From Clostridiales bacterium (lineage in GTDB: Bacteria > Bacillota > Clostridia > Oscillospirales > Oscillospiraceae), in NCBI GenBank assembly GCA_019421525.1, contig JAHZFC010000001.1, positions 1-42,635 on the forward strand: 42,635 nucleotides of DNA. Reading direction: 5' to 3'. The translations under genes and the position numbers were made by a program. Shown here in pieces: positions 1 through 42,635 of the stretch. The first letter of the stretch is position 1. Every line of letters starts with the position of its first letter. The notes under the pieces were generated by a model, which saw only the letters and a program-made list of their open reading frames with translations, was not told the DNA's origin and ran no database searches.

Positions 1-117
1 GAAGTCCTGGCTGATCTGGCCGGTACACGCCATATAGGCGAACACCCCTGTCAGCACCAGGGTGACCAGGCTCTTCACGCTCAGCAGCGTGGCCAGCCGT
101 TTGATGATGTTTTGCAT
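1..117 (-). CDS. Small membrane protein, probable holin (5' part only; runs off the window)
   Basis: ATG at 117 with GAGGTG RBS; translates MQNIIKRLATLLSVKSLVTLVLTGVFAYMACTGQISQDF (hydrophobic); lies at the end of the late operon. Confidence 0.6.
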   Translation of the reverse strand, partial: MQNIIKRLATLLSVKSLVTLVLTGVFAYMACTGQISQDF

Positions 118-139
118 TTTTTCACCTCATTTTTCATTT

Positions 140-184
140 TATGTATTGACAATTACATATTTTATGCTATAATAGAATCATAAA
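140..184 (+). promoter_or_regulatory. Strong sigmaA promoter of the moron, with inverted-repeat operators
   Basis: TTGACA 146-151, 16 bp, TGn-TATAAT 168-173; TATGTA/TACATA flank the -35, TTTATG/CATAAA flank the -10. Confidence 0.85.
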
Positions 185-212
185 GAGGGGAACACCCCAG
201 GAGGTATACGAG

Positions 213-497
213 ATGACGGGTACAGAGAAGCAGGTCAGTTGGGCCAACGAGATCATGGGCCGTCTGGATGGCATCCTTGACCAGATTGTTGCGAATATCC
301 CCAGCAGCTACAACCAGCAGCAGAAGGACATGATGGCGGGCTTTATCGAGCAGATGCGCAGCCAGATCCACGGCGCCGAATACGCTGGAGACGTGATCGA
401 CCTTTTCCGGGACGTCAAGACCCCAGAGGATCTGATGGGTATGTGGCGCACCACCGTCCCTAACACAGATGGGCAGCACAAGATTCTGGGCCGTTGA
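213..497 (+). CDS. Hypothetical 94-aa protein, first gene of the moron (candidate anti-defence protein)
   Basis: AGGAGG RBS, ATG start; TGTEKQxxWA N-terminal motif seen in small phage proteins. Confidence 0.75.
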   Translation: MTGTEKQVSWANEIMGRLDGILDQIVANIPSSYNQQQKDMMAGFIEQMRSQIHGAEYAGDVIDLFRDVKTPEDLMGMWRTTVPNTDGQHKILGR

Positions 498-511
498 AAG
501 GAGAACGAAAA

Positions 512-745
512 ATGAAAGAACGCTTTGAAGAAATGACCCTTGACCAGCTAGACGCCATCCGCGATGTGATGCGCTACCTTTACCCGGAGGCCATCGAGGA
601 CGACACCGCCGAGCGCCTGTGGCACGACCTGGAGAACGTCCGGCTGAAAAAGATCGTTGAGTATCAGGCCAGCGACGAGTACAAGCAGAAGTGCGCCGAG
701 ACCGACGCGCTTTATAATTCTCTTTTTCTGGGGGTGTCCCAATGA
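512..745 (+). CDS. Hypothetical small acidic protein (candidate anti-defence protein)
   Basis: AAGGAG RBS before ATG 512; D/E-rich; stop overlaps the next start (ATGA). Confidence 0.7.
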   Translation: MKERFEEMTLDQLDAIRDVMRYLYPEAIEDDTAERLWHDLENVRLKKIVEYQASDEYKQKCAETDALYNSLFLGVSQ

Positions 746-1218
746 CCAACCGCGAAGCCTATGTATTTGGCTGGGTCTTTGGCCGGCTCAACGCCGAAGC
801 CAAAGAGGACATCGGCGGCGACGTCGCCCTCGCTCCCCAGCGCCCTTACAGCGCAAGTGCCCGCGTCATCTCGGATGCCCACAGGCTCAGGATACTTAAG
901 GGAAACATCGACCACCAGGTAGGTGAGGCTCTGTCTGAGATCAACAGCATCGACCCACCTATGCAGGGCGGCTCGGAGAAGGTCCAGCCTCTCGAGATCC
1001 AGGCCTCCTGGCAGCTTGGCTATTTCGCTGGCCGTGCAAAGCAACCCCTCGCCGAGGAAGCCTTTGACATCGCCGCCGCCCGCCGCGCCAAGAAATTGAC
1101 CCAGGCGCAGCTCGCCGACCAGATGGGCGTTGACCAGGCCCTCATCTCCCGCTGGGAATCCGGGAAGGTCACCCCGAACAAGGACAACCTTACAAAGCTG
1201 AAAGATATCCTGACTTAA
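742..1218 (+). CDS. Cas11/Cas8c-C-terminus-like domain fused to a C-terminal XRE HTH (candidate Acr-Aca fusion)
   Basis: C-terminal LTQAQLADQMGVDQALISRWESGK is a clear XRE HTH; N-terminal AYVFGWVFGRL...A.QRP...EALSEI...QASWQLGYF resembles the Cas11c motif. Confidence 0.7.
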   Translation: MTNREAYVFGWVFGRLNAEAKEDIGGDVALAPQRPYSASARVISDAHRLRILKGNIDHQVGEALSEINSIDPPMQGGSEKVQPLEIQASWQLGYFAGRAKQPLAEEAFDIAAARRAKKLTQAQLADQMGVDQALISRWESGKVTPNKDNLTKLKDILT

Positions 1219-1230
1219 GGGGCGAGGACA

Positions 1231-1692
1231 ATGCCGAAACGATTAGATTTGTCCGGCCAAACATTTGGATACATCAAGGTGATCGAGCCCACGGACCGCA
1301 GGGATGGTAGCAGTGTGATATACAGATGCCTCTGCACTGCCTGCGGGAAAGAGTGCTACATGTCCACCAGATCCTTGCGCTCGGCCAAGTCCAAAAGCTG
1401 CGGCTGTATGCGTCCGTCTTACTTGGGTGACAGGCTTGGACACATATCTGACCATGTCGGTCACGTTAACGGGACCAACCTCTCCCGGATACAGTCCGAC
1501 AAGCCCCAGCGTAACAACACGTCTGGAGCCCGCGGAGTGTGCTGGACCGATGGCCTGTGGGAGGCTACCCTTTGGTATCAGGGCAAGCGCATCCGTCTTT
1601 ATCGAGGGCCAGACTTTGATGCGGCCGTAAAAGCCCGAAAAGAGGGAGAAAAAGAGCGACTGCTGCTAAGCCAAGATGATGCCGCCCCCTAA
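1231..1692 (+). CDS. 'DLxGQxFG' zinc-binding domain plus AP2-like DNA-binding domain protein
   Basis: RLDLSGQTFG, CxCxxCG, KSCGC motifs; NNTSGARGVCW..W.A...YQGKRI.L AP2-like tail. Confidence 0.75.
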   Translation: MPKRLDLSGQTFGYIKVIEPTDRRDGSSVIYRCLCTACGKECYMSTRSLRSAKSKSCGCMRPSYLGDRLGHISDHVGHVNGTNLSRIQSDKPQRNNTSGARGVCWTDGLWEATLWYQGKRIRLYRGPDFDAAVKARKEGEKERLLLSQDDAAP

Positions 1693-1706
1693 TGGGGGCG
1701 GTTTTT
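1682..1706 (+). terminator. Rho-independent terminator closing the moron
   Basis: CCGCCCCC-TAAT-GGGGGCGG followed by TTTTT. Confidence 0.85.
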
Positions 1707-2011
1707 CACATCTTGGTGAAGTTCTTGGCCGCCTCGTCCCGGGCGAAGTTGATATATGCCTCCTGGGCCTCCTCTGCCGCCCGCATAGCCTCCTCCACGT
1801 CCCCGTTGGTGTGCATCCCGGCCAGCTTTTTGGCCGTGGTCAGGGACAGGGAACAGGTGGCATACATCAGCTCCATGCTCAGGCGCATCTCATGGGACCG
1901 CCGCTCCGCCCGGCGCTCCATCCGGGCCGCAGACCGCCGGGACCGCACCTCCGCCGTGGCGGCCAGGATGGAGGCCACCGCGGCGATCAGCGCACAGACC
2001 ACCTCGATCAC
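1706..2011 (-). CDS. Small protein with N-terminal TM helix and coiled coil (holin-like lysis-module gene)
   Basis: GTG overlapping the upstream stop; VIEVVCALIAAVASILAA TM segment; position before the lysis genes. Confidence 0.6.
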   Translation of the reverse strand: MIEVVCALIAAVASILAATAEVRSRRSAARMERRAERRSHEMRLSMELMYATCSLSLTTAKKLAGMHTNGDVEEAMRAAEEAQEAYINFARDEAAKNFTKM

Positions 2012-2733
2012 GCCTCTACCTCCTGCCAGCCCTGGGGATAGTCCGCCGGGCTCCACACATTGCCGTCCATGAGGGACTGATACACCTTGCCGTTGTAGGT
2101 GACCACAGCCCCGGTGTTATAGGCGTCCTCCGCCCCCGTGGGCTGGACGAACTCAGGATAGACGGCCCCCTCCGGCTCCTCCGGCTCCGGCTCGGGGATG
2201 GGCTCGTCAGGCTCCTGGGTCTCTCCGCCGGTCTCCGGCTCCTCCGGCTCAGTTCCGGGCTCCTCGGGCTCCGCCGTGCCCACCTCTCCCAGGTCGGTCC
2301 ACCCCTGGGGGTAGCCGCTGGGCGCCCACACGTTGTCGTCCATGGTGGACTTCCAGACGTGCCCGCCCTCGGTGCAGCACTCATCCAGCATATACATCCC
2401 GCTGGTGCCGTTGGGCGCCTGCCAGGGCTTGGCCTTCAGCGGGTCCTTGGTGTGGCAGATGGACCACAGGGCGGGCAGGTCCGCCGGCCTCTGGTCCGGC
2501 CAGCTGGCCGCGTCGTAGGGCTGGAGCAGCTTGTACACCTGCCCCCCGTCCGTCACCGGGGCGCCCACGGGCCAGGCGGAGTAATCCTTCCCGGCCACGA
2601 AATCCGGCACCTTGCTCTCCTCGGCGATGACGGCGGTGCCATCCAGCTCCGCCGCCCGGGTGCGCAGGTCGGCGGCGTCCGCCGTCCCCTTCTCCTTCAT
2701 GGCCTGGTTGGCCAGAGTGTAGGTATCACTCAT
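2008..2733 (-). CDS. Virion-associated protein with repeated CBM5/12 (ChtBD3)-like modules and a Pro/Glu linker
   Basis: Repeated NVW(A/S)PxxYPQGW; QPTGAEDAYNTGAVVTYNGKVYQS motif; PE-rich linker. Confidence 0.75.
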   Translation of the reverse strand: MSDTYTLANQAMKEKGTADAADLRTRAAELDGTAVIAEESKVPDFVAGKDYSAWPVGAPVTDGGQVYKLLQPYDAASWPDQRPADLPALWSICHTKDPLKAKPWQAPNGTSGMYMLDECCTEGGHVWKSTMDDNVWAPSGYPQGWTDLGEVGTAEPEEPGTEPEEPETGGETQEPDEPIPEPEPEEPEGAVYPEFVQPTGAEDAYNTGAVVTYNGKVYQSLMDGNVWSPADYPQGWQEVEA

Positions 2734-3163
2734 CGTCGTTTACCCCCTCATGATAGGCCGCCAGCAGGCCGGCCTCCTTGTCTGCTGCCTCCGTCTCCAG
2801 GGCCGTCACCTGGCCCTGGGCCGCCGCCGTCTCCGCCTGGGCCTCGGTCAGCTGCTCCTGGAGCTGGCTGACCTGGGCGGTGTAGCCGGTCACATCCCCC
2901 AGGTACTGCTCCGCCACGTCCAGGGCCACCTTGTAGCTGTGCTCCGAGTGGGCGTAGGTGATGTCCGCCACCGTGAAGCCGTACCCGGCGGGCAGCACAC
3001 ACTCCCCCACCACCTCCGGCTGGCTCCAGTCGATGGCCTCGATGTCCTCCAGGCTGGCATATTCCCGCTCAAACACGGCGATATACCGCCCGTTGGCGCT
3101 GCCGCGCATCACCATGCCGCAGGTCACCCCGCCGATGGTCAGCCCTGTCCCGTACAAGCTCAT
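2726..3163 (-). CDS. Hypothetical protein with C-terminal coiled coil (distal tail module)
   Basis: ATG 3163 (MSLYGTG...) with GAAGGGGG RBS; overlaps the downstream gene. Confidence 0.7.
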   Translation of the reverse strand: MSLYGTGLTIGGVTCGMVMRGSANGRYIAVFEREYASLEDIEAIDWSQPEVVGECVLPAGYGFTVADITYAHSEHSYKVALDVAEQYLGDVTGYTAQVSQLQEQLTEAQAETAAAQGQVTALETEAADKEAGLLAAYHEGVNDDE

Positions 3164-3177
3164 GTATATTCCCCCTT

Positions 3178-3570
3178 CTATCTGCGGCCGTCCTGGCCGT
3201 GATGTTGTATCTTTTCGTCCCCCAGCAGCGAGGCAAAGAGGCCGCCCCGCCGCCGGTGCTGGCGGCTCTTTTTGGGCTTTGGCTGCGCCTCCGGCGGCTC
3301 CTCCCCCTCTCGCTTCCACCGGGGCCAGGGGTGGACGTCCAGCAGCTCCCCCCCATCCCCCAGGACGATGTCCATCCAGGGATAGCTCCAGCGGATCCGG
3401 GCCGCCAGGGGGCTCCTGGAGGGCACATACCACCACTCGTCCGCCCCCAGCCCCGCCCCCTCCAGGGTGTACTCCACCATCAGGGGCAGCTGCTGGCCGT
3501 CCGGGCCCTTGGCATACCGCCCGGCCCAGTAGTAGTCCAGCACCCCCAGGGTGGCCTTGTGGATCAGCAT
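3178..3570 (-). CDS. Hypothetical protein (distal tail module)
   Basis: ATG 3570 (MLIHKATLG...) overlapping the upstream stop; Trp-rich core, basic tail. Confidence 0.65.
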   Translation of the reverse strand: MLIHKATLGVLDYYWAGRYAKGPDGQQLPLMVEYTLEGAGLGADEWWYVPSRSPLAARIRWSYPWMDIVLGDGGELLDVHPWPRWKREGEEPPEAQPKPKKSRQHRRRGGLFASLLGDEKIQHHGQDGRR

Positions 3571-4763
3571 GATACCGCCCCCTTGAGCTTGCGCAGGGTG
3601 GGCCCATCGATGCGGTCGATGAGCTCGTCGCACCCCCGCGTCAGGTCCCGCAGCGCCCCCAGCACACTGCCCGCCTGGGCGGTGTGCTCCACTCTGGCCG
3701 GCCGGTAGGCGGGCAGCAGGGATGGCTCCAGGGGCACCGGCCCATACATCCGGTCCACCTTGCGGCACAGCACCGGGGACACTCCCAGCGCCTGGGCCGC
3801 CTCCGCCCAGCTATGGCCCGAGCGCACCAGACAGAGGATGTGGTAGTGGAGCAGGGGCACCCCGTGGACCGTCTGGCCCCGGAGGACAAAGGCATAAAAA
3901 AACTTCCGGCTCAGCCCCAGCTTCTCCGCCAGCTCCTTCTCCCCGATGCCGGACCAGTCCCGAAACCTGACCCGGCTCACATCCACCTCCGGCAAAAAGT
4001 CCACCCGGACCGCCGCCAGCCGCTCCTCCGCCCGCTCCAGCCCCCGGTACACCGTGGACTTGTTGCGCCCCAGGTAGGCCGCCATCATGGTATAGGAGGC
4101 GTCCTGGGTGAGGGCCAGATAGATCAGCTCCGTCTGCCGCTCGGTGAGCACCTTGGTGCTGCGCACAAATTTGAGATAATCGAACCGCCCCCGGTCATCC
4201 AGACACCGGGCGATGGTCAGCCGGGCCACCACATGGTGGGCCACATGGGCCAGCCCCGCCTTGATGCCCCTCGACACCGCGGACTTGCCCACCCCCCGCG
4301 CCTGGGCGATCTCCTCCATGGTCTTTTCCCGGGTGTAATACTCGTGGATATAGGTCTTTTGCACTTCCGTGCAGCTCTGGACGCTGTCATTCAGGAGGTC
4401 GGTGAGCAGCTGGCTCTGCCGCCCGGTGGCCACCCCGTCCCGGGCCTGCTGGATGTCCTCCCAGGCCATCCCCTCCGCCTGGCTCCAGGTCATGCCGGAC
4501 AGGTCCGCCCACACCAGGTCCCCGTCAAAGATGTGGTCCCCCCGGATGGGGCGCTTCTTCTCCCCGCGCTGCCGGCCCTCCAGCCGGGCCACCTCCTCCC
4601 CGGCCTCCTGGTACATGTCCCGGAGGATGCGGGAGCGCTCCAGCTGCCGGCGGCGCTCTGCGCTGTCCAGGGTGGTCTGGGCGATCTCCCGGGCCTCCTT
4701 CATGCGGCCGTATAGTTTGGCTTTGCGCTCTCTGGCGGCCTGGAGCTCCTCCTCCCGGGTCAT
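3564..4763 (-). CDS. Multi-HTH protein with tandem sigma70 region-4-like domains
   Basis: ATG 4763 overlapping the XkdU-like stop; KTMEEIAQARGVGKSAVSRGI and LTERQTEL...SYTMMAAYLGRNKSTVYRGL, plus two further HTH-like segments. Confidence 0.7.
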   Translation of the reverse strand: MTREEELQAARERKAKLYGRMKEAREIAQTTLDSAERRRQLERSRILRDMYQEAGEEVARLEGRQRGEKKRPIRGDHIFDGDLVWADLSGMTWSQAEGMAWEDIQQARDGVATGRQSQLLTDLLNDSVQSCTEVQKTYIHEYYTREKTMEEIAQARGVGKSAVSRGIKAGLAHVAHHVVARLTIARCLDDRGRFDYLKFVRSTKVLTERQTELIYLALTQDASYTMMAAYLGRNKSTVYRGLERAEERLAAVRVDFLPEVDVSRVRFRDWSGIGEKELAEKLGLSRKFFYAFVLRGQTVHGVPLLHYHILCLVRSGHSWAEAAQALGVSPVLCRKVDRMYGPVPLEPSLLPAYRPARVEHTAQAGSVLGALRDLTRGCDELIDRIDGPTLRKLKGAVSC

Positions 4764-5347
4764 GAGGCGCTCTCCCTGGCCCGGACCATGATCTTTTGGT
4801 CGAACGCCTCCCAGGTGGGGAACTGCTCCTCCAGCTGCTCCCAGGTGAGCCCCGCCGTCTCCAGGTCCCCCCAGGTGACCGGCAGGATCACGAACTTGAG
4901 ATGGGCGGGCTTGACCTCTTCCACCGCCGCGATGATGGCGTCCAGGTCGAAGCTGGCGAAAAAGGAGCTGTCCCCCAGAAAGTAGAGGGAAAAGGTGTAC
5001 TCGTCCGTCTGCTCCACCACCACCGCCTCGTAGCCCGTCAGGGCCTTGGCGATGTCGGAGATCATCCCCGCGTTGCAGGTGCCAGACCCCAGCAGCTTGG
5101 TGGTGATGGCCGCCCGGCGCTCCTCCTCGGTGGCCCCCGCCGCCGGGGTGATGCCCACCAGGTCCTCCCACCAGGCAAGCCCCCAGGTGGCGGTGGCGAT
5201 GTGGGCCTGGTCGGCCGCGTCCAGCACCGCCGCCCGGGCGGCCAGGGCCTGATCGGTCAGGGCCACGATGATGGCCAGGCTCTTCGGATCTGCCTCCAGG
5301 TGCTCCGGCACCCGCTGGGTGCCGGGCAGGTCTTGATAGGTGGCCAT
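4760..5347 (-). CDS. Baseplate protein, XkdU/YmfQ (DUF2313)-like
   Basis: TATWGLAWWE, EERRAAI, EEVKPAHL motifs; follows baseplate J. Confidence 0.85.
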   Translation of the reverse strand: MATYQDLPGTQRVPEHLEADPKSLAIIVALTDQALAARAAVLDAADQAHIATATWGLAWWEDLVGITPAAGATEEERRAAITTKLLGSGTCNAGMISDIAKALTGYEAVVVEQTDEYTFSLYFLGDSSFFASFDLDAIIAAVEEVKPAHLKFVILPVTWGDLETAGLTWEQLEEQFPTWEAFDQKIMVRARESAS

Positions 5348-5351
5348 GGCG

Positions 5352-6437
5352 TCAGCTCCCCTCTGTGATGGACACCGTGCCCACCACCGGCGTCTGCTCC
5401 TGGCTCACCGAGATGTTGGTGGTCCCGCTGTTGACGGTAAAGGCGGAGTAGTCCTCCACCCCCTCGCAGTCCAGCAGCAGGGCCAGGCACCGGCTCCACC
5501 GCACCAGGGTGGTCTCCCCAAAGGGTAGGTCCAGCAGCATCTGGGCCAGGGATGCCTCCAGCTCCTCCTGGACGGCCTGGGCGGTGACGCCGGAGGTCAA
5601 TGTGACGGTGGCGGACACGTTGATGGCCAGCTCTGTGACAGTGACCACGGTAACGTCCGCCCCGATGGGCCGCTCCTCCTCGATGTGGGCCTCTACCTCA
5701 TCGATCACGTCCTCGTCCACCGGGTCCTTGTCCGGCCCGGCCACGATGACCTTGACGGTGCCCGGCCCGTCCCAGATGGGCACGCACTGGGCGTTGATGA
5801 CCCCGGAGACCTCTTTGGCCCAGCTGATATAGTGGTTTTTGTTGCCCGAGCTGATAGGCCGCTGGAGGTACTCCCGGTAGCGGGTCAGAAAGGCGGCGTC
5901 CGTCTCCTCGTCGGCGCCCCCATAGGCCGCCGCCGGGTTGGTGCAATAGGACACCCCCGCCACGTTGCGGCTCATCACCGTGATGGTGTTGGCCTCCACG
6001 TTGTAGGCCCGGCCCGCCTGCTCCGCCTCCGCCAATGCGGTGCCCACCCCGGCCGACCAGGTCACCGGCTCCAAAGTGATGAACTTGAGCCCGTCCCGGG
6101 TGACCACCGTGGTCCCCGCCGGCACGCTGGGGGACGAGGTGGAGGTGAGGGCGGTGAACTGCATGGTCACCTGGGCCTTGACCCCCGGTGTGCGGGTGAG
6201 GCCGAAGTCCGCCGCCTGCATATCGATGAGCTCGCCGGATGTCTCGTCCGGGAACACCAGCTGCATCAGCCAGGGCACCAGCTGGTACACCAGCCACATC
6301 TGATAGGCCGCCGGGGAGGCCAGGTGGTTGGCAAAGGACCCCTCCCGGATCTCCACCGTCCCCTCCAGCTCGTCCAGGATCGCTTTTTTGATGCTCTCCG
6401 GCGTGTAGTCGGCGTATTGGTTAGATAGTGCAGCCAT
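5352..6437 (-). CDS. Baseplate J-like protein (XkdT-like)
   Basis: GGADEETD, SGNKNHYISWA.EV.GV, GPGTVKV, RPIGADVTV motifs. Confidence 0.92.
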   Translation of the reverse strand: MAALSNQYADYTPESIKKAILDELEGTVEIREGSFANHLASPAAYQMWLVYQLVPWLMQLVFPDETSGELIDMQAADFGLTRTPGVKAQVTMQFTALTSTSSPSVPAGTTVVTRDGLKFITLEPVTWSAGVGTALAEAEQAGRAYNVEANTITVMSRNVAGVSYCTNPAAAYGGADEETDAAFLTRYREYLQRPISSGNKNHYISWAKEVSGVINAQCVPIWDGPGTVKVIVAGPDKDPVDEDVIDEVEAHIEEERPIGADVTVVTVTELAINVSATVTLTSGVTAQAVQEELEASLAQMLLDLPFGETTLVRWSRCLALLLDCEGVEDYSAFTVNSGTTNISVSQEQTPVVGTVSITEGS

Positions 6438-6852
6438 CCACATTGACCTCCCCGTAAACTGTCTGGACCCGGCAGGAGATGGACAGGAGAGACCCCTCCA
6501 GGCCGATGTCCACCGCGTCCACCGCCGTGACGTAGGGGCACACCAGCAGGGCCTCCCTGACGTACCGGACGGCCTCGCTCTGCCGCACGTCCTCGGTGTA
6601 GGCCCGGCCTGTCAGCTCCTTGATGCCCAGCCCAAAGCCGTTGGTATAGATGTCGTGCATCCCCCGCAGGGTGTGGAGGGTGTTCCAGCACCATACCAGC
6701 ACGGCGGACGCGCCGGTGACATACACCGGCTCCCCGCCCCGCCAGATGGGGGTGTTTGCCCGGAAGTCCCAGGCCGCCTCCCGGAACAGGGGCAGCCGGG
6801 AGCCGTCGCTGCCCTGGATGTCAGGCAGACTAATCAGCGGGAACAGCGCCAT
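6421..6852 (-). CDS. Baseplate wedge protein, XkdS/DUF2634-like
   Basis: AWDF...G, IY..GFG, REALL.CPY, TVYGE motifs; synteny. Confidence 0.85.
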   Translation of the reverse strand: MALFPLISLPDIQGSDGSRLPLFREAAWDFRANTPIWRGGEPVYVTGASAVLVWCWNTLHTLRGMHDIYTNGFGLGIKELTGRAYTEDVRQSEAVRYVREALLVCPYVTAVDAVDIGLEGSLLSISCRVQTVYGEVNVDGCTI

Positions 6853-7297
6853 CGGTCCAGCTCACCACCTTCATGACTAAGTAATAGATCTGCCGCTCCT
6901 GGTCCGGGATCAGCAGCACCAGGTCCCCGGCCTTGAGCCGGGGCTCGGCGGGCTTGTAGTTGGCCCGGGTGTCCTGGATCTTGCCGTCCTCGATACTGGC
7001 CACGTCAAAGTATGTGTGCATCCCGTACTGGCAGGGGGAGGACATACCATTGAGCCGTCCCTCCATGGTCAGCTCCTCCTGGAGCAGGATCTCCGCCTTC
7101 TCCTGCCAGGCGGGCTTGAGGAAGTCGTTGACCAGGATGTCCTGCTCGTCCAGCTCGTGGCCGTCCGCCGACACCCGCAGGCTGGTCTCCGTGGCCTCCA
7201 CCACCTTGCCGATGCAGTAGTAGAGGGGCATCTGCCCCGCCGCCTCCTGGCGGGTCATGTCCCAAAATTTATAATACGGGTCTCGCCCGTCGCTCAT
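6830..7297 (-). CDS. XkdR/DUF2577-like baseplate spike-region protein
   Basis: IGKVV N-terminus and LKAGDLVLL...YYLVMKV C-terminus; synteny. Confidence 0.75.
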   Translation of the reverse strand: MSDGRDPYYKFWDMTRQEAAGQMPLYYCIGKVVEATETSLRVSADGHELDEQDILVNDFLKPAWQEKAEILLQEELTMEGRLNGMSSPCQYGMHTYFDVASIEDGKIQDTRANYKPAEPRLKAGDLVLLIPDQERQIYYLVMKVVSWTDGAVPAD

Positions 7298-8265
7298 AAT
7301 TGTTCACTCCCCGCGCTGGCCTGTGTCATGACGCGCCGGCAGTTGAGGGTCAGCTTGCAGCTGTACTGGTCCCGCTGCCAGGTGTGTTGGTCCGCGTCGA
7401 TCCAGAAGAGCCCGGTCAGCCCCGTGTGCTCCTCCTCCACCATCACCGTCTCCCCGGTGATGAGGCGCACATCCCCCAGCACCTCCACGGTGACGTTTTG
7501 GCTAAAGCCGTTGTCCGCCAGCAGCGCCTCCGCCTCGGCGTAGGCGTCCCCGGTCTCGCTCTGCTGCAGGTGACGCTCCATGGTGCCGTAGAGCTCGATG
7601 GCCGCGTTGTCCGCCACCGTGGTGATCCGCTGGCCCTGCTGGTCGTAGATGCCCACCGAGTTGACCATGTCCACGATGGACTCGGTGGTGGTGGCGTACA
7701 TCAGGTTGGACCGGGGCCGCAGGTCGATGCTGCTCTCGCTCTGCTGCCGCACCGTCACCGACAGCCCGCCCGGCTTCATCCGGATGGAGTACCGCTCCCC
7801 GGTCTGCTCGGCTGCCAGGGAGTAGGCCGTCCGCACCAGCTGGTCCAGCCGCACCCCGGAAAACTTCCGGTCCAGCGTCACCCCGGTCTCCGCCAGCTCC
7901 ACCACCGGGACCCCCTTCTCGGCGCAGGCTGCTGTCACCATGCCCTCCGCCGTCTCCTGCCGAAACTTGCCGGTGTAGTCGTTATTTTTGAGGTAGATGC
8001 CCCCGTCGTAGCAGACGCAGTCCATGGAGATGCTCTCGCTGTCCAAAGTCCGCTTGACCACCCAGCCGTTGAAGAGGGTCTCCCCCTCCTCCTCCAGGGT
8101 GATCACGTTGCCCACCGCCGGCACCGGCCAGTTTTCCTCCTCCTCGTAGAGGATGGAAAAGCTGAGCTGCCGGCTGATACTGGCCTCGTCCCCGGACCAC
8201 TGGACGCGGATGATGAAATCGGTGACGTCCTGGGTGCTGTCCGCGTTGGTCAAATAGAGATTCAT
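7294..8265 (-). CDS. Baseplate hub protein, XkdQ/YqbQ-like
   Basis: WSGD...RQLSF, CYDGGIYL, GLFWIDADQHTW motifs. Confidence 0.85.
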   Translation of the reverse strand: MNLYLTNADSTQDVTDFIIRVQWSGDEASISRQLSFSILYEEEENWPVPAVGNVITLEEEGETLFNGWVVKRTLDSESISMDCVCYDGGIYLKNNDYTGKFRQETAEGMVTAACAEKGVPVVELAETGVTLDRKFSGVRLDQLVRTAYSLAAEQTGERYSIRMKPGGLSVTVRQQSESSIDLRPRSNLMYATTTESIVDMVNSVGIYDQQGQRITTVADNAAIELYGTMERHLQQSETGDAYAEAEALLADNGFSQNVTVEVLGDVRLITGETVMVEEEHTGLTGLFWIDADQHTWQRDQYSCKLTLNCRRVMTQASAGSEQL

Positions 8266-8271
8266 GGGCCG

Positions 8272-8937
8272 TCACCTCCCGAAGAGCTGGTCCTCCGGCG
8301 GGATCTGGATCACGTCGCCGGGGTGGATCAGGTGGGGGTTGGCGATGGAGTTGTACTCCGCCAGGGCGTTGTAGTATTTGGCGCTGCCGTTGCCGTAGTA
8401 CCGCCGGCAGATGACGCTCAGCACGTCCCCGGCCACCACCGTATACTGCTGGGTGGTCTCGTCCGAGGTCTGGCCGCTGTTGCCCGTGCCGGCGTTGCCC
8501 GTCCAGGCGGTGTCGATGGTGGACACGGTCACCGCCTCCAGGTCCACCCACTCGGCCAGGGACAGGGTATAGTACACGTCCCCGCTGCCGTCCTGCTCCC
8601 GGTAGGTGATGCCCTCCACGATCACCTGGGCGTTGACCTCCGTGCCCCCGATGATGTACCGGACCACCTTTTTCTCCTCCATGAGGGCGGAGAACAGGTC
8701 CACATAGTAGTAGGGGTCGGCCACCGCTCCCGGCGCCAGCCAGGGGTATTCATGGGCCGGGAACAGCCCCTCTATCTGCCCCCGGTACCGCTTGGGCTTG
8801 CCCGGCCGGTACACGTCGCCCACCGCGGAGATGTTGATGGCCTCGATGTTGATGGCCTTCTCCCAGCTGGCCGTCTCCGGCGTGACGGGGAGGGTGACCG
8901 TGGAGCCGTCCACGATAAAATAGTGATATTTTTCCAT
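8272..8937 (-). CDS. LysM-domain tail protein, XkdP-like
   Basis: C-terminal YTVVAGDVLSVI...NSIANPHLIHPGDVIQIP LysM; GDVYYTLSL.EW motif. Confidence 0.9.
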   Translation of the reverse strand: MEKYHYFIVDGSTVTLPVTPETASWEKAINIEAINISAVGDVYRPGKPKRYRGQIEGLFPAHEYPWLAPGAVADPYYYVDLFSALMEEKKVVRYIIGGTEVNAQVIVEGITYREQDGSGDVYYTLSLAEWVDLEAVTVSTIDTAWTGNAGTGNSGQTSDETTQQYTVVAGDVLSVICRRYYGNGSAKYYNALAEYNSIANPHLIHPGDVIQIPPEDQLFGR

Positions 8938-8941
8938 GGGC

Positions 8942-11080
8942 TCACCCCGCCATCCGGGCCAGGCGCAGCTTCTCCACGATGGCGTCCGCGATGGCGTCCA
9001 CGTCGCTGTCGCTGCGCACGCTCCACTGCCCTGTGATCTGGACCGTGATGGGCGCCGTGCTCCCGCCCCGGTCCTGGGCCCTGGCCTCGCCCGCCGTCAA
9101 CACCCGTTCCCCCTCATGCAGCAGGGCCGGGAAATCGTCGTAGGGCACCCGGTTCAGCCCGACGGCATAGCCGGACGCGCCTGAGATCTGCGCGGCGTAG
9201 TCTGCCAGCGCGTCAACATCTCGGTTGGCCACCGCCTGCTGGTAGCTCTCGGAGCCGATGATATCATCCACCGTTTTGGAGCTGCCGGGGTCGATTCGAA
9301 TCCCCCCGAGCCCCATCCCCTTGGACCGCTCCTGGCTCTGGTAATAGGCGGACAGCGCCCCGGTCAGGTTGTTGGTGGCGGTGATGGAGTCCCGGATGGC
9401 CGCGATCTGGTCCAGCTCTGTCTGCTGGAGGGTGAGCACCGCGTCTGAGTTGTCATAGGCGATGGTACCCAGGGCCTGGGCCTGCTCATAGAGCGACTCC
9501 ATCTGCACCCCGGCCTCCTGGCTGCCGGCCTCGTAGGCCTCCATTGCCGCCTGGTACTGCTCCCGGAGGCTGGCCAGCTCGGCCAGCTCCTCCTCGCTCC
9601 AGATGCCGCTGCCGCTGACGTCCTCCCCCATCAGCACGGCGCTCAGCGCCTCCCGCTGATACTGCTCGCTGAGGTTTTCCAGATATGCCTGGTTTTGCCC
9701 GGCAATGGCGCTGATATAGCTCACCGCCTCGCCCAGCGCCCCGCCATAGGCGTCCGTCTCCGCCTGGAGGCCCTCCTTCCGGGCCTCGTTATACCCCTCT
9801 CCGCCGGCGGCCTGGATGGAGGTCTTGATATCCTCCAGGTTGTCCACCATGGCGTCGTAGGTGGTCATCAGGTCCTCGCTGAGCCCGCCATACTGCTGGT
9901 CGATGTAGTCCAGGATGGCCTGGGCCGCCGTCTCGCCGGAGATGTCCCCGTCGGACACCATCTCGGCGATCTGGCTGCGGTCTGCCCCGGTGGCGCTGGC
10001 CAGGGCGGAGTACACATCCACGCCCCGCTCCGAGAAGTAATTGAGATACTCCTGGGTGGCCTTTCCGGTGGTGCGCATCCGGCTCAGGCCGGAGATCATC
10101 ACCTCCACGTCGCTGGAGCTCAGGGCCAGGGCCGCCGTGGCGTCGGAGAGGGACTGGAGGACCCCGAACACCTCTTCGGGGTCGTAGCTGTTGAGCAGCA
10201 GCTGGGAGTACCCCGTGATCTCGTCGTATCCGTAGTTGGTCCGGGCCGCCATGTCCTCCACCCGTCCCAGGTACTCGTCCGCCGCCGCGTCGCTGCCAAA
10301 CCGCTGGGCAAACGCCCGCTGGGTCTGTTCCCGGCTGCCGGCTGTGGTGGAGCCGGACTCGATCATGGACGCCGTCTGCTCGTTCACCGCGTCGAAGAGC
10401 GCCCCGTAATACTCCTTAAAGGCGTCATCCTGCTCCTCATAGGTCTGAGTCAGCCCCTGGATGGCCCCCACCAGGCCGCCCAGGGCCGCCCCCACGGCGG
10501 TGCCCACCCCCGGACCGCCCAGCATGGTGCCGATGGCGGCCCCCTGCCCCGCCATACCCAATGCGCTGCCAAACACGTTGCCCGCCCCGCTGCCCAGGGC
10601 GGAGCCCGCCAGGGTGGTGGCCCAGTCCCCCGCCACGTCCCCCAGGGTGGACCACACCCCCGCCTGCCCCAGGGCGGACATCATGGAGGTATTGTCCGTG
10701 GCCCCCTTCCGCACGGTCGCAAGATTATCTTTTAATATCTGGTCATTCTCCCGCAGAGCCTTGTTGGTGGCGGTGACTTCCGCTCTCGTTTTTGTCCAGT
10801 ACTCCAAGGCTTCTTCATAGGCGTTTTTGCTGGTCTCATCGCCCAGTTCCTCATAGGCCTTCTTTGTCTTTTTTACCTCAGCCTCTGCCGAGGACATTTC
10901 CTTCTTCAGCTCTGTCAGCCGCTGCTTCAATCCAGACTGAGCCGTCTCATAGGCCTGATAGCTTTCGCTCAGCTGCTGGGTCTCCTTGTCCAGCGCCTTG
11001 GTCTTATCCGTGATGGCGGACAGGGTGGGGCTCATGCCATCCCTGGCCGAAAAATAGATATTAAGCCCGCCGTTTGGCAC
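8942..11080 (-). CDS. Tape measure protein
   Basis: GTG 11080 with GGAGG RBS; coiled-coil N-terminus, Gly/Ala-rich TM region, C-terminal VPYDDFPALLHEGERVLTA motif. Confidence 0.9.
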   Translation of the reverse strand: MPNGGLNIYFSARDGMSPTLSAITDKTKALDKETQQLSESYQAYETAQSGLKQRLTELKKEMSSAEAEVKKTKKAYEELGDETSKNAYEEALEYWTKTRAEVTATNKALRENDQILKDNLATVRKGATDNTSMMSALGQAGVWSTLGDVAGDWATTLAGSALGSGAGNVFGSALGMAGQGAAIGTMLGGPGVGTAVGAALGGLVGAIQGLTQTYEEQDDAFKEYYGALFDAVNEQTASMIESGSTTAGSREQTQRAFAQRFGSDAAADEYLGRVEDMAARTNYGYDEITGYSQLLLNSYDPEEVFGVLQSLSDATAALALSSSDVEVMISGLSRMRTTGKATQEYLNYFSERGVDVYSALASATGADRSQIAEMVSDGDISGETAAQAILDYIDQQYGGLSEDLMTTYDAMVDNLEDIKTSIQAAGGEGYNEARKEGLQAETDAYGGALGEAVSYISAIAGQNQAYLENLSEQYQREALSAVLMGEDVSGSGIWSEEELAELASLREQYQAAMEAYEAGSQEAGVQMESLYEQAQALGTIAYDNSDAVLTLQQTELDQIAAIRDSITATNNLTGALSAYYQSQERSKGMGLGGIRIDPGSSKTVDDIIGSESYQQAVANRDVDALADYAAQISGASGYAVGLNRVPYDDFPALLHEGERVLTAGEARAQDRGGSTAPITVQITGQWSVRSDSDVDAIADAIVEKLRLARMAG

Positions 11081-11279
11081 GCCGCATCCTCCCCCTTCCC
11101 TGCCTTGTAGCCCGTGCCTGCTCAGCTGCCTCCTCCCCCTCCAGGGAGGCCATGGCATACACCAGGTCCCGGTAGCCCTGGGGTTGCTCGTACACCTCCC
11201 AGGGCATCACGTTTTTGTGCCGAAACAGCCACCACAGGAGGTCCAGGTCCGGGTCCCTGGCCTCCCTTATCCGTTTTTT
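11061..11279 (-). CDS. -1 frameshift extension of the tail assembly chaperone (gpGT-like)
   Basis: Slippery A AAA AAC at 11279-11273; the -1 frame stays open to 11061 (DLDLLWWLFRHKNVMPWEVY...). Confidence 0.75.
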   Translation of the reverse strand, partial: KKRIREARDPDLDLLWWLFRHKNVMPWEVYEQPQGYRDLVYAMASLEGEEAAEQARATRQGRGRMRRAKRRA

Positions 11280-11680
11280 AGCTCTTTGATGGTGTTCTGG
11301 CGGTAGCCGGTCAGCCGCTCCACCGCCCGGCTCAGGTCCTCGATCTCCCCGGGCAGCAGCATGGCCTGGATCACGTCCAGGGGCGTTGCCGCCTTGAATT
11401 TGGCCATCAGGCCAGGGTCCTTGAAACTGGGATCTACGCACCCCTCCAGCAGGATGTGGCACTCCAGGTCCTCGGTGAGCCGCTGGAGCTCATGGACCCG
11501 GCCGTAGGGCAGTCCCTGGAGGACGAATACCGCCGGCTCCCCCAGCTCCCGGCTCAGCCGCTTGACCTCGTACTTCTTTCGGGGCCGCTCCCGCCGCACG
11601 TCGGGCAGCACCCCCTCCAGCAGCAGCGAGAGGACGCTGGTCTCCTGCTTCGGTTCTGTTTTCTTGATCCCGTTTTCCAT
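11267..11680 (-). CDS. Tail assembly chaperone, XkdN-like
   Basis: DPSFKD..L, LLPGEI..L...V..LTGY motifs; lies between tube and tape measure genes. Confidence 0.85.
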   Translation of the reverse strand: MENGIKKTEPKQETSVLSLLLEGVLPDVRRERPRKKYEVKRLSRELGEPAVFVLQGLPYGRVHELQRLTEDLECHILLEGCVDPSFKDPGLMAKFKAATPLDVIQAMLLPGEIEDLSRAVERLTGYRQNTIKELKNG

Positions 11681-11702
11681 GTTTTCTCCCTTTCCGGGCG
11701 GC

Positions 11703-11740
11703 AAAAAAAGCCGGCCCTGTCAAACTTGACAAGACCGGCC
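11703..11740 (-). terminator. Terminator for the putative toxin mRNA
   Basis: Minus strand GGCCGGTCTTGTCAA-GT-TTGACAGGGCCGGC followed by TTTTTTT. Confidence 0.75.
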
Positions 11741-11759
11741 CCTGCCGCTATAATGGAGA

Positions 11760-11850
11760 CGTAAAAGGGCGCTGTTACGACGGTCAGCCCTCACACTAAA
11801 TCAACTTACGTTGACCGCTTGGGGACCAGCCGAGCGGTCAACACGCTTTT
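11760..11850 (+). ncRNA. Putative type I antitoxin antisense RNA (~90 nt)
   Basis: Consensus TTGACA(11726-31)-17bp-TATAAT(11749-54); ends in hairpin GTTGACCGCTTGG...CCGAGCGGTCAAC with TTTT; no ORF. Confidence 0.7.
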
Positions 11851-11939
11851 GGGGATATGTATATCATGGCCCATAGGACCACGATGAGACATACCGCGAA
11901 GCGAAGGGCTCTCGCCCATCGTCCGTTTCCCATCGGCAT
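11838..11939 (-). CDS. Putative type I toxin, 33-aa hydrophobic peptide
   Basis: GGAGGTG RBS; MPMGNGRWARALRFAVCLIVVLWAMIYISPKAC; own promoter TTGACA(12037-32)-17bp-TGn-TAGGAT(12014-09). Confidence 0.75.
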   Translation of the reverse strand: MPMGNGRWARALRFAVCLIVVLWAMIYISPKAC

Positions 11940-12042
11940 CACCTCCCTTCTCAGGGAAGTGGCTGACCGCCATATGTAACAGCGCCCTGCCCCTCTCGGG
12001 GCACGTCCATCCTAACATAAGCGCCGCGCCTTGTCAATTTCT

Positions 12043-12068
12043 GCCGCCCCCTAGTGGGGCGGCTTTTT
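12043..12068 (+). terminator. Rho-independent terminator at the TA-module boundary
   Basis: GCCGCCCC-CTAGT-GGGGCGGC followed by TTTTT. Confidence 0.75.
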
Positions 12069-12074
12069 CCGTCC

Positions 12075-12503
12075 TCAGGTCTCCAGCACTGTGTAATCGT
12101 CCGCCGTGAAGGGGGCCTCGATCTGGCCGATCCGGGCCGCCTCCCAGTCCGCCAGGGTCAGGTCGTCAAAGCTCACCCCGGTCACCTGGACCCGCTGGAC
12201 GCTGTCCGCGTCCGGGTCGTCCAGTTTGCTGACGATCACAAACCGGGTATCCTTGCCTGCCTTCAGGTCGGCGGCCTGGGTATCGATCATCCGGCTGGTG
12301 GCGTTGTAGAGCTTCACCGTGCCGGTGATGTTGGCGCTCATCAGCTTGTGGCCCTCCATAAAGGCCCCACACCGTGGGATCGCCTCTTTGGTCTTGTTGA
12401 CCTTGATCTGTAAGCCGTAGCACTCGCTGGCCAGCTCTCCGTTGAGCCAGCAGGTGCCGTGGGAACCGGAGCGGACCCGCTCCGGGCTCAACACATCCGC
12501 CAT
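12075..12503 (-). CDS. Tail tube protein, XkdM-like
   Basis: SKLDDPDA...R....VSFDDLTLADWE...IEAPFT motif. Confidence 0.92.
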   Translation of the reverse strand: MADVLSPERVRSGSHGTCWLNGELASECYGLQIKVNKTKEAIPRCGAFMEGHKLMSANITGTVKLYNATSRMIDTQAADLKAGKDTRFVIVSKLDDPDADSVQRVQVTGVSFDDLTLADWEAARIGQIEAPFTADDYTVLET

Positions 12504-12518
12504 GGTCTATCCCTCCCA

Positions 12519-13616
12519 TCAGTGATTCAGCAGCGCCAGGGAGATGCTGAAATCCTCCATGGCGTCCACGATCCGCCCGCTCAGGGCGATGAATACATAG
12601 CTGCCCGTGTCGTGCTTGCGGATCTCCTCGTCGCTCAGGTCGGTCACATCCACGCCCTGCTCCTTCAGCCAGGCCCGGGTGGCCTCCAGGTCGATCTCCG
12701 CCGTGCCGGTGCCCGTCTCCAGCAGATCGGGCTCCAGGCTGGTGAGGTAGTCCTGGAGGGCCGCCACCAACAGGCACTTGTTGTCGTAGGTGTTGGCGCA
12801 CTGGCCCCGATACTCGTCGTCAGCGGTAGTCACGGCGTAGTAGTGGATCAGGTCGATGACCTCGACGGCTTTGATCTTCCGCAGGATAGTGGTCAGGTTG
12901 CCGCTGGGGGCGTAGGAGTTGACAGCTCTGGCCACCCGCACCTTCCGCCCGTCGTGATAGAGGGCCAGCTGGCCGGCGTCGATGGCGTCGTCCAGGTCGT
13001 CATCGTCCATCTCGGTGATGGACGCCACCTCGTCCAGGGCCGCGCCGGTGGCGCTGCCCTCCCCCGGGGTGCCCGCCAGCAGCCCGGCGATCCGGGAGCA
13101 GTATTCCGCCGTGGTGCAAGTGTCCGCCGGCAGGGTCACCCCGCCGAAGGTGCCGGCGGAGGCGGCGATGTTGGTGGCCACGAAGTTGATGACGCCCACG
13201 TCGTTGGCCGCGTAGCTGGGCACCACCGCTTTCCCGATGTAGTTCTTCTTCCGGCGGGCGATGACCCCGTCCGCCAAGGCCTTGGCGTCTGTGCTGTCGC
13301 TGTCCGGGAAGCCCGCCACGTAGTCATAGGTCCGGGGGGTCAGCTGCCCCAGGGCGTCCTCGACGGTGCCCTCGGCCCCCACCACGGACAGGTAGAGCTT
13401 CTGGGGCCGGTTGGTGCTGCCCACCAGGGCCCGCTTGACATAAGCCGCGTTGTCCGCCCCCAGCTCCGCGGGGATGTCCGCCTCGTGGGATACGGTGTAC
13501 ACCCCGGCGGTCACTCCGGTGTCCTGGAGCAGCAGGGCCACGATGCCCTGCTTGGCCCGGGCGACCACCGTCTGGGCGGCCACCGAGTAGCTAAAATAGA
13601 GTTCCGGAAGTCCCAT
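12519..13616 (-). CDS. Tail sheath protein, XkdK-like (contractile tail)
   Basis: MGLPEL start; RIAGLLAG, V.RAVNS, KIKAVE..DLI, NTYDNKCLL, DAMEDF motifs. Confidence 0.92.
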   Translation of the reverse strand: MGLPELYFSYSVAAQTVVARAKQGIVALLLQDTGVTAGVYTVSHEADIPAELGADNAAYVKRALVGSTNRPQKLYLSVVGAEGTVEDALGQLTPRTYDYVAGFPDSDSTDAKALADGVIARRKKNYIGKAVVPSYAANDVGVINFVATNIAASAGTFGGVTLPADTCTTAEYCSRIAGLLAGTPGEGSATGAALDEVASITEMDDDDLDDAIDAGQLALYHDGRKVRVARAVNSYAPSGNLTTILRKIKAVEVIDLIHYYAVTTADDEYRGQCANTYDNKCLLVAALQDYLTSLEPDLLETGTGTAEIDLEATRAWLKEQGVDVTDLSDEEIRKHDTGSYVFIALSGRIVDAMEDFSISLALLNH

Positions 13617-13623
13617 CGTTACA

Positions 13624-14109
13624 TCACTCCTTTGCTGTCGTGTTGAAATCAAAATGCTCCATCATGGGGGCGGTCTCCGCCTCCAGGAAGTCGGCCCGGC
13701 TCAGGGTCAGGGAGAAGGTGACCGTCACCGTGTCGTAGTCATACCCCCCGGCCAGCTTCAGCGCCGTCACCTTGGGGGCCCGGCCTTTGCCCTTGGGGTT
13801 TGCCGGGTCCTTGACCCGGATGTAGCCGGGCATGAAAAGTCCGGTGAGCACCATCTGCCGGCGGTGGAGCTCCGCCAGGTGGCTGTGGTGGCGCGCGTCT
13901 ACCGGCACAAAGGTGGTCAGGGTGTAGACCGGCCGCAGCTCCACCACTCCGGTGCCGAAATTGGCATCCCCCTCACACTGGTCCAGCACGATCAGCGTGC
14001 TGGGCCGCTCAAAGCCCTGGGGCGCCAGGTCGCGATAGATCGCCTCGCCGGGGAATTTCTCCCCCACCAGCGCCTCCAGTTCGTCCATGATGTCGTTAGG
14101 CGTTACCAT
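13624..14109 (-). CDS. Tail terminator/completion protein
   Basis: QGFERPS motif; position immediately before the sheath gene. Confidence 0.65.
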   Translation of the reverse strand: MVTPNDIMDELEALVGEKFPGEAIYRDLAPQGFERPSTLIVLDQCEGDANFGTGVVELRPVYTLTTFVPVDARHHSHLAELHRRQMVLTGLFMPGYIRVKDPANPKGKGRAPKVTALKLAGGYDYDTVTVTFSLTLSRADFLEAETAPMMEHFDFNTTAKE

Positions 14110-14112
14110 GGT

Positions 14113-14607
14113 TTATCCCTCCAAGTGCTTGATCAGGTCGTTCACGATCTGATTGCAGGTCTCTTTGGCGATGGCCTCCACGCTCTTCTGCGCCTTTTCG
14201 TAAAAATACTTTCCCTGCACCCGGCCGGAGGCGTACTTTTCCGTCTTTCCCGCCTTGGACGTTTTCCGGCCCCCCTGGCCTGGGAACCGATGGCCTGAGT
14301 TGATAGCGTTGGTGACATAGCCCACAGCGTAGGTATGTCCTCCCGGTGTTGGCTCAGTGAAGGTGTCCTTCTTAGGCCGCACGGCGGCGTATCCGCCCTT
14401 GCTGCCCACGAACTGGTCCTGCCAGCTGCGCACCTTTCCCCGGCTGTCCCCGATGGTGGACACGATTCGCTCGTCCAGCGCCTGCCTGAGTTCGGGCGCT
14501 GCCGCCTCGAAGGCCTCCCGGCGGACCTGTTGAAACACCTCTGGGGCCTGCTCCAGCTTTTGGAGCAGCTCATCCAGCTCGCTGGTGTCCAGAGAGATGT
14601 CCTGCAT
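14113..14607 (-). CDS. HK97 gp10-like neck/tail completion protein
   Basis: NAINSGHR and RVQGKYFY motifs; synteny. Confidence 0.7.
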   Translation of the reverse strand: MQDISLDTSELDELLQKLEQAPEVFQQVRREAFEAAAPELRQALDERIVSTIGDSRGKVRSWQDQFVGSKGGYAAVRPKKDTFTEPTPGGHTYAVGYVTNAINSGHRFPGQGGRKTSKAGKTEKYASGRVQGKYFYEKAQKSVEAIAKETCNQIVNDLIKHLEG

Positions 14608-15164
14608 TACAGGTCCACCGTCCTCTCAATCTCATACTCGTTGTGCCAAAGGTCCAGGATGTGGGCCACTTTGATGTGCCAGTCCGTCCCGTCCACCTCC
14701 ACCAGCTGCCCGGGCTTGAGCTCGATGGCCTTGGGCGTCACCAGCACATGGCGCAGCACGTTGACGGCGTAGGGCTCCAGCTGGTCGTGGCCCAGGTATT
14801 TTTCCGTCACGCTGGCCGGGAATTGGACGCTCCCGTCCTCGTTCTCACAGGCCGAAATGGTCACCAGGGCGGCGCTCACCTCCATGTGGTTGCGGCCCAG
14901 GGGCTCGATCGCGGTGATAAAGCAGTGCCGTCCCCGCCACTCCAGGGCATTTCCCAGGCTCAGCGCCTGCCGCCGCATGGTCAGATTCACCCCGGTGGCG
15001 CCGATGCCGTGGACGGACCACACGTTGTGCCGGGTAGACAGTTCCACCCTGGCCCAGGTCGTCCGGGCCTGCTGCCAGGCCCAGACGCCTGTGGAGGTCT
15101 CCGCCAGCTCCAGCACCTTGACACGCTCATCCAGCTTTCCGGCATCCACATGTTCTGCTGCCAT
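14607..15164 (-). CDS. Head closure / head-tail adaptor protein
   Basis: AGKLDERV.VL, TTWARVE N-terminal pattern; synteny. Confidence 0.7.
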   Translation of the reverse strand: MAAEHVDAGKLDERVKVLELAETSTGVWAWQQARTTWARVELSTRHNVWSVHGIGATGVNLTMRRQALSLGNALEWRGRHCFITAIEPLGRNHMEVSAALVTISACENEDGSVQFPASVTEKYLGHDQLEPYAVNVLRHVLVTPKAIELKPGQLVEVDGTDWHIKVAHILDLWHNEYEIERTVDL

Positions 15165-15286
15165 CCTTGGGTCCTCCTTCTCTCGTCCGCCCCGCAGGGC
15201 GGGGGGTTCCCCAAAGGGGGACTGGTCCCCCTTTGGAGCCGCGCCGCCGTCAGGCGGTCATGGCGTTTCCGCGGGAACGCCCGCGG

Positions 15287-15625
15287 CTACTCCACCTCCA
15301 AATCCGCAAGCGTCTGCGGATTTGCCGGCTGGCTCAGCTTGAGCTGATTCAGCATCCGCCGGAAAATGGGGTTGTCCACCACGTTGGAGCCCACCACGGC
15401 GGCATCTCGCTGGTCAAAGGCCGCCAGGACCAGGTAGTTGATGCACAGGTCATACCTGGCCCGGGCCGCGCCCTCCTCCGGCTCCTGGATGCCCGCATCC
15501 GCCAGGTACTCCACCGCCCCGTCATAGAGGGCGGGGATCAGGGTCTGCACCTCCGGGTCGTCCGCCAGCTCGGTCAGTTTGCAGTAGGCCAGCAGGCTGG
15601 CCATCCGCTCCTCCGTCAGCGCCAT
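15287..15625 (-). CDS. Head-tail connector (gp6-like)
   Basis: EYL.DAGI, LVL..FDQR motifs; follows the capsid gene. Confidence 0.8.
   Translation of the reverse strand: MALTEERMASLLAYCKLTELADDPEVQTLIPALYDGAVEYLADAGIQEPEEGAARARYDLCINYLVLAAFDQRDAAVVGSNVVDNPIFRRMLNQLKLSQPANPQTLADLEVE
15299..15324. repeat. 26-bp palindrome, copy 1
   Basis: CAAATCCGCA-AGCGTC-TGCGGATTTG, identical to 30509-30534. Confidence 0.9.
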
Positions 15626-15630
15626 GGCGA

Positions 15631-16866
15631 TCAGCCGGTGGCGGCCAGGGTGCCCACCACCATGCCGTTGTGGACCACCAGGTTGCCGCCCACCATGGCG
15701 TCGCCCAGGATGGTGTACATCCGTTCCACGGCCTTGACGCTCTCATCCACCCGGATGGAGTAGGGCCCAAACAGGCCCAGAAGGTAGTTCATGGGGCTGC
15801 CGTACAGCATGGTCTGGATGGCGCTGGACCCGGCGGTGGAGGCGGACAGGGCGGTGAGGGCGGACACGATGGTGTAGGGTACGAAGTTGCCCCCGTCCTC
15901 GATCATGCCAATATTGGGGTTGCCCGTGTCCGGATGGACCTTGTACACCCGGTTTTTGTCCGCGGTTCCCCGGATCTGGCCGAAGGCCTTCAGGTCCGCC
16001 TTGTTGAGGAACAGCCGGGCGTTGCCCGCGATCTCCTCGTCCCCACCGTAGGCGTAGAAGAGCAGGTCCAGCGTGTTCTCGTTGATGGCCGTGAGGTTCT
16101 CCGTGGCGAAGATCGCGCTGCCCGCCTGGTTCTTGGCGTTTTTCATGCCGTACATGTCCGGAGTGGACTGGCCGTCGCCGTTGACGATGAGCTCGGCCAG
16201 CTTCCGCCGCATGGCCCGCATGGCCATGCCGTAGATCTTGGCGTAGTAGTTGGCCGGGGACAGCCGGGAGATGTTCCGGTCCACATAGTTGGTCACGTTG
16301 ATCTCATAGGGGGCGATCTTGGCCACCCCGAAGGTGGGGTCGGCGGAGGCGGTGCGGGCGGTGCCAGCGTTGGTGGTCACCTTGCCGCCCTTGGCGTCGC
16401 TTTCGGTGATCACATAGGGCTCCAGCAGGGAACCCATGCCCTCCAGATCCTGCACCTGCACCTGGTCCACGATGGAGCTCACAGTGGTCTCCAGGTTGTC
16501 CCGGATGTTGGTCCCTGCCCCGGTGGGCTGCACCAGGGTGCCGGTGCCCAGGGTGATGGACTTGTTCACTCCCCACAGGGCCTTGCGCACCTCGGGCACG
16601 GAGAAGGTCACCTTCTCCCCCTTCATCAGCTGGCTGCCCAGCTCCTCGGCCTTGTCCTTCTCCACCTGGGGGTCGTCCGCCTTTTCCATAAATTTCCGGT
16701 CCCGCTCCTCGATCAGGTCCTGGATGGACTTGATCTCGGTGTTCATGTTGCGGACCTGCTCCATGGCGGAGTTGTAGTCCTCCTGCTTGCCCGCCTTCAG
16801 GGCGGACTCCGCCGCCTCCAGCTGGGCGGCCCGCTGCTGCTTAAGCTCGATCAGTTTGCGTCTCAT
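15631..16866 (-). CDS. Major capsid protein, HK97 fold with N-terminal scaffold (delta) region
   Basis: ATG 16866 (MRRKLIE); coiled-coil N-terminus, IVNGDG motif; synteny. Confidence 0.9.
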   Translation of the reverse strand: MRRKLIELKQQRAAQLEAAESALKAGKQEDYNSAMEQVRNMNTEIKSIQDLIEERDRKFMEKADDPQVEKDKAEELGSQLMKGEKVTFSVPEVRKALWGVNKSITLGTGTLVQPTGAGTNIRDNLETTVSSIVDQVQVQDLEGMGSLLEPYVITESDAKGGKVTTNAGTARTASADPTFGVAKIAPYEINVTNYVDRNISRLSPANYYAKIYGMAMRAMRRKLAELIVNGDGQSTPDMYGMKNAKNQAGSAIFATENLTAINENTLDLLFYAYGGDEEIAGNARLFLNKADLKAFGQIRGTADKNRVYKVHPDTGNPNIGMIEDGGNFVPYTIVSALTALSASTAGSSAIQTMLYGSPMNYLLGLFGPYSIRVDESVKAVERMYTILGDAMVGGNLVVHNGMVVGTLAATG

Positions 16867-17584
16867 CTTCGCATCCCTCCAAAATAAATCGGTTTTTCTC
16901 CAGCTCCAGCAGGGCCTCATCCCGCCAGTCCTGGCTATCGTCTCCGGGGCCTCCCCCCGGTGGGTCTGTGTCCTCGTGCGGCTGGCTTCCGCCGTACCGC
17001 TTGGCCTTGATGATCCCCGCCTCCTTCTGGGCGGGCACTGCCACCAGGCTCACCTCATAGGCGTCCCTGGGGTCATCCAGGTCAAAGTGGCAAACCTGGC
17101 CGTCATACTCCCGGCCGCCGCTGTGCTTGCACAGGGTTTCCAGCTGATTTGCCCCGCAGATGGAGCAGGTCACCCGGGCCACCGCCACCCCTACGGAGCA
17201 CTCCCGGAGCATGCCGCTCTCAATGGCGGCGATGGTCTCCGCCGTGCCCTCCGTCCGGGGCATGTAGCAGCGCAACACCAGCCGGTGGACCTCCCCCTGG
17301 GCCTCCACCTCGGCGGCATATACCCGGGCGGTCTGCACCCCGGCGCTCCACTGATGGTCCTTGAGCACCGGCTTGCCCACATACAACTGGGCCATCTGCT
17401 CCAGACAGGCCACGGTAAACCGCTCGTTGTCCCGGTCCACCTGGTCGTCACAGGCCGCCAGGCGGAAGGTGAACACCTCTTCCGCCGCCAGCGGCCGCAG
17501 GGCCTGGGCATTGATCAGCGCCAGCTCCTTCTCATCCACGGCCACCGATTTCATGATCCGGGCGGCCTTACAAAAATCGCTCAC
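16841..17584 (-). CDS. Prohead maturation protease (HK97-like)
   Basis: DRDNERF, LKDHQW, RECSVG, CSICG, AYEVSLVAVPAQ motifs. Confidence 0.85.
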   Translation of the reverse strand: MSDFCKAARIMKSVAVDEKELALINAQALRPLAAEEVFTFRLAACDDQVDRDNERFTVACLEQMAQLYVGKPVLKDHQWSAGVQTARVYAAEVEAQGEVHRLVLRCYMPRTEGTAETIAAIESGMLRECSVGVAVARVTCSICGANQLETLCKHSGGREYDGQVCHFDLDDPRDAYEVSLVAVPAQKEAGIIKAKRYGGSQPHEDTDPPGGGPGDDSQDWRDEALLELEKNRFILEGCEDETQTDRA

Positions 17585-17601
17585 GTCCTCACTCCCTTCG
17601 G

Positions 17602-17685
17602 AAAACAAAAAAGCGCCTGAGACAAGGGCGGGTCTCCCCGTCCTCGGCTCAGGCGCTGGCCCTTTCGGGCTCTGGCTCAGGCTCT
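17602..17685 (-). terminator. Box-containing terminator/attenuator C, upstream of the protease-capsid genes
   Basis: AGAGCCTGAGCC (17685-74), 16 nt, AGCGCCTGAGCC (17657-46) pairing with CTCAGGCGCT, then TTTTTGTTTT. Confidence 0.8.
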
Positions 17686-18316
17686 ATTTGTTTTTTCTAA
17701 CAGGTTCGGTCAATGCGCGTTCAACGGGCCAACCGTACACAAAAATCCTTCTTGATATTGTGGCCCGGTGTATACCAGTTATCTCTGCCCATTGTGAAAG
17801 TGTCCGAGTTTCTTTGTTTAAAGTCAGCAATGTATTATTTCGTCTATTGTTTTCTTGTGTTTTAATAGTCGTCCATCTACAGTTTTCTGGTGAATATCCC
17901 TCATTGTTGTCAATCCTGTCTATGGTTAGCCTATCGTCATACCCATTATCATTTGCCCATTCCCGAAACACCGCAAAGTCGCTCCACGCAACACAAACTC
18001 TGATTCCCCTGCCACCATAATTTTCATAATGCGGAGCCTTCGGGTCATTGCATCTGCGATTCATGTCAATCCAAATTGAATATAGGCGGGTTCCCTTCCC
18101 CCCATGCTTTGTTGCTATGACACTCATGCGCCGGGGCAACCCACAACCACAATCAAGCGACTTGCCATCTCGTAGGTTATGCCCATGCCGTATAACAGTT
18201 TTTCCGCAGTCGCACCGGCATATCCATCTGGTATTCCCGAATTTATCGTTCTCCGCTCTCTGTACAACTGTTAGGTTGCCCACTCTTTTCCCAGTTAAAT
18301 CAATTAACCTTGACAT
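17684..18316 (-). CDS. HNH-like endonuclease-family protein with DLTG.R.G N-terminus (moron copy 1)
   Basis: MSRLIDLTGK, CRCDCG, YGGRGI.VC..W, LTIDRIDNNEGYSPENCRW motifs. Confidence 0.85.
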   Translation of the reverse strand: MSRLIDLTGKRVGNLTVVQRAENDKFGNTRWICRCDCGKTVIRHGHNLRDGKSLDCGCGLPRRMSVIATKHGGKGTRLYSIWIDMNRRCNDPKAPHYENYGGRGIRVCVAWSDFAVFREWANDNGYDDRLTIDRIDNNEGYSPENCRWTTIKTQENNRRNNTLLTLNKETRTLSQWAEITGIHRATISRRIFVYGWPVERALTEPVRKNK

Positions 18317-18611
18317 CTGCCATCTCCGTCTCCTCATGCTCCGCCAGCCACTTCCGCCGCCGGGCCACATGGGCATCCACGTCCTCAAACTTGGCATAGT
18401 GCTCCGGGTGGGCCAGGCGGCTCTCCAGACACCGTTTCTGCCACTGGTAGTCGCTCATCTGCGGGATGTCCAGGATGGGCACAAAGCCGTGTTTTTGCGT
18501 GGGCTGCAATCCGATCACTCGGAAGTATCGTCCCCCCAGTTCCTGATAGAGACCTCCGTCCATGATGACGGTGCCGGGTATGTCCCCCTCTTTCACATTG
18601 ACGTAGTTCAT
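18300..18611 (-). CDS. Hypothetical 103-aa protein (paralog of 23398-23709)
   Basis: AGGAGG RBS; near-identical to the second copy. Confidence 0.85.
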   Translation of the reverse strand: MNYVNVKEGDIPGTVIMDGGLYQELGGRYFRVIGLQPTQKHGFVPILDIPQMSDYQWQKRCLESRLAHPEHYAKFEDVDAHVARRRKWLAEHEETEMADVKVN

Positions 18612-18721
18612 AAAAACCTCCTGTTGATTTCCCCCGGAGGTTATGGCATAATAGATTTACCAAACCTTCGGGTGCGGTGCATAAGGCAATCGGGATTTGC
18701 TTGCGAGGCGGCCCGGTTGTC

Positions 18722-18898
18722 TTATTTTTTCAGCCTATCATACTGTTCCTGTATGCCCTTCCGCACAATTTCTGAACGAGATAGCTTTTCGACCTCACAA
18801 CAGCTGTCAAGCTTTTCTAAAGTCTCTTTATCCATGCGGACACGAAGCATATAGTCTTTCAGGCTTTCAGTAGGACGGCCCATCTTTTGAGCAGCCAC
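18722..18898 (-). CDS. Ribbon-helix-helix (CopG-like) regulator, 58 aa
   Basis: GTG start; MGRP...LRVRMDKETLEKLD...SRSEIVRKGI pattern. Confidence 0.8.
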   Translation of the reverse strand: MAAQKMGRPTESLKDYMLRVRMDKETLEKLDSCCEVEKLSRSEIVRKGIQEQYDRLKK

Positions 18899-18914
18899 AT
18901 ATTCACCGCCTTTC

Positions 18915-18957
18915 GTTGCTACATAAGTATAATATCGCTTGTAGCAACAAAAGTCAA
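18915..18957 (-). promoter_or_regulatory. Moron promoter with inverted-repeat operator
   Basis: TTGACT-17bp-TATTAT; GTTGCTACA (18915-23) / TGTAGCAAC (18940-48). Confidence 0.7.
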
Positions 18958-18975
18958 GAGGTTTTATGAAATTTT

Positions 18976-20262
18976 TTATTCGCTGGCCGGGCGGCTCTCC
19001 GCCCGGGTGGTGCTCAGCCTCTGGAAGTCCTCCAGCGGCACATAGTTCAGGCTGGCGTAGTGGGTGTCCCCGCCGGGCACCGGGTTCAGGTCCTCCAGGG
19101 CCCGGATGTCGTTCACCGAGAATACCCCCGTCTCCCGCATGTCCTTGTACCATGTCGCCCGGCTGGCGCTGTCCCCCCGCAGTTCGCCCAGGAGGTTGAT
19201 CCGCACCTCCAGCCCCTGGCGCAACTCGCTGTCGGTGAGCAGCTTATAGCTCAGCTCCTCCTCATACTGGGTGACGATGGGGTGGAGGGTGCCCACCACA
19301 TACTCGATGGCGTTCTGTTCGTTGCTGCTGTAACTCTGTTTCCCCTCCTGGAGCTTGTACAGGGGCACCCCGAAGTACCGGGCCAGGTCCTTGACGCTCA
19401 CGTCCTGGCTCTCCACAAACTGGGCGTCCGCGTTGCTCCCGCCCATCGCCTCATAGCTTAACCCGAGGTCAAGAATCGCCACCCGGTGGCTGTTGCTGGG
19501 CCCCATGTGGACCCGCTCCCACTCCTGCCGGATGATATCCCGCTTGGTCACATAGCTCCCGTCTGTGCGCTGGATGGGCTTCCCGTCCGCCCCCTTGGCA
19601 TAGCCGCCGATGTCGGCCTCTGTCTTGAGCACCCCGGAGGGCTGGCCGCCGTTTTGGTAGTAGCTCAGGCCGTACTGCTGCTGGGCCCGGGCGGCCTGGA
19701 TGGTCTCGCTGGCCCGCCGCAGTATGCTGATCCCCACAAGGCCGTCCTTGCTGGCCCCCTTGACGTGGACCATGTCCTCGTTGGGCAGGCGCATGGCCTT
19801 CCCGGTCACCGGGTGGCTCACGTCATACCACACCCGTCCGGCCAGGTCCCGCCAGGGCTGTACCAGCCGCCAAGGCACCGGGATCAGCTCCCGGGGCCGC
19901 CCCGTCCGCTCAGACCGGACGATCCACAGGTACCCGTTGCCCCCCTCCAGGCGGCAGGTCTCCACCAGCTTCTTGGCCACGCTGGGCGCCATGGCCGGAT
20001 TGGCCCGGATATTCAGCAGGTACAGCAGCGGGTGGTCGATCCGCTCCCGGGTCCGGCTGTCAAAGACATAGATGGGCAGCTTGGCCATGGAGTCGCTGAG
20101 GATCTCGATACACCGGTCCACCACGCTCAGCTTCCGGGCGGCCTCATCCGGCACTTCTGTGCCGCCGACCGGATATCCGGCGGCGATCAGGTCCGCCGTG
20201 GTCAGCGCCTTTCCCCGCACCGGCGCCCGGGCCAGGGCCCGCAGCCCCTTGGACAGACTCAT
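18976..20262 (-). CDS. Portal protein, HK97 family
   Basis: DGLVGIS, DAQFVES...DLARYFGVP, SYSSNEQ, SVNDIRALEDL.P.PGGD motifs. Confidence 0.95.
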   Translation of the reverse strand: MSLSKGLRALARAPVRGKALTTADLIAAGYPVGGTEVPDEAARKLSVVDRCIEILSDSMAKLPIYVFDSRTRERIDHPLLYLLNIRANPAMAPSVAKKLVETCRLEGGNGYLWIVRSERTGRPRELIPVPWRLVQPWRDLAGRVWYDVSHPVTGKAMRLPNEDMVHVKGASKDGLVGISILRRASETIQAARAQQQYGLSYYQNGGQPSGVLKTEADIGGYAKGADGKPIQRTDGSYVTKRDIIRQEWERVHMGPSNSHRVAILDLGLSYEAMGGSNADAQFVESQDVSVKDLARYFGVPLYKLQEGKQSYSSNEQNAIEYVVGTLHPIVTQYEEELSYKLLTDSELRQGLEVRINLLGELRGDSASRATWYKDMRETGVFSVNDIRALEDLNPVPGGDTHYASLNYVPLEDFQRLSTTRAESRPASE

Positions 20263-20438
20263 CCGTCATCACCCCCGCTCAGGCTGGACAGCACCGCCCC
20301 GGCCATGGCCAGCACGCCCCCGGTGATGAGGCCCGCCGGAAGATAGATCATCCCGGCCCCCACCGCCACCGCGGCGGCCCCGGCCACCAGCACCAGGTCC
20401 ACGGCGTACCGGGCCAAATTCTTCAGCAGTTTTTTCAT
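20259..20438 (-). CDS. Small two-TM membrane protein between terL and portal (59 aa)
   Basis: MKKLLKNLARYAVDLVLVAGAAAVAVGAGMIYLPAGLITGGVLAMAG...; stop overlaps the portal ATG. Confidence 0.75.
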   Translation of the reverse strand: MKKLLKNLARYAVDLVLVAGAAAVAVGAGMIYLPAGLITGGVLAMAGAVLSSLSGGDDG

Positions 20439-20448
20439 ATCATTCCCC

Positions 20449-22182
20449 CTACATGCCCCAGCCCGGCCGGTCCATGGCCGCCGCCAGGTCCGGCTTCTGG
20501 TTCTGCGCCACGATGGCCGTGGCCATACTAATCACCCAGGCCACCGTGATGTCGATGCGGCCAATGCTGCGGTTTTTCATAGGCCGGATGTTTTCGTTGG
20601 CATCCACATAGCAACGTACGTTTCCAAAGCACCATCTGGCCGCTGTCGAATGGACGTGGAGCATCTCGTGGGCCCGGATGAGCCGCTCCAGCTCCTTCAT
20701 GGCCGGGCTCATGTGCATCATGGTCTGTGGGACCTCCACCACCGTCAGCCCCCGCTCGGTCAGGCGCTGGGTCAGCGTCCGGGACAGGTAGGGGTCCACC
20801 CCCAGCATCTCCAGCTGGTAGGTCTCCGCCGCCTGGGCGATGGCCTCCTCCACCTGGGTGTAGTCGATCATGTCCCCGGGGCACAGCTCCAAAAAGCCTG
20901 CCCGAGCCCAGTCCCGATAGGGCACGTGGTCCCGCTGCTCCGCCTCCAGCACCCCCTCCTGGGGCCGCCAGGCCTTCGGCAGGGCCACCCAGGTGTCCAG
21001 CCCCGGCTGGGGCGGGAAGATGAGCACAAAGGCCGTCAGGTCGGTGGTGGTGGACAGGTCCAGCCCGCCATAACACATCTTTCCCGTCAGGGTCTCCCGG
21101 ACCCATTCCTCCCGCTCGGCCTTGGCCGAGGGGCCTATCTGGGTCTTGTCATACAGGGTCAGGGGCAGCCACGAGACATCTTTTGTTGCAATCCATTGGT
21201 TCAAACGGAGCCACCGGAAATTCCGTTCCGCCGCCTCGCTCTGCCGGGCCGCCCGGGCGTCCGCCCGGAACTGCCTGGGCTTGATGGTCACCCCATAGGA
21301 GGGGTTGCACTGCTTCCACAGCTCCTCGTCGTAGATGTCCAGAGCGGCGATCTTGTCCGGGTCGTCCCCGGTCAGGATGCTGATGCCGTACATGATAGGG
21401 CACCACGCCGGGTCGTCCTGGTCCAAGGGCTGCTCCGGCTCCCCCCGGCGCCAGGCCAGCAGACGCCGGCACTTTTCATGGATCTCCCAGCCAATGCTCT
21501 TCCGGTCCGGGTCATCCCCGGCGGTGGTCAGCACGATCACCGCCTGCTGCCGCCGGGCGGCGTCCGATCCGGTGGTGAGCACGTCCCACAGCCGCCGGTT
21601 GGGCTGGGCGTGGAGCTCATCAATCAGGATCGCCGAGAATGAGTAGCCGTGTTTCGTATCGGCGTCGGAGGAGTAGACCTTCATGATCCCCCCGAACCGG
21701 GTTCGGATCTCCCGCACGCTGTCCCGGCACCAGGCCAGGGGCCGGTGGCCCGGCTGGCTCAGGGCGGTGTGCTCCACCATGTACTTGGCGCACTGGTAGA
21801 TGATGTCCGCATTGGTCTTGTCCGCCGCGAAGATACCCACCTGGGGCCGGGCCTCCCCGTCTGCCAGCAGGTGGTGGAGGCCCAGGCCGGCGGCAAATTC
21901 GCTCTTGCCGTTTTTTTTGGCGATCTCATCGTACAAAAAGCGGCGGTAGCGCACCCAGTTGCCGTCGTCATCCAGCACCTGGACGCCGTAAAACTCCCGG
22001 ATGGCCTGCTCCTCCCAGGGCAGGAGGGTAAAGGGCTTTCCCGCCCACTCGTTTTGCCCGAATACCAGCAGGGAGAAAAACCCCATGACCCGGTCCACAG
22101 CCTCCTGGCTGTACCGCAGCTGGGCCCCATCCTCCGGCTTGGGCACCTGGATGTACGGGGTCAGCCTCATCATGTCAGGCAC
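20449..22182 (-). CDS. terL: Terminase large subunit
   Basis: IAKKNGKS Walker A, IDELH Walker B, TTAG, GGLDLSTTTDLTA, RIDITVA motifs. Confidence 0.95.
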   Translation of the reverse strand: MPDMMRLTPYIQVPKPEDGAQLRYSQEAVDRVMGFFSLLVFGQNEWAGKPFTLLPWEEQAIREFYGVQVLDDDGNWVRYRRFLYDEIAKKNGKSEFAAGLGLHHLLADGEARPQVGIFAADKTNADIIYQCAKYMVEHTALSQPGHRPLAWCRDSVREIRTRFGGIMKVYSSDADTKHGYSFSAILIDELHAQPNRRLWDVLTTGSDAARRQQAVIVLTTAGDDPDRKSIGWEIHEKCRRLLAWRRGEPEQPLDQDDPAWCPIMYGISILTGDDPDKIAALDIYDEELWKQCNPSYGVTIKPRQFRADARAARQSEAAERNFRWLRLNQWIATKDVSWLPLTLYDKTQIGPSAKAEREEWVRETLTGKMCYGGLDLSTTTDLTAFVLIFPPQPGLDTWVALPKAWRPQEGVLEAEQRDHVPYRDWARAGFLELCPGDMIDYTQVEEAIAQAAETYQLEMLGVDPYLSRTLTQRLTERGLTVVEVPQTMMHMSPAMKELERLIRAHEMLHVHSTAARWCFGNVRCYVDANENIRPMKNRSIGRIDITVAWVISMATAIVAQNQKPDLAAAMDRPGWGM

Positions 22183-22660
22183 GCTTCTGGCCTCCCTGGA
22201 TCAGCTGCAGGAAGGGGTTATCCTCTTCCCCCTTCTGTGGGCTGTCCGGCACCACCAGCCGGCACCGGCTGGTCACCGTCAGCCCCATGTCGTTTCCGGC
22301 ATTTCTGGCCTGCTTGAAGTGCCGTTCCTGGATGCGCCCCCAGGCGTCAGCCCCCTCCTGATCCTTCCGGGCCAGGGCCTTGTCCGTCTCCTTCGCCGCG
22401 ACGAGGTACTGGCGCTGGGCGATGAGGTATCGGCCCAGGGTGTCACCGTCCAGGTCGGTATACAGCCCCGCCGCCAGCAGCTTCCTGCCCAGGGCCCGGA
22501 AATCCTTTTTCAGGTCCTCCGGCACCCACTTTGGCACCTTCACCGTCTTGGGGCGCTCCACCTGCACCTCCCCGGCCCGCCGCTGGGCCTCCTCGGTCTT
22601 GGACAGGTGCTTTCGCCCCTTGGCTTTGATCACATCCGTGGGCTGTCTCGGTCCCGGCAT
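22175..22660 (-). CDS. terS: Terminase small subunit, P27 family
   Basis: MPGPRQP..., GLT.TSRCRL C-terminal motif; upstream of terL. Confidence 0.9.
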   Translation of the reverse strand: MPGPRQPTDVIKAKGRKHLSKTEEAQRRAGEVQVERPKTVKVPKWVPEDLKKDFRALGRKLLAAGLYTDLDGDTLGRYLIAQRQYLVAAKETDKALARKDQEGADAWGRIQERHFKQARNAGNDMGLTVTSRCRLVVPDSPQKGEEDNPFLQLIQGGQKRA

Positions 22661-22674
22661 CGTTCCACCCCCTC

Positions 22675-22765
22675 AAACAAAATAACAGCGGCCAGCACCC
22701 TGGTCATACAGTCCTACCTCTGTATGGCTCAGGCGCTGGCCGCTATGGGCTCTGGCTCAGGCTCT
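22675..22765 (-). terminator. Box-containing terminator/attenuator B, upstream of terS
   Basis: AGAGCCTGAGCC (22765-54), 16 nt, AGCGCCTGAGCC (22737-26) inside a long stem, then TTATTTTGTTT. Confidence 0.75.
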
Positions 22766-23414
22766 ATTTTCGATGATTTCTGCACTCTGCATGGACTGGC
22801 TCACTAAAAATTCTCTCAGCTGGCCAGCCACGTTCAAATCGACTGGAAATTAGCGTCACTGGGATGCCCGTTTCCTCAGCCCATTCTCCAAGTGTTTTCT
22901 CCTCCCCATGATATTGCAGTTTGCGGTTATATCGCTTATTTCGGCCCTGCTCCTTTGCTGTTGCCCACCTGCAATTTTCGGGAGAATATCCAGCGTTGAC
23001 ATCAATTCGGTCAATCGTCAAATCATCACGATACCCGGAAGTGAGTGCCCAAGCGGCAAATGCTTCAAACGACGTTTCCCACTCTGGACAAACACATATC
23101 CCTCTGCCGCCATAATCCACATAAGACTTGCTCGTCGGGCAAATACAACGGGTTTTCATAGAACACCAGATAGAATAAAGTCGACTATCAGATTGCCCGT
23201 GCGACCTATGCGGTGTGTGTAGCCACTCCAACATCAGACACCCACAGCTTCTTGTCAACCCGTGGCGCAACCTATAGCCATCCACCTCGCATAGATTCCC
23301 ACAGTCGCACAGGCATACCCACATCGCATGACCCGCTTTTCTGTTCCTCGTGGACCGTTCTATCACGGATAAGCGGCCAAACCTCTGCCCAGTCAAATCA
23401 ATCAGCCTTGACAT
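22764..23414 (-). CDS. HNH-like endonuclease-family protein (moron copy 2)
   Basis: MSRLIDLTGQRFG, CLCDCG, YGGRGICVC.EW, LTIDRIDVNAGYSPENCRW motifs. Confidence 0.85.
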   Translation of the reverse strand: MSRLIDLTGQRFGRLSVIERSTRNRKAGHAMWVCLCDCGNLCEVDGYRLRHGLTRSCGCLMLEWLHTPHRSHGQSDSRLYSIWCSMKTRCICPTSKSYVDYGGRGICVCPEWETSFEAFAAWALTSGYRDDLTIDRIDVNAGYSPENCRWATAKEQGRNKRYNRKLQYHGEEKTLGEWAEETGIPVTLISSRFERGWPAERIFSEPVHAECRNHRK

Positions 23415-23709
23415 CTGCCGTCTCCATCTCTTTGTGCTCTGCCAGCCACTTCCGCAGCCGGGCCACTGTGGCCTCCACGTCCTCCCTCTCGGCGTACCGC
23501 TCCGGGTGGGCCAGGCGGCTCTCCAGGGCGCCCTTCTGCCACTGGTAGTCGCTCATATGCGGGATATCCAGGATGGGCACAAAGCCGATGCCCTCCGTTG
23601 GCTGCAATCCGATCACCCGGAAGTACCGTCCCCCCAGTTCCTGATAGAGGCCTCCGTCTCGGATGACGGTGCCGGGGATGTCCCCCTCTTTCACATTGAC
23701 GTATTTCAT
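23398..23709 (-). CDS. Hypothetical 103-aa protein (paralog of 18300-18611)
   Basis: AGGAGG RBS, ATG 23709; near-identical to the first copy. Confidence 0.85.
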   Translation of the reverse strand: MKYVNVKEGDIPGTVIRDGGLYQELGGRYFRVIGLQPTEGIGFVPILDIPHMSDYQWQKGALESRLAHPERYAEREDVEATVARLRKWLAEHKEMETADVKAD

Positions 23710-23823
23710 AAAAACCTCCTGTTGATTTCCCACAGGCGGTCTGATAGAATAGATTTATCAAACCTCCGTGGTTTGGTGAATAGAACGCTCACTCGGTCTT
23801 TAGCGGGACGGTGGGCGTTCTTT

Positions 23824-23997
23824 TTATGCCTCTGAGACCAAAAGTAAGTCAATCCCTCTCCGAATTGCCTCAGCAGTAGTAATGCTATGTTTTAAGCAAT
23901 ACTCAGCCAGTTTCCGGGACATTTGGGAATCCAGACGAACCTTCACATCATGGCTTTTGGGATTTTCCGATTTTGGTCTCCCTGTCCGTGGAGACAT
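23824..23997 (-). CDS. Ribbon-helix-helix (CopG-like) regulator, 57 aa
   Basis: MSPRTGRPKSENPKSHDVKVRLDSQMSRKLAEYCLKHSITTAEAIRRGIDLLL; GAGGTG RBS. Confidence 0.85.
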   Translation of the reverse strand: MSPRTGRPKSENPKSHDVKVRLDSQMSRKLAEYCLKHSITTAEAIRRGIDLLLVSEA

Positions 23998-24008
23998 CTT
24001 CTCACCTC

Positions 24009-24059
24009 ACTTTTTGAGTTCCACAAATTCACTATACTATTTGGAACTCAAAAAGTCAA
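24009..24059 (-). promoter_or_regulatory. Moron promoter with a 15-bp perfect inverted-repeat operator
   Basis: TTGACT-17bp-TATAGT; ACTTTTTGAGTTCCA (24009-23) / TGGAACTCAAAAAGT (24042-56). Confidence 0.8.
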
Positions 24060-24089
24060 GAGGCCTTATAAAATTTTTCTCAACATCGC

Positions 24090-24190
24090 ATTTTCCCATG
24101 GGGAGAAAACCCTCTCCCTACTGGCTGGGGCGGTCTCCCCTTCGTTGGCCGAAAACAATTTCACGGTGGGGGAGGGTGAAGGAAATTTGC
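24090..24190. other. Probable cos/packaging region
   Basis: Non-coding G/C-run-rich stretch just after the packaging HNH gene, the usual cos position in HNH-terS-terL phages; cut site not identifiable. Confidence 0.35.
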
Positions 24191-24255
24191 TAAAATTTCT
24201 CGCCCGCGCCCGCCGGCGCGCCCGGGCCGCACACCCGCGCCCGAAGCTAGCCCGC

Positions 24256-24630
24256 TCACCGCCTGCTCCTGCCCGAATTTTTCCGCCGATTTTGCCACTG
24301 GTCACGCATGGTCTTGCGGCTGTGGCAAGAGTGGCAAAGGCTCTGCAGGTTGTCCCGGTCTGCAAACAGCGCCCAGTCTCCCCGGTGGTCCCGCACATGG
24401 TCCACATCGGTGGCCGGCGTGCGGATGCCCCGCAGGGCGCACTCCCGGCAGAAGGGCTCCCGGAGCAGCTGCCCCGGCCGCAGGTCCTCCGTCCAGATGG
24501 GCAGGGAATACCAGCTGTGCCACTGGGCAGATTCCCGCCGGGCGGCCTGCTTGGGCTTGTGTTTCGAGCAGTATCCGTCCCTGGTCAGCGCCCCGCATCC
24601 GGGGTGCCGGCAGGGCCTGAGCGGCTTCAT
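24256..24630 (-). CDS. Packaging-associated HNH endonuclease (HK97 gp74-like)
   Basis: PCRHPGC, EPFCREC, VDHV.DH.GD..LF.D..NLQSLCHSCHSRKT motifs. Confidence 0.92.
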   Translation of the reverse strand: MKPLRPCRHPGCGALTRDGYCSKHKPKQAARRESAQWHSWYSLPIWTEDLRPGQLLREPFCRECALRGIRTPATDVDHVRDHRGDWALFADRDNLQSLCHSCHSRKTMRDQWQNRRKNSGRSRR

Positions 24631-24654
24631 GGTCACGGGCTATCACCTCCGGGC

Positions 24655-24742
24655 AAACAAAAAAGCGCCCAAGCCTCGACACACACTCTCGTGTTGGTCT
24701 TGGCTCAGGCGCTTGTCGGGTCCCGACGTTGGCTCAGGCTCT
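24655..24742 (-). terminator. Box-containing terminator/attenuator A, at the start of the late operon
   Basis: AGAGCCTGAGCC (24742-31), 17 nt with hairpin, AGCGCCTGAGCC (24713-02) pairing with GGCTTGGGCGCT, then TTTTTGTTT. Confidence 0.8.
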
Positions 24743-24908
24743 GGTCGATATTCACGATGGACTCCTGCCCGCATCGCTTGCAGTACACCGGCAGGTCTTT
24801 GGCTGTTGTCCCCGGCGTCAGCCGCAGGACCTTGTGCTTGCCGCATACCGGGCAGAGCAACCAGCCATCTTTCACGATTAGTTTACCACACTTTCCTTGG
24901 GTTTGCAA
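24705..24908 (-). CDS. Cys-rich KTR-like zinc-ribbon protein
   Basis: WLLCPVCG...T.AKDLPVYCKRCGQE..VNI pattern; TTG start with AAAAGGGG RBS. Confidence 0.8.
   Translation of the reverse strand: MQTQGKCGKLIVKDGWLLCPVCGKHKVLRLTPGTTAKDLPVYCKRCGQESIVNIDQSLSQRRDPTSA
24880..24908 (-). promoter_or_regulatory. Putative late promoter inside the 5' end of the KTR gene
   Basis: TTGCAA (24908-03)-17bp-TGn-TAAACT (24885-80). Confidence 0.6.
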
Positions 24909-24979
24909 TGCTTTGGCCCCCTTTTCTCAAGCTCATGTCCATTTGTTATACATGCTTGCAAGTGCAATAAATATAAGAG

Positions 24980-25786
24980 CTATGCAGTTTTCCCCTTCCG
25001 CCGCTGGGGCGAATACCGCCAGGGCGTCAGGTCCAGCTCCGGGTCGGCGGACACCTCCAGCGGCACCCGGTAGTCCTCCTGATCCGGCAGGAGGTATTTG
25101 ATAAATTGATAGTTGCCGAACTCATTGACCGTCGTCCCCTCATTTTCCAAAATATAGGAGCCAGGCGGCGCCTGCAGCGTCAGGATATCCGGCACCGTCT
25201 CTGCCGGCGGCGCCACAGCCTTGGCCAGGCCCCGGGATGCCGACCAGTTTCGGGCACCCACATCTACCCGGCCATACTCCCGGGGCTCCTTGGTGAGATA
25301 CCGGGCCAGGGCCGGGAACTCCCGGGGCCGAAGGTTTTGCATCAGCACCATGCCGTTGGGCCACAGCGCCCGGAAGGTCTCCATGTCCTGGCCGGTGCCG
25401 TTGACCACCATGTGGTGATGGACCCGGCCGTCTCCGTGCTTGTCCTCGGTCACATAGACATAGCGCAGGCTCTGGCCCCTGGGCCGCCGGTGCTCCCGAA
25501 GCGTGCGGACGAATTTTTTCGCCTGCTTCACCGCCTCGTCCCGGCTAGGCGGCAGGTGCTCCTCATCATAGGTCAGGGTCACCAGCCAGTCGTCCCGCCC
25601 GAAGTTGGCAAACAGCAGGCACTCCAGCCGCTGGCAGCTGGTGCGCAGGTTGATGGCCTGGCGGGCGGCGGAGCTGGCCCGCTGCTTCTCCGCCCTGGCC
25701 CTGGGCGGATCGGCCGGTGAGTATCGGTCGTAGAGGACTGCATACCGCAGCCGGCCCGCCTCCACGGTCCGCAGCACCTTAGCCAT
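24980..25786 (-). CDS. HUH-superfamily rolling-circle Rep-like protein
   Basis: Motif I VTLTY, motif II VHHHMVVNG, motif III ARYLTKE. Confidence 0.8.
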   Translation of the reverse strand: MAKVLRTVEAGRLRYAVLYDRYSPADPPRARAEKQRASSAARQAINLRTSCQRLECLLFANFGRDDWLVTLTYDEEHLPPSRDEAVKQAKKFVRTLREHRRPRGQSLRYVYVTEDKHGDGRVHHHMVVNGTGQDMETFRALWPNGMVLMQNLRPREFPALARYLTKEPREYGRVDVGARNWSASRGLAKAVAPPAETVPDILTLQAPPGSYILENEGTTVNEFGNYQFIKYLLPDQEDYRVPLEVSADPELDLTPWRYSPQRRKGKTA

Positions 25787-25979
25787 GGCCCGGCCCCCGC
25801 TTCCCGCCCTTCCGGTCCGCCCGGCTCCAGGTGCGCAGGCTGACCATCTTCTCCCGGGTCAGCTTATCCACCACCATGCCGATCTCCGGGTAGTTGCACA
25901 TCTTGGCCAGATAGGCCAGGCTCCCCACCGTCTGGGCGGTGACCACGATGGAGATCCGCCGCAGGTTACGGTTCCCCAT
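25779..25979 (-). CDS. Hypothetical protein
   Basis: ATG 25979 (MGNRNLRRISI...), coupled to both neighbours. Confidence 0.6.
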   Translation of the reverse strand: MGNRNLRRISIVVTAQTVGSLAYLAKMCNYPEIGMVVDKLTREKMVSLRTWSRADRKGGKRGPGHG

Positions 25980-26175
25980 CCGACCACCGCCTTTTGAGCC
26001 ACTCTGTGACCTCCGTCCCGGCAAACACCAGGAGGAAGCCAACCACCGCATGGACCAGCAGGTCCGTCATGTCCAGCTCCAGGGTGTCCATGTACACCAC
26101 AAAGGGCTGGGCCAGCACCAGCACCGCCGCCGTCATCCATGCCACATAGATGATCCCCCGCACGATCGTTTTCAC
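25966..26175 (-). CDS. Small two-TM membrane protein
   Basis: Two hydrophobic segments; GAGGA RBS. Confidence 0.6.
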   Translation of the reverse strand: MKTIVRGIIYVAWMTAAVLVLAQPFVVYMDTLELDMTDLLVHAVVGFLLVFAGTEVTEWLKRRWSDGEP

Positions 26176-26176
26176 T

Positions 26177-26332
26177 TTATCCTCTCCCTATTCTCATTTG
26201 CTCCGGGCGGTTGTCCTCCGTGACGGATACCACCCGGACATCCCCAAAACGCTCCAGGCACATGGCCAGGTGCTCCTTGACCCCGATCGTCTGGCCGGGC
26301 GGGGCATTGACTTTAATGATGATGGTCAACAT
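26177..26332 (-). CDS. Hypothetical 51-aa protein
   Basis: MLTIIIKVNAPPGQTIGVKEHLAMCLERFGDVRVVSV...; AAGGAGG RBS. Confidence 0.7.
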   Translation of the reverse strand: MLTIIIKVNAPPGQTIGVKEHLAMCLERFGDVRVVSVTEDNRPEQMRIGRG

Positions 26333-26522
26333 GGCCCGCCTCCTTCTCTATCCGCTCCAGCTTCTCCCACATGCAGGCGGCGGCGATGCGCAGGACGTTG
26401 GCTGTCCATGCGTCCCACTGGTAGCCTTCGGGGTATCCTGGAGGCCTTGCCTCCAGAGAATGTGCAACTTTTTCAACGTACAAGATGGTCTTTTTTAGCT
26501 GCTCAGCATCAGTCCCTGTCAT
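26313..26522 (-). CDS. Hypothetical protein
   Basis: ORF coupled to neighbours in the early operon. Confidence 0.55.
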   Translation of the reverse strand: MTGTDAEQLKKTILYVEKVAHSLEARPPGYPEGYQWDAWTANVLRIAAACMWEKLERIEKEAGHVDHHH

Positions 26523-26677
26523 TTCAATTTCACCCCGAACTCGTCCACTTCTTCAACCGAGACACATTCTTTTTCATCATAGACGGCCTCTTCATCATAC
26601 ATGACCTTTTCTTCTGCTTCCAAGAGATCATTAGCTTCAACATAGGCAAACCCTCGATATGATACTTTGTATTTCAT
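26519..26677 (-). CDS. Hypothetical acidic 52-aa protein
   Basis: MKYKVSYRGFAYVEANDLLEAEEKVMYDEEAVYDEKECVSVEEVDEF...; AAGGTG RBS. Confidence 0.65.
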   Translation of the reverse strand: MKYKVSYRGFAYVEANDLLEAEEKVMYDEEAVYDEKECVSVEEVDEFGVKLK

Positions 26678-26679
26678 CG

Positions 26680-26991
26680 TCAGTCACCTTCTCCCTTTGG
26701 CGGACGCCCCCGCTTGAGCCTCTCTAGCTCTTTTTCCAGTGATTCGATTGACCTTTCCGCATACAGTGGGCAAATTTTATCCTCCAGCCCGCATACTTTG
26801 GCCGGGAACAGGGGACTATCCACGGTACAATCCCCATAGTCAGTTACATATCCGGGCATATCGCTGGAAATATGGTTTGCACATGTGGAGCAGTGGCCGA
26901 GCTGCTCCTTATGCAGTCTTAGCAACAACTCATAGTCCTGTATCTGTTCCTCGACTGTTGGGTGGAAAGTCCTTCTAAAGTCGGCCATCAT
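26680..26991 (-). CDS. Hypothetical Cys-containing protein
   Basis: CSTCANH...C...C..CP; coupled ORF. Confidence 0.6.
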   Translation of the reverse strand: MMADFRRTFHPTVEEQIQDYELLLRLHKEQLGHCSTCANHISSDMPGYVTDYGDCTVDSPLFPAKVCGLEDKICPLYAERSIESLEKELERLKRGRPPKGEGD

Positions 26992-27350
26992 ATTTTCGCC
27001 TCCTCCGGCGGGCGGCGGTCAGGCGGTGCGGGAAATCTGCACCAATAGTCGATTCGCTTCCGTTCCTCCCACCGGTTCGCTTTACAAAAACCTGGTTCAA
27101 AACCGTGCGCTTTTGCCAGTTCGATGGAGTATAAATCCTGCTCCACCGTATATTTTCCGGTTTTCAGGTCTAAAACTGCGACATGATACCATCCTTGCGT
27201 TGTCGGCGGTGTTTCCACGCTCACCCACTCGTTCGGCGGGGTGATGGTGGGGGCGTTTTTGATAGCGTCCACGGATACCACTGGTATCTGCCCAAATCCC
27301 ATTGTGTATTGCTGTTTCAACAGCTCGTCAGCGTCAATCGCCCTTGCCAT
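26988..27350 (-). CDS. Phage early protein (DUF551-like C-terminus)
   Basis: RAIDAD.L, I.NAPTI, EWVSVE.PP, W..FP.PP motifs. Confidence 0.65.
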   Translation of the reverse strand: MARAIDADELLKQQYTMGFGQIPVVSVDAIKNAPTITPPNEWVSVETPPTTQGWYHVAVLDLKTGKYTVEQDLYSIELAKAHGFEPGFCKANRWEERKRIDYWCRFPAPPDRRPPEEAKI

Positions 27351-27765
27351 CTTTTAACGCCTCCAATCTCTTGAGCAGGATGTCCACGGCCTTTCCCGTT
27401 TTCGGCGCCCCGCAGAATGGGCAGAAATCAAAGTCCACATATCCGGAGGGCAAATATTGATCGTAAACCAAAAGGCCAAAGGGGTCGTCCTCTCCGAGAC
27501 TCCCAATGTCGGCCCGCACGCCCAAGTCACCGTTGGCGCATGGTTTCAGTTTGAGTTTCCTCCAGTCTGCACACATTTCGCACCCATGGAATACCTTCTC
27601 CACCTGCTCCCGGCTGACGGGGCGGAGGATCGTCTCCCGCGCAGCCCTCAAAATCGCACACCCTTGGACACCACAGTTATGCTCGTATCCACACCCCAGG
27701 CAGGCCAGGCTGCCAGTCTCCACCGACAGTCTGTCCAAAGCCTTTAATAGTTCATCGCACCTCAT
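27334..27765 (-). CDS. Hypothetical Cys-rich phage protein
   Basis: CLGCGYEHNCG.QGC, FCPFCGAP motifs. Confidence 0.65.
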   Translation of the reverse strand: MRCDELLKALDRLSVETGSLACLGCGYEHNCGVQGCAILRAARETILRPVSREQVEKVFHGCEMCADWRKLKLKPCANGDLGVRADIGSLGEDDPFGLLVYDQYLPSGYVDFDFCPFCGAPKTGKAVDILLKRLEALKDGKGD

Positions 27766-29462
27766 GCCACTACGGCCCCCTTCCGCTTTTTCGGCAACTT
27801 CGGTGTGCCGTCCTCATTCCTTGGGCTCCCGGCCTGGAGCCACCGCAGCCAGGTGGCCAAAAATCCCTTGTGCCTGACCCTGGGGGAGACCTGGCCCATG
27901 TCGTTGTTTTGCCCGTGGATCTGCCGGAGCTGATTGCCCTGCATCTCGATGGTCACATAGGGGGTGTGGGGCGCGTCCGCCTTGCGAAGGAACAGGATGG
28001 TCAGCACCCCCTCCAGATGGCGCTTTGCGTATCCGCCAACACAATGGTTCAGCTTCTGGCCCTCCAGCAGGATGGCCGCCGCCGACATGGGCATCTTGAT
28101 GAGCAGGCCGTCCAGCTCAAACTCATACTTCCGGGCCCGTTCCTTGGCCCCCCTGGGCCGCTTTCCCCGCCCGGCCTTCTCAGCCTCCTGAAGCTGTATC
28201 CTGGCCCACTGGTCTGTGGCCTCATCGTGGGCGGTAAACAGGCACTCAGGCCAGAGTACTGCGCTGTGCTCCATGCAACGACCCAGGTGGTAGGCCGCCT
28301 CCAGGTAATCCCGGTAGATCACAAAGGCCTCTGCCCGAGCAGACCCGTAGCTGTCCCCACCGGTCACCCGCTCCAGATAGCGCAGGAGCCTGCCCAGCGG
28401 CAGCTGATACCGCCGGCAAAACCGCAGCACCTCCATGGGTCGCAGGTCTGTCCCCCACATGCACCAAAAGGTGGCCGCATCCTCCACATCCCAGGATGTG
28501 CCCAAATGCTGGTTTGCGTAGGCCCGGCACTCCAGGGCGCCGAAGTCTGGCCGGATGGCAATCAGCTGGCCGAGCTCCTGCTTGGACAGACCCATGGCCT
28601 TGCGGATGTCCGGCTCTTCCCAGTCGATGGCGGCTGCAAATTTTTTTCGATGCCCGATCAGCTCCGCCACCGGCTGATAGAGCTCGGCCTTCACAAGCAT
28701 TTCGACCTGCCGGGGATAAATGCTGTACGCCGTGAGGTAGGAGATCAAGTCGTGAAATTTATGGGCATACCCCCGAGCTCCACCGGGCCGGTACTGCCAA
28801 AGGTGGAAATACTGGCAGTACCGGAAAAAAGGATGGTCCTCCAGCACATCCCGGCCGATGACCGCATAGGAGTCATGGGTGTAAAAAGAGAGACTGCCTC
28901 GCTTGAAAGGCTCTTGGACCTTCTTTTCCCGGTCTAATTGGCCGAGCTCCCAGGTGATGGTCCCATCGTCCCACAACTGATGATCTATCTGCATGACTTC
29001 CCGGGGGGCAAAGCGGTAACCGCTGCACATCCGATATGTCGGCCGGGCTGTCAAATCATCCACCGTCTTATAAGCCTTGTGCAGTGCAAGCGCGTCCGCA
29101 TACAGGGCGTGATCATCCCCATGGAGCAGCACCACCAGACGGTATTCGGCCAGGCCTTTCCGTTTCCCGGCCTTGTTTAGGTCCTTCATGGTCACCCCCC
29201 GGCTGCACCAAGGGCATACATACAGCTGGTTGTGATAGCTGGCGTCCAGCAGAGCATTTTCCCAGGGCAGCTCCGTGCGGCGCACGGGTTCGATCACCTC
29301 AGTCCTTCCGCAGCAGGAGGTATGATACTCCACGCTGCCGTCCCCCCGGCGACGAAAAAAGATATAATGGGGAAATTCGTCGTTCATCAGCTCGATGTCG
29401 TCCGCAGTCACCACAGGCCAGCTGTTCAGGATAGCCTGCTCCTGCTCTGTCCGTTTCATCAA
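27762..29462 (-). CDS. PcfJ-domain protein
   Basis: YRDYL, AHD, EGQKLNHCVGGY, ILFLRK..P..PYVTIE, QIHG.NN motifs. Confidence 0.88.
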   Translation of the reverse strand: MMKRTEQEQAILNSWPVVTADDIELMNDEFPHYIFFRRRGDGSVEYHTSCCGRTEVIEPVRRTELPWENALLDASYHNQLYVCPWCSRGVTMKDLNKAGKRKGLAEYRLVVLLHGDDHALYADALALHKAYKTVDDLTARPTYRMCSGYRFAPREVMQIDHQLWDDGTITWELGQLDREKKVQEPFKRGSLSFYTHDSYAVIGRDVLEDHPFFRYCQYFHLWQYRPGGARGYAHKFHDLISYLTAYSIYPRQVEMLVKAELYQPVAELIGHRKKFAAAIDWEEPDIRKAMGLSKQELGQLIAIRPDFGALECRAYANQHLGTSWDVEDAATFWCMWGTDLRPMEVLRFCRRYQLPLGRLLRYLERVTGGDSYGSARAEAFVIYRDYLEAAYHLGRCMEHSAVLWPECLFTAHDEATDQWARIQLQEAEKAGRGKRPRGAKERARKYEFELDGLLIKMPMSAAAILLEGQKLNHCVGGYAKRHLEGVLTILFLRKADAPHTPYVTIEMQGNQLRQIHGQNNDMGQVSPRVRHKGFLATWLRWLQAGSPRNEDGTPKLPKKRKGAVVA

Positions 29463-29471
29463 CCCACCCCC

Positions 29472-29816
29472 TCACAGGAAGTCCGCCAGGTCGATGACAA
29501 TGTCATGGCTCTCGGCCTGGGCGGGCTCCAGCTGGATGGTGAGCGACATCTTGACCTTGGCGCCGTCGAAGTAGTACGCTGCCGCCCGGCGGTATGCCTC
29601 CAGATCCGAGAGGGAGGTCTTGATCCCCTTGGCCACAGCCTTCATGCAGTCGGCAAAACTGCCGTCTTGCACAACAGCCTGGGCAAATTCGTCATTGTCG
29701 CAAAAAGTGACAAGCGCCTCAAACACGGCCGACTTCATGACCTCCTGGTAGCGGTCGCCCTTGAATTTCCCGTATTCCGCGGTGAGCTTTTCTACCGCCT
29801 GCTCCCGGTATCTCAT
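29472..29816 (-). CDS. PcfK-like protein
   Basis: SF.DCM..V, SD.E.Y..A..YY motif; directly upstream of PcfJ. Confidence 0.7.
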   Translation of the reverse strand: MRYREQAVEKLTAEYGKFKGDRYQEVMKSAVFEALVTFCDNDEFAQAVVQDGSFADCMKAVAKGIKTSLSDLEAYRRAAAYYFDGAKVKMSLTIQLEPAQAESHDIVIDLADFL

Positions 29817-30787
29817 TGCGCCACCTCCCTCACCTTATCGGCCAGGGCCAGCAGAGCCCGCTGGAGTTTTTCAGCCGGCTCCATGTCCTTCCGGGTCCGC
29901 AGTTTGATCATCAGCCCGCTGAGCTTGTTGATCGTCTCCTGGGCCTGGACAAATAGGACCTCAAATGTGGCCAGGTCCTTATCCGACTCCAGCACGGCCT
30001 TTTTCTCCGCCTTGGCCTGTGCCTCCAGCTGGAGCCGGACCTGCTCCAGGGCGTCCTCCGCGTTTTTCCGCCTTGCCTCGGCCCGGTCCTTGGCCTCCCG
30101 GGCCTTGTCCACCTTGTCCTGCATCTCAGCCACTGCCTCCGCCCTGGCTTTGGCAATGGCCTCCGGGTCAGCGACCTGCTCCACAGCCACCTCCACCGGG
30201 CGAGCTTTCAGGGCGGCCAGCTCCTCCGCAGCTGCTGCCGCTGCCGCCGTCGCCTGCTCCAGGTCCTCCCGCAGCCCAGACAGCCGCGCATTGGCTATGG
30301 CCATATCCTGGGCCATCTTTTCTCGGGCCTCCTCTGCTGCGCGCAGATCTGCCTGGGCCTGTTCCTTTTCCCGGATGGCCTGGGCAAGCTCCCTGGAGGT
30401 CATTTCCGCTGTGGTCTTTTCCTCCCCCTCCACCACATGGACTGCGGAGATAAAATCCTCCCGCTCCTCCGCCGGGAGTGCCAGCAGGGTCAATGCCTTG
30501 GATGCGCCCAAATCCGCAAGCGTCTGCGGATTTGCGTACTCCCGGGCCAGGCGCATAAAATTCTGGGCGCTGCGCTCGGAAAACTCCACCCGTTCCGTCA
30601 GCCAAGGCAGCCACTCCCCGTGGGGCAGAAGCCCCTTGGCCTCGATCAGGCCCCGGCCGATCGTCAGGATCGCTTCGCCGCCGGCCCGCTTGGCGTCTAA
30701 GATCTCGGTGGTGATGGTCTCGATATCCCGCACCTGAGACACTGCGCTGGTCTTGAGGTGCTCCGCCAGATTAAACTTACCGGCCAT
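29813..30787 (-). CDS. DUF3102-like DNA-binding protein with coiled-coil C-terminus
   Basis: IGRGLIEAK..LPHGEW..WL...V.FSERSAQNFMRLA motif. Confidence 0.85.
   Translation of the reverse strand: MAGKFNLAEHLKTSAVSQVRDIETITTEILDAKRAGGEAILTIGRGLIEAKGLLPHGEWLPWLTERVEFSERSAQNFMRLAREYANPQTLADLGASKALTLLALPAEEREDFISAVHVVEGEEKTTAEMTSRELAQAIREKEQAQADLRAAEEAREKMAQDMAIANARLSGLREDLEQATAAAAAAAEELAALKARPVEVAVEQVADPEAIAKARAEAVAEMQDKVDKAREAKDRAEARRKNAEDALEQVRLQLEAQAKAEKKAVLESDKDLATFEVLFVQAQETINKLSGLMIKLRTRKDMEPAEKLQRALLALADKVREVAQ
30509..30534. repeat. 26-bp palindrome, copy 2 (inside the DUF3102 gene)
   Basis: CAAATCCGCA-AGCGTC-TGCGGATTTG; encodes ANPQTLADL on the minus strand. Confidence 0.9.
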
Positions 30788-31559
30788 TGACCAACGCCTC
30801 CTTTGTGATGAGCTCGTTGACCCAGGCCCGGTAGTCACGGGCGGCGGAGCTGTTGGGGGACCACATCAGCACCGGCTGCTTGGCCCAGGTGGACTCCAGG
30901 ACCTTGTCCGTGCGTCGGATGACGGTGTCAAACACCGGGATGGGGCCGTCGGTGCGAAGATAGTCGGTGGCATCCAGCACCACGTCTGCATTGTGCCACT
31001 GGGTCACCAGACAGCCGGCCACCCGGATGTCCGGCTGGAGCTTGCGCACTCCATCGATCTGCTCCACCAGGTCGTCCATGCCGTCAGCGGAAAAAGCATC
31101 AGGCAGCACCGGGATGATCAGGCTGTTGCTGGCCAGGATAGCCGCCACACAGGCCGCCGTGAACCCAGGCGGGCAGTCGATGACGATGACGTCATAGGCG
31201 TCGTCCTCTGCTGCGTTGTCCCGCAGGTCCCGGATCGCCCGCAGCGCCGCGGTGCCCTCCCGCGTGACCAGTCCCAGGTCGATATTGCGCAGCTCACTGC
31301 TGGCGGGCACCATGTCCAGGTTGGGGATCTCCGTGTGCTCGATGACCTCGTCGTAGCAGATCACCTTGCTCTCCAGCAGAGCCGCCAGCCCGTCATAGTC
31401 CCCATCCAGGAGCAGGGTCCTGGTGGCGTTCGCCTGGGCGTCCGCGTCGATGAGCAGCACTCGCTGCCGGTGGACGGTGGCCAGCAGATAGGCCAGGTTG
31501 ATGGCGGTGGTGGTCTTGCCCACCCCGCCCTTCATGTTCAAGATCGCAAATGTTCTCAT
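30777..31559 (-). CDS. parA: ParA/Soj-family ATPase
   Basis: NMKGGVGKTTT deviant Walker A, LLIDADAQAN, IVIDCPP motifs. Confidence 0.93.
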   Translation of the reverse strand: MRTFAILNMKGGVGKTTTAINLAYLLATVHRQRVLLIDADAQANATRTLLLDGDYDGLAALLESKVICYDEVIEHTEIPNLDMVPASSELRNIDLGLVTREGTAALRAIRDLRDNAAEDDAYDVIVIDCPPGFTAACVAAILASNSLIIPVLPDAFSADGMDDLVEQIDGVRKLQPDIRVAGCLVTQWHNADVVLDATDYLRTDGPIPVFDTVIRRTDKVLESTWAKQPVLMWSPNSSAARDYRAWVNELITKEALVNGR

Positions 31560-31574
31560 GGTAGACCTCCATTT

Positions 31575-31769
31575 TTATTTTCCTTGCGGAAAGCACTCCC
31601 GCAGCCTATGACCGTTGACCTCATAGGTCACGACATAATACCGTCCCTCCGGATGGACCCAGGTGACCACCCCGGTGACCAGCCGCGGGATCACCATTTT
31701 CCCCGACGCCGGCCCGCGCTCATCCAAAAACGCAGCCGGGCGAAAGGTCTTTTTCTCTCCGACCTGCAT
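31575..31769 (-). CDS. Hypothetical phage protein
   Basis: MQVGEKK...TGVVTWVHPEGRYYVV...LRECF. Confidence 0.65.
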   Translation of the reverse strand: MQVGEKKTFRPAAFLDERGPASGKMVIPRLVTGVVTWVHPEGRYYVVTYEVNGHRLRECFPQGK

Positions 31770-31921
31770 ACTCTCCCCCCTATGCTCCTGGCGCCCCGGC
31801 GGCAGGCCTCCGCCACCGCCCGATGGTCGTCCGCCAGTTTCTCCTCCCTGGCGCACATGGCCAGGCAGTCGTGCCGGCTGGCCTCGAAGATCAGCAGCCC
31901 GATACACTCCCTGTCCGTCAT
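31691..31921 (-). CDS. Hypothetical protein
   Basis: ATG overlapping the DnaB stop; substantial overlap with the next gene makes it uncertain. Confidence 0.4.
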   Translation of the reverse strand: MTDRECIGLLIFEASRHDCLAMCAREEKLADDHRAVAEACRRGARSIGGRVCRSERKRPFARLRFWMSAGRRRGKW

Positions 31922-33333
31922 GACGGTCCCCCCTTCGGCTCGAATGGGTTTTCCCCGGCTTCCTCGTCTGTGATCTCCCGGAAGCTCATCTGTCCCTCCC
32001 GGGCCTTCATCCGATTCTCGGCTTTTATTGCACGGCCCTTTGCCGTCAAGGCCCGTGCCAAAGATGCTCCGCCCTCGGTGGCCACCTCCACCATGGTCTG
32101 GGTGGCGCCATCAAAACTGAGATAGCGGGTAAATTTCTCTCCCTCCTTGTTTTTCCCCAGCTTGAGCACCCGCTGGCTTGTGTTATCATTGGGGTCTGAC
32201 GGCCACAGAAGGAAGGCGGCGTCCGCGTCCTGCTCCAGCTGGCCGGATTCCTTAAAAGATTGCATAGTCGGCGGAAGAAAAAACGTCTGTTTGTCTTTGG
32301 TCACTTTTTCTGCGCGAGTAAGTTGAGCTAGGGCGACTATCGTTGTTTTGGTCCGGTTCGCAAAATTTTTCAAATCTCTTGAAACCCCGCTGACCCTTTC
32401 ATAGTCATTTTTTCCTTTCCCGTCAACTAGCTGGATGTAGTCGATATAGATGATCTGATAGCCGTTGGCAACAGCGCTGGATGAGATATCAGCAGCCGTC
32501 CAGCCGGAGGCATTGAAATAGTCCACAGGGATGCCACTGGAAAAGTAGCTGGCCGCCTGGGCCAGCGCTCCCAACTGGTCATCCGTCAGATCCCGCTCCT
32601 TGATGCTGGTCAGGCTGACCTTGGCCAGGTGGGCAAAAATCCGGTCCGCCATTTTTTCCTCCCGGGTCTCCAGGCTGTAATAGCCCACCCGGTATCGCTT
32701 GGCCTGGGCCAGGGCCATCTGGACGGACAGCAGCGTCTTGCCCGCCGACGGGTACCCGCCCAACAGGATCATGTCCCCCAGCTCGGCATATACCGTCCGG
32801 TCCGCCGTCGGGATGCCCCAGGGCAGATACTCCGGCTTTTCTTTACTGGTCACCCGCCGGATAAAGTTCTGAGCCATCTCCGTAGCAGACACCTTTCGCT
32901 CCTGGATGTTGTCCACGAATAAACCGCTCATCTTCTGCGCCAGCCTCAGAGCGTCCTCCTGTGCCGTTACGGTCAGCCCTTGCCCGCAGAGCTCCCGGAA
33001 CCGGTAAACCACGGCGTGCTCTCGGGTCTTTTTACAGTATTCCAGTACATTGGCCGCCGTGGGGGTCAGCTCCATGAGCTCTCTGGCCCAGGCCACCCAG
33101 CTGGCCCCTCCGTGGACCTCGTCCTGTATCAGCACATGGTCGATGGGCCGCCCGGCCAGGAGCAGCCGCCGGATGGCCGAGAAGGTGTTGCGGCAGGCGC
33201 CGTCTGTGAAGTCGCTCTCCTGGACCGCCCCCATCACTGCTCTCACACACCTGGGGTCGATGAGCATGGACCCGATCACCGCCTGCTGGGCCTCCAGGCC
33301 GCTGACGGCCTGCAGGTCGTCATTGCTCCCCAT
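31918..33333 (-). CDS. dnaB: Replicative DNA helicase, DnaB-like
   Basis: EAQQAVIGSML, GGYPSAGKT, SLE, IDYIQL, LAQL.R, ESGQLEQDAD, KNKEG motifs. Confidence 0.93.
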   Translation of the reverse strand: MGSNDDLQAVSGLEAQQAVIGSMLIDPRCVRAVMGAVQESDFTDGACRNTFSAIRRLLLAGRPIDHVLIQDEVHGGASWVAWARELMELTPTAANVLEYCKKTREHAVVYRFRELCGQGLTVTAQEDALRLAQKMSGLFVDNIQERKVSATEMAQNFIRRVTSKEKPEYLPWGIPTADRTVYAELGDMILLGGYPSAGKTLLSVQMALAQAKRYRVGYYSLETREEKMADRIFAHLAKVSLTSIKERDLTDDQLGALAQAASYFSSGIPVDYFNASGWTAADISSSAVANGYQIIYIDYIQLVDGKGKNDYERVSGVSRDLKNFANRTKTTIVALAQLTRAEKVTKDKQTFFLPPTMQSFKESGQLEQDADAAFLLWPSDPNDNTSQRVLKLGKNKEGEKFTRYLSFDGATQTMVEVATEGGASLARALTAKGRAIKAENRMKAREGQMSFREITDEEAGENPFEPKGGPS

Positions 33334-33631
33334 GCTTCCGCCCTCCCCTCGGCCGGAAGAGCCCGTGCTCCCGGGCCACCTTGCCCACTGTGCTGGGGGC
33401 GCAGCCGATGATATCCGCCACCTGGTCGTTGGTCATGCCCTTGAGCACCAGGCGGTAGATCGCCTCGTGGTCATAGGTCTCCCGCCGCCTCCGGGGCTCT
33501 GGCGGGGCCAAAACGCATCCGCACCGCTCCGGGCTGTTGAGGCAGCGGTTGAGACAGATCCTGTTGTCGCAATCTGCACAGCAGATGTCACCCTGCTTTG
33601 CGCACTTGTAGATCTTGCAGCACCGCCTCAT
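33320..33631 (-). CDS. Cys-rich protein with C-terminal HTH
   Basis: ICCADC...C.NRCLN.PERCG plus MTNDQVADIIGCAPSTVGK. Confidence 0.7.
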   Translation of the reverse strand: MRRCCKIYKCAKQGDICCADCDNRICLNRCLNSPERCGCVLAPPEPRRRRETYDHEAIYRLVLKGMTNDQVADIIGCAPSTVGKVAREHGLFRPRGGRKHGEQ

Positions 33632-34455
33632 GTGGTCACCTCCGGGTCCGGGGCCCAGTAGCACCCGGATTCCGGCGGATCCGGCGGCAGAAGGCTCATG
33701 TCTACGCCCTCGTTCTCCCAGGCCCGCTGATTGAGCCAGCTGGAGCAATAGGGGATATAGTCGCCATGATCCTTTTGCCACTGCCTGGACTTCTTGTCCC
33801 GGTCAAGGCCGACCAGCATTCGCTCGTATGTATCCTGGTCCGGCCTTAGCTTGTCCCAGGCCCTGATGGCCGCAATCCGGTTGTCATGCCTGGGATATTC
33901 CTTGTCCCAAAATTCGTTGAACAACTCAGGCAGATATTTGGCTTGAGACCGTCCCTGCCGTCCGCCCCCCTGCCCCAAAAGGGTAGGGGTTTTATTTATT
34001 TGTTTATTTATTACTTGTTTATTATTTATTTGTGGCGAGTTTATCGTGTACGGATCATCCGTGTACGATGGATCAGGACACGGTAGTGTCGCATCTTCCG
34101 CCGTGTCCTGATCTTCATGACACGGCTTTTCTTCCGGCTCGTTCAAAAAAATCGGCTTGCCGGAAACCAGATACCCCGCTTTGGCGAACTGCCCTGCCGA
34201 TTCACGGGCCTGGGGCTTTCTCTTCACATATCCCGCAACCTCCAGCTCCGCCATCATCTTGGACATGGTGTCTTTGGTCACCCCCGCGATCTTGGCCATG
34301 CCGCGGATGGAAAAATCCCAGTCCGGGCGGCAGCTTAACATCATGATGAGCACCATTCTGGTCTGAAGGCGAAGGCGGTCATCCTGGATCAGCGCCTTCG
34401 GGATCCTGGAATACGGGTCCTCGTCCCGGATGATCTCGATTTGCCTGTCAGTCAT
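33628..34455 (-). CDS. Phage replication initiator (N-terminal winged HTH)
   Basis: YSRIP..LIQD.RL, PDWDFS..G, EL...GYV; C-terminal F.EFW..YP, YIPY.SSWLNQ.AWE; upstream of DnaB. Confidence 0.85.
   Translation of the reverse strand: MTDRQIEIIRDEDPYSRIPKALIQDDRLRLQTRMVLIMMLSCRPDWDFSIRGMAKIAGVTKDTMSKMMAELEVAGYVKRKPQARESAGQFAKAGYLVSGKPIFLNEPEEKPCHEDQDTAEDATLPCPDPSYTDDPYTINSPQINNKQVINKQINKTPTLLGQGGGRQGRSQAKYLPELFNEFWDKEYPRHDNRIAAIRAWDKLRPDQDTYERMLVGLDRDKKSRQWQKDHGDYIPYCSSWLNQRAWENEGVDMSLLPPDPPESGCYWAPDPEVTT
33990..34125. other. Probable phage replication origin inside the initiator gene
   Basis: AT-rich TTTATT/TTGTTT repeats 33990-34031; CGTGTAC repeats; inverted repeat ATCAGGACACGG (34072-83) / CCGTGTCCTGAT (34101-12). 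Confidence 0.6.
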
Positions 34456-34847
34456 AGCTGGTCGCTCCTTTCCGTGCGGGCGGCATGCTCCGATTCCTCC
34501 CCGATTGCGATCCACCAGTATCCGTCCGTAACGCTGGGCTTCAAGAGAAGGAGCCCTTCCTGACAGAGATGCTCAACGGCACGCTTATGCTCCTGCGCAT
34601 CAAAGAGGCCCGAAAAACTTCCAAACAAATACCTCGATGTATACCTGCGCCACCAACGCCCCGCTTCTTCCATCCAACCTTCATCTCGGGGCCACCCGCT
34701 GGATAACTTCATTTGAAGTTCAGTCGAGAAAAAATAGTAAAGTTGGTTGAAAATAATTGCCTCCACAATGCCATACCTCTTGGCGAACCTGGCATCAAAG
34801 TGAATGTTTGGATATATCACCGGGCTATAAACATAGTCGTTCAGCAT
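34452..34847 (-). CDS. Replication-initiator N-terminal-like protein
   Basis: FD..FAK.YG..EAII..QL.Y and L...GLL motifs of phage wHTH initiators. Confidence 0.55.
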   Translation of the reverse strand: MLNDYVYSPVIYPNIHFDARFAKRYGIVEAIIFNQLYYFFSTELQMKLSSGWPRDEGWMEEAGRWWRRYTSRYLFGSFSGLFDAQEHKRAVEHLCQEGLLLLKPSVTDGYWWIAIGEESEHAARTERSDQL

Positions 34848-35161
34848 GTTTCATTCTCCTTTGTCCTCATGGTGTTTCTTTCCTTTCCTGATTTTTCTTT
34901 GTCCGGATATCGCAGGGCAAAGCACAGTTCCACCACTTCGTCCACTGCGCCCTGTACCTGCTCCAGCTGCCTTACGATGACATACAGTGCCGCCAGATAC
35001 GCATGCATCCGGCGCAGGAGCCCCACTGCGGCGCCCTGTTCATCCGCCTGGCTGGAAACGATGGTCTCTCCGGACAGATTTCCCAGCAAAAGGGGCATAG
35101 CGAGCATGCACTCGCTCAGGGCGCACTGAGCCGATTCCATCTTGTCGATGATCTCGTCCAT
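34841..35161 (-). CDS. Hypothetical protein
   Basis: ATG 35161 with GGAGGG RBS, behind promoter TTGACT(35235-30)-17bp-TATAGT(35212-07). Confidence 0.6.
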   Translation of the reverse strand: MDEIIDKMESAQCALSECMLAMPLLLGNLSGETIVSSQADEQGAAVGLLRRMHAYLAALYVIVRQLEQVQGAVDEVVELCFALRYPDKEKSGKERNTMRTKENETC

Positions 35162-35256
35162 ATGTATCCCTCCACTACGTACAATATGCACGTTCTTTAT
35201 GGTCACACTATAGCGTACAATTAGCACGTAGTCAAGACTATTTTGGAGGAAATTTT

Positions 35257-35484
35257 ATGTTTGGGAAAAAATTGCGCGAAGTACGAATGGCCCGACATAT
35301 GACACAGCAAAAGCTATCTGATGCTGTTGGGCTTGCTCTGAGAAGCTACCAGTGCTATGAGCAGGGCACACGCGAGCCATCTCTGGATATGCTGGTAAAA
35401 CTCGCAGATGTGTTAGAAGTTCCTACCGATTATTTGCTTTGCCGGGATTTGTCTCTCTTAAAGTCCTTTGATGGATTCCAGTGA
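35257..35484 (+). CDS. XRE-family HTH regulator
   Basis: LREVR...MTQQKLSDAVG...YQCYEQGTREPS...LADVL.V.TDYLL; GGAGG RBS. Confidence 0.92.
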   Translation: MFGKKLREVRMARHMTQQKLSDAVGLALRSYQCYEQGTREPSLDMLVKLADVLEVPTDYLLCRDLSLLKSFDGFQ

Positions 35485-35638
35485 AATCCTCGATAGCATC
35501 CCAAATCTCAAAGTCCCCAGTCCTATCTCCAGCTTCTATCTGCTGGTAATACCTCAGACTGATTCCCAGCTTGTCCGCCATGGCCTGTTGGGTCATCCCC
35601 GCCGTCTTTCGTGCGGCCCGCAGATTTTGACGGCCCAA
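35423..35638 (-). CDS. XRE-family HTH regulator (convergent, overlapping the previous gene)
   Basis: LRAARK.AGMTQQAMADKLGISLRYYQQIEAG; TTG start with GGAGTG RBS. Confidence 0.85.
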   Translation of the reverse strand: MGRQNLRAARKTAGMTQQAMADKLGISLRYYQQIEAGDRTGDFEIWDAIEDFTGIHQRTLRETNPGKANNR

Positions 35639-35639
35639 A

Positions 35640-35903
35640 TCACTCCCCCCTTGCAAAGTGGATTTGTCTGTGGTATAGTTGTTGTGTTCTCATGGTGGAC
35701 CTGACCAGTCCATCGGCCCGGGTGGGTGCGCAAGCGCCTGCCCGGGTCTTTTTTTGCGCCCAGCTCCGGGGCAGCAAGGCCAGCGCCCCCAACGCGGCCC
35801 CCGCCGCCAGGAAGCCCACCGGCCCCAGCCTGTCCAGCAGGCTGTCCGCCCCGCAGCAGTACAGCAGCAGGGCCAGGAAGGCGCACCCTCTCAGCAGTTT
35901 CAT
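35640..35903 (-). CDS. Small membrane protein
   Basis: MKLLRGCAFLALLLYCCGADSL...FLAAGAALGALALL. Confidence 0.6.
   Translation of the reverse strand: MKLLRGCAFLALLLYCCGADSLLDRLGPVGFLAAGAALGALALLPRSWAQKKTRAGACAPTRADGLVRSTMRTQQLYHRQIHFARGE
35685..35756 (+). ncRNA. Putative antisense sRNA in the early operon
   Basis: TTGCAA(35651-56)-17bp-TGn-TATAGT(35674-79); hairpin CCCGGGTGGGTGC-GCAA-GCGCCTGCCCGGG followed by TCTTTTTTT. Confidence 0.55.
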
Positions 35904-35919
35904 TCCCGTGTCGCCCCCC

Positions 35920-36261
35920 TCAGTTGAAGAGTTCCATCTTAAAGTCACTCATCTCGGCCTGGACCGTCTCATGGACCGCCTTTGTGACCTCCCCCCGGAC
36001 CATCATGCAGATTGTTGCATAGTCAAAGCACGGGATGCCCTCTCGCTTATACTTGACCAGTCCGCCGGGGCTGATCTTGTAGGTCAGGATGTCATCCTTG
36101 ACCGCGATCCCAAAGCTGGCCCGCCCCTCCCGGAGCGCCAGCCGGACGGTGGCCTCTGTCCAGTCTAAGTACCGGGCCGCCACACTGACTGGGACGTTGT
36201 CATATGCCAAGATCTCCTCGTCCGTAGGCACCGGCGGCCGCTCTCGTGTGCGTGGTCTCAC
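35920..36261 (-). CDS. DNA-binding protein, possible excisionase-like
   Basis: VSVAARYL...TVR.AL..G...FG.AV......Y.I wHTH-like pattern. Confidence 0.6.
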   Translation of the reverse strand: MRPRTRERPPVPTDEEILAYDNVPVSVAARYLDWTEATVRLALREGRASFGIAVKDDILTYKISPGGLVKYKREGIPCFDYATICMMVRGEVTKAVHETVQAEMSDFKMELFN

Positions 36262-36719
36262 TGCTGTCCCTCCTTGATGTTGCGCGCACAGCTCACCGCC
36301 ATGGCCGCGCTGGTTATGTCTTTGATCTTCGATACGATCCGCTCGAACCGTGGCCGCTCGGCCTCACTGATGACCCCGTCCCGGGCGATGTCGATGAGCT
36401 CCCGGTCTAATTTGTCATCCGCGAAGTCGTAGATGGCGTCCACCAGGGTCAGCACCGCCTCCGGCAGCCGCATGGTCTCCACGGCCGGCAGCAGGTCCCG
36501 GGCAAAATCCGCCGAGTTGCGCAGGTGCTGGGTGGCCAGCAGCTGGCTGTTATAGACCATCACCATCAGCTCCACCGTGGCGTTGGACGGGATGCGCACC
36601 CCTGTCTCATAGTCCGCCAGGGACCGCACGGAAATGCCCATCATCTCGGCGGCCTTCTCCTGGGTCAGACCTGCAACTTTCCGGGCGGCCTGATAGATAT
36701 TCCTGTGATCTGACTGCAT
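36258..36719 (-). CDS. XRE HTH regulator with CII-like C-terminus
   Basis: GLTQEKAAE.MGISVRSLADYETG; IARDGVIS..E motif. Confidence 0.85.
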   Translation of the reverse strand: MQSDHRNIYQAARKVAGLTQEKAAEMMGISVRSLADYETGVRIPSNATVELMVMVYNSQLLATQHLRNSADFARDLLPAVETMRLPEAVLTLVDAIYDFADDKLDRELIDIARDGVISEAERPRFERIVSKIKDITSAAMAVSCARNIKEGQQ

Positions 36720-36758
36720 GGCAAAAACCTCCTTGGGGTAGTATGCTTATGGTATGGA

Positions 36759-36962
36759 TCAGCTGGCGTCCTCAGTGGGCAGAAACAGCTCGTCGATGGA
36801 GCAGCCCAGCACCCGGGCCAACAGGGGCAGCTGACGGGCCCGGGGCAGGGCCACCTCGCTCTCCCAGTTGGACACTGCGGACGTCAGCACGCCCATACTG
36901 TCCGCTACCTGCTTCTGCGTCATGGATGCCGCTTCCCGCAGCTCTCGAATCCTCATGATCAT
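36759..36962 (-). CDS. Cro-like XRE repressor
   Basis: IRELRE...MTQKQVAD.MGV..SAVSNWE...LARVLGCSIDELF; divergent from CI. Confidence 0.88.
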   Translation of the reverse strand: MIMRIRELREAASMTQKQVADSMGVLTSAVSNWESEVALPRARQLPLLARVLGCSIDELFLPTEDAS

Positions 36963-37031
36963 GTGGTCGTCACCTCCCTTCTTGTCCCCCTCCCCCGCCC
37001 GTGGTAAAATGTGGCGGAAAGGAGCGGTCTC

Positions 37032-37346
37032 ATGGACTTTTCAAAAATCGTATTGCTTCCTGAAGAGATGTCATTGCTGAAGCGTTTGGCAAGGCGCTCT
37101 CCGCAAAGGATTCGTCCAGAGGATACAGATGCAGCCGCCGCCCTCTGTTCAAAATGGAGGCTCATCCAGCCAGAGAATAACGGGATGTACTCCGCAAATA
37201 AGGACGGGCGCCGCTATCTGGTCTACTGCAAAGCGCAGCGCAGAGACCTCTGGACGCGGAATCTATGGATTCCGATTATCGTGTCCCTCACCACAAACCT
37301 AGTGCTAGACGTGATAAGATGGTTGTCACCACAGATACTACGATAG
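37032..37346 (+). CDS. Lysogen-oriented protein with C-terminal TM anchor
   Basis: AAGGAG RBS, own promoter TTGTCC(36982-87)-17bp-TGn-TAAAAT(37005-10); C-terminal LWIPIIVSLTTNLVL. Confidence 0.75.
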   Translation: MDFSKIVLLPEEMSLLKRLARRSPQRIRPEDTDAAAALCSKWRLIQPENNGMYSANKDGRRYLVYCKAQRRDLWTRNLWIPIIVSLTTNLVLDVIRWLSPQILR

Positions 37347-37377
37347 GCTGCCAGTACTCCCTGAAGAATTTCTTCAC
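37288..37377 (-). CDS. 29-aa membrane peptide, first ORF of the lytic transcript
   Basis: GGAGGTG RBS, GTG start; MKKFFREYWQPIVVSVVTTILSRLALGLW. Confidence 0.65.
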   Translation of the reverse strand: MKKFFREYWQPIVVSVVTTILSRLALGLW

Positions 37378-37395
37378 CTCTTTCACCTCCGCACT

Positions 37396-37535
37396 TCAAA
37401 AGTGTTGATTCGTAAAATCAATAATCTTGATGTTTCTATATATACTTCATAATTTTTGATTTGTCAAGGTCATTTTCAAAATTTATTCAAGATTTTTGAT
37501 ATTCGGTTGCAATTCAAGACTTCAACTTTTATGAT
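37396..37535. promoter_or_regulatory. Lysis/lysogeny switch: divergent promoters and four 13-bp operators
   Basis: TCA-N7-TGA at 37396, 37418, 37447 and 37487; minus TTGACA 37467-62; plus TTGCAA(37507)-17bp-TATGAT(37530). Confidence 0.75.
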
Positions 37536-37546
37536 ATTGCCACGAG

Positions 37547-38152
37547 GTGATGTCAATGAATCGAATCCGTCAGCTACGGAACGCCAAGGGCATGAAGCAA
37601 TCAGACCTCGCGAATCAGCTTAATGTCAGGGCCAATACTATTTCGAACTGGGAAAATGAAAAGTCATACCCAGACCCTGCTTCGCTTCAAAAGCTCTCGG
37701 AAATCCTTGGGACAAGCATTGATTATCTGCTGGGTGGAAAACTCCCCCCGAAGGGCGAAGGAATACGCATCCCCGTCCTGGGAGATGTTGCCGCCGGCAT
37801 CCCCATCGAGGCCATCACCGACATCGTGGACTATGAGGAGATCGACGCGGCCATGGCTGCCACGGGAGAGTTTTTGGGGCTGCGCATCAAGGGCGACAGC
37901 ATGGAGCCCCGGATGATGGATGGCGACGTGGTCATCGTCCGCAAGCAGGACACCGCCGAGACCGGCGACACCGTGGTGGTGCTGGTCAACGGGGACAGCG
38001 CCACCGTCAAAAAAATAAAATACGGGCCGGACGGGATATCTCTGATCCCGACCAACCCGGTCCATGATGTGCAGTTTTACAGCGCCGCCGACGTGGAGCG
38101 CCTGCCTGTCCGGGTCATCGGACGGGTGGTGGAGCTCCGGGCGAAATATTGA
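37547..38152 (+). CDS. CI-like repressor (XRE HTH plus S24 autopeptidase)
   Basis: N-terminal HTH; VAAG cleavage site, GDSM catalytic Ser, TVKK catalytic Lys. Confidence 0.95.
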   Translation: MMSMNRIRQLRNAKGMKQSDLANQLNVRANTISNWENEKSYPDPASLQKLSEILGTSIDYLLGGKLPPKGEGIRIPVLGDVAAGIPIEAITDIVDYEEIDAAMAATGEFLGLRIKGDSMEPRMMDGDVVIVRKQDTAETGDTVVVLVNGDSATVKKIKYGPDGISLIPTNPVHDVQFYSAADVERLPVRVIGRVVELRAKY

Positions 38153-38168
38153 GGGGAGGAGGAGACAA

Positions 38169-38543
38169 ATGTATTGCTTTAAGTGCGGGAAACAGATTCC
38201 AGACGAAAGTGTATTTTGTTCATTTTGCGGAACCAGAGTTGACGGGTCTGAAACTAGCAGTAACGGTGCGGCCATCGAAGAGGTGAAATATGCCTTAACC
38301 ATTGATAGGAAAAGCCAGCCTTATCTAATCAATCCTCCGGTAAAGGTAATTATTGATGGAGACATCCGTTTTGGTGTAGACAATGGAAAAACTGAGACGG
38401 TTCCTGTGTCTTCAGGTCGCCACCAAATTGAATTGAAGATGAGCGTGCGCCAAAAAAACATAGAAGTAGATATCCAGAAGGATACGACTATTGAAATAGG
38501 ATTTAACCGCCTGACTGGGGCAATTACAGCTAACGTGGTATAG
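38169..38543 (+). CDS. Zinc-ribbon domain protein (immunity region)
   Basis: MYCFKCGKQIPDESVFCSFCG; GGAGG RBS; lower GC. Confidence 0.8.
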   Translation: MYCFKCGKQIPDESVFCSFCGTRVDGSETSSNGAAIEEVKYALTIDRKSQPYLINPPVKVIIDGDIRFGVDNGKTETVPVSSGRHQIELKMSVRQKNIEVDIQKDTTIEIGFNRLTGAITANVV

Positions 38544-38547
38544 TCCA

Positions 38548-38572
38548 AAATCCGCACACGTCTGCGGATTTG
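38548..38572. repeat. Palindrome copy 3 (intergenic, upstream of integrase)
   Basis: AAATCCGCA-CACGTC-TGCGGATTTG. Confidence 0.85.
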
Positions 38573-38579
38573 CCCAAAC

Positions 38580-38609
38580 AAAAGACCTCCCCCGGCTCCG
38601 GGGGAGGTT
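38580..38609. terminator. GC hairpin terminator between the zinc-ribbon gene and integrase
   Basis: ACCTCCCCCGG-CT-CCGGGGGAGGT; U-tract on the minus strand. Confidence 0.65.
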
Positions 38610-38679
38610 CTAAAAGCCCGCCTAATCGAACATTTGTATTATCATATAGGCCACTGAACAGAACGGAGGGATCACCAGC

Positions 38680-39711
38680 ATGAAACGAGCAAACGGCACC
38701 GGGAGCGTCGCCGACCTGGGCCCTGGCCGCCGGCGGCGCTACGCCGTGCGGGTGTCCTACCAGGAGCGCCCCGGCCTTTGGAAACAAAAATACCTCTCCT
38801 ACCACCGCACTGCCCGGGAGGCCCAGTCCGCACTGGACGAATACCTCAAGCCTGGTATCCCGGCGAAGGACCTGGCAGCCACCTGGGGCAGCGTGTACGA
38901 GGGCTGGTCTGCCCGGAAATACGCAAAAGCCGGGCCCGCCTCCGTCAACAGCTATAAAGCATCCTGGGGGCGGCTCTCAGTCCTGGAGCATAAACCGATG
39001 GTCAACATCACCATTGACGACCTCCAGGCCATCATCGACGAGGATGAACGCAAGGGGTTGTCTAAGTCCAGCATCAACAATGACAAAATCCTCATGAAAG
39101 CACTGTACAGGTATGCCATGGAGCGGGACATCGTTAACAAGGACTACTCCGCGTTTGTAGACCTCCCCATCGTAGGCGCCAAAGTGCAAAAGGGTGCCTT
39201 TGACGACCTCCAGATGGCCAAGCTGGAGCAGATGGCCGCCGATGGCGTGCCCTGGGCCGACACGGCCCTCATGCTGTGCTATACCGGATTCCGGGTGTCG
39301 GAGTTCCTCGGCCTCACCCGATTTGCCTACCATGCCGACGGAGACTACCTCCAGGGCGGTATAAAAACAGCGGCCGGCCGAGGGCGCATCGTCCCGGTGC
39401 ATCCACAGATCAAGCCGTATCTCATGGCCTGGCTGGCCCGCGGCGGGGACACCATCATATGCAAGGATGATGGCAGCCCGATCTCGTCGGATGCCTACCG
39501 CGCGCAATTTGCCGCTGTTGCCGCTGCTCTTGGCGTCCCGGATGCCACGCCCCACTGGTGCCGCCATACTGCGGCCTCCAGGATGCGGATGGCGGGCATG
39601 GATGAGCTGGCCGTCAAGCGCATCCTCGGGCATGCAAACAAAGATATTACCGACCATTACACCCATGTGGATGTGGACTATTTGCGCCGGGAGATCCTCA
39701 AGGTCTCATAG
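38680..39711 (+). CDS. int: Tyrosine integrase
   Basis: N-terminal RANGTGS arm domain; YTGFRVSE, KT.AG..R.VP, HWCRHT, ILGH, T.HYTH catalytic motifs. Confidence 0.95.
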   Translation: MKRANGTGSVADLGPGRRRRYAVRVSYQERPGLWKQKYLSYHRTAREAQSALDEYLKPGIPAKDLAATWGSVYEGWSARKYAKAGPASVNSYKASWGRLSVLEHKPMVNITIDDLQAIIDEDERKGLSKSSINNDKILMKALYRYAMERDIVNKDYSAFVDLPIVGAKVQKGAFDDLQMAKLEQMAADGVPWADTALMLCYTGFRVSEFLGLTRFAYHADGDYLQGGIKTAAGRGRIVPVHPQIKPYLMAWLARGGDTIICKDDGSPISSDAYRAQFAAVAAALGVPDATPHWCRHTAASRMRMAGMDELAVKRILGHANKDITDHYTHVDVDYLRREILKVS

Positions 39712-39892
39712 GGATTGTGGCTTACAGCAAAAAGCTGTATAAAATGACGGATTGCAAAAAGTGCTTGATTCTTTTGATTTTGACTGGTTTTGTTTTCTTT
39801 TGTGTTCTAGAATGTTACCATTATTCAAATTTACTTATGATTGTATTAAACAGCGCAGGAGCGGCGGGGACGCCCGCCGCTCCTATCTCGAT

Positions 39893-40837
39893 TCATGCTG
39901 TATGGTACTCTTCTCTGTCCCGGGCCGGCCTTTGTCCGTCCTCCTCGTTTTGGAAATATCCTTTGGCTACCTGGATAAAGAGGCGCGCCTCTTCGCTCAG
40001 CGGTCTGCCCCTCCTCATGCCGATCCCCACCCGAAAAGCCGTTCGTTCTGGATAAAGGGGATAGATGCGCACCCCTGGGGCCTCGCCAAAGGTCTGCCGG
40101 GCATAGTGGTCAGGGAAAACAGCCGCCTCCAGTCCCTTTATACACCGATAGACCACCACGTCCTGATCATCCAGCATTTCTGCCGAAAAGCTGCCCGGGA
40201 TATGGCACCCGTCCCTCCTGTCCATCGCCCCAGAGGCCATCGGCAACTGCCCGCAGTCCTCGAGCGAAGCCCGTTCCCGCAGCCAGCGATCTCGTTCCCG
40301 CCATCGGTCGCCATAAGTCCGCCGGAGCAGCTCCTCTGACACCACAAGGCTCAGGATGTCCTGGAACAGTACCGTTCCCTCTACCCCAGGACCAAAGGGC
40401 ATATTCCCCACGATCAGCTCCGCGCCAGGCTGGGGCGATGTCTGCTCCTCATAGATAGAGCTTGGATGGAGCAGGTGCACTTCAACGTCCGGGGCGATCT
40501 GCTGGAACTGTGCGATCACCGGAGGCAGAAAGGGCGGTGTCCACACCAGTCCTGTGGAGATCACCAAACGGCGCCCATGCTCACCCAGCCGCGCCACCTG
40601 CTGCTCCAGGTGTGCCATTGCCATCAACACATCTTTTGCCGTTTCATAGACCAATCTCCCCGCTTCCGTCAGCCGGACCGGCTTTGTCCGTTCCAGCAGG
40701 GGCCTTCGGTAGTGCTTTTCCAACCGCCGGATCTGATCGCTGAGGGCCTGCTGTGACATATAACGATCCCGCGCCGCCTGAGAAAAGCTTCCTGCCTCTA
40801 CCACATCCAAAAGGCATTGTAGGTTGTCCAGATTCAT
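39893..40837 (-). CDS. LysR-family transcriptional regulator (host)
   Basis: GSFSQAA...MSQQALSDQIRRLE....LL.R..PV.LT.AG N-terminal HTH. Confidence 0.93.
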   Translation of the reverse strand: MNLDNLQCLLDVVEAGSFSQAARDRYMSQQALSDQIRRLEKHYRRPLLERTKPVRLTEAGRLVYETAKDVLMAMAHLEQQVARLGEHGRRLVISTGLVWTPPFLPPVIAQFQQIAPDVEVHLLHPSSIYEEQTSPQPGAELIVGNMPFGPGVEGTVLFQDILSLVVSEELLRRTYGDRWRERDRWLRERASLEDCGQLPMASGAMDRRDGCHIPGSFSAEMLDDQDVVVYRCIKGLEAAVFPDHYARQTFGEAPGVRIYPLYPERTAFRVGIGMRRGRPLSEEARLFIQVAKGYFQNEEDGQRPARDREEYHTA

Positions 40838-41011
40838 ATCTATCCCCCTCTGCGCCGTCCCAAGATCTCAGTCTTTTTTCAGTTTAGCACGCGGGAGGTC
40901 ATTTGTCACGAGCCCTCACAAGTATTTTCTTGTGAGAGACAAAAAAATCCTGTTTGCAGGGGGATCCCCGCTCTGCTATGATAAAACCACCAAATGAAAG
41001 GAGCGGAACCC

Positions 41012-42635
41012 ATGAAAAATCGTCTCAAACGCACGATCTCAGCGTTGCTTGCCCTGGGGCTTCTCGGCTCGCTCTGTGCGATGCCCTCGCTGGCCGCCGA
41101 CGGAGCGGCCTCTGAGCCAGCCAAAGGGACCTTTGAACGGCTGGAAAACATCGCTGTCACCGACAGCCCCTACACCCCGGAAGGGGACTATTCCTTCTAT
41201 CTCTATTCTCCTTCCGATCCCCATGATTTCGACCTGATGAGCGGCCAACTCAACGCGGTCATCTTCGTCTACCCCGATGAGCCCTTTGCAAGCCAGGAGG
41301 AGGCCTATGCCAAGCTGGAGGAGATGGGGCTGATCGACATCGCTGAGAGCGCCCCCGCCTATATCATCTGCCCCGATCCCCTCAACGGCGAGAGCTATAC
41401 TCAGGAGGACCTGAACGTCTATTATGAGTCCCAGATCTATCTGGCTGGCGGCAAGATCATCTCTTTCACGCCGCCTACCGGCGAATACGAGCGGCGCACT
41501 TACAACAATCTGCAGTACATCATCGCCGAGGGCGACGGCGCGACGTTCGTAAACAACGTCTTGTCCCAGAACGCCAGCCGTATCGCCGCCATCCTCACCT
41601 TTGGCGGGGAGATGGATGAGGCCCTGGAGCCCGGCCTTGCCCTGCCCGCCTATCTGGTGGATCCTTGTGATACGGCCCTGAACTATTATAAGACGGTCAA
41701 CGAGACCGACTCCGAGCCCTCTCCCGGCCATTTCGTCAACAGCAGCTACACCGAAAAGCAGGTCATCGTGAAGGATGGCGACAGCAGCTTTGACGCGGAG
41801 ATCGTCGCCGATGCCTGGGGTACGCTCCTCTCCCGCATCACCCGGGCCCCCATGCTCAATGATGTGGTGGCCAATACCTTCGATATGAGCGAGTGGGTGC
41901 TCATGAGCTGGCCCAACTACGAGGAGCTGGGCCTGACGGTGAAAGAGCACACCTATTCCTATGACGGCAAGGATTACGTGGCCTATGACTATATCCCGGG
42001 CTCCTACACCGGCGACGAAGCCGTCCCCCTGGTGGTCCTGCTCCACGGGTTCAGTGAGGACCCCCTGTGTCCCGCCGCCACCTGCGGCTGGGCAGACGTG
42101 GCCGCCGAGGAAGGCTTTATCCTGGTGGCGCCCGACTATGTCAATGACATCGAGAGCAAGGGCATCGCCGTGGACTGTGTCATGCAGATCGTCACCGAGA
42201 GCATCGAGGCCTATAACATCGACCCCTCTCGGGTCTACCTCACCGGCTTCTCCATGGGCGGCATGAATACCTTCTTCACCAGTTACCTGAATACTGAGGT
42301 CTTTGCCGCCATCGCGCCCATGGCCGGTTTCCCGATCCTGGACGGCTTTGAGACCAAGGCCGCGGAATATGACCTGCCCACCTTCTTCCTCACCGGCCTG
42401 GCCGATGACAAGAACGTCTCTTTCTATGAGGACGGAACTATCGCAGTCAACGCCATGGGCGGAGACGTGGCAGGTACCGCCCTGGCCTTCAACGGCATAA
42501 CAGTGGGTGACCCGGACTACTCCATCAACCCCTGGGGCTACGAGGCGGACGATACCGACTCCTTCGCCAAGCAGGGCATCAACTACCATGTGAGCGATCA
42601 CTATGCCGACGGCTACACCAAGCCCATGGTCCGGC
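41012..42635 (+). CDS. Secreted alpha/beta-hydrolase (PHB depolymerase/esterase-like), host; 3' truncated by the window
   Basis: AAGGAG RBS, signal peptide MKNRLKRTISALLALGLLGSLCAMPSLA; PLVVLLHG, IDPSRVYLTGFSMGG, FAAIAPMAG motifs. Confidence 0.88.
   Translation, partial: MKNRLKRTISALLALGLLGSLCAMPSLAADGAASEPAKGTFERLENIAVTDSPYTPEGDYSFYLYSPSDPHDFDLMSGQLNAVIFVYPDEPFASQEEAYAKLEEMGLIDIAESAPAYIICPDPLNGESYTQEDLNVYYESQIYLAGGKIISFTPPTGEYERRTYNNLQYIIAEGDGATFVNNVLSQNASRIAAILTFGGEMDEALEPGLALPAYLVDPCDTALNYYKTVNETDSEPSPGHFVNSSYTEKQVIVKDGDSSFDAEIVADAWGTLLSRITRAPMLNDVVANTFDMSEWVLMSWPNYEELGLTVKEHTYSYDGKDYVAYDYIPGSYTGDEAVPLVVLLHGFSEDPLCPAATCGWADVAAEEGFILVAPDYVNDIESKGIAVDCVMQIVTESIEAYNIDPSRVYLTGFSMGGMNTFFTSYLNTEVFAAIAPMAGFPILDGFETKAAEYDLPTFFLTGLADDKNVSFYEDGTIAVNAMGGDVAGTALAFNGITVGDPDYSINPWGYEADDTDSFAKQGINYHVSDHYADGYTKPMVR

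Follow-up and report, generated by a model that had tools for sequence, protein, structure and literature searches.

Organization of the cassette

The window, by which we mean the whole 42,635-nt stretch of DNA analysed, carries at 140-1707 on the plus strand a cassette with its own promoter, four genes and a strong terminator. It is counter-oriented to both flanking genes, which lie on the minus strand, and small genes and an HTH gene are close-packed in it under a single promoter and a single terminator in a prophage context. The autonomous, counter-oriented unit that an earlier reading of the bare letters (the sequence-only reading) had described, with promoter, small open reading frames and terminator, was found in all its parts. 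The features are as follows.

117..1, minus strand: N-terminus (39 aa) of a small two-TM holin-like protein, truncated at the contig end
140-1707, plus strand: the cassette (promoter, four genes, strong terminator), its own transcription unit
140..182, plus strand: operator block, with TATG at 140-143, CATA at 156-159, TATG at 163-166 and CATA at 179-182
146..173, plus strand: sigma-70 promoter, TTGACA at 146-151, a 16-nt spacer and TG-extended TATAAT at 168-173
187..204, plus strand: 5'-UTR hairpin, GGGG at 187-190, AACA and CCCC at 195-198, then an AGGAGG RBS at 199-204
213..497, plus strand: gene 1, 94 aa, acidic (pI 4.9), five-helix; anti-defence candidate
512..745, plus strand: gene 2, 77 aa, very acidic (pI 4.5)
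742..1218, plus strand: gene 3, 158 aa, the cassette anchor
742..1056, plus strand: N-terminal domain of gene 3, an acidic look-alike of Cas11c, the type I-C small subunit
1057..1218, plus strand: C-terminal XRE-type HTH of gene 3 (Pfam HTH_3, E 4e-12), presumed autorepressor (Aca role)
1231..1692, plus strand: gene 4, 153 aa, putative CapR-type zinc ribbon and AP2 domain, CasPR-like, predicted DNA-binding
1681..1707, plus strand: intrinsic terminator, 9-bp G+C stem at 1681-1702 followed by UUUUU
2056..1706, minus strand: 116-aa protein with one N-terminal TM segment, from the list of open reading frames

The cassette is bordered on one side by the holin-like gene, with an amidase endolysin after it, and on the other by the gene for the 116-aa membrane protein. 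The truncated two-TM protein runs on in another contig (C35), where an Amidase_2 endolysin follows; it matches PHROG 13256 (E 2.7e-6), a family without assigned function. Homologues of the 116-aa protein with 70% identity lie upstream of a holin-like gene in two related loci (L083, L084). Neither flanking gene gave a Pfam match or matched a holin family. For both, the label holin-like goes by size, TM segments and position; the TM segments and the place beside an amidase would fit a holin. A single contig from a separate study (run X2) spans window positions 1-2032 unbroken, and the arrangement is therefore not an assembly artefact.

The near-consensus sigmaA promoter called in the sequence-only reading proved to be a perfect one, with 12 of 12 consensus matches in its hexamers. 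It is the sole promoter-like site within 1-2200 (shuffles average 0.7 sites; looser scan threshold), and the same promoter is present in a related locus, L019. Two inverted repeats had also been said to overlap it. A repeat search with a seed of 6 found none, returning instead a direct repeat, ATTTTATG, at 136 and 159, and the dyads were read by eye: the operator half-sites, 4 nt each, make two TATG-N12-CATA dyads that surround the -35 and the -10 element respectively, with a CATA-TTT-TATG palindrome at the centre of the block. Arms this short mean nothing alone and are given meaning here by the conservation of the block. One exact copy of the 11-mer ATGTATTGACA lies upstream on the same strand in 78 of the 82 gene-3 loci (the window counted), and the remaining four hold just 2-618 nt of upstream DNA; the dyads overlapping the promoter are upheld on this basis. 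The promoter/operator block precedes every cargo class, and the central palindrome is retained in distant relatives (L091, L125, L126). When the promoter variants were inspected by eye, the inner pair of the second dyad seemed to switch between A/T and C/G from class to class, though not without exception: in the window it is C/T.

The GGGG-AACA-CCCC hairpin noted before the first RBS is present, but it is weak and on its own not significant, with a 4-bp stem and a folding energy of -6.9 kcal/mol (z -1.5), a stability reached by 18 of 200 shuffles. L012 has it too, and so does class U2, with a GGGA/TCCC stem. As a regulatory element it received no support from the fold statistics. The terminator said to close the cassette is a strong intrinsic one (-22.3 kcal/mol, z -5.2; equalled by none of 200 shuffles); it works for the plus strand only, the minus strand being without a U-tract, and the stop codon of gene 4 falls within its loop.

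A conserved anchor with variable cargo

Gene 3 was present in all 81 related loci fetched, and gene 1 in one of them. The genes upstream of gene 3 fall into eight unrelated classes and those downstream into 15, and the distant relatives L125 and L126 carry two further cargo types. A conserved HTH anchor with variable upstream genes is the acr-aca pattern; the same pattern of an anchor with variable cargo is the basis of guilt by association for Aca. Gene 3 is also widespread: clustering at 90% identity gives at least 228 clusters, and IMG/VR has 94 places with it. Being abundant, easily recognised and tied to a fixed promoter, it is usable as an anchor for such a search.

The distribution is that of a moron with variable content and not of invariant core: besides the eight upstream classes, the cassette is missing at this site in C202, a contig of the same assembly whose sister prophage has the same lysis genes, and it stands after the endolysin in another metagenome. 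The loci with the cassette after the endolysin are L012, L030, L070 and L126. The largest class, of 52 loci, has the cassette at another place, beside DUF4417 and early genes. Six cargo proteins scanned gave no Pfam family over the cut-off and no PHROG of known function, and comparison of the cargo proteins with known Acrs gave no match.

Gene 1 belongs to 11 clusters of 94 aa within a superfamily of 266 representatives, and its AF2 model has a pLDDT of 97.8. Among 22 of the 150 listed representatives of the superfamily that were scanned for fused forms, none gave a Pfam family over the cut-off. In IMG/VR the gene 1 family had 114 pattern matches, none of which was confirmed, and in genome contigs two partial matches, judged to be chance; fold matches in BFVD were uncharacterised phage proteins only. 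AcrIE7 ranked top for the gene 1 fold by two methods (E 1.1; Z 6.2). This assignment was set aside, the match not being separated from unrelated helical rows and gene 1 being acidic whereas AcrIE7 binds ssDNA; it is kept as a lead only.

Gene 2 forms 17 clusters and is present in 21 of the 81 gene-3 loci, across three cargo classes. Its stop codon overlaps the start of gene 3 by 4 nt (ATGA), and it matches no toxin family. A PDB sequence search gave no match for genes 1, 2 or 4, GenBank phages none to the cassette DNA, gene 1 or the gene 3 N-terminal domain, and the ESM Atlas no usable match for gene 2 or that domain. By association only, genes 1 and 2 are anti-defence candidates.

A Cas11c-like domain fused to an HTH in gene 3

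VIA superposed the N-terminal domain of gene 3 on type I-C entries over about 90 residues with Z of 7.9-9.2, in a range (Z under about 13) where, by the warning of the fold tool, a match can be a common arrangement for helical bundles. The matches were 8dfo_I (Cas8c C-terminus; Z 9.2), 8dfs_I (9.0), 9jhc_A (8.9), 7kha_K (8.6), 8g9u_H (8.0) and 8dej_I (7.9), and 9jhb_B was matched with Z 9.1 and an rmsd of 2.5 over 90 of 114 residues. Type I-C entries made up 3 of the best 50 matches in a wide search and 7 of the best 50 in a second look, and among these best 50 all the matches outside the HTH were type I-C Cas8c C-termini or free Cas11c.

At the level of sequence, structure-based alignments gave about 17% identity between the N-terminal domain and Cas8c. 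Profile comparison by hhalign aligned the domain colinearly with Cas11c over 90 columns (probability 60%, E 8.4e-5), and both Cas11c end motifs, the N-terminal aromatic-Gly and the C-terminal QLGYY, fell into register. Pfam Cas_Csd1 gave no match on gene 3 at E up to 1, HMMER scores were marginal (8 bits or less), and the best BLASTP E value, 5e-4, owes its size to a tiny database. The label "Cas11-like" put on the HTH gene in the sequence-only reading thus has structural and profile support, from VIA and hhalign.

Cas11c and the gene 3 domain share the fold over about 90 of 114-120 residues and both end motifs. They differ in setting and charge: Cas11c is translated from inside cas8c in the cas operon and is basic, whereas gene 3 is prophage-encoded, acidic and fused to an HTH. 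The median pI was 5.2 for 20 gene-3 N-terminal domains versus 9.4 for 12 Cas8c C-termini, and the net charge ranged from -8 to +1 versus +3 to +7, a reversal of sign. The basic residues of Cas11c are reported to hold the non-target strand (10.1101/2022.06.15.496202).

The C-terminal HTH matched ImmR with Z 9.7, Aca10 (7xi5) with 8.7 and Aca2 (7ezy) with 7.8; the Aca10 and Aca2 matches cover the HTH only and are no better than those to ImmR, CylR2 and P22 C2. It also resembles the antitoxin HTHs of HigA, MqsA and HipB. Like the Aca autorepressors (Aca1, Aca2, Aca10), gene 3 is an HTH gene ending an operon of small variable genes, and like Aca operons the cassette has dyads over a strong promoter; unlike them, gene 3 fell into no named Aca family in the tests made here and carries an extra domain of about 100 aa. 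A literature search covering few subscription journals returned no description of a fusion between a Cas11c-like domain and an HTH.

Gene 4 and the relation to known anti-CRISPR loci

Gene 4 matched Pfam CapR with E 0.021 and 15.4 bits, below the cut-off of 24.2. Residues 1-61 matched PHROG 374 (E 2.4e-21), and residues 90-146 matched PHROG 99 (E 1e-10), 4578 and 3593, families labelled "HNH endonuclease". Pfam AP2 was absent from the matches of gene 4 at E up to 1; the AP2 motif aligns with gp22 of Listeria phage A006, to which gene 4 is 29% identical over 151 aa, end to end (E 7e-14). The gene earlier called AP2-type probably has the CapR and AP2 build, and it is a full-length homologue of the CapR/AP2 gene of A006. 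The link to acr genes that was looked for is found here, gp22 being the gene that follows acrIIA1 in that phage. A relative of gene 4 occurs in one of the 81 gene-3 loci, elsewhere in that locus, and beside gene 3 in none.

The A006 locus (gp25-gp24-acrIIA1-gp22) likewise lies in counter-orientation at the lysis genes, with holin and ply as neighbours, and shares the order of small unknown genes, a two-domain HTH protein (AcrIIA1) and a CapR/AP2 gene. The HTH is N-terminal in AcrIIA1, with a Cas9-directed C-domain, and C-terminal in gene 3, with a Cas11c-shaped N-domain. The small genes of A006 are without sequence relation to those of the cassette, and its host is Listeria rather than a Clostridia-type gut bacterium.

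The CasPRs are recently described DNA-binding anti-CRISPRs (10.64898/2026.02.23.707548), and gene 4 is likened to the family (CasPRIB1, CasPRIB2 and CasPRIIA1) by domain build and cysteine positions. Like CasPRIB1 it seems to combine a single CapR zinc ribbon with a single AP2 domain, and it has a cysteine cluster at nearly the same positions (33, 35, 38, 57 and 59 in gene 4; the CasPR cysteines are named C33, C35, C37, C56 and C58 in 10.64898/2026.02.23.707548), and its setting, an acr-type locus of a Bacillota prophage, is also CasPR-like. Earlier tests of AP2 genes from the acr loci of Listeria and Clostridioides had detected no inhibition (10.64898/2026.02.23.707548).

A precedent for the gene 3 domain is AcrIB4 of Listeria seeligeri, which is homologous to the final 90 residues of Cas8b and was shown to inhibit type I-B (10.1101/2023.06.24.545427); a second source proposes that it replaces Cas11 as a faulty subunit (10.1101/2025.06.06.658234). 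Like AcrIB4, the gene 3 domain would be a mobile-element copy of the small-subunit part of a Cascade large-subunit gene. AcrIB4 is 38% identical to Cas8b, stands alone and belongs to type I-B, whereas gene 3, a candidate only, shows about 17% identity to Cas8c, carries a fused HTH and points to type I-C.

Type I-C systems in the clade

A cas8c gene was found in 40 of the 151 genomes of the family and in 10 of the 41 genomes of the genus. Type I-C cas8c is present in both of the two other genomes in which a gene-3 relative occurs. The I-C array of one of them, G024, contains a 36-nt spacer that agrees in 35 of 36 positions with the gene-3 relative of the same genome, with the single mismatch PAM-distal and TTC on the PAM side; the array and the prophage lie on separate contigs of a 90-contig assembly and so may not share one cell. 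Searches for cas8c, cas7 and cas1 in the window's own assembly, which is 75% complete, found none, and for 50 spacers from six same-genus I-C arrays neither the window nor the 81 loci offered a credible protospacer.

Proposed function and alternatives

We conclude that the cassette is probably an autoregulated acr-aca-type anti-CRISPR operon, a mobile moron of the temperate phages of gut Clostridia, whose most likely target is type I-C. The moron of acr-aca type proposed in the sequence-only reading draws support from the non-core distribution, the acr link through gene 4 and the likeness to Cas11. In the mechanism that we propose, the HTH of gene 3 would bind the TATG/CATA dyads over the -35 element, the spacer and the -10 element, and would shut the operon down after an early burst in the manner of Aca. 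The Cas11c-like domain may occupy the place of the small subunit in type I-C Cascade and, offering no basic surface to the displaced strand, would leave the complex dead, as has been suggested for AcrIB4 and type I-B. Gene 4 might bind inside a cas gene and block its transcription during lysogeny, in CasPR style, and genes 1 and 2 could be conventional protein inhibitors of some defence system. An elaboration that we regard as distinctly unlikely makes gene 3 both a poison subunit and a switch that senses Cascade: by docking in type I-C Cascade it would give dead complexes and leave its operator, operon output would rise with Cascade and fall once Cascade was saturated, and the family would be a widespread anchor marking at least eight new inhibitor families in the phages of gut Clostridia.

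The cassette could instead be a regulated moron whose cargo serves superinfection exclusion, host modulation or lysogen fitness rather than anti-defence; gene 3 would then be a mere repressor, and its bundle an exapted dimerisation or ligand-sensing domain making no contact with Cascade. HTH repressors often carry helical dimerisation domains, and helical bundles reach middling Z by chance; the weak sequence support for Cas11c likeness, a host assembly in which no cas genes were found and scanned cargo proteins that fall into no known family also speak for this account. We nevertheless hold it to be unlikely, since the fold matches outside the HTH are seven type I-C entries and nothing else, the profile comparison brings both Cas11c end motifs into register, the Listeria acr locus has the same build throughout, CasPR-like gene included, and both other carriers have type I-C, one of them with a self-targeting spacer and the right PAM.

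If instead genes 2 and 3 were a toxin-antitoxin or abortive-infection pair of HigBA type, with gene 2 as toxin and gene 3 as HTH antitoxin, kept for stability or defence, the 4-nt overlap between them, the HTH resembling HigA, MqsA and HipB, and the dyads over the promoter would all be accounted for. A co-evolving pair sits badly with a partner that is swapped among eight classes, gene 2 itself being in only 21 of 81 loci, and gene 2 is a small, very acidic protein (pI 4.5) with no toxin family match, which makes this explanation very improbable. Equally remote, in our judgement, is control of lysis or of the lysis-lysogeny decision, with gene 3 and the AP2 protein regulating the adjacent holin and endolysin genes. 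Two predicted DNA-binding proteins are encoded in the cassette, and in the window, L012, L030, L070 and L126 its place is within or beside the lysis genes. The 52-locus class, however, lies beside DUF4417 and early genes, the sister prophage has the same lysis genes without the cassette, and morons and acr loci usually sit at the end of the lysis module, A006 being an example.

Loci of acr type are well mapped in Pseudomonas, Listeria and streptococci and hardly in the strictly anaerobic Clostridia of the gut, in which type I-C is common. The probable acr-aca operon described here yields inhibitor candidates at once, in the eight upstream gene classes and the two more of the distant relatives. 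Should the Cas11c-like domain indeed poison Cascade, gene 3 would be a self-regulating type I-C counterpart of AcrIB4, and phages would have turned the small subunit against its complex a second time, independently. Large-deletion genome editing makes use of type I-C, which would give type I-C off-switches practical value.

Organization of the counter-oriented cassette

The window comprises contig C1 in full (272-contig assembly, 75% complete), and its position 1 is a contig end. From about 36.7 kb down to position 1 nearly all genes are minus-strand phage late genes, and positions 140-1707 form a plus-strand island of closely packed ORFs among them. The sequence-only reading had described a self-contained opposite-strand cassette within the lysis module, and the following features bear this out.

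Features of the cassette
140-143, 156-159, 163-166 and 179-182, plus strand: half-sites TATG, CATA, TATG and CATA, read from the window sequence
146-173, plus strand: sigma-70 promoter, 12/12 consensus matches, extended -10
199-204, plus strand: ribosome-binding site AGGAGG
213-497, plus strand: gene 1, 94 aa
512-745, plus strand: gene 2, 77 aa
742-1218, plus strand: gene 3, 158 aa
1231-1692, plus strand: gene 4, 153 aa
1681-1707, plus strand: terminator hairpin with 9-bp G+C stem and U-tract, -22.3 kcal/mol, z -5.2

Read on the opposite strand, the terminator hairpin has no U-tract. The left flank holds the start of a small holin-like protein with two TM segments, the rest of which lies on contig C35 of the same assembly, followed there by an Amidase_2 endolysin. 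The right flank encodes a 116-aa protein with a single TM segment, then a CBM5/12 tail-fibre-like protein. Positions 1-2032 are spanned unbroken by one contig from a separate study, and the arrangement is thus real DNA. Among the late genes, the one at 3564-4790 (minus strand), conserved in the metagenome contig L012 (5716-6888), has a 408-aa product containing several HTH units that resemble sigma-70 region 4.

Mobility of the cassette and exchange of its cargo

A second, closely related prophage contig of the same assembly, C202, carries the same upstream genes and holin-like gene as the window. Between them the cassette is absent, only a 75-aa TM protein being present, and identity to the window stops at codon 5 of the holin-like gene. 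In L012, genes 1, 2 and 3 are present (71, 63 and 75% identical to those of the window), followed by a zinc-ribbon gene different from gene 4, and the cassette sits past the endolysin, at the prophage end.

The gene 3 family comprises at least 228 clusters, compared with 17 for gene 2 and 11, each of 94 aa, for the close family of gene 1. When the gene 3 alignment was used to scan IMG/VR, 94 places were confirmed; the best 80 of these, together with L012, made up a set of 81 loci. Gene 3 occurs in 81/81, gene 2 in 21, gene 1 in one (L012), and a gene-4 relative in one, where it is not next to gene 3. Clustering of the 1000 nt upstream of gene 3, window included, yielded 8 classes (sizes 52, 16, 4, 2, 2, 2, 2 and 1), and that of the 1000 nt downstream 15 classes. 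The first genes of the classes encode unrelated small proteins (61, 97, 87, 142 and 104 aa); of six cargo proteins scanned, none exceeded the Pfam cut-off or matched a PHROG of known function. The biggest class is a minimal unit of promoter, 61-aa gene and gene 3, with the terminator immediately after. Variable gene content, which the earlier reading proposed looking for in related prophages, was thus found as absence in C202, relocation in L012 and eight upstream classes.

Several further observations concern the variable regions. The product of the gene at 2008-2733 (minus strand), which precedes the 116-aa gene, ends in a Pro/Glu-rich linker and a CBM5/12 domain; the otherwise near-identical sister prophage gene (L002 768-1265) is without this domain, so the block differing between the two prophages exceeds the cassette. 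In the slot of gene 4, L012 encodes at 1897-2256 a different basic protein with a double zinc ribbon match (E 0.001; two CxxC pairs), which may be an alternative DNA-binding partner. Two chicken-gut runs (X4, X5) contain a 1322-nt contig that has only the leader and ribosome-binding site (168-206) in common with the window and continues into a cargo gene of the U2 upstream class; the same leader is therefore joined to other cargo in the same habitat. Right after the cassette terminator of locus L019, translation of ~5650-5760 gives a GGIEPP-type artefact ORF, as tRNA genes do; this DNA may be an attachment site or phage tRNA.

A putative operator linked to gene 3

The leader is nearly identical ahead of each cargo type. 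In 78/82 loci there is a single copy of an 11-mer across the -35, on the strand of gene 3 and upstream of it; the remaining four loci are cut short. The half-sites form two N12 dyads enclosing the -35 and -10, in agreement with the inverted repeats noted earlier, and the spacer holds a central CATA-TTT-TATG palindrome, kept in loci L091, L125 and L126 despite a gene 3 identity of only 39-55%. Judged from its sequence, this layout is a putative operator that would suit an autorepressor. The GGGG-AACA-CCCC hairpin also noted is present, but its fold statistics are unremarkable.

Gene 3 combines an XRE HTH with a Cas11c-like domain

The assignment of gene 3 as a Cas11-like/HTH gene found support in both parts. 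The XRE HTH occupies residues 106-158 (Pfam HTH_3 E 4e-12; ImmR Z 9.7). In the AF2 model (pLDDT 87), residues 2-102 superpose on the type I-C Cas8c C-terminal domain and on free Cas11c chains (8dfo_I, Z 9.2; 9jhb_B, Z 9.1, 90/114 residues, rmsd 2.5; 8dfs_I, Z 9.0; 9jhc_A, Z 8.9; 7kha_K, Z 8.6; 8g9u_H, Z 8.0; 8dej_I, Z 7.9), Z values of a size that, as the structure tool warns, can occur among helical bundles. The sole non-HTH entries among 50 rows of a wide structure search were three of type I-C, and a second search gave seven non-HTH rows, all type I-C. Profile-profile comparison of the gene 3 family with 12 Cas8c C-termini from the bacterial family of the host aligned 90 colinear columns (probability 60%, E 8.4e-5), with both end motifs, QLGYY included, pairing up. 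Plain sequence methods hardly pick up the relation, with no Pfam match, at most 8 bits in HMMER and a best BLASTP alignment of 38% over 50 residues. Because this signal is slight and helical bundles can reach such Z values, we consider the N-domain a probable Cas11c homologue or close mimic. With a median pI of 5.2 the domain is acidic, in contrast to the basic Cas8c C-termini (pI 9.4). In type I-C Cascade, according to 10.1101/2022.06.15.496202, the displaced strand is held by basic residues of Cas8c and Cas11c.

Type I-C systems in related genomes

No cas8c, cas7 or cas1 was found in the 75% complete assembly of the window. Among related genomes, cas8c occurs in 40/151 of the family and 10/41 of the genus. 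Searching 401 family genomes with the gene 3 N-domain revealed two more carriers, G024 and G398, both with full-length cas8c. G024 has a type I-C array of 30 repeats of 33 nt with cas8c on the same contig; array and prophage are on separate contigs (90-contig assembly). One 36-nt spacer matches the gene-3 relative of its own genome at 35/36 positions, with the lone mismatch at crRNA position 33 and TTC on the PAM side, the sole hit from 28 spacers tested. In the self-targeting discovery strategy, a self-match with a proper PAM is the classic mark of an inhibitor active in the lysogen; for G024 the separate contigs of array and prophage are a caveat, as the two may not come from one cell.

Separately, the low-GC genome G067, from the same family, has two solitary ORFs of ~120 aa (C11:80355-80693 and C5:66084-66476; L105, L106). 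Their matches to Pfam Cas_Csd1 (E about 3e-7) are confined to its C-terminal, Cas11c region, and inspection of 7-9 kb revealed no cas genes. At L106 2055-2798 there is also a 247-aa relative of tandem-like appearance.

Gene 4 and the parallel with Listeria phage A006

The product of gene 4 is basic (pI 9.4). Pfam recognises CapR in it weakly (E 0.021), and PHROG families labelled 'HNH endonuclease' match it strongly through their CapR-like and AP2-like parts, consistent with its earlier description as AP2-type. The protein aligns with Listeria phage A006 gp22 (29% identity over 151 residues, E 7e-14), which comes after acrIIA1 in a counter-oriented cassette adjoining holin and ply; the window cassette has the same build, gene for gene. 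The link to known acr genes suggested as a check is thus provided by gp22. A 2026 preprint (10.64898/2026.02.23.707548) describes CasPRs, CapR+AP2 proteins encoded in the acr loci of Bacillota prophages, which bind within cas genes and silence them, chiefly in lysogeny, and it names cysteines C33, C35, C37, C56 and C58; those of gene 4 are at 33, 35, 38, 57 and 59.

The cassette is best explained as a predicted autoregulated anti-CRISPR operon. The anchor with swapped cargo, the linked leader and the A006-like build uphold the acr-aca-type reading. Precedents exist for the operon logic, for inhibitors homologous to Cas proteins (AcrIB4) and for CasPRs; our literature search found no report that phages of gut Clostridia widely carry a Cas11c-like-HTH anchor directed at type I-C.

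Genes 1 and 2

Genes 1 and 2 encode small, acidic proteins (pI 4.9 and 4.5), and their roles are candidate ones, by association only. Gene 1 is modelled as five helices with very high confidence (pLDDT 97.8). Its superfamily, which is unannotated, has 266 representatives, and a divergent member is the first gene of another gene-3 cassette (L030). Two distant relatives are non-phage: L010 8443-8754 (G248:C6) has YolD- and UmuC-like genes nearby, and L011 2507-2926 (G246:C62) is on a plasmid-like contig with ParA, resolvase and DnaB. The latter has a 40-aa N-terminal extension resembling the start of the U2 97-aa cargo protein (L040 4443-4736).

Follow-up and report, generated by a model that had tools for sequence, protein, structure and literature searches.

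A conserved KTR gene, tandem-box and terminator module in an Oscillospiraceae prophage, and a candidate protein gate for late-gene transcription

The late genes of the prophage in our window (the whole 42,635-nt stretch of Clostridiales DNA analysed here) raise a simple question: what turns them on? As an earlier note on this DNA had remarked, the prophage contains no match to an ArpU-, RinA- or Q-like activator. A promoter scan scored no sigma-70-like site between the last replication gene (Rep) and the KTR-family zinc-ribbon gene that follows it. The note proposed that the KTR protein binds tandem RNA boxes and blocks the folding of three terminators standing before late genes. One such terminator at the end of the KTR gene, with two extra copies among the late genes, suggests a protein that opens its own terminators and thereby switches on the genes downstream. 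Below, we describe the elements, their linkage to KTR genes and their origins, and weigh what may read them.

Three box terminators among the late genes

Read directly, the sequence holds the three minus-strand elements with their two common boxes where the earlier note had placed them (Table 1). Each carries two 12-nt boxes, AGAGCCTGAGCC and, after a spacer of 17, 16 and 16 nt in elements 1 to 3, AGCGCCTGAGCC. In the RNA, the two boxes together comprise four NGNGCC hexamers; what separates the boxes is a gap of 2-4 nt or a small hairpin by which they are drawn together. With at most one mismatch, the 12-mer AGMGCCTGAGCC occurs nine times against 0.70 ± 0.83 expected, a count reached in 0 of 100 shuffles; six of the nine are exact boxes, and a further one comes from element 3, whose 3' arm matches on the opposite strand. 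The two-box pattern has three copies in the 2.22-Mb assembly (74.8% complete), all within the window, and the reversed-pattern control has none. Predicted folding energies are -44.9, -50.1 and -49.5 kcal/mol for elements 1 to 3 (z -3.9, -4.4 and -5.0), and none of 200 shuffles folded equally well. The proposal that box 2 is the 5' arm of the terminator holds for elements 1 and 3, where it pairs fully with the 3' arm (GGCUUGGGCGCU and CUCAGGCGCU, respectively) ahead of UUUUUUG. It fails in this form for element 2, whose register is shifted. There, no more than the first 7 nt of box 2 join the 3' half of the spacer to make up the 5' arm, and the U tract, GUUAUUUUG, is weaker.

The elements do directly precede the HNH, terS and protease/capsid genes. 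About 18 nt separate the end of element 1 from the HNH start, and 15-20 nt that of element 2 from the terS start (22660); the end of element 3 immediately precedes the protease-like gene (17608). The HNH ribosome-binding site follows element 1 directly, and in almost all related loci the HNH start, GGAGGTGATAGCC, comes directly past the U tract. Since the gap from terminator to next gene is only 15-20 nt in phages, and co-oriented genes start right after the terminator at loci L156, L157 and L164, there is no room for a promoter past the terminator.

Table 1. Features of the KTR and late-gene region (bits, covariance model R1)
Feature	Coordinates	Strand	Remarks
Rep (ORF2/G2P-type)	24980..25786	-	last replication-module gene upstream of KTR; PF23343, phrog_3584
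KTR-family zinc-ribbon gene	24705..24908	-	67 aa, TTG start, CPVC...CKRC
Element 1	24655..24744	-	box 1 24742-24731; P1 hairpin in spacer 24730-24714; box 2 24713-24702 (5' arm); 3' arm 24675-24664; U tract from 24664; 74.9 bits
HNH endonuclease	24256..24636	-	packaging module, first gene past element 1; PF01844, phrog_144
Cassette 1	22663..24078	-	~1.4 kb; ends with element 2
Cassette 1 sigma-70-like promoter	24059-24031	-	with inverted-repeat operator
Cassette 1 57-aa ORF	23997-23824	-	RHH/CopG-like only through colinearity with the cassette 2 ORF
Cassette 1 ORF-X	23733-23398	-	
Cassette 1 HNH homing endonuclease (HEG1)	23414-22764	-	
Element 2	22679..22767	-	box 1 22765-22754; box 2 22737-22726; shifted register; 60.5 bits
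Terminase small subunit (terS)	22175..22660	-	first gene past element 2; PF05119, phrog_83
Cassette 2	17608..18976	-	~1.37 kb; colinear with cassette 1; ends with element 3
Cassette 2 promoter-like site	18957-18929	-	with operator
Cassette 2 RHH ORF	roughly 18900-18722	-	
Cassette 2 ORF-X	18611-18300	-	
Cassette 2 HNH homing endonuclease (HEG2)	18397-17684	-	
Element 3	17603..17687	-	box 1 17685-17674; box 2 17657-17646; spacer hairpin GCCC-GAAA-GGGC; 72.5 bits
Protease-like gene	17608-16841	-	past element 3
Major capsid gene	16920-15631	-	past element 3; with the protease-like gene (15631..17608) matches phrog_16951, phrog_4523, phrog_18299 and PF05065

Element 1 overlaps the 3' end of the KTR reading frame, as noted before: its last 12 codons span box 1 and the P1 hairpin and reach into box 2, where the UGA stop lies. 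The TAG stops of HEG1 and HEG2, two paralogous genes for HNH homing endonucleases, mark exactly where elements 2 and 3 start. The KTR protein matches PF14205 at 44.9 bits (cut-off 25.5), all 38 of its homologues belong to that family, and PHROGs adds a weak match to phrog_6417, 'translational regulator' (E 1.4e-5). It is modelled as a beta zinc ribbon (pLDDT 76.7), and Foldseek against the PDB returned nothing at E<=0.001; so generic a zinc ribbon weighs against KTR as the gate. A homodimer model of KTR reached 0.44 (best control 0.00), barely above the mark of 0.42, which is attained by 20 of 30 known pairs but also by 1 of 23 single chains; three runs agreed in at least 95% of contacts, with a partner pLDDT of 71. 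The prediction thus favours, and lends some support to, a KTR dimer.

Linkage to KTR genes and conservation in the RNA

The KTR gene, the two boxes and the terminator form a conserved module, new here; we found no Rfam family or paper describing KTR box terminators. Co-occurrence with KTR genes goes far beyond what the earlier note could see, in strength and in breadth. A search pattern blind to KTR, GCGCCTGAGCC-N20-50-GGCTYRGGCGC (box 2 and the complementary arm) and then a U tract, matched in its first part at least 187 times in at least 152 loci. Among the matches listed, 58 go on to at least six T in 10 nt; two of these are the same hairpin on the opposite strand, and the other 56, on the correct strand, all end a CxxC...CxxC KTR-like ORF, with box 1 also present at 55. 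Box 1 and an upstream zinc-ribbon ORF accompany only 2 of the 129 listed matches that lack a U tract, the others having neither. Every one of 25 IMG/VR relatives of the KTR protein has the boxes at its 3' end; hairpin, U tract and HNH start follow in 24, and the remaining one ends at a contig edge. A covariance-model check of 150 other genomes of the order agreed, with three matches above 30 bits, all beside KTR-like ORFs. In G278, one of the genomes, the KTR gene has the element in its untranslated leader, so the link is not a by-product of coding overlap. The unit is tied to KTR genes across very distant lineages. Two observations count against a KTR gate: of 15 places read in a phylum-wide Pfam sample, only eight have the full element downstream and one more has it upstream, and a KTR subfamily beside a radical-SAM gene (L158-L160) shows no boxes. 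The system is not phage-specific; as a general module of KTR genes it also occurs in ICEs and in transporter/regulator operons of chromosomes.

The conservation is at the level of the RNA, or nucleotides, and not of the peptide. As the earlier note had seen, the stems differ in sequence yet still pair. The changes are compensatory or G·U; the boxes vary as GCCUGAGCC, GCCUGUGCC, GCCUGCGCC, GCCAGUGCC and GCCCGUGCC, and the 3' arm changes accordingly. In a 15-sequence alignment 94.7% of cells pair, both sides change in four pairs, and the covariation score was reached by 0 of 500 shuffles. Across 76 model matches (55 distinct), an alignment fitted to the model, 98.0% pair with compensatory changes at 6 of 15 pairs; none of 500 shuffles reached any of five measures, and slid controls pair at 14-52%. 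G·U wobbles occupy two stem positions in 27 and 29 of the 55 sequences, so the stem exists only in RNA of the transcribed strand. At the variable positions box 1 follows the changes of box 2 although no pairing requires this (for box 1 with the arm, pairing is not clearly better than in shuffles, 28/500 and 32/500), which fits one reader recognising both. The peptide does not follow: the boxes are read in different frames or past a stop codon, and by frame the KTR tail reads QSLSQRRDPTSA, EAPEPASKETSA, ECLCLSACAT or KCQCHECQCQ. In the branch of Tn916 orf6, boxes are kept past early stop codons (L157, L166, phi-m46.1).

Might the boxes act as DNA instead, as repeat sites for KTR as a transcription factor or for packaging proteins (terS/HNH) near cos? 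Two direct copies and one inverted copy of a 9-12-bp site do resemble protein-binding repeat arrays, elements 1 and 2 flank the HNH-terS packaging region, and zinc ribbons can bind DNA. We give this the slightest chance of the readings weighed here. The changes in the inverted copy, with their frequent G·U, preserve only RNA pairing; a spacing of 2-4 nt, or of 16-17 nt with a hairpin, keeps the geometry of RNA but not of DNA; a U tract follows the box hairpin every time; and the same design recurs in Tn916-type elements and chromosomal operons, which package nothing.

RNA-level conservation does not name its reader, however. The boxes could be a functional RNA signal read by a host factor or by RNA polymerase itself, or one on which KTR acts in another direction, the element governing KTR mRNA stability or 3'-end processing, or KTR tightening termination. 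No KTR residue was seen, by eye in the alignment, to change together with the box variant, and box terminators occur in hosts as distant as streptococci and Oscillospiraceae. Nevertheless, we consider this reading unlikely: a host-read signal need not adjoin KTR at each of the 56 sites among the matches listed, or sit in the G278 leader, and box sequences differ among KTR branches with common hosts. A termination helper also seems unnecessary for hairpins as strong as -45 to -50 kcal/mol. An element that always abuts KTR may, on the other hand, have a role in cis that needs no protein, which we count against a KTR gate.

A different though analogous arrangement of box, box and terminator, GAGCCAGACGC-NN-AGACGCAGAGCC, closes the canonical KTR genes, Tn916 orf6 among them; its last hexamer opens the terminator stem. 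Among the best 80 orf6-type loci, 71 match strictly and 68 of these 71 have a hairpin and U tract, counts that are biased because the loci were picked with a query including the tail. Orf6-type proteins are 22-27% identical to the window protein (alignment A5); Tn916 orf6 itself, a PF14205 member at 113.5 bits, is ~40% identical over the zinc-ribbon core (tblastn, residues 10-56). This small ORF after tet(M) ends, like the window KTR gene, in tandem hexamer boxes plus a terminator, but its hexamers are AGAGCC AGACGC / AGACGC AGAGCC, and the convergent orf9 comes next where the window has phage late genes. The hexamer order is A-B/A-B in phages and A-B/B-A in the orf6 type, so that a single common binding geometry is not obvious, a point against KTR as the gate. 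The portions of PMC7288454 and of preprint 10.64898/2026.10.01.756105 available to us give no function for orf6, and the available text of the canT paper (PMC11658703) does not mention it.

The position of the KTR stop invites a further alternative, ribosome-mediated attenuation, in which a ribosome ending KTR at the 5' arm would prevent folding and read-through would report KTR translation. In those phage loci that were read, the stop lies in box 2 or at most 6 nt past it; in full-length orf6-type ORFs it lies 3 nt past the last hexamer. We find this very unlikely, as it leaves box 1 and its concerted variation with box 2 unexplained; moreover, the G278 element is untranslated, several orf6-type ORFs stop between the boxes, and in elements 2 and 3 a gap of 28 nt separates box 2 from the stop of the preceding ORF. 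Transcription-translation coupling is also weak in Bacillota.

Homing-endonuclease cassettes as the source of elements 2 and 3

Two homing-endonuclease cassettes are inserted in the late operon, and their 3' ends are elements 2 and 3, respectively. The flanking genes are only 71 bp apart in a relative without cassette 1 (L145), and in phage Cormatin, which lacks cassette 2, portal and protease are separated by 17 bp. The 57-aa ORF of cassette 1 has no family match of its own at E<=1. A related phage has a third such cassette with an element at its end (locus L549); like elements 2 and 3, this trans copy ends a cassette inside the late operon of a KTR-type phage. Five related phages, searched as whole records, have exactly one element each. 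The earlier picture of three terminators gating the late operon by design is accordingly not ancestral: relatives need only one element, and the three gates are particular to the phage in the window, which weighs against the gate reading.

A further reading takes the terminators as plain and unregulated, with elements 2 and 3 as copied cassette ends and boxes kept as KTR-tail code or homogenised by recombination. The colinear cassettes and the single-element relatives fit this, as does a recurrent EPDAKTQSR tail encoded by orf6-branch boxes. We judge it decidedly unlikely, however. The boxes lie in different frames, past early stops, past the endonuclease stops and, in G278, in untranslated sequence. 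The cassette boxes are 91% identical over 44 nt while HEG1 and HEG2 are 50% identical as proteins and the inner stems are unrelated. Furthermore, if a strong terminator directly before HNH/terS were unregulated, no late gene would be transcribed, as no promoter follows it.

A candidate KTR gate and its known counterparts

We return to KTR as the reader, our leading interpretation, and give an even chance, judging from sequence patterns, to the element being a protein-gated intrinsic terminator and KTR a Com-like RNA-binding gate that blocks the folding of its own terminator. By default, the hairpin would fold and transcription of the early/replication genes would end right past KTR. Once accumulated, KTR, possibly dimeric, would bind the boxes while they are single-stranded in the nascent RNA; box 1 would emerge first, and box 2 would then be caught before the 3' arm is synthesised. 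With the terminator blocked, RNA polymerase would continue into HNH, terS, terL and the remaining late operon. The outcome would be a delayed, self-timed early-to-late switch that works site by site and not processively. The cassettes, each with its own putative promoter and a terminator bearing the same boxes, would be insulated from the late genes without KTR, as in a lysogen, and transparent with it. Tn916 orf6, which lies between tet(M) and the sig7-8 regulatory genes, would be explained in the same way, as would KTR genes located between those for transporters and regulators.

A close parallel is phage Mu Com, and the earlier comparison stands for architecture, an RNA site within the protein's own ORF beside a hairpin, but not for sequence family. 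Both are small four-cysteine zinc-finger or zinc-ribbon proteins of ~62-67 aa, yet BLASTP gave no alignment between KTR and Com, which belong to separate Pfam families (PF14205 and PF10122). The 19-mer Com site (576-594 in L465) lies toward the 3' part of com (469-657). According to the accessible part of PMC6483171, Com binding is thought to open the neighbouring hairpin in com-mom mRNA, and the paper quotes a SELEX consensus of two GAGNNCC repeats with 2-3 nt between them, similar to the GAGCC-U-GAGCC of the element. The Com hairpin hides a translation start, whereas the KTR hairpin, followed by a U tract, is of the intrinsic-terminator kind and leaves the next ribosome-binding site free, so the predicted output is transcriptional read-through and not translation.

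HutP of the hut operon, the BglG/SacY/LicT family with its RAT sites, and GlpP are antiterminators that bind RNA over the 5' arm of a terminator, and TRAP reads repeated triplets. The proposed gate would share with the antiterminators default termination and a protein on single-stranded repeats over the 5' arm that blocks the stem, and with all of these the use of short motifs repeated at fixed spacing, as two half-sites with a spacer. The KTR zinc ribbon is unrelated to the HutP, CAT or TRAP folds, and, unlike for those systems, no ligand or PTS input is evident. Where HutP- and BglG-type proteins sense metabolites, KTR is encoded immediately upstream with its own stop inside the site, which points to a self-timed feed-forward device.

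The systems of lambda N and Q, the HK022 put RNA and the Tn916 canT RNA likewise make terminators serve as gates for timing, or as insulators, within mobile elements. Tn916 uses both termination and antitermination, canT being a cis RNA between sig8 and xis (PMC11658703, in the part available). These systems modify RNA polymerase once, after which it ignores heterologous terminators; in contrast, each KTR-type terminator carries its own boxes, which argues for action site by site.

Box-containing terminator-like elements in the prophage

The window is a complete prophage, whose features are collected in the table. Read on the minus strand, its three elements follow one plan: AGAGCCUGAGCC (box 1), a spacer of 17, 16 and 16 nt, respectively, AGCGCCUGAGCC (box 2), an inner hairpin that varies, a 3' arm complementary to box 2, and finally a U tract. 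A G+C-rich stem directly before a U tract on the transcribed strand makes each a predicted intrinsic terminator, as judged from sequence and fold, and a conserved recognition-type sequence overlaps the terminator 5' arm, in the manner of HutP- and BglG-type sites. The 12-mer AGMGCCTGAGCC occurs nine times in the window with at most one mismatch, against 0.70 ± 0.83 expected (0 of 100 shuffles reach nine), while the entire 2.22-Mb assembly (74.8% complete) contains three instances of the two-box pattern, each inside the window. Elements 1, 2 and 3 fold more stably than shuffled sequences (z −3.9, −4.4 and −5.0; 0 of 200 shuffles equally stable), and R1, our covariance model of the element, scores them at 74.9 (element 1), 72.5 (element 3) and 60.5 bits (element 2), the next-best match in the window being an antisense reading at 18.6 bits.

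Direct reading, 12-mer shuffles and folds thus confirm the three box-containing terminator-like elements of the earlier note, and the comparisons below extend the observation. That note had also taken box 2 as the 5' arm in each, which holds for elements 1 and 3, as for 15 of 15 aligned relatives, but not for element 2: here, in a shifted register, the spacer contributes its 3' half to the 5' arm and box 2 its first 7 nt, with a weaker U tract downstream. The Rfam search it proposed returned no family matching the element, with no match at the gathering score in the window (Rfam 15) and none at E ≤ 1 on the elements of eight loci, including the Tn916 orf6 end. Its statement that no Q, ArpU or RinA-like activator is recognisable agrees with our domain and family searches of the prophage, which gave no ArpU, RinA, Q or sigma-like match near the early/late junction.

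Features of the prophage and of one related locus
Feature	Position	Strand	Remarks
Integrase	38680-39711	plus	accompanied by HTH regulators on the minus strand
Replication module		minus	replication initiator, DnaB, ParA, DUF3102 and PcfJ-like genes
Rep ORF2/G2P gene	24980-25786	minus	replication module
KTR gene	24705-24908	minus	element 1 comes next
Element 1	24744-24655	minus	
HNH gene	24256-24636	minus	then 1.4-kb insert with element 2 at its end
Cassette 1	24078-22663	minus	1.4 kb, colinear with cassette 2, ends in element 2
Element 2	22767-22679	minus	
terS, terL, portal		minus	then 1.37-kb insert with element 3 at its end
Cassette 2	18976-17608	minus	1.37 kb, colinear with cassette 1, ends in element 3
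Element 3	17687-17603	minus	
Protease-like gene, capsid, then connector, sheath, tube, tape-measure and baseplate genes		minus	
Sigma-like ORF, 535 aa	3564-5171	minus	three sigma-70 region-4-type HTH repeats; PF04545, PF08281, PF04297; phrog_3512 'sigma factor'
Third HNH-endonuclease-like ORF, shorter	1231-1692	plus	first 61 residues match phrog_374, as both cassette endonucleases do
Genome G278, locus L162: element	1324-1395		in untranslated leader, ~45 nt before KTR start
Genome G278, locus L162: KTR	1438-1632		

Element 1 lies at the end of the KTR gene, whose UGA stop codon is within box 2. Only ~18 nt separate its U tract from the HNH start, leaving no space for a promoter between the two. 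The sole sigma-like match in the prophage, the 535-aa ORF, lies where the tail module ends distally; because a tail-protein ORF (4760-5347) overlaps it at the 5' side, its start is provisional. Near the prophage end, the third HNH-endonuclease-like ORF adjoins an HTH_3 gene (742-1218), with no box element nearby.

Conservation of the boxes and linkage to KTR genes

The comparisons indicate that the boxes are conserved at the level of RNA, not of peptide or DNA. They are translated in differing frames, as QSLSQRRDPTSA in the window, EAPEPASKETSA in most relatives and ECLCLSACAT or KCQCHECQCQ in others, and are untranslated in G278 and downstream of the stop codons of the HNH homing-endonuclease genes (HEGs). 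In a 15-sequence alignment, box 2 and the 3' arm pair in 94.7% of cells, four pairs are changed on both sides, and the covariation score is reached by 0 of 500 shuffles. Among 76 R1 matches (55 distinct), pairing rises to 98.0%, against 14–52% in slid controls, with 6 of 15 pairs compensatory; none of five measures was reached by any of 500 shuffles, counts that overstate the case because this alignment was fitted to the model and its sequences are related. At two stem positions, 27 and 29 of the 55 sequences have a wobble pair (G·U or U·G), which restricts the stem to RNA of the transcribed strand. The boxes are set apart by 2–4 nt or by a small hairpin of 16–17 nt (3 of 3 modelled hairpin pairs compensatory), so that they stay next to each other in folded RNA, not in duplex DNA.

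An alternative fold, with box 1 taking the place of box 2 on the 3' arm, is 90% pairable, but 28 and 32 of 500 shuffles match it; since the pairing is not clearly above chance, the fold was not adopted. A long-range pairing of box 1 with the ribosome-binding-site region of the next gene, proposed by RNAalifold, showed no covariation and was dropped. Where the boxes vary (UGA, UGU/UGC, AGU/CGU), box 1 does change along with box 2, for which one reader recognising both boxes would be the simplest explanation.

The element is closely tied to KTR genes. All 25 IMG/VR loci with KTR relatives (54–70% identity) have two boxes at the ORF end, followed in 24 by a hairpin, a U tract and the conserved HNH start GGAGGTGATAGCC; the remaining locus ends at the contig end. 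To search without a KTR requirement, loose two-box patterns proved unsuitable: their matches were mostly coding repeats with spacings in multiples of 3, and real elements made up 5 of 116 viral and 1 of 120 genome stretches. We therefore used box 2 with its complementary arm, GCGCCTGAGCC-N20-50-GGCTYRGGCGC. The matches listed comprise 150 in 119 genome loci and 37 in 33 viral loci, and in 58 of these the arm is followed by at least 6 T within 10 nt. Two of the 58 are the identical hairpin read on the opposite strand; the other 56, among the matches listed, all end a CxxC...CxxC KTR-like ORF, and 55 also have box 1. Where no U tract follows (129 listed matches), the genomes are unrelated and G+C-rich, and two of these matches have box 1 and a zinc-ribbon ORF upstream. 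The locus without box 1 (L318, ~1471-1560) has lost the spacer hairpin as well and kept box 2 and the terminator, a natural one-box variant.

R1 was also scanned against 151 genomes of the same order, where it exceeded 30 bits in three besides the window's own (G278, 54.1; G535, 32.3; G543, 31.2 bits), each time beside a KTR-like ORF; 12 weaker matches (21–27 bits) were ordinary terminators or coding sequence. The co-occurrence with KTR genes that the earlier note had named as a check is thus borne out at 56 of 56 sites listed, 25 of 25 IMG/VR relatives and 3 of 3 R1 genomes. In G278 the element is untranslated and upstream of KTR, so that the association is independent of coding-end overlap; the pair is flanked by an integrase and a TetR-type gene, an arrangement in which KTR would control its own synthesis. 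The same KTR/element module is found in the cultured Flavonifractor phage Cormatin, where the KTR homologue is annotated 'translational regulator'.

A similar layout recurs in the canonical branch of the family. A tblastn search with the window protein found, in records that bear Tn916, small ORFs immediately downstream of tet(M) or tet(O). In KY065497 this ORF (PF14205, 113.5 bits) sits between tet(M) and the convergent Tn916 regulator, the place given for orf6 in the accessible text of PMC7288454. Its 3' end reads AGAGCC AGACGC aa AGACGC AGAGCC, where the last hexamer opens a hairpin and U's come next. Further orf6-type boxes in the Tn916-bearing records were limited to a 1-mismatch chance match, the copy after orf6 being the only real one. 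Two Rfam matches lie in the Tn916 of KY065497, the phage IPP61 record (L149): pemK RNA (RF02913, 55 bits; 4542-4642) between orf8 and xis, the region where the accessible part of PMC11658703 places the canT antiterminator, and SQ2397 (RF03532; 3093-3322) between the orf9-type regulator and orf7.

Across the phylum, 14 of 401 genomes scanned with Pfam had a KTR match, which gave 15 places: eight with both boxes and hairpin, one with boxes and no clear hairpin, one with box 1 only, three without boxes, one in G278 with the element upstream, and one fragment. The three without boxes form a subfamily (L158-L160; tail KNTEKQTFII) with a radical-SAM gene directly next and neither boxes nor terminator. 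A profile-guided scan of representative genomes confirmed at least 603 canonical KTR loci. Among the best 80 of these, a set biased because the query included the tail encoded by the boxes, a strict two-box expression matched 71, and in 68 of the 71 the last hexamer opens a hairpin that leads into at least 5 U in 9 nt; the other nine of the best 80 mostly differ from the expression by one or two bases. The only freely varying positions are the two spacer bases (UA 27, AC 22, AA 15, CA 5), and the boxes are kept as nucleotides in L157, L166 and phi-m46.1 even though the ORF stops between them. Gene orders include MatE–KTR–terminator–sigma region-4 protein, ABC transporter–KTR–terminator–response regulator plus kinase, TetR–KTR–terminator–ABC transporter and tet(M)–orf6–terminator–Tn916 regulatory genes. 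At L152, L154, L156, L157 and L164, KTR and terminator typically have a resistance or transport gene (MatE, ABC, tet(M)) on one side and, on the same strand, regulatory genes or more transporter genes on the other; the next gene begins right after the U tract.

Homing-endonuclease cassettes carrying elements 2 and 3

Elements 2 and 3 sit at the ends of two inserts. The relative L145 has 71 bp in place of window 24078-22663, and in Cormatin a portal–protease gap of 17 bp stands in place of window 18976-17608. Each cassette holds a promoter-like site overlapping an inverted repeat (TTGACT-17-TATAGT and TTGACT-17-TATTAT), a small ORF, an ORF of 103–111 aa without a family (ORF-X; 85% nucleotide identity between the copies) and an HNH homing endonuclease (50% identical at the protein level). 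The small ORF of cassette 2 matches ribbon-helix-helix PF01402 (E 2.4e-5); that of cassette 1 (57 aa) has no family match at E ≤ 1 and is taken as the counterpart of this RHH/CopG-like ORF solely by colinearity. The boxes of the two cassettes are 91% identical over 44 nt and their inner terminator stems unrelated, a mosaic that suggests recombination between them.

Whole-record searches of five related phages found one strong element in each (51–83 bits; next best at most 24 bits). The three elements of the earlier note are all present, but elements 2 and 3 belong to inserts and the five relatives carry one strong element each. A metagenome scan for the cassette-type box arrangement gave five loci, four after KTR genes and the fifth in the related phage L549, which has the same cassette between portal and protease and a terminal element 94.6% identical to element 2. 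All three 'orphan' elements that we know of are thus the 3' ends of HEG cassettes in late operons of this phage group. Single-protein searches of IMG/VR gave no further cassettes (HEG, one locus; ORF-X, 0). HEG relatives in cultured phages span 811 records, mostly of Staphylococcus, Bacillus and Pseudomonas phages, so the HEG family is not tied to the boxes.

The KTR protein, a proposed mechanism and known systems

The window protein matches PF14205 at residues 16–56 (44.9 bits, cut-off 25.5; E 1e-11), the family is present in 38 of 38 homologues, and the two CxxC pairs (C19, C22, C43, C46) are invariant among 39 sequences. The predicted structure is all-beta with a core pLDDT of 87–92, a zinc ribbon by sequence and model. 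The name-giving K-T-R after the first CxxC is absent from the window protein, which reads CGKHKVLR, and N-K-T-R is confined to the orf6-type rows of our KTR alignment (A5); the phage proteins therefore constitute a divergent branch of the family. Modelled as a homodimer, KTR scored 0.44 (best control 0.00), above the mark of 0.42, which 20 of 30 known pairs and 1 of 23 single chains attain; at least 95% of contacts are shared between runs (partner pLDDT 71), and the model supports a putative KTR dimer on the two boxes. Foldseek against the PDB returned generic zinc ribbons only (best E 0.59), and a PDB sequence search nothing below E 0.5. In the papers listed by a full-text literature search, PF14205 is named only as a list entry, and the literature found on Cys_rich_KTR and Tn916 orf6 gave no function for either and described no boxes; older work (1992) may describe a terminator after orf6. 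We know of no function for the KTR family.

We infer KTR binding and read-through from four observations: the RNA has a terminator-like structure, this structure is tied to KTR genes, the boxes are conserved, and no space is left for a promoter downstream. KTR would bind the single-stranded boxes of the nascent transcript and prevent the terminator stem from forming; once it had accumulated, transcription of the early/replication operon would continue into the late genes. In the lysogen, where KTR would be lacking, the cassette terminators may stop the cassettes' promoter-driven transcripts from entering terS or capsid genes, and with KTR present late transcription would pass. The same valve logic could fit the canonical contexts given above. 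Given the strong comparative linkage, we consider it plausible, and about evenly balanced, that KTR is an antiterminator acting on its own box terminator. Such control would be of a known kind, exerted through a protein family and an RNA motif that are both new.

A broader reading is more tentative, and as a whole we think it somewhat less likely to hold than to fail. On this reading, KTR proteins, with at least 603 canonical loci in representative genomes and a gut Oscillospiraceae phage lineage besides, would make up a large class of RNA-binding zinc-ribbon antiterminators that has gone unrecognised, and each would use tandem NGNGCC hexamers to gate a terminator within or beside its gene. 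For these phages KTR would supply the early-to-late switch that is missing, and for Tn916 it would mean that Orf6 lets tetracycline-induced transcription from Ptet cross the post-orf6 terminator into sig7-8, leading to excision and transfer. The cassettes would be selfish HEG inserts that have copied the boxes and so made their own terminators transparent in lytic growth. According to the accessible part of a preprint on the split sigma factor Sig7-8 (10.64898/2026.10.01.756105), initial sig7-8 expression is readthrough from Ptet; 'orf6' has 0 occurrences in its text. The Tn916 literature found on Ptet readthrough, as far as its text is accessible, does not discuss the orf6 terminator, which older work (1992) may describe.

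If true, the proposal would give the widespread PF14205 family a function and a directly testable RNA target, and would identify the late-gene switch of prophages common in human and animal gut bacteria (Flavonifractor, Dysosmobacter, Oscillibacter, Pseudoflavonifractor). It would also fill a gap in the regulatory model of Tn916, where Ptet readthrough into the sigma genes must cross the orf6 terminator. The compact module of regulator and site (~200 nt), with natural specificities in its UGA, UGU and AGU boxes, could offer orthogonal transcription valves, and the HEG cassettes would show how an essential operon can accommodate a selfish insert without polar damage.

Among known systems, Com of phage Mu comes closest as a working analogue; it is a zinc finger of 62 aa with its RNA site within the com reading frame (L465, 576-594 within 469-657). 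The accessible text of PMC6483171 describes this site as beside a hairpin that Com is thought to open, and gives a SELEX consensus of two GAGNNCC repeats 2–3 nt apart. KTR resembles Com in architecture only, with a cis element in the gene's own 3' coding end and an adjacent hairpin. In contrast to Com's translation block, the hairpin here is a predicted terminator, and by sequence KTR is not of the Com family: BLASTP of the window protein against Com gave no alignment at E ≤ 100, PF10122 (Zn_ribbon_Com), on which Com itself scores 36.8 bits, is absent from the window protein's Pfam matches, and the only family-level link is a weak PHROG match (E 1.4e-5). Site-specific antiterminators are represented by HutP and the BglG family. 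By analogy, the KTR design would match these and not the processive systems, one of which, canT, is placed elsewhere in Tn916 by the accessible part of PMC11658703. Whereas the processive systems (N, Q, put, canT) use one upstream site to render the polymerase resistant to unrelated terminators, here all three terminators come with boxes of their own, as recognised by R1, an arrangement that would fit site-specific action.
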